A stretch of 64,000 nucleotides of DNA, from NCBI GenBank assembly GCA_965203805.1, contig OZ241917.1, forward strand, positions 1,824,001-1,888,000, read 5' to 3'. A program made the position numbers and the translations under genes. Positions 1-64,000 of the stretch are shown here, in pieces (the stretch's first letter is position 1; every line of letters starts with the position of its first letter). The stretch is from Candidatus Latescibacterota bacterium. GTDB lineage: Bacteria > Latescibacterota > UBA2968 > GCA-2709665. The notes below the pieces were generated by a model. The model had not been told where the DNA came from. It made no database searches and saw only the letters and a list, made by a program, of their open reading frames with translations.

Positions 1-268
1 TCCCGATGGGAAAACGCTGGCAAGCGGCAGTTACGACGGTACGATATTGCTGTGGGATGTCTCGTCACGCGCCGCACTGCAACCCCTTGTCGCAGACTTC
101 GACGGCGACGGGGCCGTGGGTTTTTCCGACTACCTGCAATTCGTCGCGAAGTACGGGCTGAGCTGGGGAGACGCGGGATATGACGCGCGCTTCGATCTCA
201 ACGGCGACGGTACCGTCTCGTACGGCGACTGGACGATCTTCAGACGCAGCTTCGGCCGGGGTGGATGA
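1..268 (+). CDS. 3' end of a WD40-repeat protein with C-terminal dockerin/EF-hand-like tail (starts before the window)
   Basis: Frame reads PDGKTLASGSYDGTILLWD...ADFDGDGAVGFSDYLQF...FDLNGDGTV...FGRGG*; close paralog of the 3' end of 806..2377. Confidence 0.9.
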   Translation, partial: PDGKTLASGSYDGTILLWDVSSRAALQPLVADFDGDGAVGFSDYLQFVAKYGLSWGDAGYDARFDLNGDGTVSYGDWTIFRRSFGRGG

Positions 269-420
269 GGCGCGGGCGCTGTGTTAGACACAGGTCGCGA
301 CAGATCTGCATTATTGAAAGGAATCCAACCCCTTCTGGCGGGATTCCGGCACGGGTGCTGAAGCCTTGACGGACATCTGTCTTAATAATCCATCGATCAC
401 CCGATCCGACCGCGTCCGGG

Positions 421-586
421 AAGGAGGTGATTTTTGAATCAACGTCATTAAACGTCCAACCGCTGCACGTCATTCCAGTTGAGGTGATCGGCTGTGCATG
501 TGGCCTACGCCGCTCATCGACCTCGCCGAATTCTGAAAGGAGGTGATATCTGAATCCACGTCCTTAGACGTCTTACCGATTCACGT
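421..586 (+). repeat. Imperfect 50-bp direct repeat (421-470 and 537-586), each copy starting with AAGGAGGTGAT
   Basis: Manual alignment gives 41/50 identical positions, 116 bp apart. Confidence 0.85.
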
Positions 587-725
587 TTTGGCGAAATTGC
601 AGGGCTCGGAGCAGGTGATGAACTGAGACTTTGCGCAATGAGAGATGTCGATCAATGTGGCCGATCATTGAACACCGGGGCGCCGCTTGTCGCCATCACT
701 CGCTCAATGTCATAACAAGAGCCAT

Positions 726-787
726 ATCAATCACGGTCTCTTCATGGGTTTAATCAGCCTTTAATCACCGTAATCACTTGAATCACC
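726..787 (+). repeat. AATCAC-rich leader element, copy 1 (paralog at 2421-2485)
   Basis: atcaatcacggtctcttcatgggtttaatca...caccgtaatcacttgaatcacc; AATCA motifs at about 9-11 bp spacing. Confidence 0.65.
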
Positions 788-805
788 TTCAGGGAGAGTA
801 TTTAG

Positions 806-2377
806 ATGAAAAAGCTAACGATTTTGGGCCTCATTTTTCTCTCGACGTCCGCCTTGTTCACACAGTTCACCCACGCGCAGGACTACAATCGCTGGCGCCT
901 GCCAGAAGGCGCCATTATGCGTCTGGGCAAAGGGTACGTGTGGGACGTGGCATGGTCGCCGGACCGCACGCGCCTGGCCGTCGGGGGTACCGCCGGCATC
1001 TGGGTCTACGATGCGAGCACCGGAGAGGAAGTTTCCCTGATCACTGGACATTCCTTCAGAGTCAATGCCGTTGCGTTTTCACCCGATGGTCTGACGCTGG
1101 CAAGCGGCAGTCGCGACGATACGGTGCGGTTGTGGGACGTGGCCACAGGACAGGAAAGAAGCATCCTCACGGGACACAGGTACGACGTCGAGGCGGTGGC
1201 ATTCTCGCCGGATGGGACGACGCTGGCAAGCGGCAGTCGCGACGGCACGGTGCGGGTGTGGGATGTGGCCACGGGGCAGGAAAAGAGCACCCTCGTAGAT
1301 GAAAAGTACCGGGGCAACTTGAATAGCCCCTGGGTCGTGTCCGTGGTGTTTTCACCCGATGGTCAGACGCTTGCAAGCGCCAATCGGGACACGACGGTGC
1401 GGGTATGGGACGTGAACACGGGGCAACAAAAACACACGCTCACGAGACATACCGGGAGGGTATGGTCGGTGGCGTTCTCGCCCGATGGCAAGACACTTGC
1501 CAGTGCAAGTCTCGACAGTACGGTGCGGTTGTGGGACGCGGTCACAGGGCAGGAGAAAGACACCCTCGAAGGACATACGGGCACCGTAAGGACTGTGGCG
1601 TTCTCGCCGGATGGGAAGACACTGGCGAGTGGTGGCGGCTATCGCGATGAAACGATGAAGCTGTGGGACGTGAACACAGGACAGGAGAAATATACCCTCA
1701 CAGCACATACCGATGATGTCTCTTCGGTGGCGTTTTCCCCCGATGGTCAGACCCTGGCAAGCGCAAGTCACGACCAAACGGTGCGATTGTGGGATCCGGC
1801 AACCGGGCAAGAAAAAATCACCCTCACAGATCACACTCAGGCGATCCAGGGGGTGGCGTTTTCGCCCGATGGGGCAACGCTGGCAAGCGCCGATATCAGG
1901 GGTACGGTGCGGTTGTGGGACACGGCCACCGGGCAGCATTTGCGCACCCTCACTGGCGATAATTTCCGTTCGTTGGCGTATTCGCCGGATGGGATGACGC
2001 TGGCAACCGGCAGTGCGCATAAGGCGGTATGGCTGTGGGACGTGGCCACAGGGCAGAATATACGCGGCCTTACGGGACATACCGATCCGATCAATTCAGT
2101 TGTGTTTTCGCCCGATGGCAGAACGCTTGCAAGCGCGAGTTACGACGGTACGATTCTGCTGTGGGATGTCTCGTCACGTGCCACGCTGCAGCCCCTTGCC
2201 GCCGACTTCGACGGCGACGGCACCGTGGGCTTTACCGACTTTCTGCAATTCGTCGCGAAGTACGGGCTGCGCTGGGGAGATGCGGGATATGACGCGCGTT
2301 TCGACCTTGACGGCGATGGAGAGGTCGGGTCCTGGGATTGGCGGATCTTCGGCCAAAGCTTCGGCAGGGGTGGATGA
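806..2377 (+). CDS. Exported WD40 beta-propeller protein with C-terminal dockerin/EF-hand-like domain
   Basis: Signal peptide MKKLTILGLIFL..AQD; RLPEGAIMRLGKG leader; about 10 GH..V..VAFSPDG.TLAS...D.TVRLWD repeats; two DxDGDG motifs at the C-terminus. Confidence 0.95.
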   Translation: MKKLTILGLIFLSTSALFTQFTHAQDYNRWRLPEGAIMRLGKGYVWDVAWSPDRTRLAVGGTAGIWVYDASTGEEVSLITGHSFRVNAVAFSPDGLTLASGSRDDTVRLWDVATGQERSILTGHRYDVEAVAFSPDGTTLASGSRDGTVRVWDVATGQEKSTLVDEKYRGNLNSPWVVSVVFSPDGQTLASANRDTTVRVWDVNTGQQKHTLTRHTGRVWSVAFSPDGKTLASASLDSTVRLWDAVTGQEKDTLEGHTGTVRTVAFSPDGKTLASGGGYRDETMKLWDVNTGQEKYTLTAHTDDVSSVAFSPDGQTLASASHDQTVRLWDPATGQEKITLTDHTQAIQGVAFSPDGATLASADIRGTVRLWDTATGQHLRTLTGDNFRSLAYSPDGMTLATGSAHKAVWLWDVATGQNIRGLTGHTDPINSVVFSPDGRTLASASYDGTILLWDVSSRATLQPLAADFDGDGTVGFTDFLQFVAKYGLRWGDAGYDARFDLDGDGEVGSWDWRIFGQSFGRGG

Positions 2378-2420
2378 GACACGGGCGCCCTCACTCGCTC
2401 CAGGTCGTCACAGGAATCAC

Positions 2421-2485
2421 ATCAATCACAGTCTCTACATCGTGGGTTAAATCATAGTCCACCATCGTATTCACCGTGAATCAGC
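2421..2485 (+). repeat. AATCAC-rich leader element, copy 2
   Basis: atcaatcacagtctctacatcgtgggttaaatca...catcgtattcaccgtgaatcagc, just upstream of the AAGGAGG RBS of 2505. Confidence 0.6.
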
Positions 2486-2504
2486 AGGTCAAAGGAGGCA
2501 GAAA

Positions 2505-3683
2505 ATGGATCGTGAAGACATCAGGGAAAGATTGGAAACGCTGGAAGCGAGGCTGCGCTGGCAGAAACGGGCAATCGCAGGTCTGGTCGTTGTTTTCCTA
2601 TTCAGCGCGTCGCCGGCATTGACGCAGGCATCGAAGTGGTTTGGTAGTATACTGCCGTCTAAGCTGGCTTCACTAAACTTTCGAGACGGAACGCCTACAG
2701 CCGACGTGCGATTCGACGAACTTTCGCCAAACGAGCCGGAAATCCCACTACCGGAGACCGGTTACGGCGGACTGAGCAAGATCGCTCCTGAGACAATCGC
2801 CGATGCCGGAGACACATTGCGGGTGGGTGAACTTCAGATCGTAAATGCAAGTGGCGCGGTTGTCGCAGCAATCGGGGCGGGTCAGTCCGGAAATGGCGCG
2901 CTGGTGATCAGGAACAGTAATGGCGACGTGGTGTCCGTTGTGGGCGTCGATTCCAGGGGGAACGGTACCGTGGGGCTCCTCAACGCGGCAGGTCGGATCA
3001 CGGCCGCCATGGGCGCGGATCGGACGGGTGACGCCAATGGCGTCGTCGACGTCAAGAGCGCAACGGGTTCCGCGGCGGCACTCGCCTTTGATGGGGTCGG
3101 CGACGCTGCCATCACGGTGTTCAACAAAGACAAAAAGGTGGTTTCCGGATTCGGCATCGACAACATTGGTAATGGAGCCCTTCGTATTGCGAACGCGGCG
3201 GGAAGATTCATTGCCGCAATTGGCGCCGATGACACGGAGGAGGCCAATGGATGGATGGATGTCAGAAATGCGTCAGGACCGGCGGCGGGCTTGTCCGTCG
3301 ACCGGGACGGAGACGGCCTTGTTATCGCGGGAAACCGGAACAACGATGAGGTTTCGATCATGGGCGCGAATGAGAATGGACACGGCATCATCGGATTCAA
3401 GCACGCGTCAGGGCGGGTTGTCGTTGGCATGGGGGCCGATTCGACCGGCGCAGGCGTGCTGAATATCGAGGGCGGCAGATTCCGGGCCTTTCTCGATGCC
3501 GACGGCAACGGAGTCGCGAAAACCCTGGGGCAGAACGGGAACCTTCGCTGGACCTCTGAAGTGTCTCCAGACCGTGACAGCGGCACATCCACGGGGCTGA
3601 TCGGGGATTTTGATGGTAATGGCAAGGTTGATTTCGCGGACTTTGTGACATTCGCCAGAAATTTCGGCAACTCCAGTGGATAG
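2505..3683 (+). CDS. Hypothetical membrane-anchored or exported Gly-rich beta-repeat protein with C-terminal dockerin/EF-hand-like motif
   Basis: AAGGAGG RBS; N-terminal coiled segment plus hydrophobic helix; about 22-25 aa repeats (G.G.L.I.N..G..V..IG.D); ends GDFDGNGKVDFADFVTFARNFG. Confidence 0.85.
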   Translation: MDREDIRERLETLEARLRWQKRAIAGLVVVFLFSASPALTQASKWFGSILPSKLASLNFRDGTPTADVRFDELSPNEPEIPLPETGYGGLSKIAPETIADAGDTLRVGELQIVNASGAVVAAIGAGQSGNGALVIRNSNGDVVSVVGVDSRGNGTVGLLNAAGRITAAMGADRTGDANGVVDVKSATGSAAALAFDGVGDAAITVFNKDKKVVSGFGIDNIGNGALRIANAAGRFIAAIGADDTEEANGWMDVRNASGPAAGLSVDRDGDGLVIAGNRNNDEVSIMGANENGHGIIGFKHASGRVVVGMGADSTGAGVLNIEGGRFRAFLDADGNGVAKTLGQNGNLRWTSEVSPDRDSGTSTGLIGDFDGNGKVDFADFVTFARNFGNSSG

Positions 3684-4114
3684 TGAAAGCGGAGTCGACT
3701 CGCTGATCGGTGCATATGCCAGCAGTCCCGAACTCGCTACCGAATCATGACAGCCAGAACCGAAGAATCCTCATGCCGTCCTTCGTCATCCGCTCTCAGC
3801 TTTCAGACGCGGAACCCTCCCGTGAGGCCGTCTATAAGTGTGCCAGGCATGGAAGGGTGCGTTGCTTCGGACGCGACGACGGACGCGGGGTCTCTCAATA
3901 ATCAGCATTGGCCGCGGCTCGCCGGAATCGGCGCCAACCGCTCGCTCCGGAACACCGGCGCCGTCCGGCTCCCGCGGCCTGACCGTGGCAAGACCACCCT
4001 CAGCGCCAAGAAGGTCGACCCTCGATCTCAACTGCAATGCAACGCAATACAGGAGGGGCAACTGAACGGTAAGATTAAACCGGAGCAAGTGTTCGGATCG
4101 GTATCCTATCGTCG

Positions 4115-4140
4115 AAGCCCTGCTTGAGCGAGCAGGGCTT
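4115..4140. terminator. Hairpin aagccctgct-N6-agcagggctt between convergent regions
   Basis: Perfect 10-bp stem followed by a T-rich stretch. Confidence 0.55.
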
Positions 4141-4171
4141 CTGTCTTTTCGGGGGATGAATTCCGGCAGGA

Positions 4172-4945
4172 TCAAACGGACTGTACGCTCCGATGGAACG
4201 CAACGAAGAAGTCGGACACCCCGCTTACGATGATATCCAGCATGGCACGCCCGTCTTCGACGGTGGCCTCCGCCGGATTGTCGGTGTAACCCACGCCCGA
4301 CTGCCATTCGCCGTGGACCTGGACAACAGCGCCCGAGAGGCCAACATCCAGGCCGGCGTCGTCGTGCACGTCGCCGCTCATTGCGTCCAGCGCCTCCCGG
4401 TTCACCAGATCGGGCCGTATTGCCATCATCATCGCCGCTTCGAATCGCCCCGCATGGCCCGGGATAACCCGGGACGGCATCACTTCGGTAAGCGCCTCAC
4501 GTGCGATGTTCCAGTAATCGCCGGTTGCCACGGCAGCCGGATTGCCCAGACGGTTCACGAAGTCCTGCCCCACGAGTCCGTTCGGGTTGGAATTTCCGCC
4601 GTGGCCGTTCAACACCACGAGCCGTTTGAATCCGCTCCGTACAAGGCCGTCGAGAACGTCGGTGACGGCCCGGACGAACGTGGTGGCCCTGAAAGACAAC
4701 ACCCCCGGAAACGGATGGTGATGGTGGGAGTTGCCGAATTGCAGCGTTGGCGCCACCACGACAGGCACGTGTTCGTTTGCGCGGACGGCGGCCTGGCGCG
4801 CAACCGTCCCGCATAGAACGGTGTCCGTACACACAGGCAGGTGAGGTCCGTGCTGCTCGATCGCCGCCGTGGGCAGCACGGCCGTGGCCGCAGGCGCAAC
4901 CTCTCGAATCTCCTCCCGGGTCATCTCTGCAAAAAGGTAAGACAC
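4172..4945 (-). CDS. Creatininase/creatinine amidohydrolase family protein
   Basis: EQHGPHLP..TD, NGHGGN and HAG..E motifs; AGGAGG upstream of GTG at 4945. Confidence 0.92.
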   Translation of the reverse strand: MSYLFAEMTREEIREVAPAATAVLPTAAIEQHGPHLPVCTDTVLCGTVARQAAVRANEHVPVVVAPTLQFGNSHHHHPFPGVLSFRATTFVRAVTDVLDGLVRSGFKRLVVLNGHGGNSNPNGLVGQDFVNRLGNPAAVATGDYWNIAREALTEVMPSRVIPGHAGRFEAAMMMAIRPDLVNREALDAMSGDVHDDAGLDVGLSGAVVQVHGEWQSGVGYTDNPAEATVEDGRAMLDIIVSGVSDFFVAFHRSVQSV

Positions 4946-4996
4946 ACACAATCCTCCTGTCGCGGTAGAAATGTGACGAATTCGGGAGATGCGAAA

Positions 4997-6469
4997 CTAA
5001 ATCTCCTCGAACGGATACAACGGCCGGCGGCGATGGCGGAACTCGAACTTGCGCATATCCGCCGCCGTTGCGCCGGGTGTGTCCACGCGAATCAGGCGCG
5101 TGCATACGGGCGCGTACGCCGCCACGGGCGAATGCACCCCCTTGGCGACGATGACGTCGAACGCTTCCGGTCGCAGATCGCAACTGGTCATCACGCCCAG
5201 GCTTACCGGTACGACGCGACGGGACGTCAGACTGATCGTCAGGCCCGTGTCGGTGTCCACCACCGCCGTCTGTCCCATGTCGAACGCCGTCCGCCCGCCA
5301 TGGCGGATCTCGGACTCCCGAAACCGGCCGCTGTAGACGCCCCGTACCGTGACCGGCGCCTCCAGAGGCGGGCCGTGCATTTCATCCGTCTTGCCGCCCA
5401 TCCTGAGCGTCACCCGGCTGCCCACCCCCGCCTCAGCGGCCTTCGATACGGATTCCCTGTCGTACAGACATACGAATCCCCGAGAATCCCCGCGCCTGTG
5501 CAATTCGTGCGCCAGCAGGGTCCCGTCCGCGGCCGACCCGCCACCCGTATTGTCACCCATATCCAGCAGGCAGACCGGGCCGTCCGTCCCCAGCGCCATA
5601 TCCACCGCCTCCGGGATGCCGATAAACTCACCTCTAAAGTCGCTCCGGAAGGTGTGGAGATGGTCTGCGATTTCTCCGGCAACGGCTTGCGCCAGTTCCG
5701 GATCACCATCCGTCACGGAGATCATCGCGGCGCCCATTTCCGGCACGTCGGCGTAGGGGAATCCAAGTACGATGCTATTCGACAGCACACCCGGCCGGTT
5801 CAGGAGGTCATCCGCCAGTTCGTACATCGGCCTGCAGGGAGCGGCGCCCGTCAATTGCCGTTCGATATTGATGGCAATCGGCGGAAACGCAGCGGCCTGG
5901 GTGGGTTTGATCTCGCCTCGAAGCGTCCGCGCCATCAGGCGCGACGCCTGCACACCCACCTTCTTCTGGTCGAGATGGGGATTGCTGCGATAGGCGATCG
6001 TCGCGTCGCAGGCCGCGATCATTCTCTCGGACAGATTCGCGTGCGGATCGATCGTGCAGATGATGGGCGTCTCGTCTCCAACCGTGCGCCGCAAACGGGA
6101 CAGCCAGTGTCCGTCCAGGTCCCAGTAGTCCTCTCCCTCACCCACGTTCGCCCCGTGGGGCGCCACCAGCCAGCCATCCGGTTTCCCCGCGCGTTCGACC
6201 TGCTCGAACATTATCTGCATCAGCGCGTCGCAGGTGTCTTTCGTAATCCGGCCGGAAGGCTCGGTGCCGGCGTAAAACAGCGGTACCGGTTCGATACCCG
6301 ACTCCGCCAGCCCGGCGAAGAATCCACTGATTTCGTTCAAGCCATCCTTGTACGCGACTGCCACCTCTTCACCCGTGAGAATGCTGCCAGACCGGAAATT
6401 CTCCAGTGTGGTGGGCGTTCCAATGAATGTATTCGACTCGTGCATCAATGACAGGATGCCAACGCGCAT
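4997..6469 (-). CDS. MlrC/M81 family metallopeptidase
   Basis: MRVGI...HESNTF, HGA, DPHAN, PHLD, DMGDNTGGG and C-terminal RRPLYPFE; start moved to ATG 6469. Confidence 0.92.
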   Translation of the reverse strand: MRVGILSLMHESNTFIGTPTTLENFRSGSILTGEEVAVAYKDGLNEISGFFAGLAESGIEPVPLFYAGTEPSGRITKDTCDALMQIMFEQVERAGKPDGWLVAPHGANVGEGEDYWDLDGHWLSRLRRTVGDETPIICTIDPHANLSERMIAACDATIAYRSNPHLDQKKVGVQASRLMARTLRGEIKPTQAAAFPPIAINIERQLTGAAPCRPMYELADDLLNRPGVLSNSIVLGFPYADVPEMGAAMISVTDGDPELAQAVAGEIADHLHTFRSDFRGEFIGIPEAVDMALGTDGPVCLLDMGDNTGGGSAADGTLLAHELHRRGDSRGFVCLYDRESVSKAAEAGVGSRVTLRMGGKTDEMHGPPLEAPVTVRGVYSGRFRESEIRHGGRTAFDMGQTAVVDTDTGLTISLTSRRVVPVSLGVMTSCDLRPEAFDVIVAKGVHSPVAAYAPVCTRLIRVDTPGATAADMRKFEFRHRRRPLYPFEEI

Positions 6470-6796
6470 CTTCAGTTTTCCCCTTGGAGTACCTGCGACG
6501 TCCGTTCCGGACCGGGGGGACGGCCGTTGCAGATCCTTGTTAAGATTCCGGAACGGATCTTCGACAGGTCTGTCTGTTCCGCGTTTCCGCTCTCTGGAAA
6601 TCCAAATCGCAATATAGACGTTGCGGCATTTGAAATCAAACGGTTCCATTTGCCGGCCCCGGCGCGGGTCCCGTGCCGCATCAATGTGCCCTTACCAACT
6701 AAATAAACAATCCTTATGTCCTTCTGTCCTAAGTGGCATTATAAACAAAAATATAGTTTTTGTGTCCTGTAGACAAAAATATCTAATGGATTCACC

Positions 6797-6825
6797 TTGC
6801 CAATACAGGCCGAGTACTTTATATT
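6797..6825 (+). promoter_or_regulatory. Putative sigma70 promoter of the CBS-korAB operon
   Basis: TTGCCA-17 nt-TATATT in an AT-rich intergenic region. Confidence 0.55.
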
Positions 6826-6928
6826 AAAACCAGATTAGATAAGTCCGGCTTATTGTTGGGTGTGGCATGCATCGGCGATGCCGGCGCCGCAGCGCCCGTT
6901 TGGCGCGCATTGAATCCGGAGGAACCAG

Positions 6929-7396
6929 ATGGACCTTAAAGAGAGTATTCAAACCGCTCCGGTTACCAAGGTCGACCTTTCGTATTACGTCGAGACGGAA
7001 CAGGGCACACGAGCCGACGATGTACTGCAGAAGATGAAAGCCAGTCATCGGAAGTGCGCACTTGTGATGGAGCACGGCCGCCTGGTCGGTATCTTCACCG
7101 AGCGCGACATCATGAAAAAGGTGGCGGGTAACCCGCAAAGCAGCGATGCGCCGATCGACGACCTGATGACACCCGATCCCGAAACAATCGACGCGGACAT
7201 GAACATCCTGGACGCGACGAGGGTGATCGCCTCCAACCGCTACAGGTACATGCCCGTGACGAACAAAGAGGGCCGGGTCCTGGGGACATTGACCTATTAT
7301 GCCATAATCAAATACATTTGCGATTATTTCCCACAGGAAATCTACAACCAGCCGCCCGTGCCGGACGTGTTTGCCAAGGCCCGTGCCGGCGCCTAG
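6929..7396 (+). CDS. CBS-domain (Bateman module) protein
   Basis: GRLVGIFTERD, LMTPDP and RYMPV motifs; GGAGG RBS. Confidence 0.92.
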   Translation: MDLKESIQTAPVTKVDLSYYVETEQGTRADDVLQKMKASHRKCALVMEHGRLVGIFTERDIMKKVAGNPQSSDAPIDDLMTPDPETIDADMNILDATRVIASNRYRYMPVTNKEGRVLGTLTYYAIIKYICDYFPQEIYNQPPVPDVFAKARAGA

Positions 7397-7446
7397 CCGA
7401 GTGATTTTTTTCCAGATCCGCGTCCCAAATGTACCGGGAGGTCCAG

Positions 7447-9321
7447 ATGGCCGATACAGCCGTCGAGGAAATTGACGAAGAAGCCGAATTGCTGGACGAA
7501 TTGAGCGAGGTAGAATCCATTGCGGTCCGATTTGCGGGCGACTCCGGCGATGGAAGCCAGTTTATTGGCGGAGAGTTCGCCAACACGTCCGCCATTGTGG
7601 GCAATGACATCAGCACGATGCCGGACTTCCCCGCGGAAATCCGCGCTCCCGCGGGCACATTGCCGGGAATCAGCGGATTTCAGGTCCGCATATCCAGCGA
7701 AGACATCTACACGCCTGGAGACGAGCCCCAGGTGCTCGTTGCCATGAACCCGGCCGCGCTGAGGGCCAACCTGCAGGACCTGCCGCCGGGTGGCGTGGTC
7801 ATCACCAATTCCAACAACTTCACACGAAACAACCTTCGCAAGGCCGGCTACGAGGCCGACCCTCTCGAAGACGGATCGCTGGAGGGTTATCGCGTTTGCA
7901 AGGTACCGTTGACAACACTGCACAAGCGGGCAGTGGCCGGTGTTGAGGGTCTGTCCAACCGGCAGGTCGATATGATGAAAAACTGCTTCGCCCTCGGACT
8001 TGCATACTGGATCTTCGACCGTCCGCTGGAACCGACCATCCGGATGCTGGAAGAGAAATTCGCCAGCCGCCCGAATGTCGTTGAAGGCAACGTAACGACA
8101 TTGAAGGCCGGATACAACTACGGTGAAACGACCGAACAGTTCCAGTTCAGGTACAAGATTCCTAAAGCCGTGGTCGCACCCGGCACGTATCGTGCCGTAA
8201 CCGGCGCCCAGGCCACCGCAATGGGCTTCGTCACCGCGGCGCACAAGGCCGGCAAGACTCTCTTTTACGGCAGCTACCCAATCACCCCCGCCAGCGTCCT
8301 GCTTGAAGCGCTGGCCGCCCTGAAGAACTTCGACGTGCGCACATTCCAGGCCGAAGACGAAATTGCAGCCATCGGCTCCGCCATCGGCGCTGCATTCGGC
8401 GGCGCCTTTGCCGCAACCGGCACCAGCGGCCCCGGCATTGCGCTGAAGAGCGAAGCCATCAACCTGGCTCTTGTGCTGGAATTGCCACTGGTTGTCGCCA
8501 ACTTTCAACGAGGCGGTCCCAGCACGGGGCTACCCACGAAGACGGAACAGTCCGACCTGCTCCAATGCATGTTCGGCCGCAATGGCGAGAGTCCGGTTCC
8601 CATTGTCGCGCCGGCCACGGCCTCGGATTGCTTCAACCTCGGAATCGAGGCCTTTCGAATCGCCGTTGAAAGCATGTCGCCGGTTTTCTTCCTGTCCGAC
8701 GGCTATCTGAACAACAGTTCAGAACCATGGAAGATACCCGATCCCGAAGACATTGAGACCATCGTTGTCGAACATCAAACTGACCCTGAGAGTTTCCAGC
8801 CGTACACGAGAAACGTGCAGACCCTTTCGCGCCCGTGGGCGCTCCCGGGCACACCCGGACTGGAACATCGAATCGGCGGGTTGGGTAAGCAGGACGGCAC
8901 GGGAAACGTCTCGTACGATCCGAAAGATCACGAACACATGGTCAGGGTCCGGGCAGAAAAGGTGGCGCGAATCGCAAATCGGATACCCAGGCAGGATGTA
9001 TTCGGGCCGACGACCGGCGATCTGCTTGTTGTCGGTTGGGGCAGCACGTTTGGCGCCGTCAGGTCCGCGGTACGCCGCGCGGTATCCAACGGCATGTCGG
9101 TTGCGCATGCCCATATCCGATATCTGAACCCGTTTCCGGCGAACCTGGAGAGTCTGCTTCTGCGCTATCGAAAAATCCTGGTTCCCGAGATCAATGGCGG
9201 GCAGCTCTCGCTCCTGCTCAACGCCAGGTATCCTTTGCGTGTCATCAGCTATCCCAAAGTCCAGGGGCAGCCGTTCAAGATTTCCGAGATTGTGGATAAA
9301 ATCGACGAGTTGCTGGACTAG
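7447..9321 (+). CDS. korA: 2-oxoacid:acceptor (ferredoxin) oxidoreductase, alpha subunit (gamma-alpha fusion type)
   Basis: RFAGDSGDG, FPAEIRAPAGT, YPITPAS, QAEDEIAA and QRGGPSTGLPTKTEQ; GGAGG upstream of ATG 7447. Confidence 0.95.
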   Translation: MADTAVEEIDEEAELLDELSEVESIAVRFAGDSGDGSQFIGGEFANTSAIVGNDISTMPDFPAEIRAPAGTLPGISGFQVRISSEDIYTPGDEPQVLVAMNPAALRANLQDLPPGGVVITNSNNFTRNNLRKAGYEADPLEDGSLEGYRVCKVPLTTLHKRAVAGVEGLSNRQVDMMKNCFALGLAYWIFDRPLEPTIRMLEEKFASRPNVVEGNVTTLKAGYNYGETTEQFQFRYKIPKAVVAPGTYRAVTGAQATAMGFVTAAHKAGKTLFYGSYPITPASVLLEALAALKNFDVRTFQAEDEIAAIGSAIGAAFGGAFAATGTSGPGIALKSEAINLALVLELPLVVANFQRGGPSTGLPTKTEQSDLLQCMFGRNGESPVPIVAPATASDCFNLGIEAFRIAVESMSPVFFLSDGYLNNSSEPWKIPDPEDIETIVVEHQTDPESFQPYTRNVQTLSRPWALPGTPGLEHRIGGLGKQDGTGNVSYDPKDHEHMVRVRAEKVARIANRIPRQDVFGPTTGDLLVVGWGSTFGAVRSAVRRAVSNGMSVAHAHIRYLNPFPANLESLLLRYRKILVPEINGGQLSLLLNARYPLRVISYPKVQGQPFKISEIVDKIDELLD

Positions 9322-9350
9322 ACCGTACCCCCGAATCTGGAGAACGATCC

Positions 9351-10907
9351 ATGGCCGAAGCCACACCGGAACTTTTACAGCTGACCCGCAAAGACTTCGT
9401 TTCCGACCAGGAAGTCCGCTGGTGTCCGGGATGCGGGGACTACGCCATACTGGCGCAGATGCAGAGGGTGCTTCCCGAACTCGGTATTCCCCGGGAACAG
9501 ATCGTCTTCGTCTCCGGAATCGGTTGTTCCAGCCGCTTTCCGTATTATATGAACACCTATGGCGTGCACTCCATTCACGGACGCGCGCCGACCCTTGCCT
9601 CGGGCCTGAAGGTGGCCAATCCCGACCTGCACGTGTGGGTGATCACCGGGGACGGCGACGGCTTATCCATCGGCGGCAACCATCTGCTGCATATTCTGCG
9701 CAGGAACGTGGATGTGAACATCATTCTCTTCAACAACCGCATCTACGGCCTTACCAAGGGGCAATACTCGCCCACGTCGCTGCCGGGTCACAAGACCTAT
9801 TCTTCGCCGATGGGCTCCATCGAACAGTCGTTCAACCCCATCTCCGTTGCCATAGGCGCCGAGGCCACCTTCGTCGCGCGTTCCGTCGACCGGAATACCA
9901 AACACCTTGCGGAAATGCTCCGCCGGGCGGCCGCACACAAGGGCACGTCGTTTGTCGAGGTCTACCAGAACTGTAACATCTACAACGATGGCGCGTGGTT
10001 CCACATTACCGAAGCCGACGTCAAGGACGACAATACGTTAATTCTCGAACACGGTCAGCCGATGGTTTTCGGCAAGGCGCGGGACAAGGGCGTCCGGATG
10101 GATGATTTGCGTCCGGAAGTCGTGGCGCTGGGCAACGGCACTTCCGAAGACGACCTGCTGATGCACGACGAGTCCGCGGATCCGCCGGCGCTGGCTTACA
10201 TGCTGAGCCGCATGGAATATCCGGATTATCCAGTGCCCCTGGGGGTTCTCCGCTGCGTGGAACGACCTGTTTACGAGGAGGAAATCCTCGCACAGGGTCG
10301 CGCCGCCGTCACACAGCACGGGAAAGCAGATCTCTCCACACTCTATAATGCCGCCGATACCTGGATCGTATCGGAAGAGGACAGCGTGCCGGTCGAGCGG
10401 GACGTCGCGGAGGAAATCGAGACGGATATCCCGGATATCATTCCGGGAATCGGCGAAGAGGACCCAATAGACCCGAAGGGCGAATTCGAACGCCTCGTCA
10501 TCGATCCGATCTCCACGGTGAAACTCCACACGCCGGAATTCATCGCGCCGGGGGCCTCCATGCTCGAAGCCATGCTGCTGATGGAGGAAAAGGAAGCCGG
10601 CTGCCTTCTGGTTTCAGACGACGGCGTCACCCTTCAAGGCATCCTGGCCGAAGGGGACTTCTTCGTAAAGGTCGTGGGTAACGACATCGATCTGGCAACC
10701 ACGCGTGTTGAAGAGGTGATGACGTCCAATCCCATAACGATGAGATTGTCGGATCCCATCGGGTACGCGTTGCATCTGATGGACCTTCACGGCTACCGGC
10801 ATATCCCGGTCGTCGACCACGGCGGACGGGTCGTCAAGGTGGTGTCGTTCAGGGCGGCCCTCGAGTTCTTCACGCAACTCTACGACAACGGAGCAAACGG
10901 CAGCTGA
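9351..10907 (+). CDS. korB: 2-oxoacid:acceptor oxidoreductase beta subunit fused to a C-terminal CBS pair
   Basis: WCPGCGD, SGIGCSSR, HGRA and TPP-binding GDGD..SIGGNH; after an acidic linker GILAEGD, VMTSNP and GYRHIPVVD (CBS). Confidence 0.92.
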   Translation: MAEATPELLQLTRKDFVSDQEVRWCPGCGDYAILAQMQRVLPELGIPREQIVFVSGIGCSSRFPYYMNTYGVHSIHGRAPTLASGLKVANPDLHVWVITGDGDGLSIGGNHLLHILRRNVDVNIILFNNRIYGLTKGQYSPTSLPGHKTYSSPMGSIEQSFNPISVAIGAEATFVARSVDRNTKHLAEMLRRAAAHKGTSFVEVYQNCNIYNDGAWFHITEADVKDDNTLILEHGQPMVFGKARDKGVRMDDLRPEVVALGNGTSEDDLLMHDESADPPALAYMLSRMEYPDYPVPLGVLRCVERPVYEEEILAQGRAAVTQHGKADLSTLYNAADTWIVSEEDSVPVERDVAEEIETDIPDIIPGIGEEDPIDPKGEFERLVIDPISTVKLHTPEFIAPGASMLEAMLLMEEKEAGCLLVSDDGVTLQGILAEGDFFVKVVGNDIDLATTRVEEVMTSNPITMRLSDPIGYALHLMDLHGYRHIPVVDHGGRVVKVVSFRAALEFFTQLYDNGANGS

Positions 10908-10935
10908 TCGTCGTACCCGTTGAAGCTCAACGGAA

Positions 10936-10968
10936 AGGCCCCGGACATGCAGATCCGGGGCCTGTTTC
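10936..10968. terminator. Terminator-like hairpin after korB
   Basis: aggccccgga/tccggggcct 10-bp stem between convergent genes. Confidence 0.6.
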
Positions 10969-11049
10969 TCATGGCATGTTCGGGTTCCAGTGGGACGACG
11001 ACGATTGTGAACCCGCCCCACACGGCGCACGGCGCCCGCCCCGCCAGCT

Positions 11050-11514
11050 TCAATCGCTTCGCGGACGCATGTACACCACCTCCGCCACCAGGTCCTTCGG
11101 GAACTCATCCATCCTTTCCGGTCCCAGCCGCTCCACCTCCGCCAGCCCGTGTCTGATCATGCGTTTGAGCGCGCCGACGTCGACACCCAGAAACCCCGCG
11201 GGAAACTGCTTCAGCTTGAAGAATGAATTGTTGTAGTGCTTCACCGCTCCGTGATAGATTCCTCGTTGAATCTGATGATATGCCGCTGCGAGTTGGATCA
11301 GGCCCTGAAAGAAAATGCGGCTCGGCTCGGTATGCCGCCGCCACACCTGCTCCCAGGCCTCGTGGCTCTCCCAGTGCTCCCTTTTGTTGAAGAGGCGCAC
11401 GCCGTTCTCGAAGTCGGTCCAATCCTCCCGGGACATTACGGGCTCTACCACGTCCTCGGGGTTGATCCGATACGCCGGCTTCATCCGTGCTGTTTTCAGG
11501 TCAGACCTTGACAC
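11050..11514 (-). CDS. DUF309 family protein
   Basis: G..LFN...WESHEAWEQVW.....FFQGLIQLAAA..H signature. Confidence 0.9.
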   Translation of the reverse strand: MSRSDLKTARMKPAYRINPEDVVEPVMSREDWTDFENGVRLFNKREHWESHEAWEQVWRRHTEPSRIFFQGLIQLAAAYHQIQRGIYHGAVKHYNNSFFKLKQFPAGFLGVDVGALKRMIRHGLAEVERLGPERMDEFPKDLVAEVVYMRPRSD

Positions 11515-11517
11515 GAT

Positions 11518-12255
11518 TCAATCTCCAGCCTGGACATCAAGCATCGTCTCCAATGCGACAAGATGCGCCCGGACGCGCACCTCCATCGCCAGCGCGGACG
11601 GCGTCTCGGACGTAATCAGACGATCGGTATACTTCTGATTGAACAGGACAATGGGCACACCTCCGCCCAGGCGCCGCTTCTCTACCTCTGGATTCGGAAA
11701 TATCACGCCGTTCAACGCAGTTTCGCCCTCAATTTCCGATTGTGTATTCAGCGGACAGACCCCGGACACCTGTTTCGTAATCGGGGGTCCTGCGGGCGCC
11801 AGTCCGCGCACCTGCTCGTAAAGATAATACCCCGGACTCTCCCAGTCTTCGTGCAGGTCCATTACCGCCGCAAACGTCCTCCCGCGAATAAACCGCTTTA
11901 AAAGGCCGATTTCCGGAACGTCGTCACGGAGAAATGCCCAGTTGATGTCCACGTCCTGCCCATTCAATCGGGTACTGTGAACATATCCGTAGGGATTCAA
12001 GCAGGGTATTACGAAAAACCGGAATTTATCCAGCCATTGCTCGCAGCCCGTCTCCATAAAAGCCAGAGCCCCCTCGGTTCCGGCGGGTTCGTCACCGTGG
12101 GTTCCGCCGTTGACGTAAACCGCGGGCAGCGACGGGTCCGAATCAGCGGATACACAATGGACAGGATTTCCGTCTATCCGGCCCAGTTCCTCGACACGGA
12201 GACCCTTGCACGAAAGCGCTTCGATGCGCTTAACGACTTCATTGTAGTCACGCAT
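11518..12255 (-). CDS. M14 zinc carboxypeptidase / AstE-AspA-like protein
   Basis: HGDEPAG, PCLNPYG, DIN, DLHE and ETP motifs. Confidence 0.85.
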   Translation of the reverse strand: MRDYNEVVKRIEALSCKGLRVEELGRIDGNPVHCVSADSDPSLPAVYVNGGTHGDEPAGTEGALAFMETGCEQWLDKFRFFVIPCLNPYGYVHSTRLNGQDVDINWAFLRDDVPEIGLLKRFIRGRTFAAVMDLHEDWESPGYYLYEQVRGLAPAGPPITKQVSGVCPLNTQSEIEGETALNGVIFPNPEVEKRRLGGGVPIVLFNQKYTDRLITSETPSALAMEVRVRAHLVALETMLDVQAGD

Positions 12256-12309
12256 CTGATCTTACCCTATCCCTGACTGCGGACACCAGCTTTCCGTTTG
12301 TTGCGCGTC

Positions 12310-13629
12310 TCAGGCAAACATCTCCCTGCCGAGCGTAATGCCGTGCGCCGTTACCGGGTCTTCTGTCCTCCCGACCCGCGCCAGCCGTCGCGATAGTTCC
12401 GAGGCCAGCAATTCACCCATATCCCGCGTCTTTTCCGGCAGCTCACTCGCCAGATTGCACTGTTCCGCCGGGTCGTTGTTCAGATCATACAGCTCCCGCA
12501 TTGGATTACCGTAAAAGTCCGGCTCCCGTGCGGCGATCAGTTTCCATCCGCCTTCGCACACAGCCCACTTGGCCATCCAGGTGCATTCCTGTGTGAGCAG
12601 CAGTTCTCCGTCTCTGTCTTCCGCGCCGCCCCGGATGAGCGGGAGCACGGACCGTCCGTCCATCCCGTGCGGAACCGGCAGACCGGCGCCGTCCAGGATC
12701 GTCGGCGCCAGATCCGTGTGTTGAACCAGTGACCGGATGCGGGTTCCATTGACTTCAGCACCAGGCCAGCGCACAATCAGCGGTACGCGGATATCGCTCT
12801 CGTACAATCCATGGTGATCGAAGTAGATGCCGTGTTCACCCAGTTCTTCGCCGTGGTCGCTGAAAATGAACACCGCGGTGTCTTCGGCGAAACCCAACTC
12901 GTCAAGCGCTCCCAGCAACTCCCGGATTCCATCGTCCACGCACCTCACCTCGGCATCGTACTGGCTGCGCACGAATTCGATATCGGTGATCTGGTCCCCC
13001 GCCGCGTAAGGCCACTCGGACGCCATCCGCCCGAGCCAGCCGGACGTCCACCAGGTCCTCAGGGGTCGCCGGTAGAAGCCGTCGAGGCTGCCTCTGTTTT
13101 CAACCGTCGGGTCGCCGGAATAAAAGAGGTCCCTATACCGTCCGGGCGGCATATACGGCGTGTGCGGATCCCAATAGTGGACGAAAAGAAAAAATGGCTC
13201 GTGGCCGCGGGCTCGCAGCCACTCGATGGCAAGCTCATTGAACCGAAAGCACTCTGGATAACTTCCCGCCTCCCTCGGATTCAGACAGACGTCGAACCCC
13301 CGCGAAAACCAGGGTTTGTGATGCTCTGCCAGATTGTCTATCGCAGCCGTGGCGTACCCGGCCCGTTGCAGGTATTCCGGCAGGAACGGCGAACCTTCGT
13401 CCAGAGACCAGCGGCCCCGGTGCGCCACGATCCCGTGCGTGGTCGGCCACTGTCCGGTGAACATGGTCGTAAATGAAGGCTGCGTCGGAATCGAGGGCGC
13501 ATAGCAGTTGTCAAATACCGCAGATTGACCTGCAACGGTGTCGATGAACGGCGTGGTGGGCCGGTCATATCCGTAGCATCCGAGTCGATCGGCTCGCAGG
13601 CTGTCGACCGCGACAATCAGGAAATTCAT
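12310..13629 (-). CDS. Sulfatase-like AlkP-superfamily hydrolase (Thr at the nucleophile position)
   Basis: VDSLRADRLGCYG, PTQPSFTTMFTG, HYWDPH, SDHGE and ELYDL..DP.E. Confidence 0.9.
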   Translation of the reverse strand: MNFLIVAVDSLRADRLGCYGYDRPTTPFIDTVAGQSAVFDNCYAPSIPTQPSFTTMFTGQWPTTHGIVAHRGRWSLDEGSPFLPEYLQRAGYATAAIDNLAEHHKPWFSRGFDVCLNPREAGSYPECFRFNELAIEWLRARGHEPFFLFVHYWDPHTPYMPPGRYRDLFYSGDPTVENRGSLDGFYRRPLRTWWTSGWLGRMASEWPYAAGDQITDIEFVRSQYDAEVRCVDDGIRELLGALDELGFAEDTAVFIFSDHGEELGEHGIYFDHHGLYESDIRVPLIVRWPGAEVNGTRIRSLVQHTDLAPTILDGAGLPVPHGMDGRSVLPLIRGGAEDRDGELLLTQECTWMAKWAVCEGGWKLIAAREPDFYGNPMRELYDLNNDPAEQCNLASELPEKTRDMGELLASELSRRLARVGRTEDPVTAHGITLGREMFA

Positions 13630-13699
13630 CCGCACACCTTCACGATAGACCAAAACGAACGTAGCAACCCGGGGGACGATTTTTTCACTTCGCCTCCCG

Positions 13700-13903
13700 T
13701 CAGTCCGCCCGAACCACCCAATCCTCGAATTCCAAGCCTTCGGACAGTTGCCAGGCCGTAAGGTAAAGCGACGCGGTAAACTTCACCGCCTCCCGCGCAC
13801 GTTCCAGTCCGAAGGCCACCACATCGGGAACCGGCGTCCACTCGCCCTCTCCCGCGGGCGGCATTCGGTCCGCCAGGCCATACTCGGACTTGTGAATTCG
13901 AAG
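13700..13903 (-). pseudogene. Possible 5'-truncated gene remnant next to selC
   Basis: Open frame (ATG at 13864) encoding ...ERAREAVKFTASLYLTAWQLSEGLEFEDWVVRAD*; protein-like amphipathic helix, no RBS. Confidence 0.4.
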
Positions 13904-13929
13904 TTACATCGCCGCGTCGTTTTTGTCAA
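13901..13929 (-). promoter_or_regulatory. Putative sigma70 promoter
   Basis: TTGACA-17 nt-TAACTT; its spacer shares aaaac......ggcgatg with the promoter at 21870-21898. Confidence 0.5.
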
Positions 13930-13936
13930 CGTCAGG

Positions 13937-13972
13937 AAAAGAAGCGGAGGCCCCGTGCGAGACCTCCGCTTC
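13937..13972 (-). terminator. Rho-independent terminator of selC
   Basis: gaagcggagg/cctccgcttc 10-bp stem followed by a T-run on the minus strand. Confidence 0.7.
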
Positions 13973-13978
13973 CGATTG

Positions 13979-14076
13979 TGGCGGGAATGTGTGGGAATCG
14001 AACCCACCCAGCGTGTGATTAGCACGCCGCAACGGGTTTGAAGCCCGCGAGGGCCACCAGTGCCCCATCCACTCCC
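13979..14076 (-). tRNA. selC: tRNA-Sec (anticodon UCA)
   Basis: 98 nt; GGGAGUG/CAUUCCC acceptor stem, GCGGG-CUUCAAA-CCCGU anticodon arm, long variable arm, GUGGG-UUCGAUU-CCCAC T arm, GCCA end; directly after selB. Confidence 0.97.
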
Positions 14077-14208
14077 GCACGAAAAGCAGGCTGCCGGCAG
14101 TCGCGGCATCCTGATGTGTTGTTCGTCAAAACCGGTACCAACAATCGAAATGCTGTCAAAGACTCCGGGGGCGCCGGGCGACTCGATCCCGGATTCGGAC
14201 GTCAGCGT

Positions 14209-16107
14209 TTACCCGGCGACCACCCTGACGTCGCCCTTCCTCACAGTGACGCCTTTATTGTCGAAATAGTTCAACAGTGGAACGGCATATTTTCGCGTGG
14301 TGCCCACCAGATCCCGAAACGCCGAAACACTCAATTCCCGGTTCCGGTGAAGGTATCCCAGGAGCCTCTGTTCGATCTCCTCCAGCGTGCGCGGAGGAAA
14401 CATCAGATTCTCGTCGAGCCTGATAATCTCCCCCATCGCCTGCATCGCGGCCGCAACAGCGTAAATTTCCGCGGCATCCTCTGTCAGATGCGCGCCGATC
14501 TCGGTCAGATCGGGCGGGGCCGCCTGCCCCGCCCGGAGAAGCTCCAGTATCTCCTGTCTGATCCGGCGCTGTTCCCCCGAAAAGCGGATCCGGTGATCGT
14601 CCCTGCGCAGGAGGGGGCCCGCGGCGACCAACACTTTCTGAGAGAGCAGATGTTCGACGGCATGCTCAAACGACCCTGCCGGAGGCACGGGCGCCACCCG
14701 CTGCCGAAGTTCGCTGCGGGAAACCCCCGCTTTCAGTGGATTGGACCGGTGGAAGCCAGACAACGCGTCCCCGATTAACCGCAGCAGCGAGTGCCACGAG
14801 TCCGTATGCACATAGACGTCCTCTCCCGCTCGGCGAAAGCCCAATGCTTCACCTTCTCCCAGCAAAACCCTCAGGCGATCGCCTGTCTCGGAAAGAGAGA
14901 GACCCATCGCCGCCGCCAGGTCGCTTGCGGAAACGGCCCGGAATCCCGCCGTCTTGAGCCGCATGCTCATCACCCGGGTCGGATCCTCCACTTCAAATTC
15001 GCGCAGTCTCTCCAGCGTGTCTGCACGCAAGCGGCGATGCTTCACCGGTTGCGTATCCAGCACGACCCCGCCCCCGAGCGTCTGAACGGGCGAGTAACGC
15101 CTGATCACGAATCGGTCTCCCCTGGCGGCCACACCGCGGCCTTCAAGGCGGAACTGTACCAGCTGGGATTCGCCGGGTTGCAGTTCGTCTGCTTCCAGAA
15201 GAATCACTCGCGCCAGCACGTCGCGAGGTCCGAGGTGAAGATGCACACGTGCGCGGTTTTTCAGTGTCACAGGCGCATCCTTCAGCAGCCGCAGTCGTGC
15301 GTCGAGCATAAAAGTGGAACTGAAATAGCCCTGCTGCGCCAGCAGATCGCCCCGCGTCACCTGGTCCACTTCCACGTCGGCCAGATTGACCGCCGCGCGA
15401 TGGCCGACGCGGGCGGTATCCACGTCTCTGCCATGCACCTGCATGCCGCGCACCCGTACGGGCCGGTCGGCCGGCTGAAGCATCACCAGGTCTTTCACCC
15501 CTACCTGGCCGGACAGTACGGTACCGGTCACGACCGTGCCGAATCCCCGGACCGAGAAGACCCGGTCCACGGGCAGCCGGAACACCCCGCCATCCGGGCG
15601 TTCCCGGACCTTCCCGATTTCCTCCTCCAGCATTGTCCGAAGCGTATCTATCCCCTCCCCGGTCACCGCGGACACCGGCACGATCGGCGCGCCATCCAGA
15701 AACGTGCCTTCAAAGAGGTCGCGCAGGTCCTCCTCCACCAGGTCCGCCCAATCCTGTTCCACCAGATCGACTTTGTTGAGCGCGACGACACCCTGCCGCA
15801 CGCCCAGGAGGTTCAGGATGCCCAGATGTTCGCGTGTCTGGGGCATGGCCCCGTCGTCCGCCGCGACCACAAACAGCGCGAGATCCACCGTACATACGCC
15901 TGTCACCATATTCTTCACAAATCGTTCGTGACCGGGCACGTCTATTATTGTGACATGGTCCTTCCAGTATGCGAATCCGATATCGATCGTCACCCCGCGG
16001 TCCTTCTCTTGCGGGAGCGTATCGGTATCGATGCCCGTAAGCGCCTTGATCAGCGCGGTTTTGCCATGGTCGATATGACCTGCCGTGCCGATGATCACGT
16101 GTGACAT
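14209..16107 (-). CDS. selB: Selenocysteine-specific elongation factor SelB
   Basis: [23 protein letters not shown] and C-terminal winged-helix [12 protein letters not shown]. Confidence 0.97.
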
Positions 16108-17522
16108 GATACTGGCTCCGCACCATCCCCCACCGCGCGGCGAAGCGCGGCCTCAACGTGACGCAATTCGTCTGCGGCCACCGTCCGCAAATCAAGAAAC
16201 AGACAATCGTCCCGCACATATCCGATGACCGGCGGGTCGTTCGCGCGCAAACGCGCGGCCAGGCCGGTTACGGAACCACCGATGCGCGTGACGCGCAGCG
16301 CCGCGCTGGGGATCTCCTCAAGCGGCATGGCGCCGCTTCCGGTCTGGGCGACTGAATCCACCAGTTCAATTCGCAAGTCCCGCAGCTGGCTCAGCCGGGA
16401 CAGGCTCCGCCGGCCCCGACGCTTCAGCGACGCCACAGGCGCGGTCAGCATCGCAAGCGTGGGATGCGCCCGCAATAAATCCTTCGGGTTCAGGAAGAGT
16501 CTCAACGTGGCGGCCAGCGCGGCGTACGTCATCTTCCCGCACCGCAGCGCCCGCATCAGCGGGTTCCTGCGGATCTTCTCAATAGCGTCTCGCCTGCCCA
16601 CCAGAATTCCCGCCTGGGGGCCGCCCAACACCTTGTCCGCGCTGAAGGTTACCACGTCGGCGCCCGCCGCGACGCTGTCCGATACCAGGGGCTCGTGGGG
16701 CAGACCGAACGCTCCCATGTCCACCAGAGCCCCACCGCCCAGGTCGTGGACCACGGCCACGCCGCGCCGGTTGCCCAGCGCAACCAGGTCCGCCAGTGAA
16801 ACCGCGGCCGTAAAGCCCATGACCCTGTAATTGCTCGGGTGCACCGCCAGCATCAGACCGGCGCGATCGGTCAGGGCCGCCTCGAAGTCCCGCAGATGGG
16901 TCCGGTTTGTCGTGCCGACCTCGACCATCGCCGCGCCGCTGCGCGCCATGATTTCCGGGATGCGAAAGGACCCTCCGATTTCGATCAGTTCGCCACGCGA
17001 GACGAGCGCTTCTTTTCCCAGGCATAGCGTATTCAGGGTCAACAATACGGCGGCGGCGTTGTTGTTGACCACGGCTGCCGCATCGGCGCCCGTCAGCGTG
17101 CACAACAATTCCTCAACCAGCGCCGTCCGGGACCCGCGTCTTCCGCTCTCAAGGTCCACTTCCAGATTGCTGTACCCCGCGGCAACGCCGGCCACCGCAC
17201 GGACCGCCGCATTCGCCAGCGGTGCGCGTCCGAGATTCGTATGCAGCACGATTCCCGTGGCATTGACGACCCGCTTGAGACCGGGGACGGTGATGCGCGC
17301 AACACGCAGGCCGACCTGGCGAACCACCCGAGCCACGAGCGCATCCCGGGACTCGCCGATCGCTTCGCCGCCACGCATCGCCTCCCGGACGGCGTCGACT
17401 CCCTCGCGCACGAAACGTGCGACCATCGGCCGCTCGCAATGTTCGCAAAGCGCCCGTACGTCGGGCTCTTCCAGCACCGCGTCGACCGAAGGTATCAGTG
17501 AAAAGTCGGCGTGTTCCGCCAT
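16095..17522 (-). CDS. selA: L-seryl-tRNA(Sec) selenium transferase
   Basis: INATG-like VNATGIVLHTNLGRAPL, NNNAAA, SRGELIEIGGSFRIP and PLP-lysine FSADK.LGGPQAG. Confidence 0.97.
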   Translation of the reverse strand: MAEHADFSLIPSVDAVLEEPDVRALCEHCERPMVARFVREGVDAVREAMRGGEAIGESRDALVARVVRQVGLRVARITVPGLKRVVNATGIVLHTNLGRAPLANAAVRAVAGVAAGYSNLEVDLESGRRGSRTALVEELLCTLTGADAAAVVNNNAAAVLLTLNTLCLGKEALVSRGELIEIGGSFRIPEIMARSGAAMVEVGTTNRTHLRDFEAALTDRAGLMLAVHPSNYRVMGFTAAVSLADLVALGNRRGVAVVHDLGGGALVDMGAFGLPHEPLVSDSVAAGADVVTFSADKVLGGPQAGILVGRRDAIEKIRRNPLMRALRCGKMTYAALAATLRLFLNPKDLLRAHPTLAMLTAPVASLKRRGRRSLSRLSQLRDLRIELVDSVAQTGSGAMPLEEIPSAALRVTRIGGSVTGLAARLRANDPPVIGYVRDDCLFLDLRTVAADELRHVEAALRRAVGDGAEPVSCHT

Positions 17523-17611
17523 GTTGCTCCCGACTACGGACGCGACACACAATGCCCGTCGCGGAATTTCGCGCGGGCGGTAACGATCACAATACGCCGG
17601 GCCCTTCGATG

Positions 17612-19834
17612 TCAGGGAACGATGCTGAACGAAATGTCCTTCGATGTCCGTTCATCCGCCAACAGGTCCGTAACGGTCACCCTGACCAGCTGCCCGCCCT
17701 CCTGAGTTTCGGTAAGGTCCAGTTCGACGTAGGCCACTTCGTCAGGCCGGCTGCCTGTCTGATCGTAGGCGATGACGACTTCCTGGTCTTTTTCAGACAG
17801 CCGGAAGACCCTGCCCAGTCCGTGCAGCATTTTCGCCGGGAGCGCCCGTTTCCGTTGCGACCTAAGCGTATATTCCACCCGGTAGTGCGTCTGACCGAAA
17901 GCATCCTGCTTCAAGTTGTAGATTTCGAAGTAGACAAACGCGTTCTGGTGGCTCCGAAATGCCAGGGAAGACATGGGAACGACCTTAAGACCGTTTTTCA
18001 CATAATCTCCCGATGGCTCGTCGGTGGGCTCCGTTGCGAACGCCAGTTCGATATCGCTGATCAGCAGTCCGGATGGCCCGTGATAGTCCTCAAGGTTGAC
18101 CGCCTGCTGGTAAACCTGCGACTTTCCGGAAACGACGTCTCTTACCTGCAGCGCCATATGGTACGTCCCAGGCGGAAGATCCACCGGCATCACGCCAGGT
18201 ATGAACGCACCGTCCTCGACCTGCTGGTCTGTGGGGGCCTTGAAGGCCATCTGATCCACGTCCCGGTGGACTTCGTTCCACAAACTGTCGAAGACGGCCA
18301 CGCCCCGGTCGAGCAGAATCAGATCGGTTTTTTCGTCCACGTTCAATCGAACCACCTCGGATGCGGGCAACCCGTAATAGATCTCCAGCCGCGTCCTGGA
18401 CTCCGGTCCCTTGAAATCCGCCGGATAGTAGTAGAAATCGATCGGCAGATCGGCAAAGTCGGGCGCGTAGCGCGAGGGTCGCCCGGCCACCACATTCTGC
18501 ATGATCACCCCGCCCTGATAATCGGCCAGGTGGATCCCGATATGGGGCGCAATCTGGAGCGGCAACGGGGCGAAGTCGTATCGTCGGCCCTTGAATTCCT
18601 CCGCGAACGTGATTTCAATGCCGTCGTCTACCTGTGTATATATCCAATATTCCCATTTGGCGTTCGCTGAAACCGGAAAGATCGGCAGGCCGGGTGAAAT
18701 GGCCAGGGCAATACGGGACCGGTTTACGAAGTCCACGCGCGCTTCCTGTACCTCCCGGTTCCGTTCGGCCTGAATATCGTCCCATCTGCTGACATGGTCC
18801 GGATCTCCCAGACGGATGAACACCTCGCCCCGTTTGTCCCAGCCGCCATTCGGCTTCGCATAGTGTTCCAGCGCGTAGGCCACCCGCCGATAGTGCTCCA
18901 GCAGGCGCTCGTTTTCGGGGGTGAGGGGCGTGGGGTCTCGCCGCTTCCAGAATCGCGCCGCGAGCGCGTCCTTTTCTTCGTGAGACGCCGCCTCGTAACG
19001 CGCGAGATCATCGTCGGCCGCCACCAGGGAGATGTCCTGAAACCTGCGCCGGTCGGCTTCGGGAAGAAATGAGAAATAGGCATCGAACAGGGCGCTCGCC
19101 CGTTCGAAGTCCCGGTTCAACAGGCAGATGACGGCAAGATCGCGATTGGCCGGAATTCGGGCCTCGCCGCCGGTTTTCAACACCCTGCTAAGGGCGTTGA
19201 CTGCGGCCTTGGTATCACCCAGCGAGAGCCACAGACGGGCAAGCCGGATGACCGCCCGGGGATGTGCCGGATTTACCTCCATCTCCCTCTGGTAGGCCGA
19301 GATCGCCTCGTGTCTCTTCCCGTCGTCCTCCAGAAGCAGTCCCACCTGAAAATGCGCGTCCGGATATCCGGCGTCGATTTCAATCACTTTCTCAAACGCT
19401 TCCCTCGCCCGGCGCCGCCGGGTTTCCAGGTAGACACTCGCCAGGTTGTACTGCGCCTCGGCCATTTCCGGATCGGCATTCAGGGCCCTCCTGAAATACG
19501 TCTCAGCACGCCTGAATCCCTGCTTCGAAGCCATGTACGCCAATCCCAGCCCGTTGTACCCGGCTGCCTTCGCGCCCTTCTCTACCGCCTTTCTGAACGC
19601 CTTTTTGGCAGCCTTCGGATTGCCGGCATCCAGGTAGGCCTGACCGAGCAGGAGATGATCCCCGGCCGTCGCCGCTCCCGCGTCGATCACCCGCTTCAGG
19701 GCGGCAATGTCCCGTTCCGGCCGGCCCCGGTCAACGCCTTCAGCCGGCGCGGACCGATTCGAATCCACCGGCGTCGCTGTCGCCGCCCATGCGGACGCGA
19801 CAATCGAAACATACAGGACGATCATCCATGCCAT
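17612..19834 (-). CDS. Exported TPR + GWxTD-domain protein
   Basis: Signal peptide, TPRs, FW..RDPTP.T..NE.L.EHY.R, WDKRGEVFIRLG.PD and beta-rich C-terminus. Confidence 0.85.
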   Translation of the reverse strand: MAWMIVLYVSIVASAWAATATPVDSNRSAPAEGVDRGRPERDIAALKRVIDAGAATAGDHLLLGQAYLDAGNPKAAKKAFRKAVEKGAKAAGYNGLGLAYMASKQGFRRAETYFRRALNADPEMAEAQYNLASVYLETRRRRAREAFEKVIEIDAGYPDAHFQVGLLLEDDGKRHEAISAYQREMEVNPAHPRAVIRLARLWLSLGDTKAAVNALSRVLKTGGEARIPANRDLAVICLLNRDFERASALFDAYFSFLPEADRRRFQDISLVAADDDLARYEAASHEEKDALAARFWKRRDPTPLTPENERLLEHYRRVAYALEHYAKPNGGWDKRGEVFIRLGDPDHVSRWDDIQAERNREVQEARVDFVNRSRIALAISPGLPIFPVSANAKWEYWIYTQVDDGIEITFAEEFKGRRYDFAPLPLQIAPHIGIHLADYQGGVIMQNVVAGRPSRYAPDFADLPIDFYYYPADFKGPESRTRLEIYYGLPASEVVRLNVDEKTDLILLDRGVAVFDSLWNEVHRDVDQMAFKAPTDQQVEDGAFIPGVMPVDLPPGTYHMALQVRDVVSGKSQVYQQAVNLEDYHGPSGLLISDIELAFATEPTDEPSGDYVKNGLKVVPMSSLAFRSHQNAFVYFEIYNLKQDAFGQTHYRVEYTLRSQRKRALPAKMLHGLGRVFRLSEKDQEVVIAYDQTGSRPDEVAYVELDLTETQEGGQLVRVTVTDLLADERTSKDISFSIVP

Positions 19835-20029
19835 GGTCAATCTTTCCGGGAAGGTTCGCACTACCGGGTCACTCAGAAAATCTATCGAATATACTCCCTG
19901 CGCGCAAAGGATTTCTAGGCTTGCCGCACGAGCCGGGTCCCCGAGACCGGTAATCGGGACGCTTCGGCATTGACAACGCACGGGGGCAGGTTTATCTTTC
20001 CGACGGGTCATTCCTGAGAAGGATCCACT

Positions 20030-20944
20030 ATGCCCATCCGAAAAGTCGTCATCCCGGTCGCCGGTCTCGGTACCCGTCTATTGCCCACGACGAGAGCCCT
20101 GCCGAAAGAGATGCTGCCCGTTGGCAAATACCCGGCCATACAGCATGTCGTCGAGGAGATGGCGGCCGCCAATCTGACGAAGTGTCTCTTCATTACCTCT
20201 CACAGCAAGACGATTATCGAAAACCAGTTCGACAACAACATCGACATCTCCTCGCAGCCGGAACAGAACCACAATTCGATCGACCCTGGGCAATTCGACT
20301 ACAGCCGGCGGGGTATCGAGTTTTTCTATACCCGGCAGCAGACGCTCCCTCCCACGGTCAGACCTCGCGGCACCGGCGCGGCGATACTCGCTGCCGAGAG
20401 TTTCGTTGAAAGCGAGCATTTCGCGGTCGCCTACGGCGATACGATCATCAATACGAGACATACGCCGAATTTTCTGGCACGGATGATCGAATCTCATCTC
20501 AGACACGGTTCCGCGTGTACCGTGGGCGTCCGTCCCGTTTCGTCCGATATGGTCGGGCATTACGGTATTGTCAAGCCCGACCCGGCAGACGATCTGAACG
20601 CCGACAGCTTTTCCATCCGAGACCTCGTGGAAAAACCCGACGTGGACGAAGCGCCAAGCCTTATGGCCGTAAGCGCCCGATATGTCTTCAGCCCCGACAT
20701 TTTCGATGAAATCCGCGGACTAACCGGGGCCTCCGGCGGCGAACTCGGTGTTACGGATGCCATTCGCGGCCTGATCAGGCGGGGCAGGTCGGTCAGATGC
20801 GTGCGTCTGTTGCCGGACGAAACGAGGTACGACATCGGAAGCCACGAAAGTTACTACCGGGCGTTCATCGACTTCGCCCTTCAGGACCCCCAATGCGGAG
20901 ACAAGATTCGGCAGTATCTCGAAACCTGCATGAAGCACACGTGA
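20030..20944 (+). CDS. galU: UTP-glucose-1-phosphate uridylyltransferase family
   Basis: KVVIPVAGLGTRLLP.T...PKEMLP, VEKP and RYDIGS. Confidence 0.85.
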   Translation: MPIRKVVIPVAGLGTRLLPTTRALPKEMLPVGKYPAIQHVVEEMAAANLTKCLFITSHSKTIIENQFDNNIDISSQPEQNHNSIDPGQFDYSRRGIEFFYTRQQTLPPTVRPRGTGAAILAAESFVESEHFAVAYGDTIINTRHTPNFLARMIESHLRHGSACTVGVRPVSSDMVGHYGIVKPDPADDLNADSFSIRDLVEKPDVDEAPSLMAVSARYVFSPDIFDEIRGLTGASGGELGVTDAIRGLIRRGRSVRCVRLLPDETRYDIGSHESYYRAFIDFALQDPQCGDKIRQYLETCMKHT

Positions 20945-20993
20945 AAAACGCACTGATCCGGCACCGAGCGTGCAATGAATGGTACCGGCCCGT

Positions 20994-21034
20994 AAAAAAG
21001 AAGCCCTTCGGAGCTCAGAGATCCAAAGGGTTTT
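20994..21034. terminator. Probable bidirectional terminator
   Basis: A-run, aagcccttcgga/tccaaagggtt stem, T-run; lies between convergent genes. Confidence 0.6.
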
Positions 21035-21323
21035 GTCAAACGCAATAATGGATGGATTCGTCGAATGGAAACGGGTGTCACGCCTGCCGAGTTGTCAGCC
21101 AACCAACCCTTAGACCACTCCGAAAAGCCAACATCCGCACTGACGAGATCCAGAGTCGTGTTACGCTATTGTAAATCCTCGTTGATCAGGCAGTTGGGAA
21201 TTACCTATGCCGGCCCCACGACCCGAACACCGCTCACCGACAGATCGAGGGTACCCCTGCATCGACGAAGGCACGGGTTCCCACTTCTCTCTCCGCGCGT
21301 CCTCCTCTCCCCGTAATGCCCGT

Positions 21324-21779
21324 TCAACCCCTGTCGTTATCGTCGGTTACGAGTTTCTCGCCGTCGAATATCAACTTGCCCTTTTCGTAGATGCAGCCGG
21401 TCTCCTCCACCAGTTCGTACTTCATCAACTGTCCGTGCGACATGTGGTTGAACACCTCTTTCGGGTCGTTGTATTTCTCGATCAGCTTTTCGATTGGACC
21501 CTCGAACTGGATCGCCCTTCGTACCGGTCGTTCTCTTTCTCGACGTTCCCGCTCTTCCCTGGTGAGGATGGGCAGGCGCTCGGCCGCCGGGCCGAGCCGG
21601 CTGGTATACTCCTGCCGTTGGCGAAACCGGTCGTGCCGCTTCTCGAGTTCCGACTTATCCCCCGCGTTGTCGTAATATTCCGAAACCTCGTCGGCCTTCT
21701 CCCTGAACCGCTTCTGTTCCTGATCTTTCAGTTCGTCGTTTCCCATTTTCCGCATAATATCCTTAACCGACTTGCTCAT
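21324..21779 (-). CDS. Hypothetical highly charged protein (151 aa)
   Basis: GGAGG RBS, own promoter and coding-like composition; no recognised family. Confidence 0.8.
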   Translation of the reverse strand: MSKSVKDIMRKMGNDELKDQEQKRFREKADEVSEYYDNAGDKSELEKRHDRFRQRQEYTSRLGPAAERLPILTREERERRERERPVRRAIQFEGPIEKLIEKYNDPKEVFNHMSHGQLMKYELVEETGCIYEKGKLIFDGEKLVTDDNDRG

Positions 21780-21869
21780 TCAGACGCCTCCAGATCGTTG
21801 GGATGCCCGATCCCGCAAACGCGTTAGTTGCGGCGCGACAGGTCGTTGCAATGCAAATCCACAACAAAA

Positions 21870-21898
21870 AACATACATCGCCACCAGGTTTTTGTCAA
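21870..21898 (-). promoter_or_regulatory. Putative sigma70 promoter of the 151-aa gene
   Basis: TTGACA-17 nt-TATGTT. Confidence 0.6.
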
Positions 21899-21941
21899 CG
21901 GCAAAATTGGCGATGCGACCCGTCCGCAACCCCGAAAGACG

Positions 21942-21970
21942 TTGACTCCCGCCTGCTCCCGGCGTAGTTT
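21942..21970 (+). promoter_or_regulatory. Putative sigma70 promoter of mazG
   Basis: TTGACT-17 nt-TAGTTT, divergent from the promoter at 21898. Confidence 0.5.
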
Positions 21971-22076
21971 GTCGTTGTGAGCCGACCCATCCCGACGCCG
22001 CGGGCCGATTTGACCGGATTCGCGAACTCCGGCTTCCCGCGCGCCGCCCCTCCTCCGCCTCTTCGAGGACGCCAGG

Positions 22077-22883
22077 ATGTCCGAAATCGATCGCCTCGTC
22101 GATATTATGGCCCGGCTACGCGGCCCGGACGGATGCCCCTGGGACCGTGAGCAGACGCACCAGAGCCTGAAGCCCTACTTGATCGAAGAGGCCTACGAAG
22201 CCCTGGACGCCATCGACCGGGAAGACGACGAAAGCCTGCGGGACGAACTTGGCGACGTCCTCCTACAAATCGTCTTCCACGCGCAACTGGCGCGGGAGAA
22301 CGCCAGGTTCACGCTGGACGACGTGGCGGCGGCCACGAATGAAAAGCTCATTCGCAGACACCCGCACGTATTCGGGAACGCCACGGCGAACACACCGGGA
22401 CAGGTCGTTGAAAACTGGGAAGCCATCAAATCGAGGGAAAAGCGTGGAAAGGGGCTGAATCCTTCCATCCTGGGCGGCATACCCCGGCAACTTCCTGCAC
22501 TGCTCAGAGCACGGCGCGTCCAGGAGCGGGCGGCCCGCTCCGGCTTCGACTGGACAGATACCGAGGAGGTCGTCGACAAAGTGCGCGAGGAAGTGGACGA
22601 ATTCCTCGAAGCGTGGCGCGGCGCCGACCGGCAGGGCGTGGAAGAAGAGATCGGCGACCTGCTTTTCTCTCTGGTCAACCTCGCCAGGTTTCTGAAGGTC
22701 TGTCCCGAAGACGCGCTTCGGAAGACGATCGGAAAATTCGAAAGTCGTTTTCGTTATATAGAACGAGAACTCGGAAAACAGGGCAAGGACCCGCAGAACG
22801 CCAGTCTGGAAGAAATGGACGGGCTTTGGGAAGCATCCAAGAAGACTGCGTCGAACCAAACCGCGGCCAATCCGGATTCCTGA
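22077..22883 (+). CDS. mazG: Nucleoside triphosphate pyrophosphohydrolase MazG
   Basis: GCPWDREQT, EEAYE, ELGDVLLQ, KLIRRHPHVF and EEEIGDLLF. Confidence 0.96.
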   Translation: MSEIDRLVDIMARLRGPDGCPWDREQTHQSLKPYLIEEAYEALDAIDREDDESLRDELGDVLLQIVFHAQLARENARFTLDDVAAATNEKLIRRHPHVFGNATANTPGQVVENWEAIKSREKRGKGLNPSILGGIPRQLPALLRARRVQERAARSGFDWTDTEEVVDKVREEVDEFLEAWRGADRQGVEEEIGDLLFSLVNLARFLKVCPEDALRKTIGKFESRFRYIERELGKQGKDPQNASLEEMDGLWEASKKTASNQTAANPDS

Positions 22884-22909
22884 ACCATACTTACGGATTC
22901 CGACCGATC

Positions 22910-23881
22910 TCAACCCGCAGCCACGCGTTCATACACCTGCACCGCGGCCATCAGATCCTGAATCGCCATTCCCGTGAAATAGGCAATCGCACCCCGGCCG
23001 CGCCGGTGTTCCAGGCGGCCCAGCGCCGCGTCTCCAATCGTCCGGGGGCGGCCCGCACCGTCCGCGGCGAACCGGTCCCCACCCAATCCGGCCAGCAGGA
23101 AGTCTCCCGATTTCAGAACCTGCTCCGGGTGATCCGCAACCACCTCCCGGCTGCGCAACAGCCCGGCGTCCAGTTGAGCCGTCCTCGGATCGCCCGCAAT
23201 GACGGACAGATGTACCCTGTCTGCAACGTCGTTCCGTCCCAGAATCGGCCGGGGCGTCGGAACCGCCGTGAGAATGGCGTCCGCGCCGCTCAGGCAGTCG
23301 CTGATCCCGTTCGCGGCCCGCACCGTTGCATTCACCCCGGGTTGCAGGGAGGCGACAAACGCCTCGACGTTGGCGGGACTTCTGCTGGTCGCCCTGATCT
23401 CCCGCGGCCCAAGGGCGGCGTCGGCGCACAGGGCAAGCGCCCGGGCAATGCGTCCGGTGCCTACAATCGCCAGCACCTCCGCGCTGGCGGCAAGATAGCG
23501 GACGCCCAGCGCGCCCGCGGCGCCCGTCCGCATATTGGTCAGATATTCCGCATCCAGTACGGCGCCCCGGCCCGTCGCGGCTTCTTCCAGTTCGATCACG
23601 GCGGTGCGCCCCGCAAGCCTCCCTGAAGACACGTCCGACCGCTCCACAATCACCTTCCTCGCGCGGTACCGACCCGGCCACTCCGCGGGCATCTCCAGGC
23701 GAAACAGATCCGCGCCTTCCGTCCTTCGCACGTCTTCCTGGCGCGGCGGATTCAGCACCTCCCCCGACCCGTAGAGACGAAACGCCCGGTCACAGCTCTC
23801 GACAACCTCCTCAACGGACAGAATACCTGCTATTTCGGCATCTGAAATCTTCAATTTTTCTTCCAAGGGTCCGCCCTCCAT
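22910..23881 (-). CDS. Ornithine cyclodeaminase / mu-crystallin family protein
   Basis: LTNMRTGAAGA, Rossmann GTGRIA and TGMAIQDL. Confidence 0.85.
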   Translation of the reverse strand: MEGGPLEEKLKISDAEIAGILSVEEVVESCDRAFRLYGSGEVLNPPRQEDVRRTEGADLFRLEMPAEWPGRYRARKVIVERSDVSSGRLAGRTAVIELEEAATGRGAVLDAEYLTNMRTGAAGALGVRYLAASAEVLAIVGTGRIARALALCADAALGPREIRATSRSPANVEAFVASLQPGVNATVRAANGISDCLSGADAILTAVPTPRPILGRNDVADRVHLSVIAGDPRTAQLDAGLLRSREVVADHPEQVLKSGDFLLAGLGGDRFAADGAGRPRTIGDAALGRLEHRRGRGAIAYFTGMAIQDLMAAVQVYERVAAG

Positions 23882-24083
23882 TGTGTGTGCCGGTATAGAG
23901 AACCCGTGCCCATTAACCTACGAGACCGGCGGCCCTTATTGAAGCGAAAAAGCGGCGCGACTCCGCGAGAACCCAATCCGCTGCGGGCGCGGAAATTCGA
24001 CTTGACGGGCTCTGGCTCACGTACAATATTGAAGGCCCGTTTCCAGGACATTCGACCCTAAAGGACCCGAAGCGAGGCATCTC

Positions 24084-25250
24084 ATGAAAATCACGGACGT
24101 CGAAACCTTCATTGCCGGCAACCCCTGGAAGAACTGGCTCTTTACCCGAGTACACACGGACGAGGGTGTTTACGGCGTCGGCGAGGGCACCGTCAACTTC
24201 ATGGCCCGGACCGTCGAATCCGCCATTCACGAACTCAGACCGCAGTGGGAGGGTCAGGATCCGTTCCAGCCCGAACGCATTCTCCAGCGGATGTTCCGGG
24301 ACGTGTACACCGACGGCGGCCAGATCCATAAACACGCGGCCGCGGCCATCGAAGTCGCATGCTGGGACATTATGGGCAAGTGCATGGACAAACCCGTCTA
24401 TCAGCTGCTGGGGGGTCAGATGCGCGACAGGATCCGGGCGTACGCGAACGGCTGGTATCGCGGCCCACGGACGCCGGAGAACTTTCACGAGAAGGCGCTG
24501 GACGTGGTTCGCCGAGGGTATACGGCCCTTAAGTTCGACCCGTTCGGGTCCGCCTACCAGATTACCGATCTGGATGACGAGGCGCTGGCCGTCGACATCA
24601 TCGCGGCGGTGCGCGACGCCGTGGGACCCGGCGTGGACGTTCTCGTGGAAGGGCATTGCCGTTTCAGCACGTCCACCGCCCTCAAATTCGCCCGCAAGAT
24701 GGAGCCGTACAATCCCACCTGGTTTGAGGAACCGACGCCTCACCACAAGATCGACGCCCTGACGCAGGTTGCGAGAGAATCGCCGGTACCCATCGCCACG
24801 GGAGAAAGCCTGCATACGAAATACCAGTTCGCCGAACTGCTGAAACACGACGTCATACACATCCTGCAGCCGGAGCCCCTGGCCTGCGGCGGTCTGTGGT
24901 CAACCCGCATGATATGCGATATGGTCGACGCGCATTACGGCGTGGTTGCGCCGCACGACGCGCAGGGCCCGGTCTGTACCGCCATCTGCCTCCAACTGGC
25001 GGCCTGTACCCCCAATCACTTCATACAGGAAACGTTCGACGAATTCAACGTGGCGTGGGAACGCGACCTGGTCACGGGCGAAAGCTATGACGTCGTCGAC
25101 GGCTGGTTCAGCGTGCCAACCGCACCCGGCCTGGGCATCGATCTCAACGTCGACGAGATTCGCAAACATCCCTATTCCGTGAACAACCACCTGCCGCTCT
25201 TCAGGGACGGCTGGGAACGCCGTGTTTCCCAGGAGGAAGTGACGTCATGA
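24084..25250 (+). CDS. Mandelate racemase/enolase superfamily acid-sugar dehydratase (DgoD-like)
   Basis: HTDEG..G.GE, WDI.GK...PVYQLLGG, KFDPFG, EGH, WFEEP, ATGE and PGLG. Confidence 0.9.
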   Translation: MKITDVETFIAGNPWKNWLFTRVHTDEGVYGVGEGTVNFMARTVESAIHELRPQWEGQDPFQPERILQRMFRDVYTDGGQIHKHAAAAIEVACWDIMGKCMDKPVYQLLGGQMRDRIRAYANGWYRGPRTPENFHEKALDVVRRGYTALKFDPFGSAYQITDLDDEALAVDIIAAVRDAVGPGVDVLVEGHCRFSTSTALKFARKMEPYNPTWFEEPTPHHKIDALTQVARESPVPIATGESLHTKYQFAELLKHDVIHILQPEPLACGGLWSTRMICDMVDAHYGVVAPHDAQGPVCTAICLQLAACTPNHFIQETFDEFNVAWERDLVTGESYDVVDGWFSVPTAPGLGIDLNVDEIRKHPYSVNNHLPLFRDGWERRVSQEEVTS

Positions 25251-26617
25251 ACGTCGTCTTCATCGTACTCGACAGCTTCCGTCAGGATCATGTAAGCCTG
25301 TACCATCGCGGCGTTGCGCCTTTTTCGGGCGTCGACGCCTGCAAGACGCCCAATATAGACGAATTCGCGCGGGAATCGGTGGTGTTCGATAACGCGTATC
25401 CGGAAGCCCTGCCCACCATTCCGATCCGCTGCCAGTTGATGACGGGGCAGCGCACGCTGCACAACCGCGGCTGGCAACCACTCACCGCGGAAGACGTGCA
25501 CGTCGCCCAGATACTCTCCGGGGAGGACTACGTCTGCGGCCTCGTCACGGATACGTACCACTATCGCGCGCCCGGTATGAATTACCACCGGAACTTCGCC
25601 TCGTACGACTGGATCCGGGGCCAGGAATACGATCCCTGGATCTCGGCGCCGACCCGGCGCGATATCGAGGACTACGTCAACGCAAACTACCCCGATACCT
25701 GGCGCCGGCGCATCTCACAGTTCCTGGCCAATACCGACGGCTTCCACTCGGCCGAAGACGAATTTGCCTGGAAAGTGGTTGACAGCGCCGTCGACTGGCT
25801 CGACGCCAACCGATCGCACGGGAACGTGATGCTCTGGGTGGATTCCTTCGACCCCCACGAACCCTGGAATCCGGTGCCGGAATTCGACACCTACACAGAT
25901 CCCGCCTATCGGGGGCCCCGGCTCATTATGCCGATGGGCGGACCATCCGAAGACTGGGCATCATCCGACGAGATCTCCCAGATACAGGGTCTCTACGCGG
26001 GGGAATGCGCCTTTGTGGACCACTGCCTCGGGCGGCTCTTCGAGGCCCTGAGAAACCTGGGATATTACGACGACAGCGTCATTTTCCTGCTGGCCGACCA
26101 CGGACATCCCCTGAACGACCACGGGAAATTCCTGAAGGGCGCGGACCGGATGTACAACGAATTGCTCAAGGTCCCGTTCATGGTAAGATTGCCGGGAGGG
26201 AGACACGGAGGTCGGCGGACGTCCGCGATCGTACAGTACCAGGACGTGCTGCCCACCCTCCTCGACGCGCTCGGCCTGCCCGGCAACACCGACGCGATGG
26301 CGGGCCGCAGCTTCATGCCCGTGCTCACCGGAGATGCGGATGAACACCGGCGGGCGATGATCACCGGCTATCACAGCGGCATCGACCGTTGCACCCGCGA
26401 CGACACCTGGAGCTATATCCAGCGCCCTGCGGGCGAACCCGACGAACTGTACCATCTTCCGGACGACCCGAAGGAAGAAGACAACCTTATCGACGATCAT
26501 CCCAACGAGGCTCTGCGCCTGGCGGGCGCGTTCGGAAAGGCGTTCAAGCGCACGTCCTCGAACGTGGTCAAAGGGGTACAGGGGGAATATGAAATGGCCT
26601 CGTCGAGCATCGAATGA
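25247..26617 (+). CDS. Sulfatase-like AlkP-superfamily hydrolase (TxPxR motif)
   Basis: LDSFRQD, TPNID, PTIPIR..LMTG, FDPHEPW and ADHG. Confidence 0.9.
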   Translation: MNVVFIVLDSFRQDHVSLYHRGVAPFSGVDACKTPNIDEFARESVVFDNAYPEALPTIPIRCQLMTGQRTLHNRGWQPLTAEDVHVAQILSGEDYVCGLVTDTYHYRAPGMNYHRNFASYDWIRGQEYDPWISAPTRRDIEDYVNANYPDTWRRRISQFLANTDGFHSAEDEFAWKVVDSAVDWLDANRSHGNVMLWVDSFDPHEPWNPVPEFDTYTDPAYRGPRLIMPMGGPSEDWASSDEISQIQGLYAGECAFVDHCLGRLFEALRNLGYYDDSVIFLLADHGHPLNDHGKFLKGADRMYNELLKVPFMVRLPGGRHGGRRTSAIVQYQDVLPTLLDALGLPGNTDAMAGRSFMPVLTGDADEHRRAMITGYHSGIDRCTRDDTWSYIQRPAGEPDELYHLPDDPKEEDNLIDDHPNEALRLAGAFGKAFKRTSSNVVKGVQGEYEMASSSIE

Positions 26618-26732
26618 AGCGACATCACGGCGTCCATGCCCGAGCCGGTGACCTGAAGTCGCCACAGTGTCTGCAAAGTTACCGCGCCCGTGGTCACCGG
26701 TCGAATTTATCACGCCATAAAAAGGAGACCCT

Positions 26733-27473
26733 GTGGAAAATCCCGTGAAAGCGAAACTCATGAGGGGCGAGTTGTCCCTCGGCGGTTGGCTGAACCTGGG
26801 TTCCCCGCTGGCCGCGGAACTCATGGCCGCCGCCGGTTACGAGTGGCTGGCCATAGACGCGGAACACTCGCCGTTTGACATCCCCCTGATCGCGGATACG
26901 TTCCGGGCCGTCGAAGCCCGGGGCGCCGTGCCCTTCGTCCGCGCCTGGGACCACGATCCCGTATCCCTTGCCCGCATCCTGGACGCCGGCGCCTACGGCA
27001 TCATCGTGCCCCACGTCAGCACGCCCCGCCAGGCGGAAGCACTGGTGCAGGCCATGCGCTATCCGCCGGAGGGCGCCCGCTCCGCCGGTACGGGCAGGGT
27101 GGCCGTCTATGGCGACGAATATCGACGGAACGCCAACGATGCGGTGATGGTCGTACCCCAGATTGAAGATATGGAGGGCATCAACAACACGGAAGCAATT
27201 ATGTCCGTCGAGGGCATCGACGTGGGTTTCCTGGGTCCCGGCGACCTTGCCCTTTCCATGGGTGTGAACCGGGGCCACCCGGACCACGAGAAGGCCATCC
27301 AGACGTTCGTATCGGGATGCAGGGACGCCGGCAAACCCTACGGGATGCCCGAGCGCGACCTGGATATCGTCAGGAAACGCATACGGGAGGGGTTCACGTT
27401 CATGGACGTCGCCAGCGATCTGCGAACCCTCGAAGCCGGCGTGCACCAGGCGCTGGCCGAAATCAGGAGATGA
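26733..27473 (+). CDS. HpcH/HpaI (GarL/RhmA-like) class II pyruvate aldolase
   Basis: IDAEHSP, LDAGAYG, RYPP.G.R, QIE and GPGDL; AAGGAG upstream of GTG. Confidence 0.9.
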   Translation: MENPVKAKLMRGELSLGGWLNLGSPLAAELMAAAGYEWLAIDAEHSPFDIPLIADTFRAVEARGAVPFVRAWDHDPVSLARILDAGAYGIIVPHVSTPRQAEALVQAMRYPPEGARSAGTGRVAVYGDEYRRNANDAVMVVPQIEDMEGINNTEAIMSVEGIDVGFLGPGDLALSMGVNRGHPDHEKAIQTFVSGCRDAGKPYGMPERDLDIVRKRIREGFTFMDVASDLRTLEAGVHQALAEIRR

Positions 27474-27617
27474 CAGCTCCGGGGGCGGCGACCGATGGCG
27501 ATACTCCTGTCGGCCATATAAGGCTCGCCGTTCCAGTAACCCGGAACGGCGAGCCATCGCGCGTGACTATGAACACGCAGGATGGCCCTGTCAGCCTGCC
27601 ATCCAATACCCTGTACG

Positions 27618-28826
27618 TCAGACCATATTCCCTTCCGCACGACTGTAAATGCCACTTATCACAACAGATTCCCGCATCCCCACGCACATGTTCCCGATCG
27701 CCAGATTGTAATCGCTGGCTCCACTTTCCACGATGCCGCCGGTCTGCGTGGGATCCGCCTGATCGTCTGCACAACGATTGCCCTGCACAATCGTCCGCTC
27801 CAGGTCGTGAAGCCGGATCCCGGGCCAGCGACCGGCCGCCTCCTGCGAATTGCTCAGAAGCAGGTTTCCGGAAACCACCTGCTCCTCGCCCCGGTTGGCG
27901 TCGATTCCGCAACGCCCGTTGTACGCGCAGACGTTGTCGCTGATCACGTTATGGTGGTCGCCGCCGTTCGCCACCCCGCCGATCCCGTTCTGAAGGTTCT
28001 TTGAAAACACGCTGTCACTGCATACCGTATGGTGCACGCGGGCGCAGAAGAAAAAGCCGTCGCCGCCGTTGCCTTCCGCGATGTTGTGCGACCAGACGCT
28101 CGCGCGGAGCGCCGTACCGGGGTGAAATCCGTGTCCGCGGCAGCCGTGGGCCTGGCATTGCATCACCTGGACGTCGCTGCCGCGCTGAACACCGATCCCG
28201 TCGCTCGGCCAGCCCGAAACCGTGCAGTTCACCACCCGCACCCGCCGGCATGCCACCAGATGGACCGCGGCATAGGTGAAATCCCACCACGGCCCCCGGT
28301 AATTCTCCGGACCCCGTATGGTGAGGTCCCGAATCTCGATATCCCGCTCATCCAGCGCGTGGACCGCCGGGAACAGCCGGACGGCCCGCGCGTTGTCCGC
28401 CGTCTTCAACGCCCGTTCCAGCGGCACGTTCAGCCGCACGCGGGTCCCGTTTCGCGCCTGAACGACGCCGTGCGTACCGTGCCAGCCGTACTGCCGATCG
28501 TCGCATATTCCAACGGCGTCGCCCACCTCGAACGGCGGAAGCGTGCGGCATTCGACCTCGTGTTCACCGTCGCGCGCGTCTTTGTTCAGGGCAACGGATT
28601 CCGGCGGACGGATCGCCAGAACGGTCGCCGGACCGTCGCCGACCAGGCTTACGCATCGGGGCAGATAAACGGATTGCCGCAGGAAATAGGCGCCCGCCGG
28701 CACGCGGACCCGTCCTCCGGCCGGCGAAAGCGAAGCGATCGCTTCGCCTATCCCCCCCGTCGGGGATTCCGGATCGTAGAAATCCGCGGCATTGACTTCG
28801 GACTGCCGTGCCGGCGACCCCGACAT
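27618..28826 (-). CDS. Right-handed parallel beta-helix repeat protein (pectate-lyase-like fold)
   Basis: AI.SL...GG.V.VPAG.Y N-terminal cap and repeated N...GI/DG motifs. Confidence 0.8.
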   Translation of the reverse strand: MSGSPARQSEVNAADFYDPESPTGGIGEAIASLSPAGGRVRVPAGAYFLRQSVYLPRCVSLVGDGPATVLAIRPPESVALNKDARDGEHEVECRTLPPFEVGDAVGICDDRQYGWHGTHGVVQARNGTRVRLNVPLERALKTADNARAVRLFPAVHALDERDIEIRDLTIRGPENYRGPWWDFTYAAVHLVACRRVRVVNCTVSGWPSDGIGVQRGSDVQVMQCQAHGCRGHGFHPGTALRASVWSHNIAEGNGGDGFFFCARVHHTVCSDSVFSKNLQNGIGGVANGGDHHNVISDNVCAYNGRCGIDANRGEEQVVSGNLLLSNSQEAAGRWPGIRLHDLERTIVQGNRCADDQADPTQTGGIVESGASDYNLAIGNMCVGMRESVVISGIYSRAEGNMV

Positions 28827-28883
28827 CACTGTTCTCCCCTGCGATACATAAACGCCAGCCAGTCACGCCCCCACCCGCGCCGA

Positions 28884-29612
28884 TCAAACCGACGGCGGCT
28901 CCAGAAATACCGTCACACCCATATCGGCGAATTTCGACCGCTCTTCCGCCGATCCGATCCGGTGGCACACGGCAGCGCCGGAACCCTGGAGGGACTTCGC
29001 CACGTAGGCCACGGCGTCATCCACCGACTTCAGGGCGTGATTGGGATGCGCCCTCAGGTTGAACGTCAGGTCGGTCGGTCCGAACGAAAGACAATCCACC
29101 CCGGGCCGGGCCAGAAAATGTGCCCGGGTCGCGGCCTCTACCGACTCGATCTGCAGCCACAATACGCCGTATGCGTTCCACCAGTCCGCATATTCGAAGG
29201 GATCGGCAAACGCCGACGCCCCGCGCCGGGAACGGCCGCCGATACTCCGGATCCCCGCCTGCGGAAAATAGAACGCGTTGACCGCCTCGAGCGCGGTCTC
29301 ATCCGTCTCTGTCTGAGGCACCTCCACGCCGCACGGACCGAGATCCAGGTAATTCCCGATCAGGTACGCGTTCCTGGTGTGTTTGATGCGAAACTGGACG
29401 AACACGTCCAGTTCCTCCGCGAGGCCGCAGAATTCCTCCAGCCGCTCCTCGTTGAGCGCCGAATGCTGGCTGTCGGCGGATACGAAATCGTACGGACCGC
29501 TTTCCATCACCTGCAGGAATCGCTCCCGCGTCGCGTCCAGAGGCAGCATCGTGCCCACAATCTGCTCTCCATCGCGTATCCGTTTCTTCAGGCCAATGGC
29601 ATTTTCGAACAT
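28884..29612 (-). CDS. HpcH/HpaI aldolase family protein (divergent)
   Basis: DSQHS, FYFPQ.G.RS, QIES and GPTDL. Confidence 0.8.
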   Translation of the reverse strand: MFENAIGLKKRIRDGEQIVGTMLPLDATRERFLQVMESGPYDFVSADSQHSALNEERLEEFCGLAEELDVFVQFRIKHTRNAYLIGNYLDLGPCGVEVPQTETDETALEAVNAFYFPQAGIRSIGGRSRRGASAFADPFEYADWWNAYGVLWLQIESVEAATRAHFLARPGVDCLSFGPTDLTFNLRAHPNHALKSVDDAVAYVAKSLQGSGAAVCHRIGSAEERSKFADMGVTVFLEPPSV

Positions 29613-29678
29613 AACACCCTCCGCGTGCGCCAGGAATCGCGCATCAAAATCCGATATCAGGAAACCGTGTATGGTTTC

Positions 29679-30932
29679 TCATTTAGCATTTCCGGCTGTC
29701 AATTCGCCGGCATGCGCTCTCACCTTTTCGAATGCATGGCAAATCTCCTTCATCCTTTCCTCCGGCGCCAGCAATACCCGCTGGGACAGCCAGATCCGGT
29801 CTGAGCAAGCCTTCTCCGCTTGTGGCAGATGCATGCTCCGGTAATCCGGCGCGTGACCCGTCGTTGTCCAGGCGAAGGGCCTGTACGAACCGGCCATCCA
29901 GTCGGTCTGAAATACGGGGTTCCGGTATACCGGCTCGGCATAGCCACCGCTCGCGGGCACCCCTTCGGCCCGCAGCGCCTGCAGCAACCGCTCCCTGGAT
30001 ACGCCTGCGAACTCGTCCGGCGCGTACCGGGCGCTGTAGATGTGCCAGCTCGCCCGGGTCGCTTCATGCAGCCGCCTTACTGGCTCGATGCCCTCGACCC
30101 GCGACAGCGTTCGACTCAGCATGGCCGCGTTCTGTTCGCGAATGTCCGTCTGTTCTCGAACCCGCTTCAGTTGGCACAGCAGAATCGCAGCCGTGAAGTC
30201 GGTCATGCGGTGGTTGCCTCCCCAGCGATCCTGCTCCGGCGCCCGATCGAACCGGGAGCGGCCGGAATTGATCGCGCACCCCATCCGGTCGGCGACCTCT
30301 TCGTCGTTCGTCAGCGCGATACCACCCTCTCCGGACGTCATATTCTTGCTCTGTTGAAAACTGAATCCCGACGCCAGACCCCAACTGCCCAGGCCCTTCT
30401 CCATATACGCCGCCCCCCAGCCGTGGCAGGCGTCTTCCAGCACGACCAGATCGTGCCGGTCCGCGATGGTCCGGATGCGCGTCATATCGCATGCCAACCC
30501 GCCGAAGTGCACGACCATGATCGCCTTTGTCCGGGGCGTGACGGCGGCCTCGATCGCATCCGGGTCGATATTGTCGGTGTCCGGCGCGATGTCCGCGAAG
30601 GTCACGGTCGCACCGGCCGCCAGAATGCCCATACAGGTGCCGTGAAACGTGAACGGGCTGGTGATCACCTCGTCGCCCACACCGATCTGCGCACCCCGGC
30701 ATGCGGCCTCCAGCGCATTTGTGCCCCCGTTGCATACCAGTCCGTACTTTGCATCCTGAAAACGCGCGAACGCATCTTCCAGTTCGCGGCACTTCGGACC
30801 GTAGTTCCAGTTCCGGCCGTGCAATACGTCAAGCAGCAGGGCCTCTTCGGTCCCGTCGAATTGCGGCCAGGGATCTGCGGCTTCACCAGTGACTGCGGTC
30901 TCTCCACCCAACAATGCGAGCCGGCCGGACAT
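29679..30932 (-). CDS. DegT/DnrJ/EryC1/StrS PLP-dependent aminotransferase
   Basis: GDEVI, TPRTKAI.VH, EDACH and FSFQQSKNMTSGEGG; start ATG 30932. Confidence 0.93.
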   Translation of the reverse strand: MSGRLALLGGETAVTGEAADPWPQFDGTEEALLLDVLHGRNWNYGPKCRELEDAFARFQDAKYGLVCNGGTNALEAACRGAQIGVGDEVITSPFTFHGTCMGILAAGATVTFADIAPDTDNIDPDAIEAAVTPRTKAIMVVHFGGLACDMTRIRTIADRHDLVVLEDACHGWGAAYMEKGLGSWGLASGFSFQQSKNMTSGEGGIALTNDEEVADRMGCAINSGRSRFDRAPEQDRWGGNHRMTDFTAAILLCQLKRVREQTDIREQNAAMLSRTLSRVEGIEPVRRLHEATRASWHIYSARYAPDEFAGVSRERLLQALRAEGVPASGGYAEPVYRNPVFQTDWMAGSYRPFAWTTTGHAPDYRSMHLPQAEKACSDRIWLSQRVLLAPEERMKEICHAFEKVRAHAGELTAGNAK

Positions 30933-31036
30933 CACTCCCCTTTCGGATGGAAAAATTCGACATTGCATGCCGGACGAAGCGGAAGTACATTTCCGAATCC
31001 GGGAATTGCGATTCACCTTGCGAACGGAGTCGCGTG

Positions 31037-31660
31037 ATGAGAGTCGAAGTCAGCTGCCGGTCCACGCCGTACGAATATCAGCCGCTTCAGGGCCCTGTGC
31101 GCTTCAGCATGGAGGAAGCCGTGCTCTCATACGAGCGCTTCGACGGCCGGATGAGCCCCACGGTCAAACGCGTGAATTTCAACCGGAGCGACAGCGTTTC
31201 GGTCCTTCTCTATGCGTGGGAGACCGACGAAATCGTCCTCGTAGAACAATTCCGCTACCCCGCGTACGCAAGCCATCCTGAATCGGAACGGGATGGCAAA
31301 GGCTGGATCCTGGAAACCGTCGCTGGCATCAAGGATGCCCGCGGGCCCGACGTGGCCAGACGCGAACTGCTTGAAGAAACAGGATTCACGCTCGTTGGCG
31401 ACCTGGAGCTCCTCACCACTGCTTACGTCAGCCCGGGCGGCACCTCCGAACGCGTCGAACTCTATCTTGCCCGTGTACGTACACCGGAAGGCATCCGGAA
31501 GCACGCGGGGCTGGAAACCGAAACAGAAGACATCCGCCCGCATACCATCCCCTTTGAAGAGGCCCTTCGCATGGTCGCGGACGGACGCATCGTGGACTTG
31601 AAGACGATTGTCTCGCTCTACATGCTCAAGGAGCGGTTGGACGGAAAACGGGAAACTTAA
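31037..31660 (+). CDS. NUDIX hydrolase, ADP-ribose/GDP-mannose pyrophosphatase-like
   Basis: LVEQFRYP, E.VAG...RELLEETG, SPGG..E and I.D.KT. Confidence 0.88.
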   Translation: MRVEVSCRSTPYEYQPLQGPVRFSMEEAVLSYERFDGRMSPTVKRVNFNRSDSVSVLLYAWETDEIVLVEQFRYPAYASHPESERDGKGWILETVAGIKDARGPDVARRELLEETGFTLVGDLELLTTAYVSPGGTSERVELYLARVRTPEGIRKHAGLETETEDIRPHTIPFEEALRMVADGRIVDLKTIVSLYMLKERLDGKRET

Positions 31661-31670
31661 GCACCGCGCG

Positions 31671-33116
31671 TCAAAGCAGCCGCCCCTTCCGCACCCGGTC
31701 CGCCTCGGGGTACCGTTCGGCCAATGCCGCCACGGCGCCCACGAATTCTGCGGCCTGTTCCTCCGCCTGCCCCACGAAGCGACCGCTCTCACCCAGAATT
31801 TCCTCGATCTCCCGGGACGAAAGCGGGATCCGGTTGTCATCTCCGAGCCGCTGCGTCAGGTCGTTTTTCTCCCGACCCTCTTCGCGCATTTCCAGCGCGA
31901 CGGCCACCGCGTGTTCCTTCAACGCGTCGTGGACCTGTTCGCGTCCGGCGCCCCGCTGGACGGAAGCCATCAACAACGTGGTCGTGGCCAGAAACGGCAT
32001 ATACCGGGTCAGTTCATTCCGTATCACCGCCTCATACACGCCCATTTCGTCGAGCACGTGCAGCGCGGTCTCGAGCATGCCGTCAAACGCGAAAATGGCA
32101 TCGGGCAACGCCACCCGTCGCACGACCGAGCACGAAACGTCGCCCTCGAACCACTGGTCGCCGACGAGCCCGCCGGCCATATGAACGTATCCGCCCAGAA
32201 GCACCTGAAACCCGTTGATCCGCTCGGCGCTGCGTGTATTCATCTTGTGGGGCATGGCGGACGACCCCACCTGGCCCTTCGCGAAGCCCTCGGTCGCAAT
32301 CTCGGCGCCCGCCATCAATCGCAACGTGCGCGACAGATTTGCGATACCCCCGCCCATCTGGTAGAGGCAACTGATCGCTTCGAAATCCAGACCCCGGGGA
32401 TAAACCTGTCCCACCGCATTCAACTCGCGTCCGAACCCCAGATACACCCGGACCTCCTCCTGGAGGGCTCTCAGCTTCTCAGGGTCGCCGTGCATGAGCG
32501 TCAGCTGGTCCAGCGACGTCCCCACCGCGCCTTTCAACCCCCGAAGCGGGTAATTTTCCACGAGATGCTCGAATCGCCTGAACGCGTGCAGCATTTCCTC
32601 GCCGAACATGGCGAATCGCTTTCCCACCGTTGTCGGCTGCGCCGCCGCATGGTGGGTGCGGCCGACAATGGGCATCGCCTTCCATTCCAGCACCCGCGTG
32701 CTCAGGCGTAGCAGCATCGCCACGTACTTGCCCGCCAGGTACCGCAGTGATCGCAGCACCTGAAACTGCTCCACGTTGTCGGTCAGGTCGCGGCTGGTCA
32801 TGCCCTTGTGGACGTGTTCGTGCCCGGCCCGTTCACAAAATTCCTCGATGCGCGCCTTGACGTCGTGCCGCGTCCGGGCTTCCCGGCGTTGTATCGAGGC
32901 CAGATCCACCTGGTCCACAACCGCCTCATAGGCGCGAATAGCCTCCTCCGGCACGTCCAACCCCAGTTTTCGCTGGGCACGCATCACCGCGATCCAGAAC
33001 CGCCGCTCCAGTACGATCCGACCCTCTTCGGACCAGATCCCCCTGATTTCCGAACTCGCGTACCGCCCCGCCAGGACGTTAGGTATATTTTCCGGCATGT
33101 TTTCGTCCGCCGTCAT
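31671..33116 (-). CDS. purB: Adenylosuccinate lyase
   Basis: RYAS, TRHDVKA, H.GMTS.D, GRTH...AQPTT.GKR and SSAMPHKMN signature. Confidence 0.95.
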   Translation of the reverse strand: MTADENMPENIPNVLAGRYASSEIRGIWSEEGRIVLERRFWIAVMRAQRKLGLDVPEEAIRAYEAVVDQVDLASIQRREARTRHDVKARIEEFCERAGHEHVHKGMTSRDLTDNVEQFQVLRSLRYLAGKYVAMLLRLSTRVLEWKAMPIVGRTHHAAAQPTTVGKRFAMFGEEMLHAFRRFEHLVENYPLRGLKGAVGTSLDQLTLMHGDPEKLRALQEEVRVYLGFGRELNAVGQVYPRGLDFEAISCLYQMGGGIANLSRTLRLMAGAEIATEGFAKGQVGSSAMPHKMNTRSAERINGFQVLLGGYVHMAGGLVGDQWFEGDVSCSVVRRVALPDAIFAFDGMLETALHVLDEMGVYEAVIRNELTRYMPFLATTTLLMASVQRGAGREQVHDALKEHAVAVALEMREEGREKNDLTQRLGDDNRIPLSSREIEEILGESGRFVGQAEEQAAEFVGAVAALAERYPEADRVRKGRLL

Positions 33117-34189
33117 TTCCCGGCGTTCCCCCGCTGTGACTGGATTGCTTCGGTGCGAACCGCACGCGCCGGCTCCGAATCCAGTATCTCACCCGCATAC
33201 GCGAAAAGCGCCGGGGTACCCCCGGTATGCACAAAAATCACCGTCTGTTCCGGCCCCCATTGACCCTCCCGTATATGCCGGACCATCGCCCCGAAAGCCT
33301 TTCCGGTATACACCGGATCCAGAATAAGCGCCTCGGTGCGCGCGGCCAGCACAACCGCTTCCCGGCTCGCATCCGTCAACGTACCATAGGCCGTGCCGGC
33401 AAAGGCCCCGTAGGTTTCGAAGTCGTCTCCGGTGAAGGACAGGTCCAGCGACAGCAATATCGCCACCTCGTTCGCAACGCGGGCGAGGTTGGCCGCATCC
33501 TCTTCGTCGTCCTGGGGGCTCGGACTGATCCCCACGACGCGAAGCGGGACCCCCAGCGCCCGGGCGCCCACGACCAGCCCCACGTGCGTATGCACCCCCG
33601 AGCACACGTAAAGGCCGTCCGGGCGGATGTCACGTTCCTGCAGCTGTTCCCACAGTTCCAGAAAACCGTCGACATAGGAAATGCTCCGCAGGTAATACCC
33701 GTCCGTGCTGGTATTGTAGACCCTGAGACCGTCCGCCTTCAGGCGGTCGATGACTCGCTCCTTCTCATCGGGACTGTCTACGAGGTGGACCTCGGCGCCG
33801 AACAGATGATCCAGGAGCAGGTTTCCGTTTACGGGACGGGAATGCGCGTCATTCCGCCCGACCATGACGGCTTTTAGCCCGAAACGCGCCGCCATCGCCG
33901 CGGTCAGACGGGACTGATTGGACTGGGAGGCCGCACCGTGCAACAGAACGTCGTAGCCCTCGCGAATCGCCGGCGCCACCGAGTACTCGAACTCCCGCAC
34001 TTTGTTGCCGCCGAATGCCATGCCGGTCTGATCCTCCCGCTTGATCCAGATACGGGGACCTCCCAGCTTCTCCGTGAGCCTGGGACAATCCAGGAGAGGC
34101 GTGGGCAGGTCCGCCAGGGACAGACGGGAGAATCGCGCCAGGCGCTTCCTCAACGCTTCAGCTGTAATCACCGGTGTCGCCGCCGCCAT
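33113..34189 (-). CDS. D-cysteine desulfhydrase / ACC deaminase family PLP enzyme
   Basis: PTPL, KRED.TG...GGNK.R, QSN, LDPVYTGKA and HTGG.P. Confidence 0.9.
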   Translation of the reverse strand: MAAATPVITAEALRKRLARFSRLSLADLPTPLLDCPRLTEKLGGPRIWIKREDQTGMAFGGNKVREFEYSVAPAIREGYDVLLHGAASQSNQSRLTAAMAARFGLKAVMVGRNDAHSRPVNGNLLLDHLFGAEVHLVDSPDEKERVIDRLKADGLRVYNTSTDGYYLRSISYVDGFLELWEQLQERDIRPDGLYVCSGVHTHVGLVVGARALGVPLRVVGISPSPQDDEEDAANLARVANEVAILLSLDLSFTGDDFETYGAFAGTAYGTLTDASREAVVLAARTEALILDPVYTGKAFGAMVRHIREGQWGPEQTVIFVHTGGTPALFAYAGEILDSEPARAVRTEAIQSQRGNAGK

Positions 34190-34307
34190 TCGAGCACCTT
34201 TCCTTCGCTGCTTCCAGGGCTTGACGCACGTCACATTGCCACTCGAAACGAAATATAGTTTTCCGGAACTGCAGATGCAAAGACTATCCCCGAGCGGTCG
34301 AACAGAA

Positions 34308-34334
34308 GCCCCGCCGGCGAAGAGCCGGCGGGGC
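34308..34334. terminator. GC-rich hairpin after arsC
   Basis: gccccgccggc/gccggcggggc perfect 11-bp stem. Confidence 0.5.
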
Positions 34335-34374
34335 CGAATACCGATAACCGGGCTGTGGGTCCCACCGGCGCCCG

Positions 34375-34725
34375 TCAAAGAATCTCCAGCACGGTCTCGG
34401 GCGGCCGGCCCAGCCTTGCCCCGTTCCCACTGACGACAATCGGCCGCTCGATCAGGATGGGATGTCTCGACATCGCGCGGATCAGCGCCGAGCGATCGTC
34501 CGCCTTTTCTTCCAGGCGAAGCTCGGCGTATTCATCCTCCCCGGTCCGGACCAGATCCACGGGTCGGATACCCAGCATGTCCAGTATCCGGGAAAGCGTC
34601 TGTTCGTCCGGGGGCGATTTCAGGTACTCGACGATTCTCGGCTCAATACCGCGCTCCTTCAATAGTTTCAACGTCTGCCTGCTTTTGCTGCAAGCCGGAT
34701 TGTGGTAGATGACGACTTCGCTCAC
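34375..34725 (-). CDS. arsC: Arsenate reductase, ArsC (glutaredoxin-type)/YfgD family
   Basis: IYHNPACSKSR, LIERPIV and GRPPE; AAGGAGG upstream of GTG 34725. Confidence 0.9.
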   Translation of the reverse strand: MSEVVIYHNPACSKSRQTLKLLKERGIEPRIVEYLKSPPDEQTLSRILDMLGIRPVDLVRTGEDEYAELRLEEKADDRSALIRAMSRHPILIERPIVVSGNGARLGRPPETVLEIL

Positions 34726-34752
34726 GAAAACCTCCTTGCATTCATTGCCCAA

Positions 34753-36456
34753 TCAGGGTATCACCGGCAGAACCACACGGGACGGCCGGCCCGCGTCGTG
34801 GAAAATTTTCTGATGCGCCGCCCGCAGGACCGTGTCGCGGTAATCGTCGCCGCCGGTATTGTGATTTCTGTCGAAGTTCGGAAAATCGCTGCTGGAAACG
34901 TCCAGCCGGATGCGGTGGCCCTTCCTGAAGAGATTGCTGGTAGGATTCACGCGAATCGTGTATTCGTAGACCCGGTCCGGCTCAATCAGGGACGGGGCAT
35001 CGAAGGAATGCCGGTACCGCGCGCGTACGATTCCGTGACACAATTCCTGGACGAATCCGTTGGGCCAGACGTCCATCAACTTGGCGACGAAATCCGTATC
35101 GGGGGCGGACGAAGCCGCGAACAGGCGCACCTCGACCGGCCCGGTCACCTCTACAGGCGCGGCCAGCGGCGGCGTCATGTACACCATCACGTCGCGCCTG
35201 CCGTCCAGGGCCCGCTGGTCCATGGGCGCATGCTGGCCGCCGGTCGTGTAAAGGGTCATCAACGGGTCTCTCGGGTCGTAGTCGTACGCGTCCGGTTCCT
35301 GGTTCCCGGGCGCCTCCCGGGAGAGCCATCCCGCGCCGGCGGGCAGGTCCGCATGGCCGGAACTGTGCAGATAGAACGTCGTAAACCTGGTTCGCTGCAG
35401 CGGCCATTCCCGCTCACCGCGCCACCTGTCGGCCCCCATGACGAAGAGTTGCAGCGGGGGCCAGTCCGAAGCCTCGCTCCGTCGTCCTTTGAGCCAGCGC
35501 GAAAACCAGGCATCCGCGATTTCGTAAAAGTCCCGTGCGGCTTCCGGTCCGAAATCCAACTCACCCACGCGACGATCCAGGTCCAGGAGCGTGTGGGTCC
35601 ATGGGCCGACGATCAGGTGTTGATTCTGCCGGGCGCACGGACTCCCGCCGTTTTCCCGCATGCCCGTAAAATGCTTGAATATTCCGATCTGCTGATCATA
35701 CCACCCCGCCGTACCCAGCACGGGGACCTTCACGTTCGCGTGTTTGTCCTGGAAACGGAAGTGGTCCACGGCATGGTCATCGAGCCACCGCTTCCAATGT
35801 TTGCCCATCCCCGGCATCACATCCTCGGGGATATCCATCAGCGGCAGATACCAGAGCCATTTGCTCCGGTCCCGGTCCTGCCATAGCCGCGACGCGTCGT
35901 CCTTTGCCTTTTCCTTCCAGGGGTGCCCGGTTCGCCGGGCCGTGTCTACCGACAGGTTATTAATGGTCCAATCCATCACCCGTCCGAGGCGAAGCACGCC
36001 GCTCAGCTCCCGGTCCAGAAGGTTCGCGGCAATTCCGCCCGCAAGCATTGCCACCAGATTGGGGGGACGCGTGTGCGCAAGTTCCCACTGTACCCACCCG
36101 TCGTACGAGTTTCCGAACGTCCCCACTTTCCCGTCCGACCATGGCAATCCCGCCGCCCACGCCACCGTATCGTAACCGTCCTCCGAGTCCCGGTGGTCCC
36201 CACTGAAAAACCCGGGTTGAAACTCGCCGTCCGATGCGTACCGCCCGCGAACGTCCTGAATGACCACCACGTATCCGCGCTCGGCCATCTTCGGGCCAAT
36301 CTCAAGCTGCTTCTCTCCCTCCTTATCGTACGGCGTCCGGCAAAGCAATACCGGAAACTTGCCCTGTATATCGGGCCGGTAGACGTCCCCGCGCAGCACC
36401 GTACCATCACGCATCACCGCCTGGAGGTCCTTTTCCTTCACCGTTGGACAGGACAT
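34753..36456 (-). CDS. CocE/NonD family serine hydrolase
   Basis: MRDG..L..DVYRP, RTPY, QDVRGR..S.G, G.SY.G, GW.D, GPW.H and SSS.FP.FDRN.N. Confidence 0.95.
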   Translation of the reverse strand: MSCPTVKEKDLQAVMRDGTVLRGDVYRPDIQGKFPVLLCRTPYDKEGEKQLEIGPKMAERGYVVVIQDVRGRYASDGEFQPGFFSGDHRDSEDGYDTVAWAAGLPWSDGKVGTFGNSYDGWVQWELAHTRPPNLVAMLAGGIAANLLDRELSGVLRLGRVMDWTINNLSVDTARRTGHPWKEKAKDDASRLWQDRDRSKWLWYLPLMDIPEDVMPGMGKHWKRWLDDHAVDHFRFQDKHANVKVPVLGTAGWYDQQIGIFKHFTGMRENGGSPCARQNQHLIVGPWTHTLLDLDRRVGELDFGPEAARDFYEIADAWFSRWLKGRRSEASDWPPLQLFVMGADRWRGEREWPLQRTRFTTFYLHSSGHADLPAGAGWLSREAPGNQEPDAYDYDPRDPLMTLYTTGGQHAPMDQRALDGRRDVMVYMTPPLAAPVEVTGPVEVRLFAASSAPDTDFVAKLMDVWPNGFVQELCHGIVRARYRHSFDAPSLIEPDRVYEYTIRVNPTSNLFRKGHRIRLDVSSSDFPNFDRNHNTGGDDYRDTVLRAAHQKIFHDAGRPSRVVLPVIP

Positions 36457-36538
36457 TCGCGCCTTTCCGTTACCCCTTTTTTCGATCCGCGACCGAGAAA
36501 AAACAGCACGTGAGCGGTGCGCTCCTTACACGACGGAG

Positions 36539-38341
36539 TTAGGCCAATTCCCATACCAGCACGGTGGTGTCCGCGGACCCGGACAGGATATAACGTCCGT
36601 CGCGACCCGCAGCCAGCGTGTGGACGGACCCCTCGTGCCCGGCGAATTCGGCGAGAGAAACAGCGGAGTCCCAATCCCATACGATCACCCTGCCATCCTG
36701 CCCGGCGGAACAGAACGACCTCCCGTCGGGCAGCAGCAGGACGTCCTCCACGCCGCCGCCGTGCTCGTACGAACGCACCTCCCGCCCTTCCCGCAGATCC
36801 CACTGAACCACCGATCCATCACGGCCCGCGGACACTACCGTGCCACTCTGCGCACAGGCCACGGCCTGCACCCAGCCCCGGTGCGCGGCCGCCATTGCCT
36901 TCAACGCTCCCGTCGCCAGGCGCCAGACCCTCACGGCGCCGTCCCGTCCACCGCTCACGACGTCTCGGCCGTCCGGTGAGACTGCCAGCGCCAGGACGCC
37001 GCCCAGATGCCCTTCCAGGGTTCGTTCAGCCCGTCCCGAAACGGCATCCCACACCCGGACCGAGCCATCGTCCGCAGCGCTTACGACGTTGTCGGGTCCG
37101 GCGAAGACCACCGCCCGAACGAATCCGAGATGCCCGTTGAGCGCGTGCGCGCAGTTTCCGTTTTCGCACTCGAAAATGTGGACGCTGCCGTCCTTGCACC
37201 CCGCCGCGACCCGGGCGCCATCGGGGGAAACCGCCAGCGCGTGGACTTCGCCGCCAGGGCACTCAACCGTTCGCGTTGACGTCCATCCCTCCGTCTCCCA
37301 CCATCGGATGGTCCTGTCCGTGGAGCCGGAAATCGCCATGGACCCGTCGGGCGTCACCGCAAGGGCCCGCACGCCGGCCATGTGCCGCTCCCATCGCAGG
37401 CGAGGCCGGCCCGTGGCCATGGCGGTCTCCGCCAGCAGCCCGTCGCTGCCGTGGGAAAGCACACGGTCACCATCGGGTGAAATCCGGATTCGGTTGACGT
37501 GACTCTGATGGGGGTACCACCTTTTCGCGATCGTGGCCGTCTTCCGGTCCCACAGCCGGATCGACCCGTCCCGGGATCCGGTCAGGAGGTGCCGGTCGTC
37601 TCTGCCATATGCCACCGAGGGCACGGCGTGCCCCAGATGCCCGGTAAACGTCTCGAGACATTCGTAGTCCCGCAGGCGCCATTCGTTCGACTTGTGGCGG
37701 GTTCCCACCAGCAGCCGCGCCCCGTCCGCGGACAGGCACATATCGTAACAGACGTAATCCTCCACGAAGACCTTCAGCCGCGCCCCGGTCGCCAGGTCGT
37801 AGTGGTAGACATTGTGGCCTGGCTGATGGGCCACCAGCGCCGTCCGGCCGTCCGGAGCGTACAGGCAGAGATTGAAGTGCTCTCCGGCATCCGAAATCGC
37901 GATGCGCCGTCTACCCTTCTCCCGGTCCCACTCCTCCACGGTGCAGGTCCCCTGGTCCAGGGTCAGCACGCGGTTCTCGTCCGGCGAATACCGCAACGAG
38001 ACGAGCGATGTCCGCCCCGTGTCAAATCCGCCAACCTCGCGCGGAATTTCGGTCAGACGCCATTCGCTCAGCACGCCCGCCTCATCGGCGAACAACGCTC
38101 TTGACACGTCGCGGTTCCAGGCCGCGGCCGTCAGGCGATGGTCCGACACCCGGTGCCGGGCAATGCATTCGCCCTCCTTCAGATCCCAGACGCAGAGGGT
38201 TTTCCCCGATATCACGAACGCCTGCCGGCCGTCGGCGGAGTAGACCATGTCGGTTACCGACCCCCGCATCCGGCGGGTCCCCAGCCGCCCCACCGCACCT
38301 TCGGGCAATGGATCGCCCAGATGGTCTCTGTGAACGTTCAT
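36539..38341 (-). CDS. Cytoplasmic WD40-repeat protein (probably a double propeller)
   Basis: D..GDPLPEGA..RLG leader and many GH...V..LA.SPDG....S...DG..R.WD repeats. Confidence 0.92.
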   Translation of the reverse strand: MNVHRDHLGDPLPEGAVGRLGTRRMRGSVTDMVYSADGRQAFVISGKTLCVWDLKEGECIARHRVSDHRLTAAAWNRDVSRALFADEAGVLSEWRLTEIPREVGGFDTGRTSLVSLRYSPDENRVLTLDQGTCTVEEWDREKGRRRIAISDAGEHFNLCLYAPDGRTALVAHQPGHNVYHYDLATGARLKVFVEDYVCYDMCLSADGARLLVGTRHKSNEWRLRDYECLETFTGHLGHAVPSVAYGRDDRHLLTGSRDGSIRLWDRKTATIAKRWYPHQSHVNRIRISPDGDRVLSHGSDGLLAETAMATGRPRLRWERHMAGVRALAVTPDGSMAISGSTDRTIRWWETEGWTSTRTVECPGGEVHALAVSPDGARVAAGCKDGSVHIFECENGNCAHALNGHLGFVRAVVFAGPDNVVSAADDGSVRVWDAVSGRAERTLEGHLGGVLALAVSPDGRDVVSGGRDGAVRVWRLATGALKAMAAAHRGWVQAVACAQSGTVVSAGRDGSVVQWDLREGREVRSYEHGGGVEDVLLLPDGRSFCSAGQDGRVIVWDWDSAVSLAEFAGHEGSVHTLAAGRDGRYILSGSADTTVLVWELA

Positions 38342-39372
38342 GGTCCTACCCCCTGTTTCGCGACCAACCGGCCGTCGGCCCCAAGGACATTCCGGAACGC
38401 CCGTGTATTTCCCCCGGCCCGCACCACGTTTTCGGGCATGGGGCTGAGACACCGGTTGTGGTGAATGCGGGCATCCTGGCAGGGCGCGCCCCGGATCACC
38501 ACGCTGCGCACGTCCTGTGCGATAAACGTGTTGTGGTGGATGTCCATCCAGTCGCCGGAGATCTCGGTCGCATCTCCCCTGTCCTGTCCGCCGTGCATGT
38601 CGAAGAGGTGACCGTTGGCGTGTTCCAGGCAGATATTGTAACGCGCTTCATAGCCCGAGCCCGGTGATCCGCTGGATGCAATATGGTGCCTGCACCAGTC
38701 GAACAGATTCGCTTCAACCAGCACCGTGGCGCCGTTGATGCTGACGCCGTACCCCAGGCCGCCCTTCTGATTGTGGTGGATGAAGTTGTGGTGCACGTAT
38801 CCCCTGGTGGCGCCTTCGTCGAACCGGGTCGCCGCCACACTGAATCCCCAGATGGCACAGTTGTCGATCTCCAGCGCGAAATGGGACGTCATGATGCCGT
38901 AAGAAGAATGCGCGGCCCGTTCGCGGTGAGGGTAAGGGCCCCGGATACGCAATCCGGTTACCCGGGCGTGGTCTCCCGCCGTCCGGAACAGAAACGGCGT
39001 GTCCAGTACGTTGGAGAAGATCAGCCCGCCCGCGGACCCGCAGGCGCCGCGGTCTCCGGCCAGTGTCACAGCTTCCGGAATCGTCAGACCGGGCCGTCCG
39101 CCCATATCGATCTCGGCATCACGAGGAACGAAAACCACGTCGCCCCCGGCGGCTTCGTCCAGCGCCCGCGCCAATTCTCCGTAGCCGCAAACGGAACGTA
39201 CGCCGCCTGTAAACCCGTCCCCGTACCCTTCACCCCCGCCGATCGGATTTCCCGTGGGGTTGTGTTCGGCGCCGAACGCTTCCGTGCCGCCCTCAAGGTC
39301 CGCCTCGCCCGACCAGCGCGCCGTACGTGCCGTGCGGATCCCGCCACCCGATGCCCGTTCAATCGAAATCAA
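38338..39372 (-). CDS. Right-handed beta-helix repeat protein
   Basis: EL..AL..A..GDVV, IHHN...GLGYGV, NLFD.CRH.I and FDMHG; GGAGG upstream of TTG 39372 (start uncertain). Confidence 0.75.
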   Translation of the reverse strand: MISIERASGGGIRTARTARWSGEADLEGGTEAFGAEHNPTGNPIGGGEGYGDGFTGGVRSVCGYGELARALDEAAGGDVVFVPRDAEIDMGGRPGLTIPEAVTLAGDRGACGSAGGLIFSNVLDTPFLFRTAGDHARVTGLRIRGPYPHRERAAHSSYGIMTSHFALEIDNCAIWGFSVAATRFDEGATRGYVHHNFIHHNQKGGLGYGVSINGATVLVEANLFDWCRHHIASSGSPGSGYEARYNICLEHANGHLFDMHGGQDRGDATEISGDWMDIHHNTFIAQDVRSVVIRGAPCQDARIHHNRCLSPMPENVVRAGGNTRAFRNVLGADGRLVAKQGVGP

Positions 39373-39407
39373 GTGATTACCTCCGACGTTCAAGGCCTTC
39401 CGTTCAA

Positions 39408-40589
39408 TCAGTCCGCCACACCGCAGTAGTTCATCGCCGTGAGCGCGTATACCTTCGCGGCCGCCCCGATTCGCGCCACCGACACCCATTCGTCGTCGGA
39501 ATGGGCCGTCTCGTTCGACGGCCCATAGTAGAACGTGGGTACCCCCGTCTCGTTCATATAGATGTTGGCGTCGCCGACCAGCCGTCGTCCCACGTAACTG
39601 ACGTCCTTGCCTGCCACTTCCCGGTGGGCCGCGGCAGCCGCCCGAACCGCCGGATCGTCCCGCCGTGTCTCGAACGGCTCCCGCTCCAGCGCCATGTCGA
39701 TGGAAAGCCCCATGTTCCCGGCCCTCGCAAATGGCTCAGCCATAGATTCCAGTTCGATCAGCACCGAAGACTTGGTCCTGCCCGGCAGCCACCGCCGCGT
39801 CCCTGTAAGCACGCACCGGCCCGGCGTCCGGTTGAAGTAGTCGCCGGCCCGAACGATGCCCAGATCGATCCGCTCCGGTCCGGCCAGCGGATGCACGTCA
39901 CCTGCATCCAGTTCCCGCTGCCTCTCGGTTATTCTCCGGATCAGGTCTCCCACGTGGCGAACGGGGTTTTCAGCGAACGGCACGTAATTCGTATGGGTGC
40001 CGCCCCGTGGCGACGTCAGCGTGATCGTGAACACCATCGACCCCATGCTCATCACCCAGAGTTCGTCGCCGCCCTCCACGATGAGAATACGGTCGCATTT
40101 CAGCCGTCCCCTGTTCACATCCGCCACGAGCGCCAGCGGGCCGTCTTTCTCGGCTTCAGGTTCCTCGTGGCCGACCACACCGGTGACCAGCAGATCGCCC
40201 TTGAGACGCACCCCCGAATCCTGAAACGCCTTCGCCGCACCCAGCATCGCGGCCACGCCACCCTTCATGTCTGTCGTGCCACGTCCGAAGATCCGGTCGC
40301 CCTCCCGCCGCACGGGGGTGCAGTCGCCGGTGGGAATCGTATCCAGGTGCCCATTCAGCAGCAACGCGGGGCCGTCGTTGGCGCCCCCGATTCCGGCGTA
40401 CAGATTTCTCCGTCCAGGCGTCACCTCGTGCGCGTCCACGTTCAGTCCCAGATCGGTCAGTTGCGCCTCGAAACACGCACAAACGTCGGCTTCCTCGCCG
40501 GTGACGCTGGGAATCTCGACAAGCCTGAGCGCCTGTTCGGCCATCCACTCCACATCGATCGCATTCAGAACCGCCTCTCGCGCGCCCAT
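39408..40589 (-). CDS. M20/ArgE-DapE family metallo-deacylase
   Basis: NGHLDT, GRG..DMKGG, HEE and AH..DE.V. Confidence 0.92.
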   Translation of the reverse strand: MGAREAVLNAIDVEWMAEQALRLVEIPSVTGEEADVCACFEAQLTDLGLNVDAHEVTPGRRNLYAGIGGANDGPALLLNGHLDTIPTGDCTPVRREGDRIFGRGTTDMKGGVAAMLGAAKAFQDSGVRLKGDLLVTGVVGHEEPEAEKDGPLALVADVNRGRLKCDRILIVEGGDELWVMSMGSMVFTITLTSPRGGTHTNYVPFAENPVRHVGDLIRRITERQRELDAGDVHPLAGPERIDLGIVRAGDYFNRTPGRCVLTGTRRWLPGRTKSSVLIELESMAEPFARAGNMGLSIDMALEREPFETRRDDPAVRAAAAAHREVAGKDVSYVGRRLVGDANIYMNETGVPTFYYGPSNETAHSDDEWVSVARIGAAAKVYALTAMNYCGVAD

Positions 40590-40590
40590 T

Positions 40591-41322
40591 TCAGACCTCA
40601 CCGCATGCACGGACAAACGCGTCCGAGGTGGATGTATAGCCCACATTCGCTTCGATGAATCGGATCCCGAAGAGACTCGCCAATCCCTCGGCCTCGGTCT
40701 CGGGGTATTCCAGGGTACTGCAACAGTCCCGAAGCACGATGACGCGGTAATTCCGGTACATGGCCTCGGTTACCGTTGTCCCGAGGCAGATCCGCGTGTC
40801 GAACCCGACCGTCACAAGGTTGTAGATCCCCAGGCTGCGCAGCAGCGAATCCAGGTGCGTCTCGAAGAACCCGCTGTACATCTGTTTCTTTACCAGGTAA
40901 TCTCCGGCTTCCGGAGCGATCACATCCGAAAACGCAAGGATGTCATTCGGTTCCGGCCACGCCTCGAGCACGTCCACGCCGCAGGTCCGGATGGACATCC
41001 TGCGCCACTCCGTCCGTTCGTTGGTCGAGGGCGCCAGGTAATTCGTTACGTAGACGACGGGAAGCCCGAGGCGCTTCGCGGCGTCTTTGGCGGGACGGAT
41101 GTGATTCACCACAATCTCACGGTTTTTTATCACGGCGGCACGATACAGCTCCGGAACGTCTCCCGGATCGTGGTCGGGATCATAACCCTTTCCGTAGACG
41201 TCCACCAGAAAAAACGCCGTATTGTCCAGACCCAGTTCAAGTTCCTCCTCCGCGTGGCCCAGATGGCGGCCGGGCGGATGCTGCCGGTAATACCTGCCTC
41301 TCAAGCCGATCTTTTTCGACAT
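40591..41322 (-). CDS. Isochorismatase-family cysteine hydrolase
   Basis: LVDV, K..YSGF..T.LD..LR and G..T.IC (D-K-C triad intact). Confidence 0.88.
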   Translation of the reverse strand: MSKKIGLRGRYYRQHPPGRHLGHAEEELELGLDNTAFFLVDVYGKGYDPDHDPGDVPELYRAAVIKNREIVVNHIRPAKDAAKRLGLPVVYVTNYLAPSTNERTEWRRMSIRTCGVDVLEAWPEPNDILAFSDVIAPEAGDYLVKKQMYSGFFETHLDSLLRSLGIYNLVTVGFDTRICLGTTVTEAMYRNYRVIVLRDCCSTLEYPETEAEGLASLFGIRFIEANVGYTSTSDAFVRACGEV

Positions 41323-41337
41323 CGACGCCTCCAGCGA

Positions 41338-42321
41338 TCAATGGGTCTCCACCGTTACCGGCGCCTTGCGTTCCAGTGACCTGTAGGCCGCCTCGGAAAG
41401 CCGTGCGACCTGCAGGGCAAAGTCCGGGGCTTCATATCCCACTCCGCCGCTCCGGATCCAGGCGAAGAACGCCGCGTCGGGCGTGGTCTCGCGAACCCGA
41501 TCGGGAATCGTCATGGGTTCGTCGTTCACCAGCACCGCCTTTACGTTCCACTTGTAGAGGTGGAAGACGATGCATCCTTCGGCGCCATGGATGGCGATGC
41601 GCTCGTCATGCTCCCTGGCATTGCCGAACGTGCTGATCGTGCCCACGGCTCCCCCATCGAACCGCACATTCAGTACGGCGTTGACGTCCACGTCCAACTT
41701 GCCGCAATCCATAAATGCCGAGACTTCCAACGGCGCCAGCCCGGTAATCCACAACGTGGACGCAACCAGGTGGCTGCCCGTATCCATAAACATGCCGCCG
41801 CCGGAGAGCTCGGGATCCAGGCGCCAACCCTTCACGCCCCCCCAATTCTGTGTCACGTAGGAAACCACCCCGCGCAATTCCCCGATATGTCCATCGCGCA
41901 CCAGTTCCCGTGCGAACACGTGCGGGGCGAAGTAGTTCCGCTGGTAGCTCACCTGCAGAAACCGCTCTTTCTCCGCCGCCAGGTCGATCAGCGCCCGCGT
42001 ATGCGCCGAAGAGACCGTCAGCGGCTTCTCCACCAGCACGTGCAATCCCGATTCGAGCCCGAGCCGCGCCTGTTCGAAGTGCATCGAATGCGGCGAACTG
42101 ATGAAAATCGCATCGAGCGCTTCCTCCTGAATCATGCGGCGATAGTCCTCGTAACAGGCGACCTCGCGTCCGTATCGATCCATCAACAGCGCAGCCTGCT
42201 CCGATACCGGATCCGCCACGCAAACCAGCGTTACATCCTGCTCAGCCTGAATCCGCGGCACGTGAGCGCCGCGCATATTGCCGCCGCAGCCGATCAGGCC
42301 CAGACGAATCGCTTCAGCCAT
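41338..42321 (-). CDS. Gfo/Idh/MocA family oxidoreductase
   Basis: IGCGG, HVLVEKP and GGG...DTGSH. Confidence 0.93.
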   Translation of the reverse strand: MAEAIRLGLIGCGGNMRGAHVPRIQAEQDVTLVCVADPVSEQAALLMDRYGREVACYEDYRRMIQEEALDAIFISSPHSMHFEQARLGLESGLHVLVEKPLTVSSAHTRALIDLAAEKERFLQVSYQRNYFAPHVFARELVRDGHIGELRGVVSYVTQNWGGVKGWRLDPELSGGGMFMDTGSHLVASTLWITGLAPLEVSAFMDCGKLDVDVNAVLNVRFDGGAVGTISTFGNAREHDERIAIHGAEGCIVFHLYKWNVKAVLVNDEPMTIPDRVRETTPDAAFFAWIRSGGVGYEAPDFALQVARLSEAAYRSLERKAPVTVETH

Positions 42322-42337
42322 TTCTCCCTCCATCGCT

Positions 42338-43183
42338 TCAATTGTTGTCGCCGTCCGATACCCTCAGACAAGATCTGACATACTCCAGATTCCTCAGGCT
42401 GTTTGCCGCCAGCCCGGCAAACTCCGGATCGGCCACCTCGAACGCATCAGGACTGATGTCCAGGTGTGTTTCCACCACAACAAAGCCCTCGTACCCGTCG
42501 GCGCAAAGGGCATCCAGCTGTCCCGGCCAGTTTACGACGCCCTCCTCCGCCAGACACCATGCGCCCGTGCCCGGATCGAAATTCTTCACGTGCACGTGAG
42601 TTACCAGTCCTTTCAGGTCCAAATATTCGTCAGGGTAGGGTGAGCCAGTACCCGCCCGGGCCGAATTTCCGGGATCCCAGCAGAGCGAAATGCGGTCCTC
42701 GCCCACCTGTCGTATAAGCGAAGCCGCCTCGGCGCCGGTTGCCCCCCAGCAGACCGCCTCGTTCTCCAGCGCCAGGCGACATCCCTCCCTTTCCGCAGTG
42801 TCCGCCATCTGTCCCAGCCGATCCACAACCGCCGCCGGATGTCGCGCCGCCGCCGTCCGCTCGAATGCGAAGCAGGACACCCGATCGGTACCCAGTCGAC
42901 GCGCCCATTCGCACGCCCTGGGCAGCGAGTTGTCCAGCTGTTCGTCGACGCCGGGGTCGTCCAGCGCTCCTTTGAAAAACCCCGGGGAAACCCCGGAAAC
43001 GCCCAGACCGGCATCGCTGATCAGCGCATGAAAGCCGGTCAGTTCCCTGTCGCTCACAGCTGGAAACCGCCCACCCGCCAGCTGCCGCACCTCCACGTGC
43101 GTGACTCCCCAATCCGCGGCGAGGGATATCGCCCGTTCCGGGTCGTTACGATCGATTTCATCGGCAAAAACCGAGATTTGCAT
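42338..43183 (-). CDS. Sugar phosphate isomerase/epimerase (xylose-isomerase-like TIM barrel)
   Basis: FADEI, LENE, WDPGN, HVHVK and ETH metal ligands. Confidence 0.88.
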   Translation of the reverse strand: MQISVFADEIDRNDPERAISLAADWGVTHVEVRQLAGGRFPAVSDRELTGFHALISDAGLGVSGVSPGFFKGALDDPGVDEQLDNSLPRACEWARRLGTDRVSCFAFERTAAARHPAAVVDRLGQMADTAEREGCRLALENEAVCWGATGAEAASLIRQVGEDRISLCWDPGNSARAGTGSPYPDEYLDLKGLVTHVHVKNFDPGTGAWCLAEEGVVNWPGQLDALCADGYEGFVVVETHLDISPDAFEVADPEFAGLAANSLRNLEYVRSCLRVSDGDNN

Positions 43184-43230
43184 TCTATTCTCCTCGCCGC
43201 GCCGGTCTTGTAAGACGCGCATCCCGATAC

Positions 43231-44013
43231 TCAGGAGTTCATGGCACGCAACCCCTCAATCAAATCCGCCGAAGTGATCGAGTACTTTCCGAACATTTCC
43301 AGAAACAGGATCGCGCCGCGAGTCTGCCACAACCCGTCCTGCGTTTCGAACGACTCCATGCCCGTCCCGCAATCCCGCAGGATGATGACCTCGTACCCGC
43401 GTTTGCTCATTTCGACCGTGCCGTAGTCCCTCAACAGGATACACGCGTTGGTATTGAACCCCAGAAAGAACAGGAACAGGATCCCCTCGCGCCTGCAATA
43501 CCGGTGCAACTCCTCCCCGTTGTAGATGACAGCCTCGCCGTCTTCCACGTCCACCAGCGGATGCATCCGCCGCCTGGAACGCATTTCGACAATTTCCGGC
43601 TCTCTCGGCTCCTCGGGTCTGGCATAGGCGGCAAAAGCGCCGGTCTTGGACCTGAACTCGCGGGGCGGCCACGTTTCACCCGAACCGGTCGACTCTGAGG
43701 GATCGTCGATCAACTTCACCCAGGCCGGATGATGTTCGGCCAGTCCCGGCGCAGGCGCGTGGATCAGCTGCATTCCGGCGCTGCGGCAGGCCTCGAGCAG
43801 CGGTACGATGCGCGCCGCAATGATCGCGTCCGCCCGATCCGCCGGCTCCTTCAAGTAATGCTCCTCCCACACGTCCACCAGCACCAGCGCGGACTGAGCA
43901 AGCGGCACGCGCCAGTCCAGATGGTCGTAGTCCGTGTTCTTTTCCTCCCAGGGCTCGCCGGGGTCCACGTGCCACCGGTAATACCGGGGCCTGATATGCA
44001 GTTCCTTTTCCAT
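43231..44013 (-). CDS. Isochorismatase-like protein (divergent)
   Basis: ALVLVDVW, IHAP, GFNTNAC and LRDC. Confidence 0.8.
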   Translation of the reverse strand: MEKELHIRPRYYRWHVDPGEPWEEKNTDYDHLDWRVPLAQSALVLVDVWEEHYLKEPADRADAIIAARIVPLLEACRSAGMQLIHAPAPGLAEHHPAWVKLIDDPSESTGSGETWPPREFRSKTGAFAAYARPEEPREPEIVEMRSRRRMHPLVDVEDGEAVIYNGEELHRYCRREGILFLFFLGFNTNACILLRDYGTVEMSKRGYEVIILRDCGTGMESFETQDGLWQTRGAILFLEMFGKYSITSADLIEGLRAMNS

Positions 44014-44094
44014 AATTGCTCCTCGGTGAAAGGGCGCCGGAGAACACAGCATCTCTCGTCTTCCTTACCAGTCGCCTGAGGTTTTCTCCTGAAG

Positions 44095-44898
44095 TTACAT
44101 GTCCGCCGTCAGCGTCAGGGTGTCTTTGCCTTCCAGACCGGCAACCACCGGAAACGTCATTCGGTGAGGACCCTTCTTGCCCGGCACATACCGCACCGAC
44201 GGTGGAAAGTAGGCATACAGCGCGGTGTGGCGCGGAAACGGCGACGGATTCGGACCGGACCCGTGTACCGTCAACGAGTGAAACAACACGGCATCGCCCG
44301 CCCCCAGCGGAACGTCGGTTTTTTCGGACAGATCCACGTCATCCCGATCCGTTAGCGCCTCATTCTGGCGGCGGGCGATTCGTCCCCATGACTGCAGCCC
44401 CCATCTGTGGCTTCGGGGCAGCACCTGGATGCACCCGTTTTCGGAACTGGCATCGGTCAGCGCAACGCTGACTGTGACCAGTGCCGGGGGATTCATCGGC
44501 CAGTACGCGGAATCCTGGTGCAACCCATGCGACGACCCATGAAACGCCGGCTTCAGCATCAGCGTACTGCGGAACAGGAGCAGGTCGGGACCCAAAAGAG
44601 ATCCGACGAGGCGAATGAGCCGCGGATGTGCGGCCAGATTTCTGAAGACCTCCGAAAAGTCCCGCGTTTGCTCGATCTTTCGCAGGACCGGCAAGCCCTT
44701 CCGCGCGGCCGTATCCGCGTAGGGCTCAAGTTGAAAGTGACGCGCTCCGGGATCGCCCCGGTCCTGCAGATCGACCGCCACTCGATGAAGGCGCTCGATC
44801 TCCCGCTCACACGAGGCCACCTCTTCGGCGGAAAGCAACGCCCTCGCCACGAGATAGCCGTCTTCTTCGAATCGGATCTTCTGTACATCCGGATCCAT
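44095..44898 (-). CDS. Phytanoyl-CoA dioxygenase (PhyH) family Fe(II)/2OG enzyme
   Basis: F.EDGY, KP, HQD..YW, NGC...P.SH and FH..T.HGS..N...R. Confidence 0.93.
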   Translation of the reverse strand: MDPDVQKIRFEEDGYLVARALLSAEEVASCEREIERLHRVAVDLQDRGDPGARHFQLEPYADTAARKGLPVLRKIEQTRDFSEVFRNLAAHPRLIRLVGSLLGPDLLLFRSTLMLKPAFHGSSHGLHQDSAYWPMNPPALVTVSVALTDASSENGCIQVLPRSHRWGLQSWGRIARRQNEALTDRDDVDLSEKTDVPLGAGDAVLFHSLTVHGSGPNPSPFPRHTALYAYFPPSVRYVPGKKGPHRMTFPVVAGLEGKDTLTLTADM

Positions 44899-44939
44899 CT
44901 TTACCCCGCGCAATTGGGGTTGTGGACTGCGTTAGCAAA

Positions 44940-44968
44940 ACCGTACAAAACGAAACCGCCTCTGTCAA
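44940..44968 (-). promoter_or_regulatory. Putative sigma70 promoter of the PhyH-led operon
   Basis: TTGACA-17 nt-TACGGT; the -35 lies inside an accgcctc/gaggcggt inverted repeat. Confidence 0.45.
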
Positions 44969-45012
44969 ACACAAAACCATGAGGCGGTCGGAACGATGTG
45001 GTTGCAGAACCC

Positions 45013-47199
45013 TTACCCCGGATTCAGAACAAGCCAGGACCTCAATGCCGGCGCCTGCGGGTGGTTCGGCGCCATATCCAGGACTTTTCTGAAGTTGATA
45101 CGGGTTTTCTGCGCGTCCCCTAACGTGTGATAGACAACGCCCAGGTTGTAATATCCCTCCGCGTAGCCGGGATCCAGAGCCACGGCTTGCTCATAGGCGG
45201 ATATCGCCCGTTGATAGTCCCCCATCCCGTGGTACGCGTTTCCGAGATTCGAGTGCGCCCTGGAATAATCCGGTTTCAGCGCAATCGCCTTGCGGTAGGC
45301 CCTGGCGGCCGCAGCGAACTGTCCCGTTCTGTAGCGCAGATCGCCAAGATTGTAATATGCCTTCACAAACTGCGGTCTCAATCCAATCGCCTTCTCGAAA
45401 TATCCCGCCGCTTTGTCATATTCCCTCAGGCCGTACCAGGCGTTGCCTGCCTGGAAGTGGGCTTCCGCGAAGTCCGGCTTCCGTGCAATCGCGCTCTCGA
45501 AGCTGGCGACTGCCCGTTCGTAGTTCTCGGTATCGAAGTACAGGTTGCCCAGGTTAAAATATGCTTCCACGAAGTCGGGCTTCAGCGCAATCACCTTTTC
45601 AAAATAGGCCTCGGCACGATCGTACCGCTTCATGTCATAGTACAAATTGCCAAGATTGTAATAGCTCCCGGCAAACTCCGGTTCGACTTCAACAACCTTC
45701 TCGTACGCCCGGATCGCCTGTGCGTTCCTGCCGCGGTCCCTGTGATAGACCGCGAGCGTTTCCCAGCCGTGCGACCTGGCGTGCGCCGACAGGAATTCTC
45801 CATTCAGTTGTCCGGAAAAGCGCGCCTCCGCGGAAGAGACGTCCGCGTTCGTGCCAATCCAGAACAGCGTGTGCAAAGCCGCGGCCGAATAAATCAGCGC
45901 GGCGGTGTTGGGCGAAACGAGCCGATTTCGAATGTTTCGGACAGCAGTCATCGCCGCCCAGAGCGTAAGGGGCAAAGCGGAAAAGGCGAATACATCCCAA
46001 TCCCGGAAAGCGCCGAGCTCAGGGTTGGCGACAACCGTAAAAAGTACCGGAAACAGCGCGGCAACCAGAACGAACTGCCGATTGGAACCGTGCGGCCAAC
46101 CCCTGATCCGGCACAGAAGCAGGACCATAAGAAAAGACGGCGCAACGAGGACGTATTGATTTACGAAATCAATCAGCTTACCGATTGAGAACATCGTGTA
46201 GTGCTGCTTGGGACCGGGTTCCGCAAACAGGTTCAGAATATAAAACCCCTGTCGTTTCTGCAGATACGCGATCAGGTCAAATTGGATCAACAGAAGCACG
46301 GCAAAGAAGACGATTCCGCTTGACAGAATAGCGAGCGCCGCATTCACCGCCGACCGGCCGCGCGTTGCGGAGCCGGAGGTCCCGTCCGCCCGGACTTTGA
46401 GTATTGCCAGCGCCAGAAGGGAGGGCGCGAGCGTCATCATTGTAATATGGAGCGCCATCAGCACGCCAAGCAACGCCGCGGGCGCCCACAACGCCGCCCG
46501 GTCTTCGATCGTCCGGATCCCCAGGAGCAGGTAAAGCAGCATAAACGGGAACAGAAACGCGTAATTCTCGACGTACCCGAAAAAAAGCTGCATGTACCCG
46601 GCTCCGAGCAGAAAAGCCACCGTCAGAATTCGCTCAAGGGCGTCCTTTCCCAGGAGCCGCGCGGCATAACCCACAGCCACCAGATACAGGACTCCGGACA
46701 CGCAGCTGAATACCCGATACGTGGTCTCGGCGGATTCCCAGATCGGCGCGCCCGCCCGATGGAGTCCACGGATGATCCAGAACGTCAGCGGCGCGCGGTC
46801 CGTTCTCGGGATATCCGACCAGAAATCATCCAATTCGCGCATCAGCATGATCCCGTCGCCGAGTAAATGCACCGCGGAACGCATGCCCCAGAATACCAGA
46901 AGACCAACAAACAAAAGGAGGCCCCAGGACACCGCGGCTCGCCGGAATCCGGTACCCTGGCTGGATAACCGGGCGAACGCCGACGTCCACCGCCCCAGTC
47001 GGTTCCGGGCGGCCAGGAAAAGCAACGCCGCGCTCAACAGAACGAAAATCGTCCGGGGCCCGACACCCTGGAACCGCAGAAAATCCGCACCCCAGACCGG
47101 CACGGGCTGCCAGTAAGAGAACAGCACATGCAGGCCCAGAAAGAGCCCCACCACAACGATGGGCCTACCGGATTCCGTTCGGCCTTCTTTGCGTCGCAT
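45013..47199 (-). CDS. Polytopic membrane protein (GT-C-like) with C-terminal TPR array
   Basis: About 12 hydrophobic helices, LLGDG loop, FFGYVENY and RDWD; about 7 A..NLG..Y TPRs. Confidence 0.8.
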   Translation of the reverse strand: MRRKEGRTESGRPIVVVGLFLGLHVLFSYWQPVPVWGADFLRFQGVGPRTIFVLLSAALLFLAARNRLGRWTSAFARLSSQGTGFRRAAVSWGLLLFVGLLVFWGMRSAVHLLGDGIMLMRELDDFWSDIPRTDRAPLTFWIIRGLHRAGAPIWESAETTYRVFSCVSGVLYLVAVGYAARLLGKDALERILTVAFLLGAGYMQLFFGYVENYAFLFPFMLLYLLLGIRTIEDRAALWAPAALLGVLMALHITMMTLAPSLLALAILKVRADGTSGSATRGRSAVNAALAILSSGIVFFAVLLLIQFDLIAYLQKRQGFYILNLFAEPGPKQHYTMFSIGKLIDFVNQYVLVAPSFLMVLLLCRIRGWPHGSNRQFVLVAALFPVLFTVVANPELGAFRDWDVFAFSALPLTLWAAMTAVRNIRNRLVSPNTAALIYSAAALHTLFWIGTNADVSSAEARFSGQLNGEFLSAHARSHGWETLAVYHRDRGRNAQAIRAYEKVVEVEPEFAGSYYNLGNLYYDMKRYDRAEAYFEKVIALKPDFVEAYFNLGNLYFDTENYERAVASFESAIARKPDFAEAHFQAGNAWYGLREYDKAAGYFEKAIGLRPQFVKAYYNLGDLRYRTGQFAAAARAYRKAIALKPDYSRAHSNLGNAYHGMGDYQRAISAYEQAVALDPGYAEGYYNLGVVYHTLGDAQKTRINFRKVLDMAPNHPQAPALRSWLVLNPG

Positions 47200-47254
47200 A
47201 TCCGTCCATTCTCAAGTCTAAAGCCAAATCGCAAGCGTTGGCGATCTGCGCCGG

Positions 47255-49804
47255 TCAATCGCCATCCGATCCGCCCGGAGCGCTCGGGGAAGTACGCCGC
47301 ACGAACCGTGGACCGATCAATACCGCCACGGCGGCCAGCAATAACATCACGTCGACAATCAGCAGGGAGAATCTCAGCGGCGACAGCCTGGGCTCCAGTA
47401 CGATCCGGCTCTCACCAGGACCGAGTTTCAGCGCCACAAAGTGACCGGCTGTCGTATACGCCCGCGCGTCGCGTCCGTTCACGGTAACCCGCTGGTAGGG
47501 ATAGGCCGTGTATGCCAGCCGCGCAAAACAGGCCGCGCTGGAATGTACGACCAGTTCGACCCGCTGGTTCCATACCCGATGGGCGAGAACCTCCACCCGA
47601 GGCGATGTACCCAGGTCTTCCGCCGCGTTTGCGTCGGCGAGAAGAATCTGCCTGCACGTTCGGTTCCGGATATCGACGTCCATCGCCTGCAGCAGCTTCA
47701 CGAAATCGCCGAGTGCACGGGTCTGCATCCTGCGCGCTTCACGCTCATCGACGTCCGAGCCGGACCGGGCACGCGCCATGTCCAGCTCCCGGACGGGATA
47801 GGACCATCCCGAAATCTTCGACGACACAACAACAGGACTGGCTTCAGGGAATTCCCTGTGGAAAATCCGGTCCTGCTCCGAATCGGAGTACAGCAGGTGG
47901 CGGGTGTTCATGAGGAAAAGTCCGACGCGGATCATGTCGACCCCCGGCATTTCATTCAGGTCTGCATTCTCTTCCAGGCGCTGCAGTGAAAGGTGAAGCA
48001 CATCCTGGAAACGCCGGACAAAGGCAGGTACCGACAGCGGGTACTGCGTGAATGTATCCAAAGGTGTCGCGAGGCCGGTCTGAAGTGCCAGCCAGGGTAT
48101 GATGAAGTGGTAATAGATCTTATTCGTCGTATGGAACAGCCGGTGACCGGGAAGCTGCCCGTCTCCATAGGCTGCAAGCTCTTCCCGGAACTGTTTGTAA
48201 ACGGGACGATGCTGCAAGGGCAGCGGCTTCACAAGCGGCCAGGCATTCGGGTCCCGTCGCAGGTCCTGCAAGGCACGCGGACCGATATTCGACGCCGCAC
48301 CAGGGTCCCGGTACGGCTGTTGAAAGGTGGTTGGCCCCAGGTCCGCCAGGATCACCACGAGAATCGCCACGAAGACCCCGACGGGGCGTTTCCGTCCTGA
48401 AGCGCGCACGGAGGTAAACAACCCAACGAGCACGGCGACGAAGAACACCACGAACAGCAGGTACCGGGAGGCGTTCATCGCCTGCACCACCCCCAGGGAC
48501 TTGAGTACGGGCCATCGGTACCCGAAAACCAGCAACAGCGAACCGGCCAGGCAAAGGCCAACCGGAAGTCCGGCAGCGCGCACTCCCAAGCGTTCGCTCC
48601 GGATAATCCGTACCAGCGCCCACAACGCAATCGCGACCAGGCTTATCCCGAGATACCCGCCGTACCAGTGTTCCTGGGCCTGAAACAGCCGGAACCGGTA
48701 ATTGGACCAGAACAACAGATGCCGCCAGGAGGGCGCCGGGAATTCGGACATGTAAAACCCGGCATGAAGTCCCGTCAATCCCCGTTCCAGGTACATTGGT
48801 ACCGTCAAATAAGCCCCCAGCAACACGCCTCCCCCGAAAAGCAGCAGACCGTGTCGAATCGAGAACGGCGTGTCTTCGCGACGGGTCATTCGGCACCTGG
48901 CAAATGCATACACCCCAAGAAACGCCGTCGCCCAGAAGCCGTAACCCGGATGGGTAACATGCAGACAGCCCAGTGCAAGGCCGCCGCCGACGCCCTGGGC
49001 CAGCCGGTTTGGATGATTTCGCAGTCCCTCCCAGAAGTAGAACGGCAATGGCAGCAGGGCATAGAACAGCGAGAGCGGCAACCTGCCCATAATGAGGACC
49101 TGCTGCGTATGCCAGAAACTCAACACGTACGCAAGCCCCGCCGCGAAACCGGCCGGGCGCGACCCGGTCAGCCGCTGGACGAAGAGGTACGCTGCGAGCC
49201 CGGACAGGGCGTGGGCGGCCCCGAGCACGAACTTGATCGACGAAAACGGCGCCTGGAAAACCAGATTCACCAGCCCGACCAGGTAGTAAAACAGGAAACC
49301 GTAAAACTGCAGGTAGGGCGTGCCGTTACAGAAGTAGTGGGTCCAGATGGGGACCTCACCCTGCGCCATTGACGTTGCCGCCAGCCAGGCGTAGGTCACA
49401 TGCAGATAGGTGTCGGCGCCATGGGCGAATTCCCCATCGGCAAAATAAAAGCGAACCAGAATCAGACTCCCCGCAACGAGGAGCAGGACCGTTCGCTTTT
49501 CGCTTACGAAAACATGGTCGAAAAAAACCGAGAGCCGCCGCTTGCGCAGCTCCAGGAAAACCAGCAGCGATCCCACCGTAACGATAAGAAACAGCAGCGA
49601 GACATCTATCGCGTTGAACTTCACGAACCGCGAAACGACAGCGAGAAAACCCTGAAGACTCTGATACCTCAGGCCCGGTCGTAGAACACCGAATTTATCC
49701 AGTGTCACGTACTGGAAGATAATCAGCAGCCCTGCCAGCAACGCCAGCAGGGCCGACACGTCCACGGGCCATCCGGTGTTTTTGCGTCCCTCAGGCCGTT
49801 TCAA
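47255..49804 (-). CDS. YfhO-like / PTPS-related membrane glycosyltransferase-like protein
   Basis: D...H, P.W..Y..NG.P.LQFY, Y.G and C-terminal Y.AYP...VTVNG......F..L.L.PG...I.L plus a final TM helix. Confidence 0.7.
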   Translation of the reverse strand: MKRPEGRKNTGWPVDVSALLALLAGLLIIFQYVTLDKFGVLRPGLRYQSLQGFLAVVSRFVKFNAIDVSLLFLIVTVGSLLVFLELRKRRLSVFFDHVFVSEKRTVLLLVAGSLILVRFYFADGEFAHGADTYLHVTYAWLAATSMAQGEVPIWTHYFCNGTPYLQFYGFLFYYLVGLVNLVFQAPFSSIKFVLGAAHALSGLAAYLFVQRLTGSRPAGFAAGLAYVLSFWHTQQVLIMGRLPLSLFYALLPLPFYFWEGLRNHPNRLAQGVGGGLALGCLHVTHPGYGFWATAFLGVYAFARCRMTRREDTPFSIRHGLLLFGGGVLLGAYLTVPMYLERGLTGLHAGFYMSEFPAPSWRHLLFWSNYRFRLFQAQEHWYGGYLGISLVAIALWALVRIIRSERLGVRAAGLPVGLCLAGSLLLVFGYRWPVLKSLGVVQAMNASRYLLFVVFFVAVLVGLFTSVRASGRKRPVGVFVAILVVILADLGPTTFQQPYRDPGAASNIGPRALQDLRRDPNAWPLVKPLPLQHRPVYKQFREELAAYGDGQLPGHRLFHTTNKIYYHFIIPWLALQTGLATPLDTFTQYPLSVPAFVRRFQDVLHLSLQRLEENADLNEMPGVDMIRVGLFLMNTRHLLYSDSEQDRIFHREFPEASPVVVSSKISGWSYPVRELDMARARSGSDVDEREARRMQTRALGDFVKLLQAMDVDIRNRTCRQILLADANAAEDLGTSPRVEVLAHRVWNQRVELVVHSSAACFARLAYTAYPYQRVTVNGRDARAYTTAGHFVALKLGPGESRIVLEPRLSPLRFSLLIVDVMLLLAAVAVLIGPRFVRRTSPSAPGGSDGD

Positions 49805-49876
49805 TTCGTACTCCGAGTTTATCCGCCGAGTCGAGTGGCGAACGTAACCGGTGTTCGCCGCCTCACGACCTGGACT

Positions 49877-50515
49877 CTATTCGAAAGATATCCCAACTCG
49901 AGCAGGGAAGAGTTGCGTGCTTCCCCGCTCTCCTGTTGTAAAACCGACCTCAAACCGCCCTTCGACAAAGAGGTGTACCCGGTCCGTAAGCCGAATGTCG
50001 ATGCCGGCGCCGGCGTTTATCGCAAACCCGGTCCCGGATTGCCCGTCGACATGAATCTCAACGCCGCCAATTTCGGTACCCTGTATATCAGCTTCCGAAT
50101 ACGACAGCAACCCCAATCCGGCAACCGCATAGGGCACCGCCCTGACATCCAGGTCGTCCGAATCAATCGTCTTGGTGTATTTCATACTGGCGAAGGCACT
50201 GAAGAGGTGTTTCTGCCCGCCGCTGGTGCCAATCAAGACCTCGAGCGCTTCGTTCTCCGCCTTGAATTTTCCCTCATCCAAAGAGAAACGAGCGTATCCC
50301 AGACGGCCCTGGACGGCCAGGCTGGGGTGAACGAAATACTCCGCTCCCACACCCACGCCGATGCCGGGATACCAAAATTCCGAGACGGAAATCGATGCGG
50401 GAGCGGCGATTCCCGCCGTAACGAAATAGACCGGCTTCTGCTGCGCTTCCGCGTCGCCCGCCATCCCGCCGGACAACAATTGTACTGCGACAAAAACAGG
50501 CAACACTCTCATCAT
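49877..50515 (-). CDS. Small outer-membrane beta-barrel (OmpA/OmpW-like) protein
   Basis: Signal peptide ending AEA-Q, PYAVAGLG, N.GAG and C-terminal RVGISF. Confidence 0.82.
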   Translation of the reverse strand: MMRVLPVFVAVQLLSGGMAGDAEAQQKPVYFVTAGIAAPASISVSEFWYPGIGVGVGAEYFVHPSLAVQGRLGYARFSLDEGKFKAENEALEVLIGTSGGQKHLFSAFASMKYTKTIDSDDLDVRAVPYAVAGLGLLSYSEADIQGTEIGGVEIHVDGQSGTGFAINAGAGIDIRLTDRVHLFVEGRFEVGFTTGERGSTQLFPARVGISFE

Positions 50516-50553
50516 AGAAGTCCTCCTTGTTTCGGTAGTTGTCCGCCTGCCGC

Positions 50554-51888
50554 CTAACCGCTTTCCTGCAGCCTCCGCCATCCCTGGAGGACGGACGGGA
50601 TCATCTGAACGGGCTGCCCGGCCTTGCAAAAGACCGCCCACAGCACGTCCCACACCTGCGGTTGCCACTGGCACAGATCGATCCAGTCCGCACACGGCGT
50701 GCTGTCCCCTTCCTTCCGGTCCACGCGTCCGCCGATGACCGGATCATCCAGCGACCCGTTCCACATCTGATCCAGCAGGGTATGCGCGAACCGCCTCATA
50801 TCGGCGTTGTTGAATACCACGCCGCGCCGGCAGGCATCGACGGCAAACCCGATATCGATCCGCCCGTGGCTGGTATCTTCAATGGCGCTGTGCCCGTGGG
50901 CGCCGGCCTCGTTCCAGTCCCAATAATACCAGGTATACGCCCTGCCCGTTTTCCAAAGATGCCGCTTGAAATTCCTCGCCATCCGCTGCGCACGATCCGC
51001 AAACAGCGGTTTCCGCGATACGCTCTGAAGCGACAGGTACGCCCGGGCCAGCGAGAGATACTGATTGTGCGGCATAATCCGGTTCGGAAACCGTTCCGTC
51101 ATCCAGGGAGAAAACCGGTACCCGCCGGACGCGGGCGATGAATCCACCCAGTCCCGTTCGTGCTTGTCGGCGATCTGCTTCCCGATAAAACGCAGGTACG
51201 CTCTCGCGCTGTCTCCGAATTCCGCCTTCAAGTCCGCATCCTTCAAGGCGTGTTCGACAAAGCGGCTCACCGGATGCAGAAACATCCCCTGGTGGACGAT
51301 ATACTCCAGCGGCTCGCCCGCGAAAACCTGGACCCAGAACCGATCTCCGGCGCGCGCCGCGCCCTGGATGCTGATCTTGAACGGCGCGAAACCGTCCAGC
51401 GTCGATCCCGGCCGGAACCGGCCGCCGGCCAACACCCGCCGCGTTCCGTATTCCTGCACGGCGTACCTTCGTCCCGGGAGAATCTCCACCACGCGAAGCG
51501 TATCCTGCGCCATGTCCCCGCCCCGGATCACCCACACCCGTTCCTCCTCGGGCGTGATGCAGGCCGTACCCCGGTTGTGCATCGACCCCGTTCTCACCAG
51601 CGCCACGGAATAGGTCGGCGTAACCCACGTCTCATAACCGTCCGCAAAGTGGTCCTGCCCTGTGGCAATCATCCTGTCGAAATGGTCCACGATCCTCTCC
51701 AGCCACCCCGCATCCCCTGTTGATTCGTAGAGCTTTACGTACGCATCCAGGAATCCGCTTTCGCCCCAGCCGAGGCTCCCGGAATCCGGGTTATCGGACT
51801 GGCCCTTGCCCTGGTTGTGCGATCGGTCATAGGCGGCGTATCGCTCGACCAGTTCGTCCCGATCAAATGGCGCTGCGCACCCGCTCAT
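50554..51888 (-). CDS. Hypothetical protein, possible (alpha/alpha)6-barrel sugar-active enzyme with a beta insert
   Basis: LYE.TGD..WL, P.NQ, W.YW and ED.SH motifs; GGAGG RBS. Confidence 0.65.
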   Translation of the reverse strand: MSGCAAPFDRDELVERYAAYDRSHNQGKGQSDNPDSGSLGWGESGFLDAYVKLYESTGDAGWLERIVDHFDRMIATGQDHFADGYETWVTPTYSVALVRTGSMHNRGTACITPEEERVWVIRGGDMAQDTLRVVEILPGRRYAVQEYGTRRVLAGGRFRPGSTLDGFAPFKISIQGAARAGDRFWVQVFAGEPLEYIVHQGMFLHPVSRFVEHALKDADLKAEFGDSARAYLRFIGKQIADKHERDWVDSSPASGGYRFSPWMTERFPNRIMPHNQYLSLARAYLSLQSVSRKPLFADRAQRMARNFKRHLWKTGRAYTWYYWDWNEAGAHGHSAIEDTSHGRIDIGFAVDACRRGVVFNNADMRRFAHTLLDQMWNGSLDDPVIGGRVDRKEGDSTPCADWIDLCQWQPQVWDVLWAVFCKAGQPVQMIPSVLQGWRRLQESG

Positions 51889-51911
51889 AACAAACCTCCA
51901 GCCTTTCGGAC

Positions 51912-51947
51912 AGAAGAAAAACCCGCCAGCCGCCTTCGGCCGCCGGG
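51912..51947 (-). terminator. Terminator/attenuator hairpin directly upstream of the 51888 RBS
   Basis: cccggcggccgaaggcggctggcggg followed by tttttcttct. Confidence 0.55.
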
Positions 51948-51972
51948 CCCGTCTATTGATAAACACAAGCAG

Positions 51973-52092
51973 GGGAAGCGGTCAGTCCGCCCACCATCCG
52001 CAGGTTCGGGAGTCCGGCTGGGAAGGCGGGCGCTGAATGCTGATCTCTGAGTGCTCACATTGAATCTGCGGAGGCGCTACACCCGTCTTCCC
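51973..52092 (-). ncRNA. Candidate structured RNA (about 120 nt, family unknown, strand tentative)
   Basis: End-to-end pairing GGGAAG(A)CGG/CCGCUUCCC, inner UCCGCAG.UUC/GAA.CUGCGGA, and an alternative partner CGCCCGCCUUCCC. Confidence 0.4.
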
Positions 52093-52142
52093 ATACAAAT
52101 ATCAGCACTTTCGAGGTCGTCTTAGCGAGCCCTGAAAGCTAT

Positions 52143-55100
52143 CTACTGAACGTAGAAACCGGTCTGTCTGTTCGAAGTCAAACCGCTGTTAAGATCGGTG
52201 ACGTCGATTTCGAGGATATACTGCCCCGGCCTGGTCGACTGCAGATCCAGCTCCATGTAAATTTCTTCCGACTCCGAGTTTCCGATCTGCTCGTAGCCCA
52301 CCGCAAGTTCCTGTTTTCTGCCGGTGAATACGCGCACCAACTGGGAGATAACCCCACTGGCCGAGCGCCCCTGGACGCCCTTGGGCCGAATGGTATACGC
52401 CACCTTGTACCGGGTCTGTCCGAATGCATCTTTTTTCAGGCGGTAAATTTCATAGTAGACAAAGACGCCCTGGTCCCGTCCGAAGGTGCGGGTGGGAATC
52501 GGAATGACTCGGAGACCGCCCTTTCTGAATTTCCCAGGTTCATCGGACTCGACAACCGAATGGGCCAATTGCAGCTCGCTCAGCTGCAGGAAGGTCCTGT
52601 CGTAGTTGTCAATCACGACTTCCTGCCGGTACCGGCCCTGCCGTCCGGACAATCTGTCCTTGACCTGCACCTCCATCCGGTAGGTGCCGGGTGGTACGCC
52701 CAGATCCACCAGATCGGGTACAAAGCCGCCGCGCGCGCCGGTCAGATCGCCGCCCCCGCTGAATTCCAGATTGCCCTGCCGGCGGTACACCGCCCCGTTG
52801 CGCGGGTTGTTCAACGCTACGGATCGCTGCAGAAACATCTCGGTTGCGTCCCGATCGGGCAGATACTTGCCTAATTTATAGGGCGCCCCGAAATAGACCT
52901 CCAGCAGCGACCCGAGGCCCCGATCATCTTCCCGGAAATTGGCCAGATCGTAATAGAATTCCAAGGGCAATTTTTCCTCAGGCGGCTTGTAGTAGTCCGG
53001 CGTTACCCGGGCCGCCTGATTGGCCACGGACCGCGGATTGAACTGGTTGAACCGCGCAAGCTGCTGCATGGGTATGCGCACGTCCATCGGCGGAGGGGCG
53101 TAATCGAACTCGCCTCGCATGTACTCGTCTGTAAATGTGATTTCGATACCGCCATTCACGTCGGTATAAACCCAGACTTCCCAGGGAACCATCGACGCGT
53201 CGTCCTGTGAAGATACGGCCTTGAATGCAAAATCGTTGGGTGACTCGCCCACCGCCAGAGCGCCTTCGTTCATCTGGACGTTTTCGAACCTGAGCAATTC
53301 CAGAGACGCATCCGAAACCTCGTTGTCCGCCGTAATGCCGGATTCAAAGGTGATCCCTGTCCGCTGGGCCTGGCTGCCCTGTACCACCCGTGAGGCTTCT
53401 GTGTTGCGCCCGGCAATACTGAGATCCTCCACCTGCCGGCCGGCGGCGAAGCCGTCGCCCAGATTCGCGCCGCCGCTGAGATTGGATTTCAGGCTGCGCA
53501 CCGCGTACACGGGCCCGCCCATGAACGTCATCTGGAGGGCAGCCTGCCCGTACATCTGCCGGGCAATGCGCTCACGGACCCGCTGTACCTTCAGGCTCTG
53601 GTTGTAATTCTTCATATCCGAGGTGGACCGGTAGTCGGGTTCCCCGAATCGAATATAGACCTCACCCCGCCGGTCCCACGGCTGCTTACCCGAAGAATAG
53701 GCCCCCAGCGCGTACCAGACCCGCCGGTAGTGTTCCAGCAGGCGTTCGTTGATCGCCGTGGTCAGGTCCGGGTCATGAGCCGTCCAGAACCGTTTGACCA
53801 GTTCGACGCGCGCCTGGCCGTCGGCCATGTCGTACGCACTGCGCTCCTCCGTAGACATCAGAAGTACAGGATCGCGGTACAGCGCCTGCTCTTCCGCCGT
53901 CGCCGCCTGCAGGTACTCCCTGAAATAACGGTCTGCCCATTCGAGCCGTCCCAGCCCCACGCACGCCTGCGCCAGCACGGCCATCACGCCCGTTTCGTCC
54001 GGATGTTGCCGGACATAGTCAGTCAGCAGGTCCACAATCCGTTCGTAGTTCCGGGACCGGAGGTACACCGCGGCCAGCCGCTGGCGGCCCTTGGGATCTT
54101 CGGGTTTGAGCGTCATGTATCGCGCGTAAAGCAGGGCCGCCCGCTCGAAATCCTCCTCATGCACCTCGTACCACTCTCCCAGAAGCAGATAGGCGGGCGC
54201 ATACGTAGGATCTATGTCGAGCACCTTCTCAATATCGTACCTCGCGTCGTGTTCCTTCAGCCTGCGCCTCAGTCTCGCGATATTGTAACGCGCTTCCAGG
54301 TAGTCGCGGTTGTATTGTAGAGCCTTCGTGTAGTACCGGATGGCGTCGTACCGGGCTTTGGGCCGCCCTTCGAACACCTGACCGAGTCCGTTGTACGCTT
54401 CCGCCAACCTGTGGTCCAGTCGAACCGCACGTTCGAAAGAACGCAGCGCGGCGTCCGGATTCTTCGACTTCAAATAGGCATAACCCAGCAGGCAATGCCC
54501 GCGTGCGGATTTCGGCGCCATCAGCGTGACCACCCTCAGAACAGGCACGGCCGCCTTCGCGTCGACGTCCAGCACTCGCGCACCCACGTCCAGCAACGAA
54601 TCCACCAGCGTCCGACCCGCCGCCCGGTCCATGACCTCGAAGCCGTCCCCGCGGGGAACCAGTTCCAGCAGCCGCCCGCGATGAAAGGGACTGATCACCA
54701 TCCCCTCTCCGTCAGCAGCCCCCGACCGGTAGAAATAACTGATCGGGCTCTTCTTTCGATCTTCGGGCGACCTGAACAACCGGTCGAGAATCCGCTCCTC
54801 CGATTCGTCCAGCCCCCCGGCCAGCGCCGAAGTCTTCAACGCCTGCAGGTTGGCGGGCCGTCTGCCGTCGTTGCGACGGCGGTATTCAATGATCATATCC
54901 CCGATCGCGGACAGGTTCTCCCTGCCGACCCATCGGGCCCCCTGGTCGCCCGCCATCCGCGACCTGCCCGCCAGCAGCTTCGCGTATGCCATGGCGGGCT
55001 TGGAATAGAGAAGGTGATCTCGAGCCAATGATTCAAACTGCTGAGCCGCATCGCGATAAAAAAGCTGCGCGTGGCGGAATTCCCACTGACGGAGCGCACC

Positions 55101-55601
55101 GTACGCCAGTTTTGCCGTCATCATCGCCTTCTCTACGCCCGCGAGCGAACGGTTGGGCCCGTTGCGCGGCCCCCCGTTCTGCGCGGAAACCCACTCGACG
55201 TCCAGGCGTTCGAGTTCAAATTCCCCCGGACGCCGCACAACCGTGCCGTTTACCATCACCTCCCAGACCTGGCTCTCCACCATCGGCACCGCCGCCTGCC
55301 CCATCCCGGAGAGACGATAGTCCCGTAGCGGACGATCCTTGTAGAACACCCGCCGGCCGTCCGCGGACCAGCCCAACTGTCCCGGCGGGCCGGGAAATGC
55401 GCCCAGTCTGCGTTCGGTTCCAGCTGCATCCGCGGACCAGATCTCGGTCAGTGCCGCCTGCCCGTTTTCGTAGGCAGTCGTCCAGATCCGGCGGTTGTCG
55501 GACTCCGCCTGGACCGGCGATGCGATTCCGGCCGTGAACCAGCATGCGGTGAAAACACGCAATGCAATTGGACTGAATTTCGTCTTTCCTGCGCCCGACA
55601 C
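52143..55601 (-). CDS. Large exported TPR + GWxTD-domain protein
   Basis: Signal peptide ending VQA-E, TPRs, FW..HDPD.TT..NERL.EHYRRV and WDRRGEVYIRFG.PD; GGAGG upstream of GTG 55601. Confidence 0.85.
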   Translation of the reverse strand: MSGAGKTKFSPIALRVFTACWFTAGIASPVQAESDNRRIWTTAYENGQAALTEIWSADAAGTERRLGAFPGPPGQLGWSADGRRVFYKDRPLRDYRLSGMGQAAVPMVESQVWEVMVNGTVVRRPGEFELERLDVEWVSAQNGGPRNGPNRSLAGVEKAMMTAKLAYGALRQWEFRHAQLFYRDAAQQFESLARDHLLYSKPAMAYAKLLAGRSRMAGDQGARWVGRENLSAIGDMIIEYRRRNDGRRPANLQALKTSALAGGLDESEERILDRLFRSPEDRKKSPISYFYRSGAADGEGMVISPFHRGRLLELVPRGDGFEVMDRAAGRTLVDSLLDVGARVLDVDAKAAVPVLRVVTLMAPKSARGHCLLGYAYLKSKNPDAALRSFERAVRLDHRLAEAYNGLGQVFEGRPKARYDAIRYYTKALQYNRDYLEARYNIARLRRRLKEHDARYDIEKVLDIDPTYAPAYLLLGEWYEVHEEDFERAALLYARYMTLKPEDPKGRQRLAAVYLRSRNYERIVDLLTDYVRQHPDETGVMAVLAQACVGLGRLEWADRYFREYLQAATAEEQALYRDPVLLMSTEERSAYDMADGQARVELVKRFWTAHDPDLTTAINERLLEHYRRVWYALGAYSSGKQPWDRRGEVYIRFGEPDYRSTSDMKNYNQSLKVQRVRERIARQMYGQAALQMTFMGGPVYAVRSLKSNLSGGANLGDGFAAGRQVEDLSIAGRNTEASRVVQGSQAQRTGITFESGITADNEVSDASLELLRFENVQMNEGALAVGESPNDFAFKAVSSQDDASMVPWEVWVYTDVNGGIEITFTDEYMRGEFDYAPPPMDVRIPMQQLARFNQFNPRSVANQAARVTPDYYKPPEEKLPLEFYYDLANFREDDRGLGSLLEVYFGAPYKLGKYLPDRDATEMFLQRSVALNNPRNGAVYRRQGNLEFSGGGDLTGARGGFVPDLVDLGVPPGTYRMEVQVKDRLSGRQGRYRQEVVIDNYDRTFLQLSELQLAHSVVESDEPGKFRKGGLRVIPIPTRTFGRDQGVFVYYEIYRLKKDAFGQTRYKVAYTIRPKGVQGRSASGVISQLVRVFTGRKQELAVGYEQIGNSESEEIYMELDLQSTRPGQYILEIDVTDLNSGLTSNRQTGFYVQ

Positions 55602-55644
55602 GAACGGCTCCTCCCTAACCTCAATTCGAAACACGATCGCCGGT

Positions 55645-55674
55645 AAATTTACCACAAAGAGCACAAAAGGCACA
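55645..55674. repeat. 30-bp direct repeat, copy 1 (9-nt internal period, CACAAA)
   Basis: aaatttaccacaaagagcacaaaaggcaca; 29/30 identical to 57937-57966. Confidence 0.85.
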
Positions 55675-55850
55675 AGAACACAATAGGGAGTCGACCCCGA
55701 AAACCGGATAATGACATGAAAAAAACACTGCAATTACTGCTGTACGGGACAGAAATCTACCTTGAATAGGTTTGTGCGGATATCACTATAGAATAAGGAA
55801 TATGGACGAAAAGTCAAAGCTGATTCTGTTCCTGATGCGGTGATTCGCCT

Positions 55851-57824
55851 TTACTCCGCCAGCAATCGAATGCGGCGACGGGCCTCGGACAACGCCTTCG
55901 GATCGCCCCGCCATTGCTTCAGAAACGCGTCGTAGGCCGAGACCGCGTCCTCCGGCTTTCCCAGGTTTTGAAGCACCGCGCCCAGATTGAACAACGCTTT
56001 CGCGTCACCCAGCGCCGCCGACCTGCGATAAGCCTCCGCGGCCTCCACCGGTTTGCCCGTCTTCTCCAGGGACACTCCGAGGTTGAAGTGAGCCTCCCTA
56101 TCCTTCGGCAGCAGGACAACTGCCTGCCTGAATCCTTCGGCGGCTGTCGCCGTTTTGCCGGCCCGCATGGCAGTCACACCCAGATTCATCCAGGCCTCCG
56201 CATATTGAGGATTGAGGTCCACCGCTTTCCGGTATGCCGCTACCGCCTGTTCAAAGGACCCCTTCACGCCGTACGCATTGCCCAGGTTGTTGAAAGTCAT
56301 GGCTTCTTCCCTGATGGACAGCGCCCGTTGAAAGGCAAGAACTGCATGATCCATCAGTCCGCGTTCGGCAAGCACCTGGCCCACTGCCTGGTGCATCTTG
56401 GCGCTCGCCGGATATGCGCTTGCAGCGCTGGAAAACAGACTGTATTCATCCTTCCAATCTTCGTTTCGCACGACCGTGCGCGCGGAATACCCAATGCATA
56501 CGAGACCCGCCGCGATAACAACGCCGAATCCAAACCTCCTGAACAGCCGCTCCGCGCCAATCCCCGCAAGCGCAAACACGCCGAGTGCCGGTATGTACAG
56601 AAACCGCTCCTGGACCATTGAGTTCAGCAACACCACAGTCTGCGACACCCCGGCATAGGGCACCCAGAAAAGCGCCCCGCAAAAAAACAGCCGCGGCCAT
56701 CTCGCCAGCGATCGCACCCACAACCCCAGCCCCGCCAGCGCCAGCGCCAGGCCCGCGATCACGCCCGGTTCCAGTAGCGAAGCGGCAACCGGAATTGCAT
56801 TGTACGAGTAATCAACGGAAAGCCGCCAAGGCAAGACCAGGAGCGAAATGTAGTGCCAGAAGATCCTCCCGGCGGTCAGGATCCGCGTGTCGAACGAAGC
56901 GCCATACAGCGGATTCACAAGCTCCGTCATCCCGCCGGGTGAAAAGCCGAGTCCTGCCGCGGCGCCTCGCACGACCAGACAGACCGCGAATACACCCGCG
57001 AAGCCCAGCCACCACGGCCATCTTGCCCAGCAGACATCCAGAATGCATCGGAGAAAATCCCTCCCATCAAGTTCGCCTGCCGACCAGGCCAGACGCACTG
57101 TCGACGGTCCTCGCCGCGCATTCCGTCCATTACCCTTGTCCGATAAAATCCGGTTCTCTGGATCCGTCATTCCCGCCGCCAGGTCATATACGACGACGAG
57201 GCCCAGCAATGCGAGCGCGCTCTCCTTGCTGAGCAATCCACAGAAGAATGCAACGAGCGCCATCAGATAGGCCGTGCGGGAACCCGAACTCTGCACATAC
57301 AACAACATACCTGCAAGAAGAAAGCCGCCGGCGAGCAGGTCGGACCGGCCAAAGGTCACACCCGCCGCCACTTCCGAATGGATCGGATGCACCGCAAACA
57401 GCAGGCCGGCAAAACCCGCCGCAAAACGGCTCAGGCCCGCCCGCCTGCACAGCAGCCACGCCAGCAGGCTGCAACTTACGTGAAGAAGCACGTTGGTCAG
57501 ATGAAACCGAAACGGGCTGATGCCTCCAAGCGCGTCCAGCAGAAACGTCAGCACCGTCAGGGGCCGGTATTGCCCGGTTTCGTTTCCGGGATAACCCGCC
57601 CAGTAGTGGGTCGTGAAAACGCTTTTGAAATCCAGCCGTTCCACGATCCAGCTTCGTACGATCAGAAACTGGTCGTCGTAAACCAGCCCGTTGGCCAGCG
57701 CGTTGGCATAGACCACCATCGCCGCGATGCCCACGAGAACCGGCCACGCCCATGTGTGCTTTACGTCCGTGCTTACGGGCGTATCCGCAGACGCCCTGCG
57801 TTTCCGGTCATTGCGTTTCGCCAT
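55851..57824 (-). CDS. TMTC-like (DUF1736) GT-C membrane protein with TPRs, putative protein O-glycosyltransferase
   Basis: Y.NAL.NG.VYDD, YRPL, FH..N..LH, LFAVHPIH.E.V, GR..LL, LLSKE, LS.DY, ERFLY.P, RN..W and C-terminal TPRs. Confidence 0.85.
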   Translation of the reverse strand: MAKRNDRKRRASADTPVSTDVKHTWAWPVLVGIAAMVVYANALANGLVYDDQFLIVRSWIVERLDFKSVFTTHYWAGYPGNETGQYRPLTVLTFLLDALGGISPFRFHLTNVLLHVSCSLLAWLLCRRAGLSRFAAGFAGLLFAVHPIHSEVAAGVTFGRSDLLAGGFLLAGMLLYVQSSGSRTAYLMALVAFFCGLLSKESALALLGLVVVYDLAAGMTDPENRILSDKGNGRNARRGPSTVRLAWSAGELDGRDFLRCILDVCWARWPWWLGFAGVFAVCLVVRGAAAGLGFSPGGMTELVNPLYGASFDTRILTAGRIFWHYISLLVLPWRLSVDYSYNAIPVAASLLEPGVIAGLALALAGLGLWVRSLARWPRLFFCGALFWVPYAGVSQTVVLLNSMVQERFLYIPALGVFALAGIGAERLFRRFGFGVVIAAGLVCIGYSARTVVRNEDWKDEYSLFSSAASAYPASAKMHQAVGQVLAERGLMDHAVLAFQRALSIREEAMTFNNLGNAYGVKGSFEQAVAAYRKAVDLNPQYAEAWMNLGVTAMRAGKTATAAEGFRQAVVLLPKDREAHFNLGVSLEKTGKPVEAAEAYRRSAALGDAKALFNLGAVLQNLGKPEDAVSAYDAFLKQWRGDPKALSEARRRIRLLAE

Positions 57825-57852
57825 GGTTGTGGGGTCAATACCTCCGTGGGGC

Positions 57853-57876
57853 GGGCCCCACAAGGGGTGCCCCTAC
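57853..57876 (-). repeat. REP-like element of the GTAG class
   Basis: GTAG followed by the imperfect palindrome GGGCACCCCTTGTGGGGCCC. Confidence 0.5.
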
Positions 57877-57936
57877 AATGCCAGGATACGTTATCGGGTG
57901 CTGGCGCTGACCTCAATTTGATAAAAGACAACCGTC

Positions 57937-57966
57937 AAATTTACCACAAAAAGCACAAAAGGCACA
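57937..57966. repeat. 30-bp direct repeat, copy 2
   Basis: aaatttaccacaaaaagcacaaaaggcaca. Confidence 0.85.
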
Positions 57967-58136
57967 GAAAGTAACAGCGCGAAAGCGGGGTATGAAGGTC
58001 GTTCAAAGGAAGAAATTCGCGTTTACGTCCAGTGTCTCAAATGTCCGGGCAGTTTGACATCAATTCGCCATTGTTCTTCTGCATAAACTCGAAATTCAGG
58101 TCCCGGAACAACTGCGAGTCAAGGTTAAGCTCTGAT

Positions 58137-58162
58137 CACTGGCCACTATCCACTGACCACTG
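58137..58162. repeat. Heptamer tandem repeat (CACTgaC, about 3.7 units)
   Basis: cactggc cactatc cactgac cactg. Confidence 0.7.
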
Positions 58163-58166
58163 CTTT

Positions 58167-58217
58167 TAATAAAAGAAACGGGCGGCAACCGGGCTCAGAG
58201 TCCCGGGCGCCGCCCGT
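58167..58217 (-). terminator. Rho-independent terminator after the PorV-family gene
   Basis: acgggcggc..ccggg/cccgg..gccgcccgt stem followed by a T-rich run on the minus strand. Confidence 0.65.
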
Positions 58218-58287
58218 CGGTTCATACGCCGACAAAGCGTCGGATTTCATCAGGTTCCAATCAATTCCGCCGCTTTGCAGATGCGAC

Positions 58288-59280
58288 TTAGAACGTACCT
58301 CCGACAGAAACGCGGATCGGCGGATCGAACATAACGACGCCGTCGTTCTGCTGCAGGAGCGAAACAGCTACGTCCGCCGTGATGGTACGGCCCCCGAAGG
58401 TCTGCTTCAGGCCAGCACCCAGGGAAATACCCTCAAGGTCGTAATTCCACTTCCAACCCGCGCGCAACGCGAGCGCATTCTGCAGCCACAACTCGGCGCC
58501 GAAATGCCAGCGCTGCTCGAAGTCCACGAAGAACGCGCTCTCCACCGAGGCGGTGAGGTAGGACGGATCGCCCTTTTCGCCGTAGACTTCGGCAGCCACG
58601 CCGATATTGTAGACGAGCGGCAGCAGGTATGCGCGATCGCCCGACTTGCGGTCAGGTCCGAAATTCTTGAACGCCATCGCGATACGGAGGCTTCTGAAGC
58701 CCGTGTAGAAGAAGCTGCCCACGTCCACGGTGAAGCCCGTTGTCTTCACCGTGTACAGCTTCTCCTGGACGTAGTTCGCCTTGGCGCTGAACGAGAACTT
58801 GTCGGTGAACTTGATCGCATACAGCAAGCCGACGGAGATATTGTGTACGACCACGTCCTGCCCGGTTCCGTTGGGCTGATAGATCGTGGTTTCCTTCGAT
58901 GGCTTCGGGTTGTGCGAAACCACCGAAAGGCCCAGCACCTCACCTCTGGCCGAACGCGTGTTCCAGACGGCCGTGGCCGAGTAGAGCTGGGTGTCGAGCA
59001 GGAAACGCGTCCAGTTCGCCTGGTAGGCCACGCGTTCCACGTGTACCAGCCCCGCGCCGTTCCAGAAGATCGCGTTGATGTCGTCGGCGACCGCGGTAAA
59101 CGCGTCGCCCATACCCACGGCGCGGGCGCCCTGGCCGATCTTCAGGAACTGCATCCCGGAGATATTGACTTTCTTGACGCCGTACTCACCGGTCACCCCG
59201 CCCCACTTCACGGCCAAAGCCGGTGAAGCGGCAAGCAGCAGGGCCAAGACCGACGCAATGATTAGCATGCTTCTTTTCAC
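58288..59280 (-). CDS. PorV/PorQ-family (FadL-like) outer-membrane beta-barrel
   Basis: Signal peptide; FLKIG.GARA.GMG.AFTAVADD..AIFWN.AGL signature; G.E.W....LALRAG; terminal Phe. Confidence 0.88.
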   Translation of the reverse strand: MKRSMLIIASVLALLLAASPALAVKWGGVTGEYGVKKVNISGMQFLKIGQGARAVGMGDAFTAVADDINAIFWNGAGLVHVERVAYQANWTRFLLDTQLYSATAVWNTRSARGEVLGLSVVSHNPKPSKETTIYQPNGTGQDVVVHNISVGLLYAIKFTDKFSFSAKANYVQEKLYTVKTTGFTVDVGSFFYTGFRSLRIAMAFKNFGPDRKSGDRAYLLPLVYNIGVAAEVYGEKGDPSYLTASVESAFFVDFEQRWHFGAELWLQNALALRAGWKWNYDLEGISLGAGLKQTFGGRTITADVAVSLLQQNDGVVMFDPPIRVSVGGTF

Positions 59281-59305
59281 GTCATTTCCTCCTTGTTTGA
59301 GCCCG

Positions 59306-61777
59306 CTACTTGATCAGCACGAAGCTGCCTCTTCGGGTCTCTCCGCCGGATACGACAACGAAATAGTACAGACCGGTCTGCACTTCGCCGGCGATATTGA
59401 ACGTGATCTGCCGAAACTCGGTTTCACCCTTGGTAAGCGGGGTCCGGTCCGTGGTTTCCACGCGGTCGCCGGAGGCCGAGTAAATGTGAATGATCGCGTC
59501 CGAGGTAAGGCCCACGATGCGAAGGTTGCGGGAGTTGGGATACTGGTGCACGCCGTCCACGTAGTACGGGTTCGGCACGATGAGCACCTCTTCCGGGAGG
59601 CTGGACAACAGGGCCTGGAAGGGTTTGCGGTTGTCGCCGTCGTACGTCCTTGCCGTCGACGGCCCCCAGCCGCTTTCATACCCCCTCCGGATATTGGCCT
59701 GCACACGCTCACTGGGGATGTCGTCGATGGTCATCCCGCTGTTCCACGTGTACGACTCCACGCCCCTGGCATACGGGCGGGCGGAGTAGAAGTAGGAAAA
59801 GCCGGCCGTGGTTTCCAGGTCCTCGTATTCATAGACGCCGTCGGCATTGATGCCCCATTCGCCCCGGGGCAGTCCCGCCGGATTGGTGGAAGATCCGCTC
59901 GAACCGTTTTCGATGATCCCGTACAGCTCCCACGGACCCCATGAAAACCACTCGGACTTGTACAGCCTGACCCCGAGGATATCCTGCTCGCCCGTATACG
60001 GGTTCACAGCGGACTCGGATTCCCTGCCCCACCGGATCAATTGCTTGGCCCTGGTGGAAGAGGTAAGGTTGTCGGGCGAAATGTACGCCTCGGTGGGCGA
60101 GGTGGGCACCTGGTAGTTGTTGTCATACACCCAATGGGCCAACTTCAGATTCTCCAGTGCGGCCTTCTCGCCGTCCGTCTTTATCTTCTGGATCTTGTTC
60201 TCGGGGCTGTCGCTGGACCGGTCCCACTTGATCAGCCCGATGTCCTGCTCGTTGGCGGGAATCGGCGCGAGCAAGGAAGGGTGCCCCGCTCCCCAGGAGA
60301 ACACGAGCTTCACGGTTTCATCCACGCCCACGTTGTAGGGCCCGTAGACGGTCATGTCGTGGAACACCTTCCGCGTGGAAATGTCGCCCTCGTCCGGATT
60401 GGCCTGAAAACCCGTCGTTGTTATGACGCTGGCGAGTTGCGCGGCGCTGTGCGTGGTATAGGTGGGGTCGTCGAAGTCACCCGTGGAACGCGCCAGCCAC
60501 CACTGGAACGAACGCGGCTGCATGTCTTCCCCGGGCTGCACGTATTTTCCGCGGTCGGCTTCGTTGAACGAGAACTTCCCCGCGTCATCGGCGTAGGCGA
60601 GCGGCGCCATGAAATAGGTGCTTGGCGCTCTGGGTTGGCCTTCCGTCTGCAGAATATTGTAGTTGGAAGGCACGATCGCCTTGAAGAACGGATCGCCCGT
60701 GTCGTCGTGCGAAGAAAACGGGTTGTCGGAGTCCCTGCGGATAACCGCGCGCATATCCTCGCCCACGAACGCGCCGTTCTGCGAGAATGCATTCGGATAG
60801 CCGTTGGCTTCCGTAAACCACAACGTATCGTCCATGCCTCGGGCGTTGGACGCGTAGAAGTTCCAACCGAACTCCTCGAGAATGCCCATTGCCGTCATGG
60901 CCGCCACGTTCTTGAAGGCGATATAGAGATTATTGATGGGTCCCGGCGCTTCACCCACGCCGTCGCCATCGAAGTCGCCGATGTTCTTGAAGGTGAGGTC
61001 CACGATGTAGAAGTCGTCGAAATCCGGGTTGGACCAGCTGTAGACACGCCGCTGCATCAGCAAACCGTTCTGCTTGTCGATCCACTGGGCGATGATCGTC
61101 TCTTCCGGAATGGTCACGTCCACCAGGTTGTGCGCGCCCAGGTTGTAGTTGGCGATGTGGGCCGGCGATGTGCTAACCGGGTCCCAGTTGGCGCCGTAGA
61201 TGCTGCCGTGATCGTCTTTGGTGACCCCCGGCCAGTAATTGGAGAGGGCACCCTCATCATCCAGTTCTCCGGGAGAAATAGCGCTGTTCGGCGTCTCGGC
61301 GAGCTCCTGCAGCGGGTTGGGCTGCCCCCAGCTTTCCTCGGGATTGCCCACGGGATCGTAGGGGAACGCCTGGTTGTGTTCCACGATCTGCAGGTTCTCA
61401 CGAGGTCCGGTCACCGTGACGGTACCGCGGTCGGCGTTCAGGATCCAGATGCCCTCGCCGCCCGAGACCTTGTAGTCGTTGTACATCTGCGACTTCTGGT
61501 TGGACGTGAACTGGGAGAGCACCGCGCCGAACGAACCCGGCCCGTTGCCGTTCCACGGATAGGCGTTGCGCCTGTAGCCGCGCCCCCACTCCTGGTTGCC
61601 GCCCATGCCGCCTATATTGTTATAGCTGTTGGATATAAGCGACCGCAGGTTGTACCTGCTGGAAATATTGTCGGGAGTGGCCTGCGCATCGACCGGGACT
61701 GGCTGAAATACAACCGCAACCAGCGCAAGGCAGGCGACTGCAACCAGCCCCTTAACAATGAAATTCAATCGTTTCAT
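59306..61777 (-). CDS. Large exported protein with a T9SS-CTD/FlgD-Ig-like C-terminal domain
   Basis: Signal peptide ending VDA-Q; FN3-like Y.D.....GF.Y.YS; C-terminal V.IVPNPY...I.IYS.SG..V...TGLY.FVV......G.FVLIK. Confidence 0.82.
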   Translation of the reverse strand: MKRLNFIVKGLVAVACLALVAVVFQPVPVDAQATPDNISSRYNLRSLISNSYNNIGGMGGNQEWGRGYRRNAYPWNGNGPGSFGAVLSQFTSNQKSQMYNDYKVSGGEGIWILNADRGTVTVTGPRENLQIVEHNQAFPYDPVGNPEESWGQPNPLQELAETPNSAISPGELDDEGALSNYWPGVTKDDHGSIYGANWDPVSTSPAHIANYNLGAHNLVDVTIPEETIIAQWIDKQNGLLMQRRVYSWSNPDFDDFYIVDLTFKNIGDFDGDGVGEAPGPINNLYIAFKNVAAMTAMGILEEFGWNFYASNARGMDDTLWFTEANGYPNAFSQNGAFVGEDMRAVIRRDSDNPFSSHDDTGDPFFKAIVPSNYNILQTEGQPRAPSTYFMAPLAYADDAGKFSFNEADRGKYVQPGEDMQPRSFQWWLARSTGDFDDPTYTTHSAAQLASVITTTGFQANPDEGDISTRKVFHDMTVYGPYNVGVDETVKLVFSWGAGHPSLLAPIPANEQDIGLIKWDRSSDSPENKIQKIKTDGEKAALENLKLAHWVYDNNYQVPTSPTEAYISPDNLTSSTRAKQLIRWGRESESAVNPYTGEQDILGVRLYKSEWFSWGPWELYGIIENGSSGSSTNPAGLPRGEWGINADGVYEYEDLETTAGFSYFYSARPYARGVESYTWNSGMTIDDIPSERVQANIRRGYESGWGPSTARTYDGDNRKPFQALLSSLPEEVLIVPNPYYVDGVHQYPNSRNLRIVGLTSDAIIHIYSASGDRVETTDRTPLTKGETEFRQITFNIAGEVQTGLYYFVVVSGGETRRGSFVLIK

Positions 61778-61816
61778 ATCCTTCTCTGCCTCCATTCGAA
61801 AGCACTGCGGAACAGA

Positions 61817-61846
61817 CGCGCCGGAAGCGAAACTGCTTCCGGCGCG
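61817..61846. other. 12-bp perfect hairpin between the TBDR and cargo genes (possible mRNA-stabilising or processing stem)
   Basis: cgcgccggaagc/gcttccggcgcg with no U-run. Confidence 0.5.
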
Positions 61847-61854
61847 CCATTTCC

Positions 61855-64000
61855 TTACCAGTTAACGCGCAGCCCGAACTGGGCAAGACGCGGCGAATGC
61901 GCGTAAGACCGATCCCGGCTGTCGCCGTAATTCAGATAGTTCTTGTCGTCCGGGGTCGGCCCGTCCAACCCGATATACGTCCAGAGGTTTCTGTTCGACG
62001 GGCTGGTGCGGTCCTTCTGGTTGAAAACGTTGCGGATGTCGGCGAAGAGCGTGGGTTGAACCCTGCCGGTCACGTTGAACGTCTTTTCAACGGCCAGGTC
62101 GGTCCGGGAATCCAGCGCGAGGTCGCGGTAGTACCGGTTGCCGCCTTCAGGCGGGGCGTAGTTGAAGATACCGCCCGTCTGGATGCGGGAGGTGACGTTC
62201 AGCCGGAGATTCTTGAGAACCGTACCCACAAAGGAATGGCCGAACTCGAAATCATCCGGGAACGACGCCAGGAGCGAGAAACTTCCGAAATTCCGGCGGT
62301 CCCCGCTCTTCGGGCGGAAGAACAGCGTGGTATAGCTGCCCGAGTTGATCTTGACCGAGCAGTTCTGGCCGCAGTTCCCGAGGGCGGGATTGTCGACCGG
62401 CCGGAGGCCGTCCCACACGCCCGTGCCCAATTGGCCGCCCTTCGCCCGCGCATTGTCGTGGAAGTTCTGCCCCTGCTGCGCGTATTTGACGAGGTCGTCG
62501 CCCGTCAGCCGGCGAGGCGCCTCGCTGCCGTCCGGAAGCGCATCCCAGTAAATCCAGAAATTGGGAACCGTAATGCCGCGGTCCGTAAACGCGTTGGTTG
62601 TGGAAAGATGGACCACCGTTGCCGAGTCCATATATACGTTGCGGATCACGTTGCCCAGCTTGCCCGTGGTGACCTGCGACCACTGGTAGTTGTAGGAAAC
62701 GTTGAATGAGAAGTTGTGCGAGAAGGACTTGCGCATGGACAATTCCACGCCGCGGGTGTCACCGTACGCGCCGTTGTCCAGGGTCCGCGAATAGGGAATC
62801 CAGAAGTCCCTGGGACCGACCCACGTTTCGTTGGGATACGACGTGAAGTGGTCCACCTCGCTCTTGTAATACGCCGTTAAGGTGGCCGTGTAGTCGCTCA
62901 CGAAGTTCCAGTCGGCGCCCACCTCGAAGGCCGTGGTCTTGGCGGGTTGCAGCAGGTGCAGCCCGTTCTGGCCCGAATAGGTGGTGCGGAAGTTGTTCAT
63001 CCGCTCGGTGGCGTCGATCCGTCCGTTCTCGTTCACGTCGCGGTCGCCGGCGTCGCCGGAGGTCCAGTAGTCCTCACCGAAGTAATACCAGAGGTCGGCC
63101 CACTGGAGGAACACGCCCGTGGAGAACCGCATCTGCGACCGCTCCGTGATGGGGTGCGAGACGCCGATCCGCGGGCTGAACTTCACGTGCCAGGGCGCGT
63201 CCGTGACCCACAGGGAGCCTTCCTGGTACGCCCAGTCGCGTGCGCGCGTATAATAGCGGAACATAGAGCTTCCGCGGTATGCGCCGAAGGTCAACTGGCG
63301 CGAGTTCGGGTTGAACGTATCCAGGCGGACGCCCAGGTTGACGATCATCCCCTGGAACTCCATCTTGTCCTGGAGGTAGGCGTTCAGGAAGAAGGGCTTG
63401 ACCTTTTCGCCAATCTGGCCTTCGTCCATGATCACCCGCAGGTTCCGCGCGGCCGGGGTTGTGTCGTACCGCAGAATCATCGTGATGGCGCTGGTCTGGT
63501 ACTCGACCCCCGCCTTCATGAAGTTACCCTTGGTGATCTGCGATGACAGGTCGACCTTGGCCCCGATGCGCTGCCGGTCGTACTGGCCGTATCTGGCGGC
63601 CTGCCGGCCGATGCTGAACCATCCCGCCTGGTCCCGGAAAATCTCTCCGGTCACGTCATGCGTGCCGCTGAGGGTATCCATCTTCGAGCGGGAATGCGAA
63701 ACCCGCACTTCGTAGAAGGTCCTCGGGGAAAGCGTATGCGTAAATACCGCGTACTGCAATTCTTCCCGGAGGTCGTGCAGTCCGGCCGCCGACCACTTCT
63801 CGGGCAGGAACAGGTCGCGGCCCGTTCCGCGCCTCATCGCGCCGCCGCCGGTGCCGTGACGCCCGCCGAAGAGGTCAGGATTGCCGTTCGAATACCAGTC
63901 CCAACCCAGATACATCCCGCCGACTTTCAACTTGAGATTGGCGGTGGGTTTGATGGTGATGCTCCCGGAAACGTTGATATTGCCCGGGTCGTCCTGGAAG
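61855..64000 (-). CDS. TonB-dependent receptor beta-barrel (5' part outside the window)
   Basis: AYLQDKMEF.GMIVNLGVRLD, SPRIGVSHPITE, T.AFEVG, YGDTRGVE, N.FN and PR..QFGLRVNW end. Confidence 0.9.
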   Translation of the reverse strand, partial: FQDDPGNINVSGSITIKPTANLKLKVGGMYLGWDWYSNGNPDLFGGRHGTGGGAMRRGTGRDLFLPEKWSAAGLHDLREELQYAVFTHTLSPRTFYEVRVSHSRSKMDTLSGTHDVTGEIFRDQAGWFSIGRQAARYGQYDRQRIGAKVDLSSQITKGNFMKAGVEYQTSAITMILRYDTTPAARNLRVIMDEGQIGEKVKPFFLNAYLQDKMEFQGMIVNLGVRLDTFNPNSRQLTFGAYRGSSMFRYYTRARDWAYQEGSLWVTDAPWHVKFSPRIGVSHPITERSQMRFSTGVFLQWADLWYYFGEDYWTSGDAGDRDVNENGRIDATERMNNFRTTYSGQNGLHLLQPAKTTAFEVGADWNFVSDYTATLTAYYKSEVDHFTSYPNETWVGPRDFWIPYSRTLDNGAYGDTRGVELSMRKSFSHNFSFNVSYNYQWSQVTTGKLGNVIRNVYMDSATVVHLSTTNAFTDRGITVPNFWIYWDALPDGSEAPRRLTGDDLVKYAQQGQNFHDNARAKGGQLGTGVWDGLRPVDNPALGNCGQNCSVKINSGSYTTLFFRPKSGDRRNFGSFSLLASFPDDFEFGHSFVGTVLKNLRLNVTSRIQTGGIFNYAPPEGGNRYYRDLALDSRTDLAVEKTFNVTGRVQPTLFADIRNVFNQKDRTSPSNRNLWTYIGLDGPTPDDKNYLNYGDSRDRSYAHSPRLAQFGLRVNW

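Follow-up and report, generated by a model that had tools for sequence, protein, structure and literature searches.

A conserved Latescibacterota cassette of a TonB-dependent transporter, a CTD-bearing exported protein and a PorV/PorQ-family barrel: a candidate uptake module without a SusD lipoprotein

The window analyzed here, a 64-kb stretch of DNA from a Candidatus Latescibacterota bacterium, carries three genuine, co-oriented open reading frames on its minus strand, encoding a TonB-dependent transporter (TBDT), an exported protein that we refer to as the cargo, and an outer-membrane barrel of the PorV/PorQ family. The ORF calls and gap lengths agreed with the original prediction of three co-oriented genes with short gaps. 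The TBDT gene (61855..64000, minus strand; ORF 61855-63999) is open at the window edge and supplies the C-terminal two thirds of the protein (714 amino acids). The cargo gene (59306..61777, minus strand; 823 amino acids) follows after 59 or 77 nt, depending on the cargo start, and the barrel gene (58288..59280, minus strand; 330 amino acids) after a further 25 nt. The cargo ATG at 61777 is the start position of several homologues; an alternative start at 61795 would give 829 amino acids (ORF 59306-61795). GC3 was 0.81 to 0.85 in the three minus-strand frames, against 0.56 in an opposite-strand ORF (60041-61906, 621 amino acids) that we rejected as a shadow frame. In relatives, a fourth gene for a small outer-membrane barrel of ~240 amino acids lies upstream of the TBDT gene and would therefore fall outside the window.

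Folding of the minus strand identified a strong hairpin between the TBDT and cargo genes (61817..61846; z −6.4, with none of 200 shuffles as good). It has no U-tract and is possibly an element affecting mRNA stability or stoichiometry. A second hairpin followed by a U-rich tract (58167..58217, minus strand; z −2.5, with 7 of 200 shuffles as good) resembles a terminator at the operon end. Folding thus supported the terminator originally proposed at this position, but it did not appear in the list returned by the terminator scan.

The TBDT fragment in the window matched no Pfam or NCBIfam model, and a single-sequence PDB search with it found nothing. It is, however, 98% identical to residues 364-1077 of the protein from relative L001, in which the expected TonB-dependent receptor can be recognized by its plug and 22-strand barrel. 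This full-length protein (1,077 amino acids) consists of an N-terminal extension, a TonB-box-like motif, a plug and the barrel, the loop 9 of which is 124 amino acids long; it matched the CarboxypepD_reg and Plug domains, the latter (PF07715) above cut-off. Its predicted model was confident (pLDDT 91; 22 strands counted from the DSSP string), and a fold search with it returned TBDT folds, with a best Z of 28, to Cir and BtuB. Residues E116, V119 and A121, kept in at least 95% of 65 aligned TBDTs, precede the plug in a pattern resembling a TonB box, and we take this motif to be a candidate TonB box.

The cargo has a Sec/SPI-type signal peptide and no lipobox. This lack of a lipobox, as first proposed, extends across the family: a regular expression for the lipobox picked out four of 126 homologues and a single one of the 76 locus cargos, and on inspection none of these resembled a lipoprotein cleavage site. 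The cargo had no Pfam or NCBIfam match at E ≤ 0.1, SusD and enzyme families included; a single-sequence PDB search found nothing, and a plasmid search gave no cargo match. The predicted model was confident (pLDDT 90.9, pTM 0.93). In it, an N-terminal β-supersandwich with loop insertions and linker helices (mature residues 1-525; 60110..61684, minus strand) runs into an FN3-like domain with insertions (about 526-695; 59600..60109, minus strand; match to the FN3 of 3mpc, E 1.4e-6) and a C-terminal domain (CTD). The fold is thus predicted to be mainly β, not that of the SusD sequence family or a helical TPR-type fold, and there was no SusD chain among the fold-search matches listed.

The supersandwich raises the question of catalysis. 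The cargo might be a PorV-anchored surface enzyme (such as a new family of glycan lyase, hydrolase or epimerase) producing the fragments that the TBDT imports, rather than a lid. Supersandwiches are catalytic in mutarotases, and the weaker matches of the N-terminal region (3mwx, Z 10.1; 9o3q, Z 9.7; 9k1g, Z 9.2) included lyases and a GH174 fucanase. Six acidic residues (E194, D223, D224, D285, D318 and D328) were kept in at least 90% of 120 cargo sequences, but they include a DxDGD-type motif that could instead bind calcium. Moreover, the best matches (1lf6, Z 14.8, rmsd 3.1, 242 aligned, chain residues 33-385; 1ulv, Z 14.5) covered just the non-catalytic N-domain and linker of GH15, GH65 and GH94 enzymes, at no more than 10% identity. 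They stopped near chain residue 385, and the catalytic (α/α)6 barrel of these enzymes is absent after the cargo supersandwich. Given also that no enzyme family was matched, and that one cargo family accompanies every TBDT paralogue regardless of the flanking enzymes, we regard an enzymatic cargo as unlikely.

The cargo ends in PNPY...GLYYF...K, consistent with the PNPY...GLY...K terminus noted originally; the last residue is Lys, and a K or R closes the sequence in 122 of 126 full-length homologues. The original prediction had staked itself on this CTD (mature residues about 696-792; 59309..59599, minus strand) being Ig-like, and the modeled domain matched the CTDs of PorZ, PorU and mirolase (5m11, Z 12.0, rmsd 2.4, 91 aligned; 6za2, Z 10.2; 8qb1, Z 8.8, rmsd 1.8), with a profile match to residues 665-757 of 5m11 (E 1e-4). 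As modeled, it is closest to the uncleaved tails of PorZ and PorU. The query did not match TIGR04183; 30 of 65 homologues matched it at E ≤ 0.05, only 3 of them above cut-off, and 27 of the 65 matched the C-terminal stretch of the PorZ model. The type-B tail, TIGR04131, was not among the matches listed for the query or the 65 homologues. Because the tail matches PorZ/PorU and TIGR04183 and not TIGR04131, the type-A-like pairs PorZ-PorQ and PorU-PorV are a nearer precedent than the type-B/PorP pairs originally invoked.

The barrel gene product scored 141 bits against the PorV/PorQ family model NF033709 (cut-off, 90), in keeping with the PorV signature first noted, and barrels from three other loci scored 167 to 172 bits. 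Its profile matched Flavobacterium johnsoniae PorV (6h3i_F) at E 6e-19. It fell below the equivalog cut-offs for both PorV (NF033710, 49.9 versus 250 bits) and PorQ (NF033711, 56.4 versus 220 bits). The PorP/SprF model TIGR03519 did not match the barrel in the window and gave 24 bits, against a cut-off of 90.6, for that of L045.

The cargo family comprises 2,716 clusters at 50% identity. We surveyed loci with the close cargo family, since two broader alignments were too divergent for a genome scan; the survey reached genomes labelled Latescibacterota or Gemmatimonadota and a few unclassified ones, and nearly all loci were from Ca. Latescibacterota. The triplet, on whose conservation the original prediction also depended, was intact in 75 of 76 testable loci. 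A TBDT gene lay directly upstream of the cargo gene in 79/79 testable loci and a PorV-family gene directly downstream in 76/77, the exception being L034, with no PorV gene within the ~1 kb of sequence at that locus. The small β-barrel gene was present upstream of the TBDT gene in 67 of 72 loci. At least two loci occurred in 21 of 44 genomes, with divergent copies numbering up to five and each accompanied by a PorV paralogue of its own; complete cassettes within one genome were 28 to 57% identical in the cargo and 39 to 73% in PorV.

The trees of the three proteins were largely congruent: of 29 well-supported cargo splits, the TBDT tree recovered 27 and the PorV tree 24. All three genes had the same best-hit paralogue in 969 of 1,180 non-independent comparisons, with about 515 expected by chance per pair. 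This paralogue-specific co-inheritance supports the proposal that the PorV-like barrel is dedicated to its cassette, although co-operonic inheritance also arises from co-regulation alone. The fastest-diverging parts were the cargo N-domain (mean distance, 1.37) and the TBDT loops (1.45); the TBDT core, PorV and the CTD were at 0.82 to 0.92. A variable surface protein with an FN3-like domain could be an adhesin or recognition protein beside a signalling or incidental TBDT, and type-B cargo with cognate barrels are adhesins (PMC12618676). A TBDT at every testable locus, co-diverging with the cargo, and the narrow length range of the cargo, which has no repeat stalk, make this highly improbable.

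Paired sequences for coevolution had an effective number of about 18. In partial Mantel tests of low power across 18 lineages, we found no specific signal between the cargo N-domain and the TBDT loops (r 0.14, p 0.13) and none between the CTD and PorV (r 0.08, p 0.29); of the six tests, two reached nominal significance for other pairs (p 0.005 between TBDT loops and PorV, p 0.03 between the CTD and TBDT loops), and these we discount. A complex prediction with the cargo N-domain and the C-terminal 472 residues of the TBDT, half of its barrel, scored 0.01 (mark, 0.32), which counts neither for nor against contact.

On balance, we think it slightly more likely than not that the cassette is an uptake module in which the surface partner takes the place of a SusD lipoprotein and a dedicated PorV-like barrel retains it, much as PorQ retains PorZ. 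The small barrel, TBDT, cargo and PorV-like barrel would act as one outer-membrane unit. Sec would export the cargo, as its signal peptide suggests, and the CTD, judging from its fold, would take it across the outer membrane through a T9SS-type translocon. Homology and co-inheritance suggest that the CTD, uncleaved, would then stay on the co-encoded PorV paralogue, and there is precedent for cognate barrels that retain uncleaved CTDs (PMC10202324, PMC9143113, PMC12618676). Beside its own TBDT, the variable supersandwich may act as a lid or binding protein that captures substrate for import driven by TonB, so that cargo and PorV paralogue would do the work of SusD without a lipid anchor; the lid or binding role, contact between the parts and a host T9SS are our inferences. 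A stronger version, that such cassettes form a distinct class of lidded TonB importer, in which the lid, exported by a T9SS and tethered through its CTD to a PorV paralogue of its own, closes over the TBDT in a stable complex of three or four proteins, is plausible but falls somewhat short of probable.

The PorV paralogue could instead be a mere dedicated shuttle, with the cargo handed on, released or linked to LPS after CTD cleavage and the TBDT co-regulated outside any stable complex. In Bacteroidota, PorV acts as the shuttle of type-A cargo (PMC10202324, PMC11969387), a cognate shuttle can deliver its cargo elsewhere (PMC12618676), and the Mantel tests detected no specific covariation. In Flavobacterium, however, all type-A cargo share a single recycled PorV (PMC12618676), so shuttling would not require a separate paralogue for each cassette. 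The likeness of the CTD to uncleaved tails and the single-unit cargo model, which points to one rigid body and not to a tail carried by a linker, also argue against a shuttle alone, and we consider it improbable.

The cassette is neither a SusCD nor a type-B/PorP pair. Like SusC/SusD (RagA/RagB), it has a TBDT with a CarboxypepD_reg extension followed directly by the gene for a large exported partner, and it occurs as many paralogous copies per genome, some beside sulfatases, CAZymes and regulators. SusD, however, is helical, whereas the cassette partner is a non-lipoprotein of β-supersandwich, FN3 and CTD; the cassette has two further barrels; and its TBDT is far below the cut-off of the SusC/RagA model TIGR04056 (62 to 84 bits versus 368 in all four TBDTs scanned, the match being confined to an N-terminal stretch). 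With PorZ-PorQ and PorU-PorV it shares the juxtaposition of a PorZ/PorU-type CTD and a PorV/PorQ-family barrel and the proposed retention of the uncleaved CTD there, but the body of the cargo is related to neither PorZ nor PorU, the barrel lies below the equivalog cut-offs, and the pair occurs in several copies per genome and is linked to a TBDT. A cognate barrel gene directly downstream of each cargo gene recalls SprB-SprF and PG1035-PorP, although here the CTD is type-A-like and the barrel of the PorV/PorQ family; the available excerpts on type-B cargo describe known or predicted adhesins and mention no TBDT. For the proposed complex, BamG-BamH of the Bacteroidota BAM complex may offer a structural analogy: there, a 14-strand barrel of the FadL family holds a surface protein next to a larger barrel (PMC12611786). 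That system differs in serving outer-membrane protein biogenesis, in having BamA as the partner barrel and in that BamH, which lacks a CTD, is a lipoprotein.

Our literature searches returned no description of the TBDT-cargo-PorV arrangement, which suggests a second, lipid-anchor-free way to position a capture protein above an importer. SusC-SusD pairs are the usual means of finding polysaccharide-utilisation loci. If the cassette is the SusCD counterpart in uncultured lineages of the FCB group, uptake systems there go unnoticed, annotated as "hypothetical protein" and "PorV/PorQ family protein". The uptake reading would also account for the presence of several PorV paralogues in one genome, carry the anchoring principle of PorZ-PorQ over to nutrient transport and supply thousands of unannotated family proteins with a testable function. 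Were the lidded-importer version true, the cassette would fill the SusCD role in Latescibacterota, and possibly other FCB phyla, with the T9SS as supplier of transporter lids.

The flanking genes bear on a last alternative, in which the TBDT-like barrel is not an importer and energises, gates or assists cargo export or display in a self-contained secretion unit. PorF is a TBDT-like T9SS accessory, and the cassette, with up to three barrels, forms a closed, self-similar unit. TBDT barrels, however, are too narrow for a folded protein of ~90 kDa, the TBDT model is ordinary and plugged, with 22 strands and a SusC-like N-terminal extension, and LacI/GntR regulators (7 of 80 flanks) and catabolic enzymes flank several copies; we therefore hold export assistance to be quite unlikely. 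Neither sprA nor porU nor a true porK turned up in the window ORFs that we scanned or in the annotated representatives of the flanks, which spanned at most 10 kb; PorK/GldK matches in the flanks of L032 and L042 were rejected at 90 and 80 bits against a cut-off of 350. In an older survey of complete genomes, whole T9SSs occurred only in Bacteroidetes, which counts against the uptake reading, and T9SS genes were usually scattered (PMC4793230), so their absence from cassette flanks says little. The substrate of an uptake module would probably be a glycan or other polymer fragment, different among paralogues. The 15 loci of the window's own clade had no annotated CAZyme or sulfatase in their flanks. 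Across all loci, in raw counts that carry no genome-background control, sulfatases or CAZymes occurred in the flanks of 21 of 80 and SSF or DUF6785 membrane proteins in those of 37 of 80.

Three minus-strand frames lie side by side at the far edge of the window: a TonB-dependent transporter (TBDT) fragment of 714 amino acids, cut by the window edge (61855-63999); an exported protein of 829 or 823 amino acids, here called the cargo (59306-61795 or 59306-61777); and a PorV/PorQ-family barrel of 330 amino acids (58288-59280). Because their GC content at the third codon position was 0.81 to 0.85, we regard all three as coding. The gaps measured 59 or 77 nt between TBDT and cargo and 25 nt between cargo and barrel, and the closely spaced, co-oriented genes of the original prediction were thereby recovered. 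The terminator it had placed at 58167-58217 folded as a hairpin with a U-rich tail but was absent from the output of a terminator scan. The TBDT-cargo junction held a stronger hairpin without a U-tract (61817-61846; z -6.4); several other loci also had stable folds there, and in other clades the gap was only about 20 nt.

We scanned genomes with an alignment of the close cargo family and surveyed the best-matching 80 of 86 loci. These belong to 44 genomes, with few exceptions Ca. Latescibacterota or Gemmatimonadota-labelled MAGs, and represent about 18 independent lineages. One of the loci, L001, has 94% DNA identity to the window, which probably comes from this lineage as well. Neighbors were called with HMMs built from the loci's own neighbors, with family identity checked on representatives. 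Every one of the 79 testable loci had the TBDT gene directly upstream of the cargo gene; on the downstream side, a PorV-family gene adjoined it in 76 of 77. The two occurred together in 75 of 76 (four of the 80 loci, at contig ends, fall outside this count), the triplet whose conservation the original prediction had proposed to check being kept nearly throughout this close family. As the query was the cargo, these counts describe its companions and not the share of PorV genes found in cassettes. In locus L034 no PorV gene lay within the roughly 1 kb of available sequence. In 67 of the 72 loci where this could be tested, a small outer membrane β-barrel gene (~240 codons) stood ahead of the TBDT; in L001 it lies at 5945-6664, upstream of the window edge. 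A GntR/FCD regulator took its place in L036, L060, and L062. The same gene order occurs in Ca. Handelsmanbacteria (consecutive locus tags A3F84_25270, 25275, and 25280). The three-gene feature is real and strongly conserved. Furthermore, L050 carried, immediately after its first cassette, a second one (5316-12588) with a TBDT, a PorV-family barrel, and a divergent 1,067-residue protein that ended in a type IX secretion system (T9SS)-type C-terminal domain (CTD) and matched the cargo profile weakly; the layout therefore probably extends past one cargo family. Split or shortened frames (cargo in L046 and L078, TBDT in L033 and L040, small barrel in L067) are sequencing errors or pseudogenes. The window has a further small β-barrel gene at 49877-50695, weakly PorG-like (19 bits versus 130).

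The TBDT fragment matched no Pfam or NCBIfam family. It was 98% identical to residues 364-1077 of the L001 protein, which has CarboxypepD_reg and Plug domains and whose model (pLDDT 91) had 22 barrel strands, counted in the secondary-structure string, and matched solved TBDTs with Z up to 28 in structure comparison, in agreement with the receptor originally called. It scored 84 on the SusC/RagA model, below the cut-off of 368. One conserved motif resembles a TonB box. TBDT loop 7 and cargo mature residues 234-242 carry conserved DxDxNG and NxGDxDGD motifs, which resemble calcium-binding loops. The barrel scored 141 on the PorV/PorQ family model (cut-off 90), fell under the cut-offs of the PorV and PorQ equivalog models, and found F. 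johnsoniae PorV by profile (E 6e-19); its predicted PorV signature holds at family level.

The cargo, with no Pfam or NCBIfam match, is an uncharacterized family. Of the 30 relatives from a word search, two were named as coming from Ca. Handelsmanbacteria; a profile search gave 2,716 clusters at E<=0.001, 150 of them listed. In a model from a 121-sequence alignment (pLDDT 90.9, pTM 0.93), residues 1-525 are predicted to form a β-supersandwich with linker helices, resembling the noncatalytic N-domain of GH15/65/94 enzymes; the best match had Z 14.8 at 8% identity. No catalytic barrel followed it in the model, an FN3-like domain coming next. In structure comparison the last ~97 residues matched the CTD of PorZ best (Z 12.0, rmsd 2.4, 91 aligned), with further matches to those of PorU (Z 10.2) and, at Z 8.8, of mirolase, bearing out the predicted T9SS-type CTD; PorZ was also matched by profile (E 1e-4). 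Of 65 homologues scanned, 30 gave weak TIGR04183 matches, with 3 passing the cut-off; the tail of the PorZ model was matched by 27. The C-terminal residue was K or R in 122 of 126 full-length homologues; excerpts of PMC10994853 describe a C-terminal Lys as near-invariant in type-A CTDs. None of the 126 had a convincing lipobox, as had been noted for the window's cargo.

At least two loci were present in 21 of the 44 genomes; the paralogue count per genome, which was to be checked, reached five as a lower bound, and each complete paralogous cassette had its own PorV. Trees were built from 68 complete cassettes. Of the 29 cargo splits with good support, 27 recurred in the TBDT tree (two conflicted) and 24 in the PorV tree (no strong conflicts). 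The cassette duplicates as a unit, a congruence that speaks to co-inheritance and not to binding. The regions that diverged most were the N-domain of the cargo and the loops of the TBDT, as would be expected of parts that face the substrate; partial Mantel tests gave no specific pairing at expected contacts.

Excerpts of PMC9143113 and PMC12618676 describe one PorV for all type-A cargo, and type-B cargo anchored or routed by cognate barrels; in those of PMC10202324, type-B cargo genes are grouped with PorP/SprF, and the PorU and PorZ CTDs stay on PorV and PorQ, respectively. With a PorV in each cassette, it is doubtful that the paralogue serves as a shuttle only; that the whole cassette, transporter included, is an export or display unit seems less probable still. 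A surface enzyme is about as doubtful a reading of the cargo as the shuttle, and an adhesin a very improbable one. We lean, by a little, toward a cargo that would be exported through a T9SS, would stay attached to the cognate PorV-like barrel by a CTD that is not cleaved, and would serve the TBDT as a lid or binding protein. The cassette most plausibly works like SusCD, a likeness in proposed working and not membership. None of SprA, PorU, and SusD was among the matches listed for the flanks and window ORFs scanned. Among the FCB phyla listed in the consulted part of PMC12611786, SusCD and SprA are missing only in Chlorobiota; excerpts of PMC11285876 allow that other FCB phyla may have a T9SS, and those of PMC4793230 report complete systems in Bacteroidetes only, for 2013 genomes. 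Algal polysaccharide degradation is predicted for Latescibacteria in excerpts of PMC4454575, which do not mention SusD or type IX; those of PMC12618676 mention neither TonB nor SusC. The cassette is not described in the available parts of PMC5317091, PMC11969387, or PMC13543919, the last also lacking the terms PorV and T9SS, and we found no paper on it in the open-access literature (subscription journals being outside this scope). Its parts are known families; their combination appears to be undescribed.

Flank proteins formed 214 clusters, of which two partly overlapping sets of representatives (74 and 79) were scanned. As raw counts with no background control, 55 of the 80 loci had GWxTD/TPR proteins in their flanks, 37 an SSF or DUF6785 membrane protein, 21 a sulfatase or CAZyme, and 7 a LacI/GntR regulator; the window's own clade (15 loci) had no annotated CAZyme or sulfatase there. 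DUF6785/DUF6784 proteins, a possible inner-membrane transporter, were encoded 3.2 kb or less from the cassette in 22 of the 80 loci (e.g., L046:368-2356). In the window, GWxTD plus TPR proteins are encoded at 52143-55733 and 17612-20011; the term GWxTD was not found in the open-access literature searched. Two further regions, 55851-57863 and 45013-49804, encode membrane proteins whose domains are TMTC/DUF1736 and TPR or PTPS-related; they may be glycosyltransferases, and close relatives keep the first region in synteny, downstream of their cassette. A 470-amino-acid protein (50554-51966) matching no Pfam or NCBIfam family is conserved in 11 related loci, and selB and selA, selenocysteine machinery, lie at 14209-17552.
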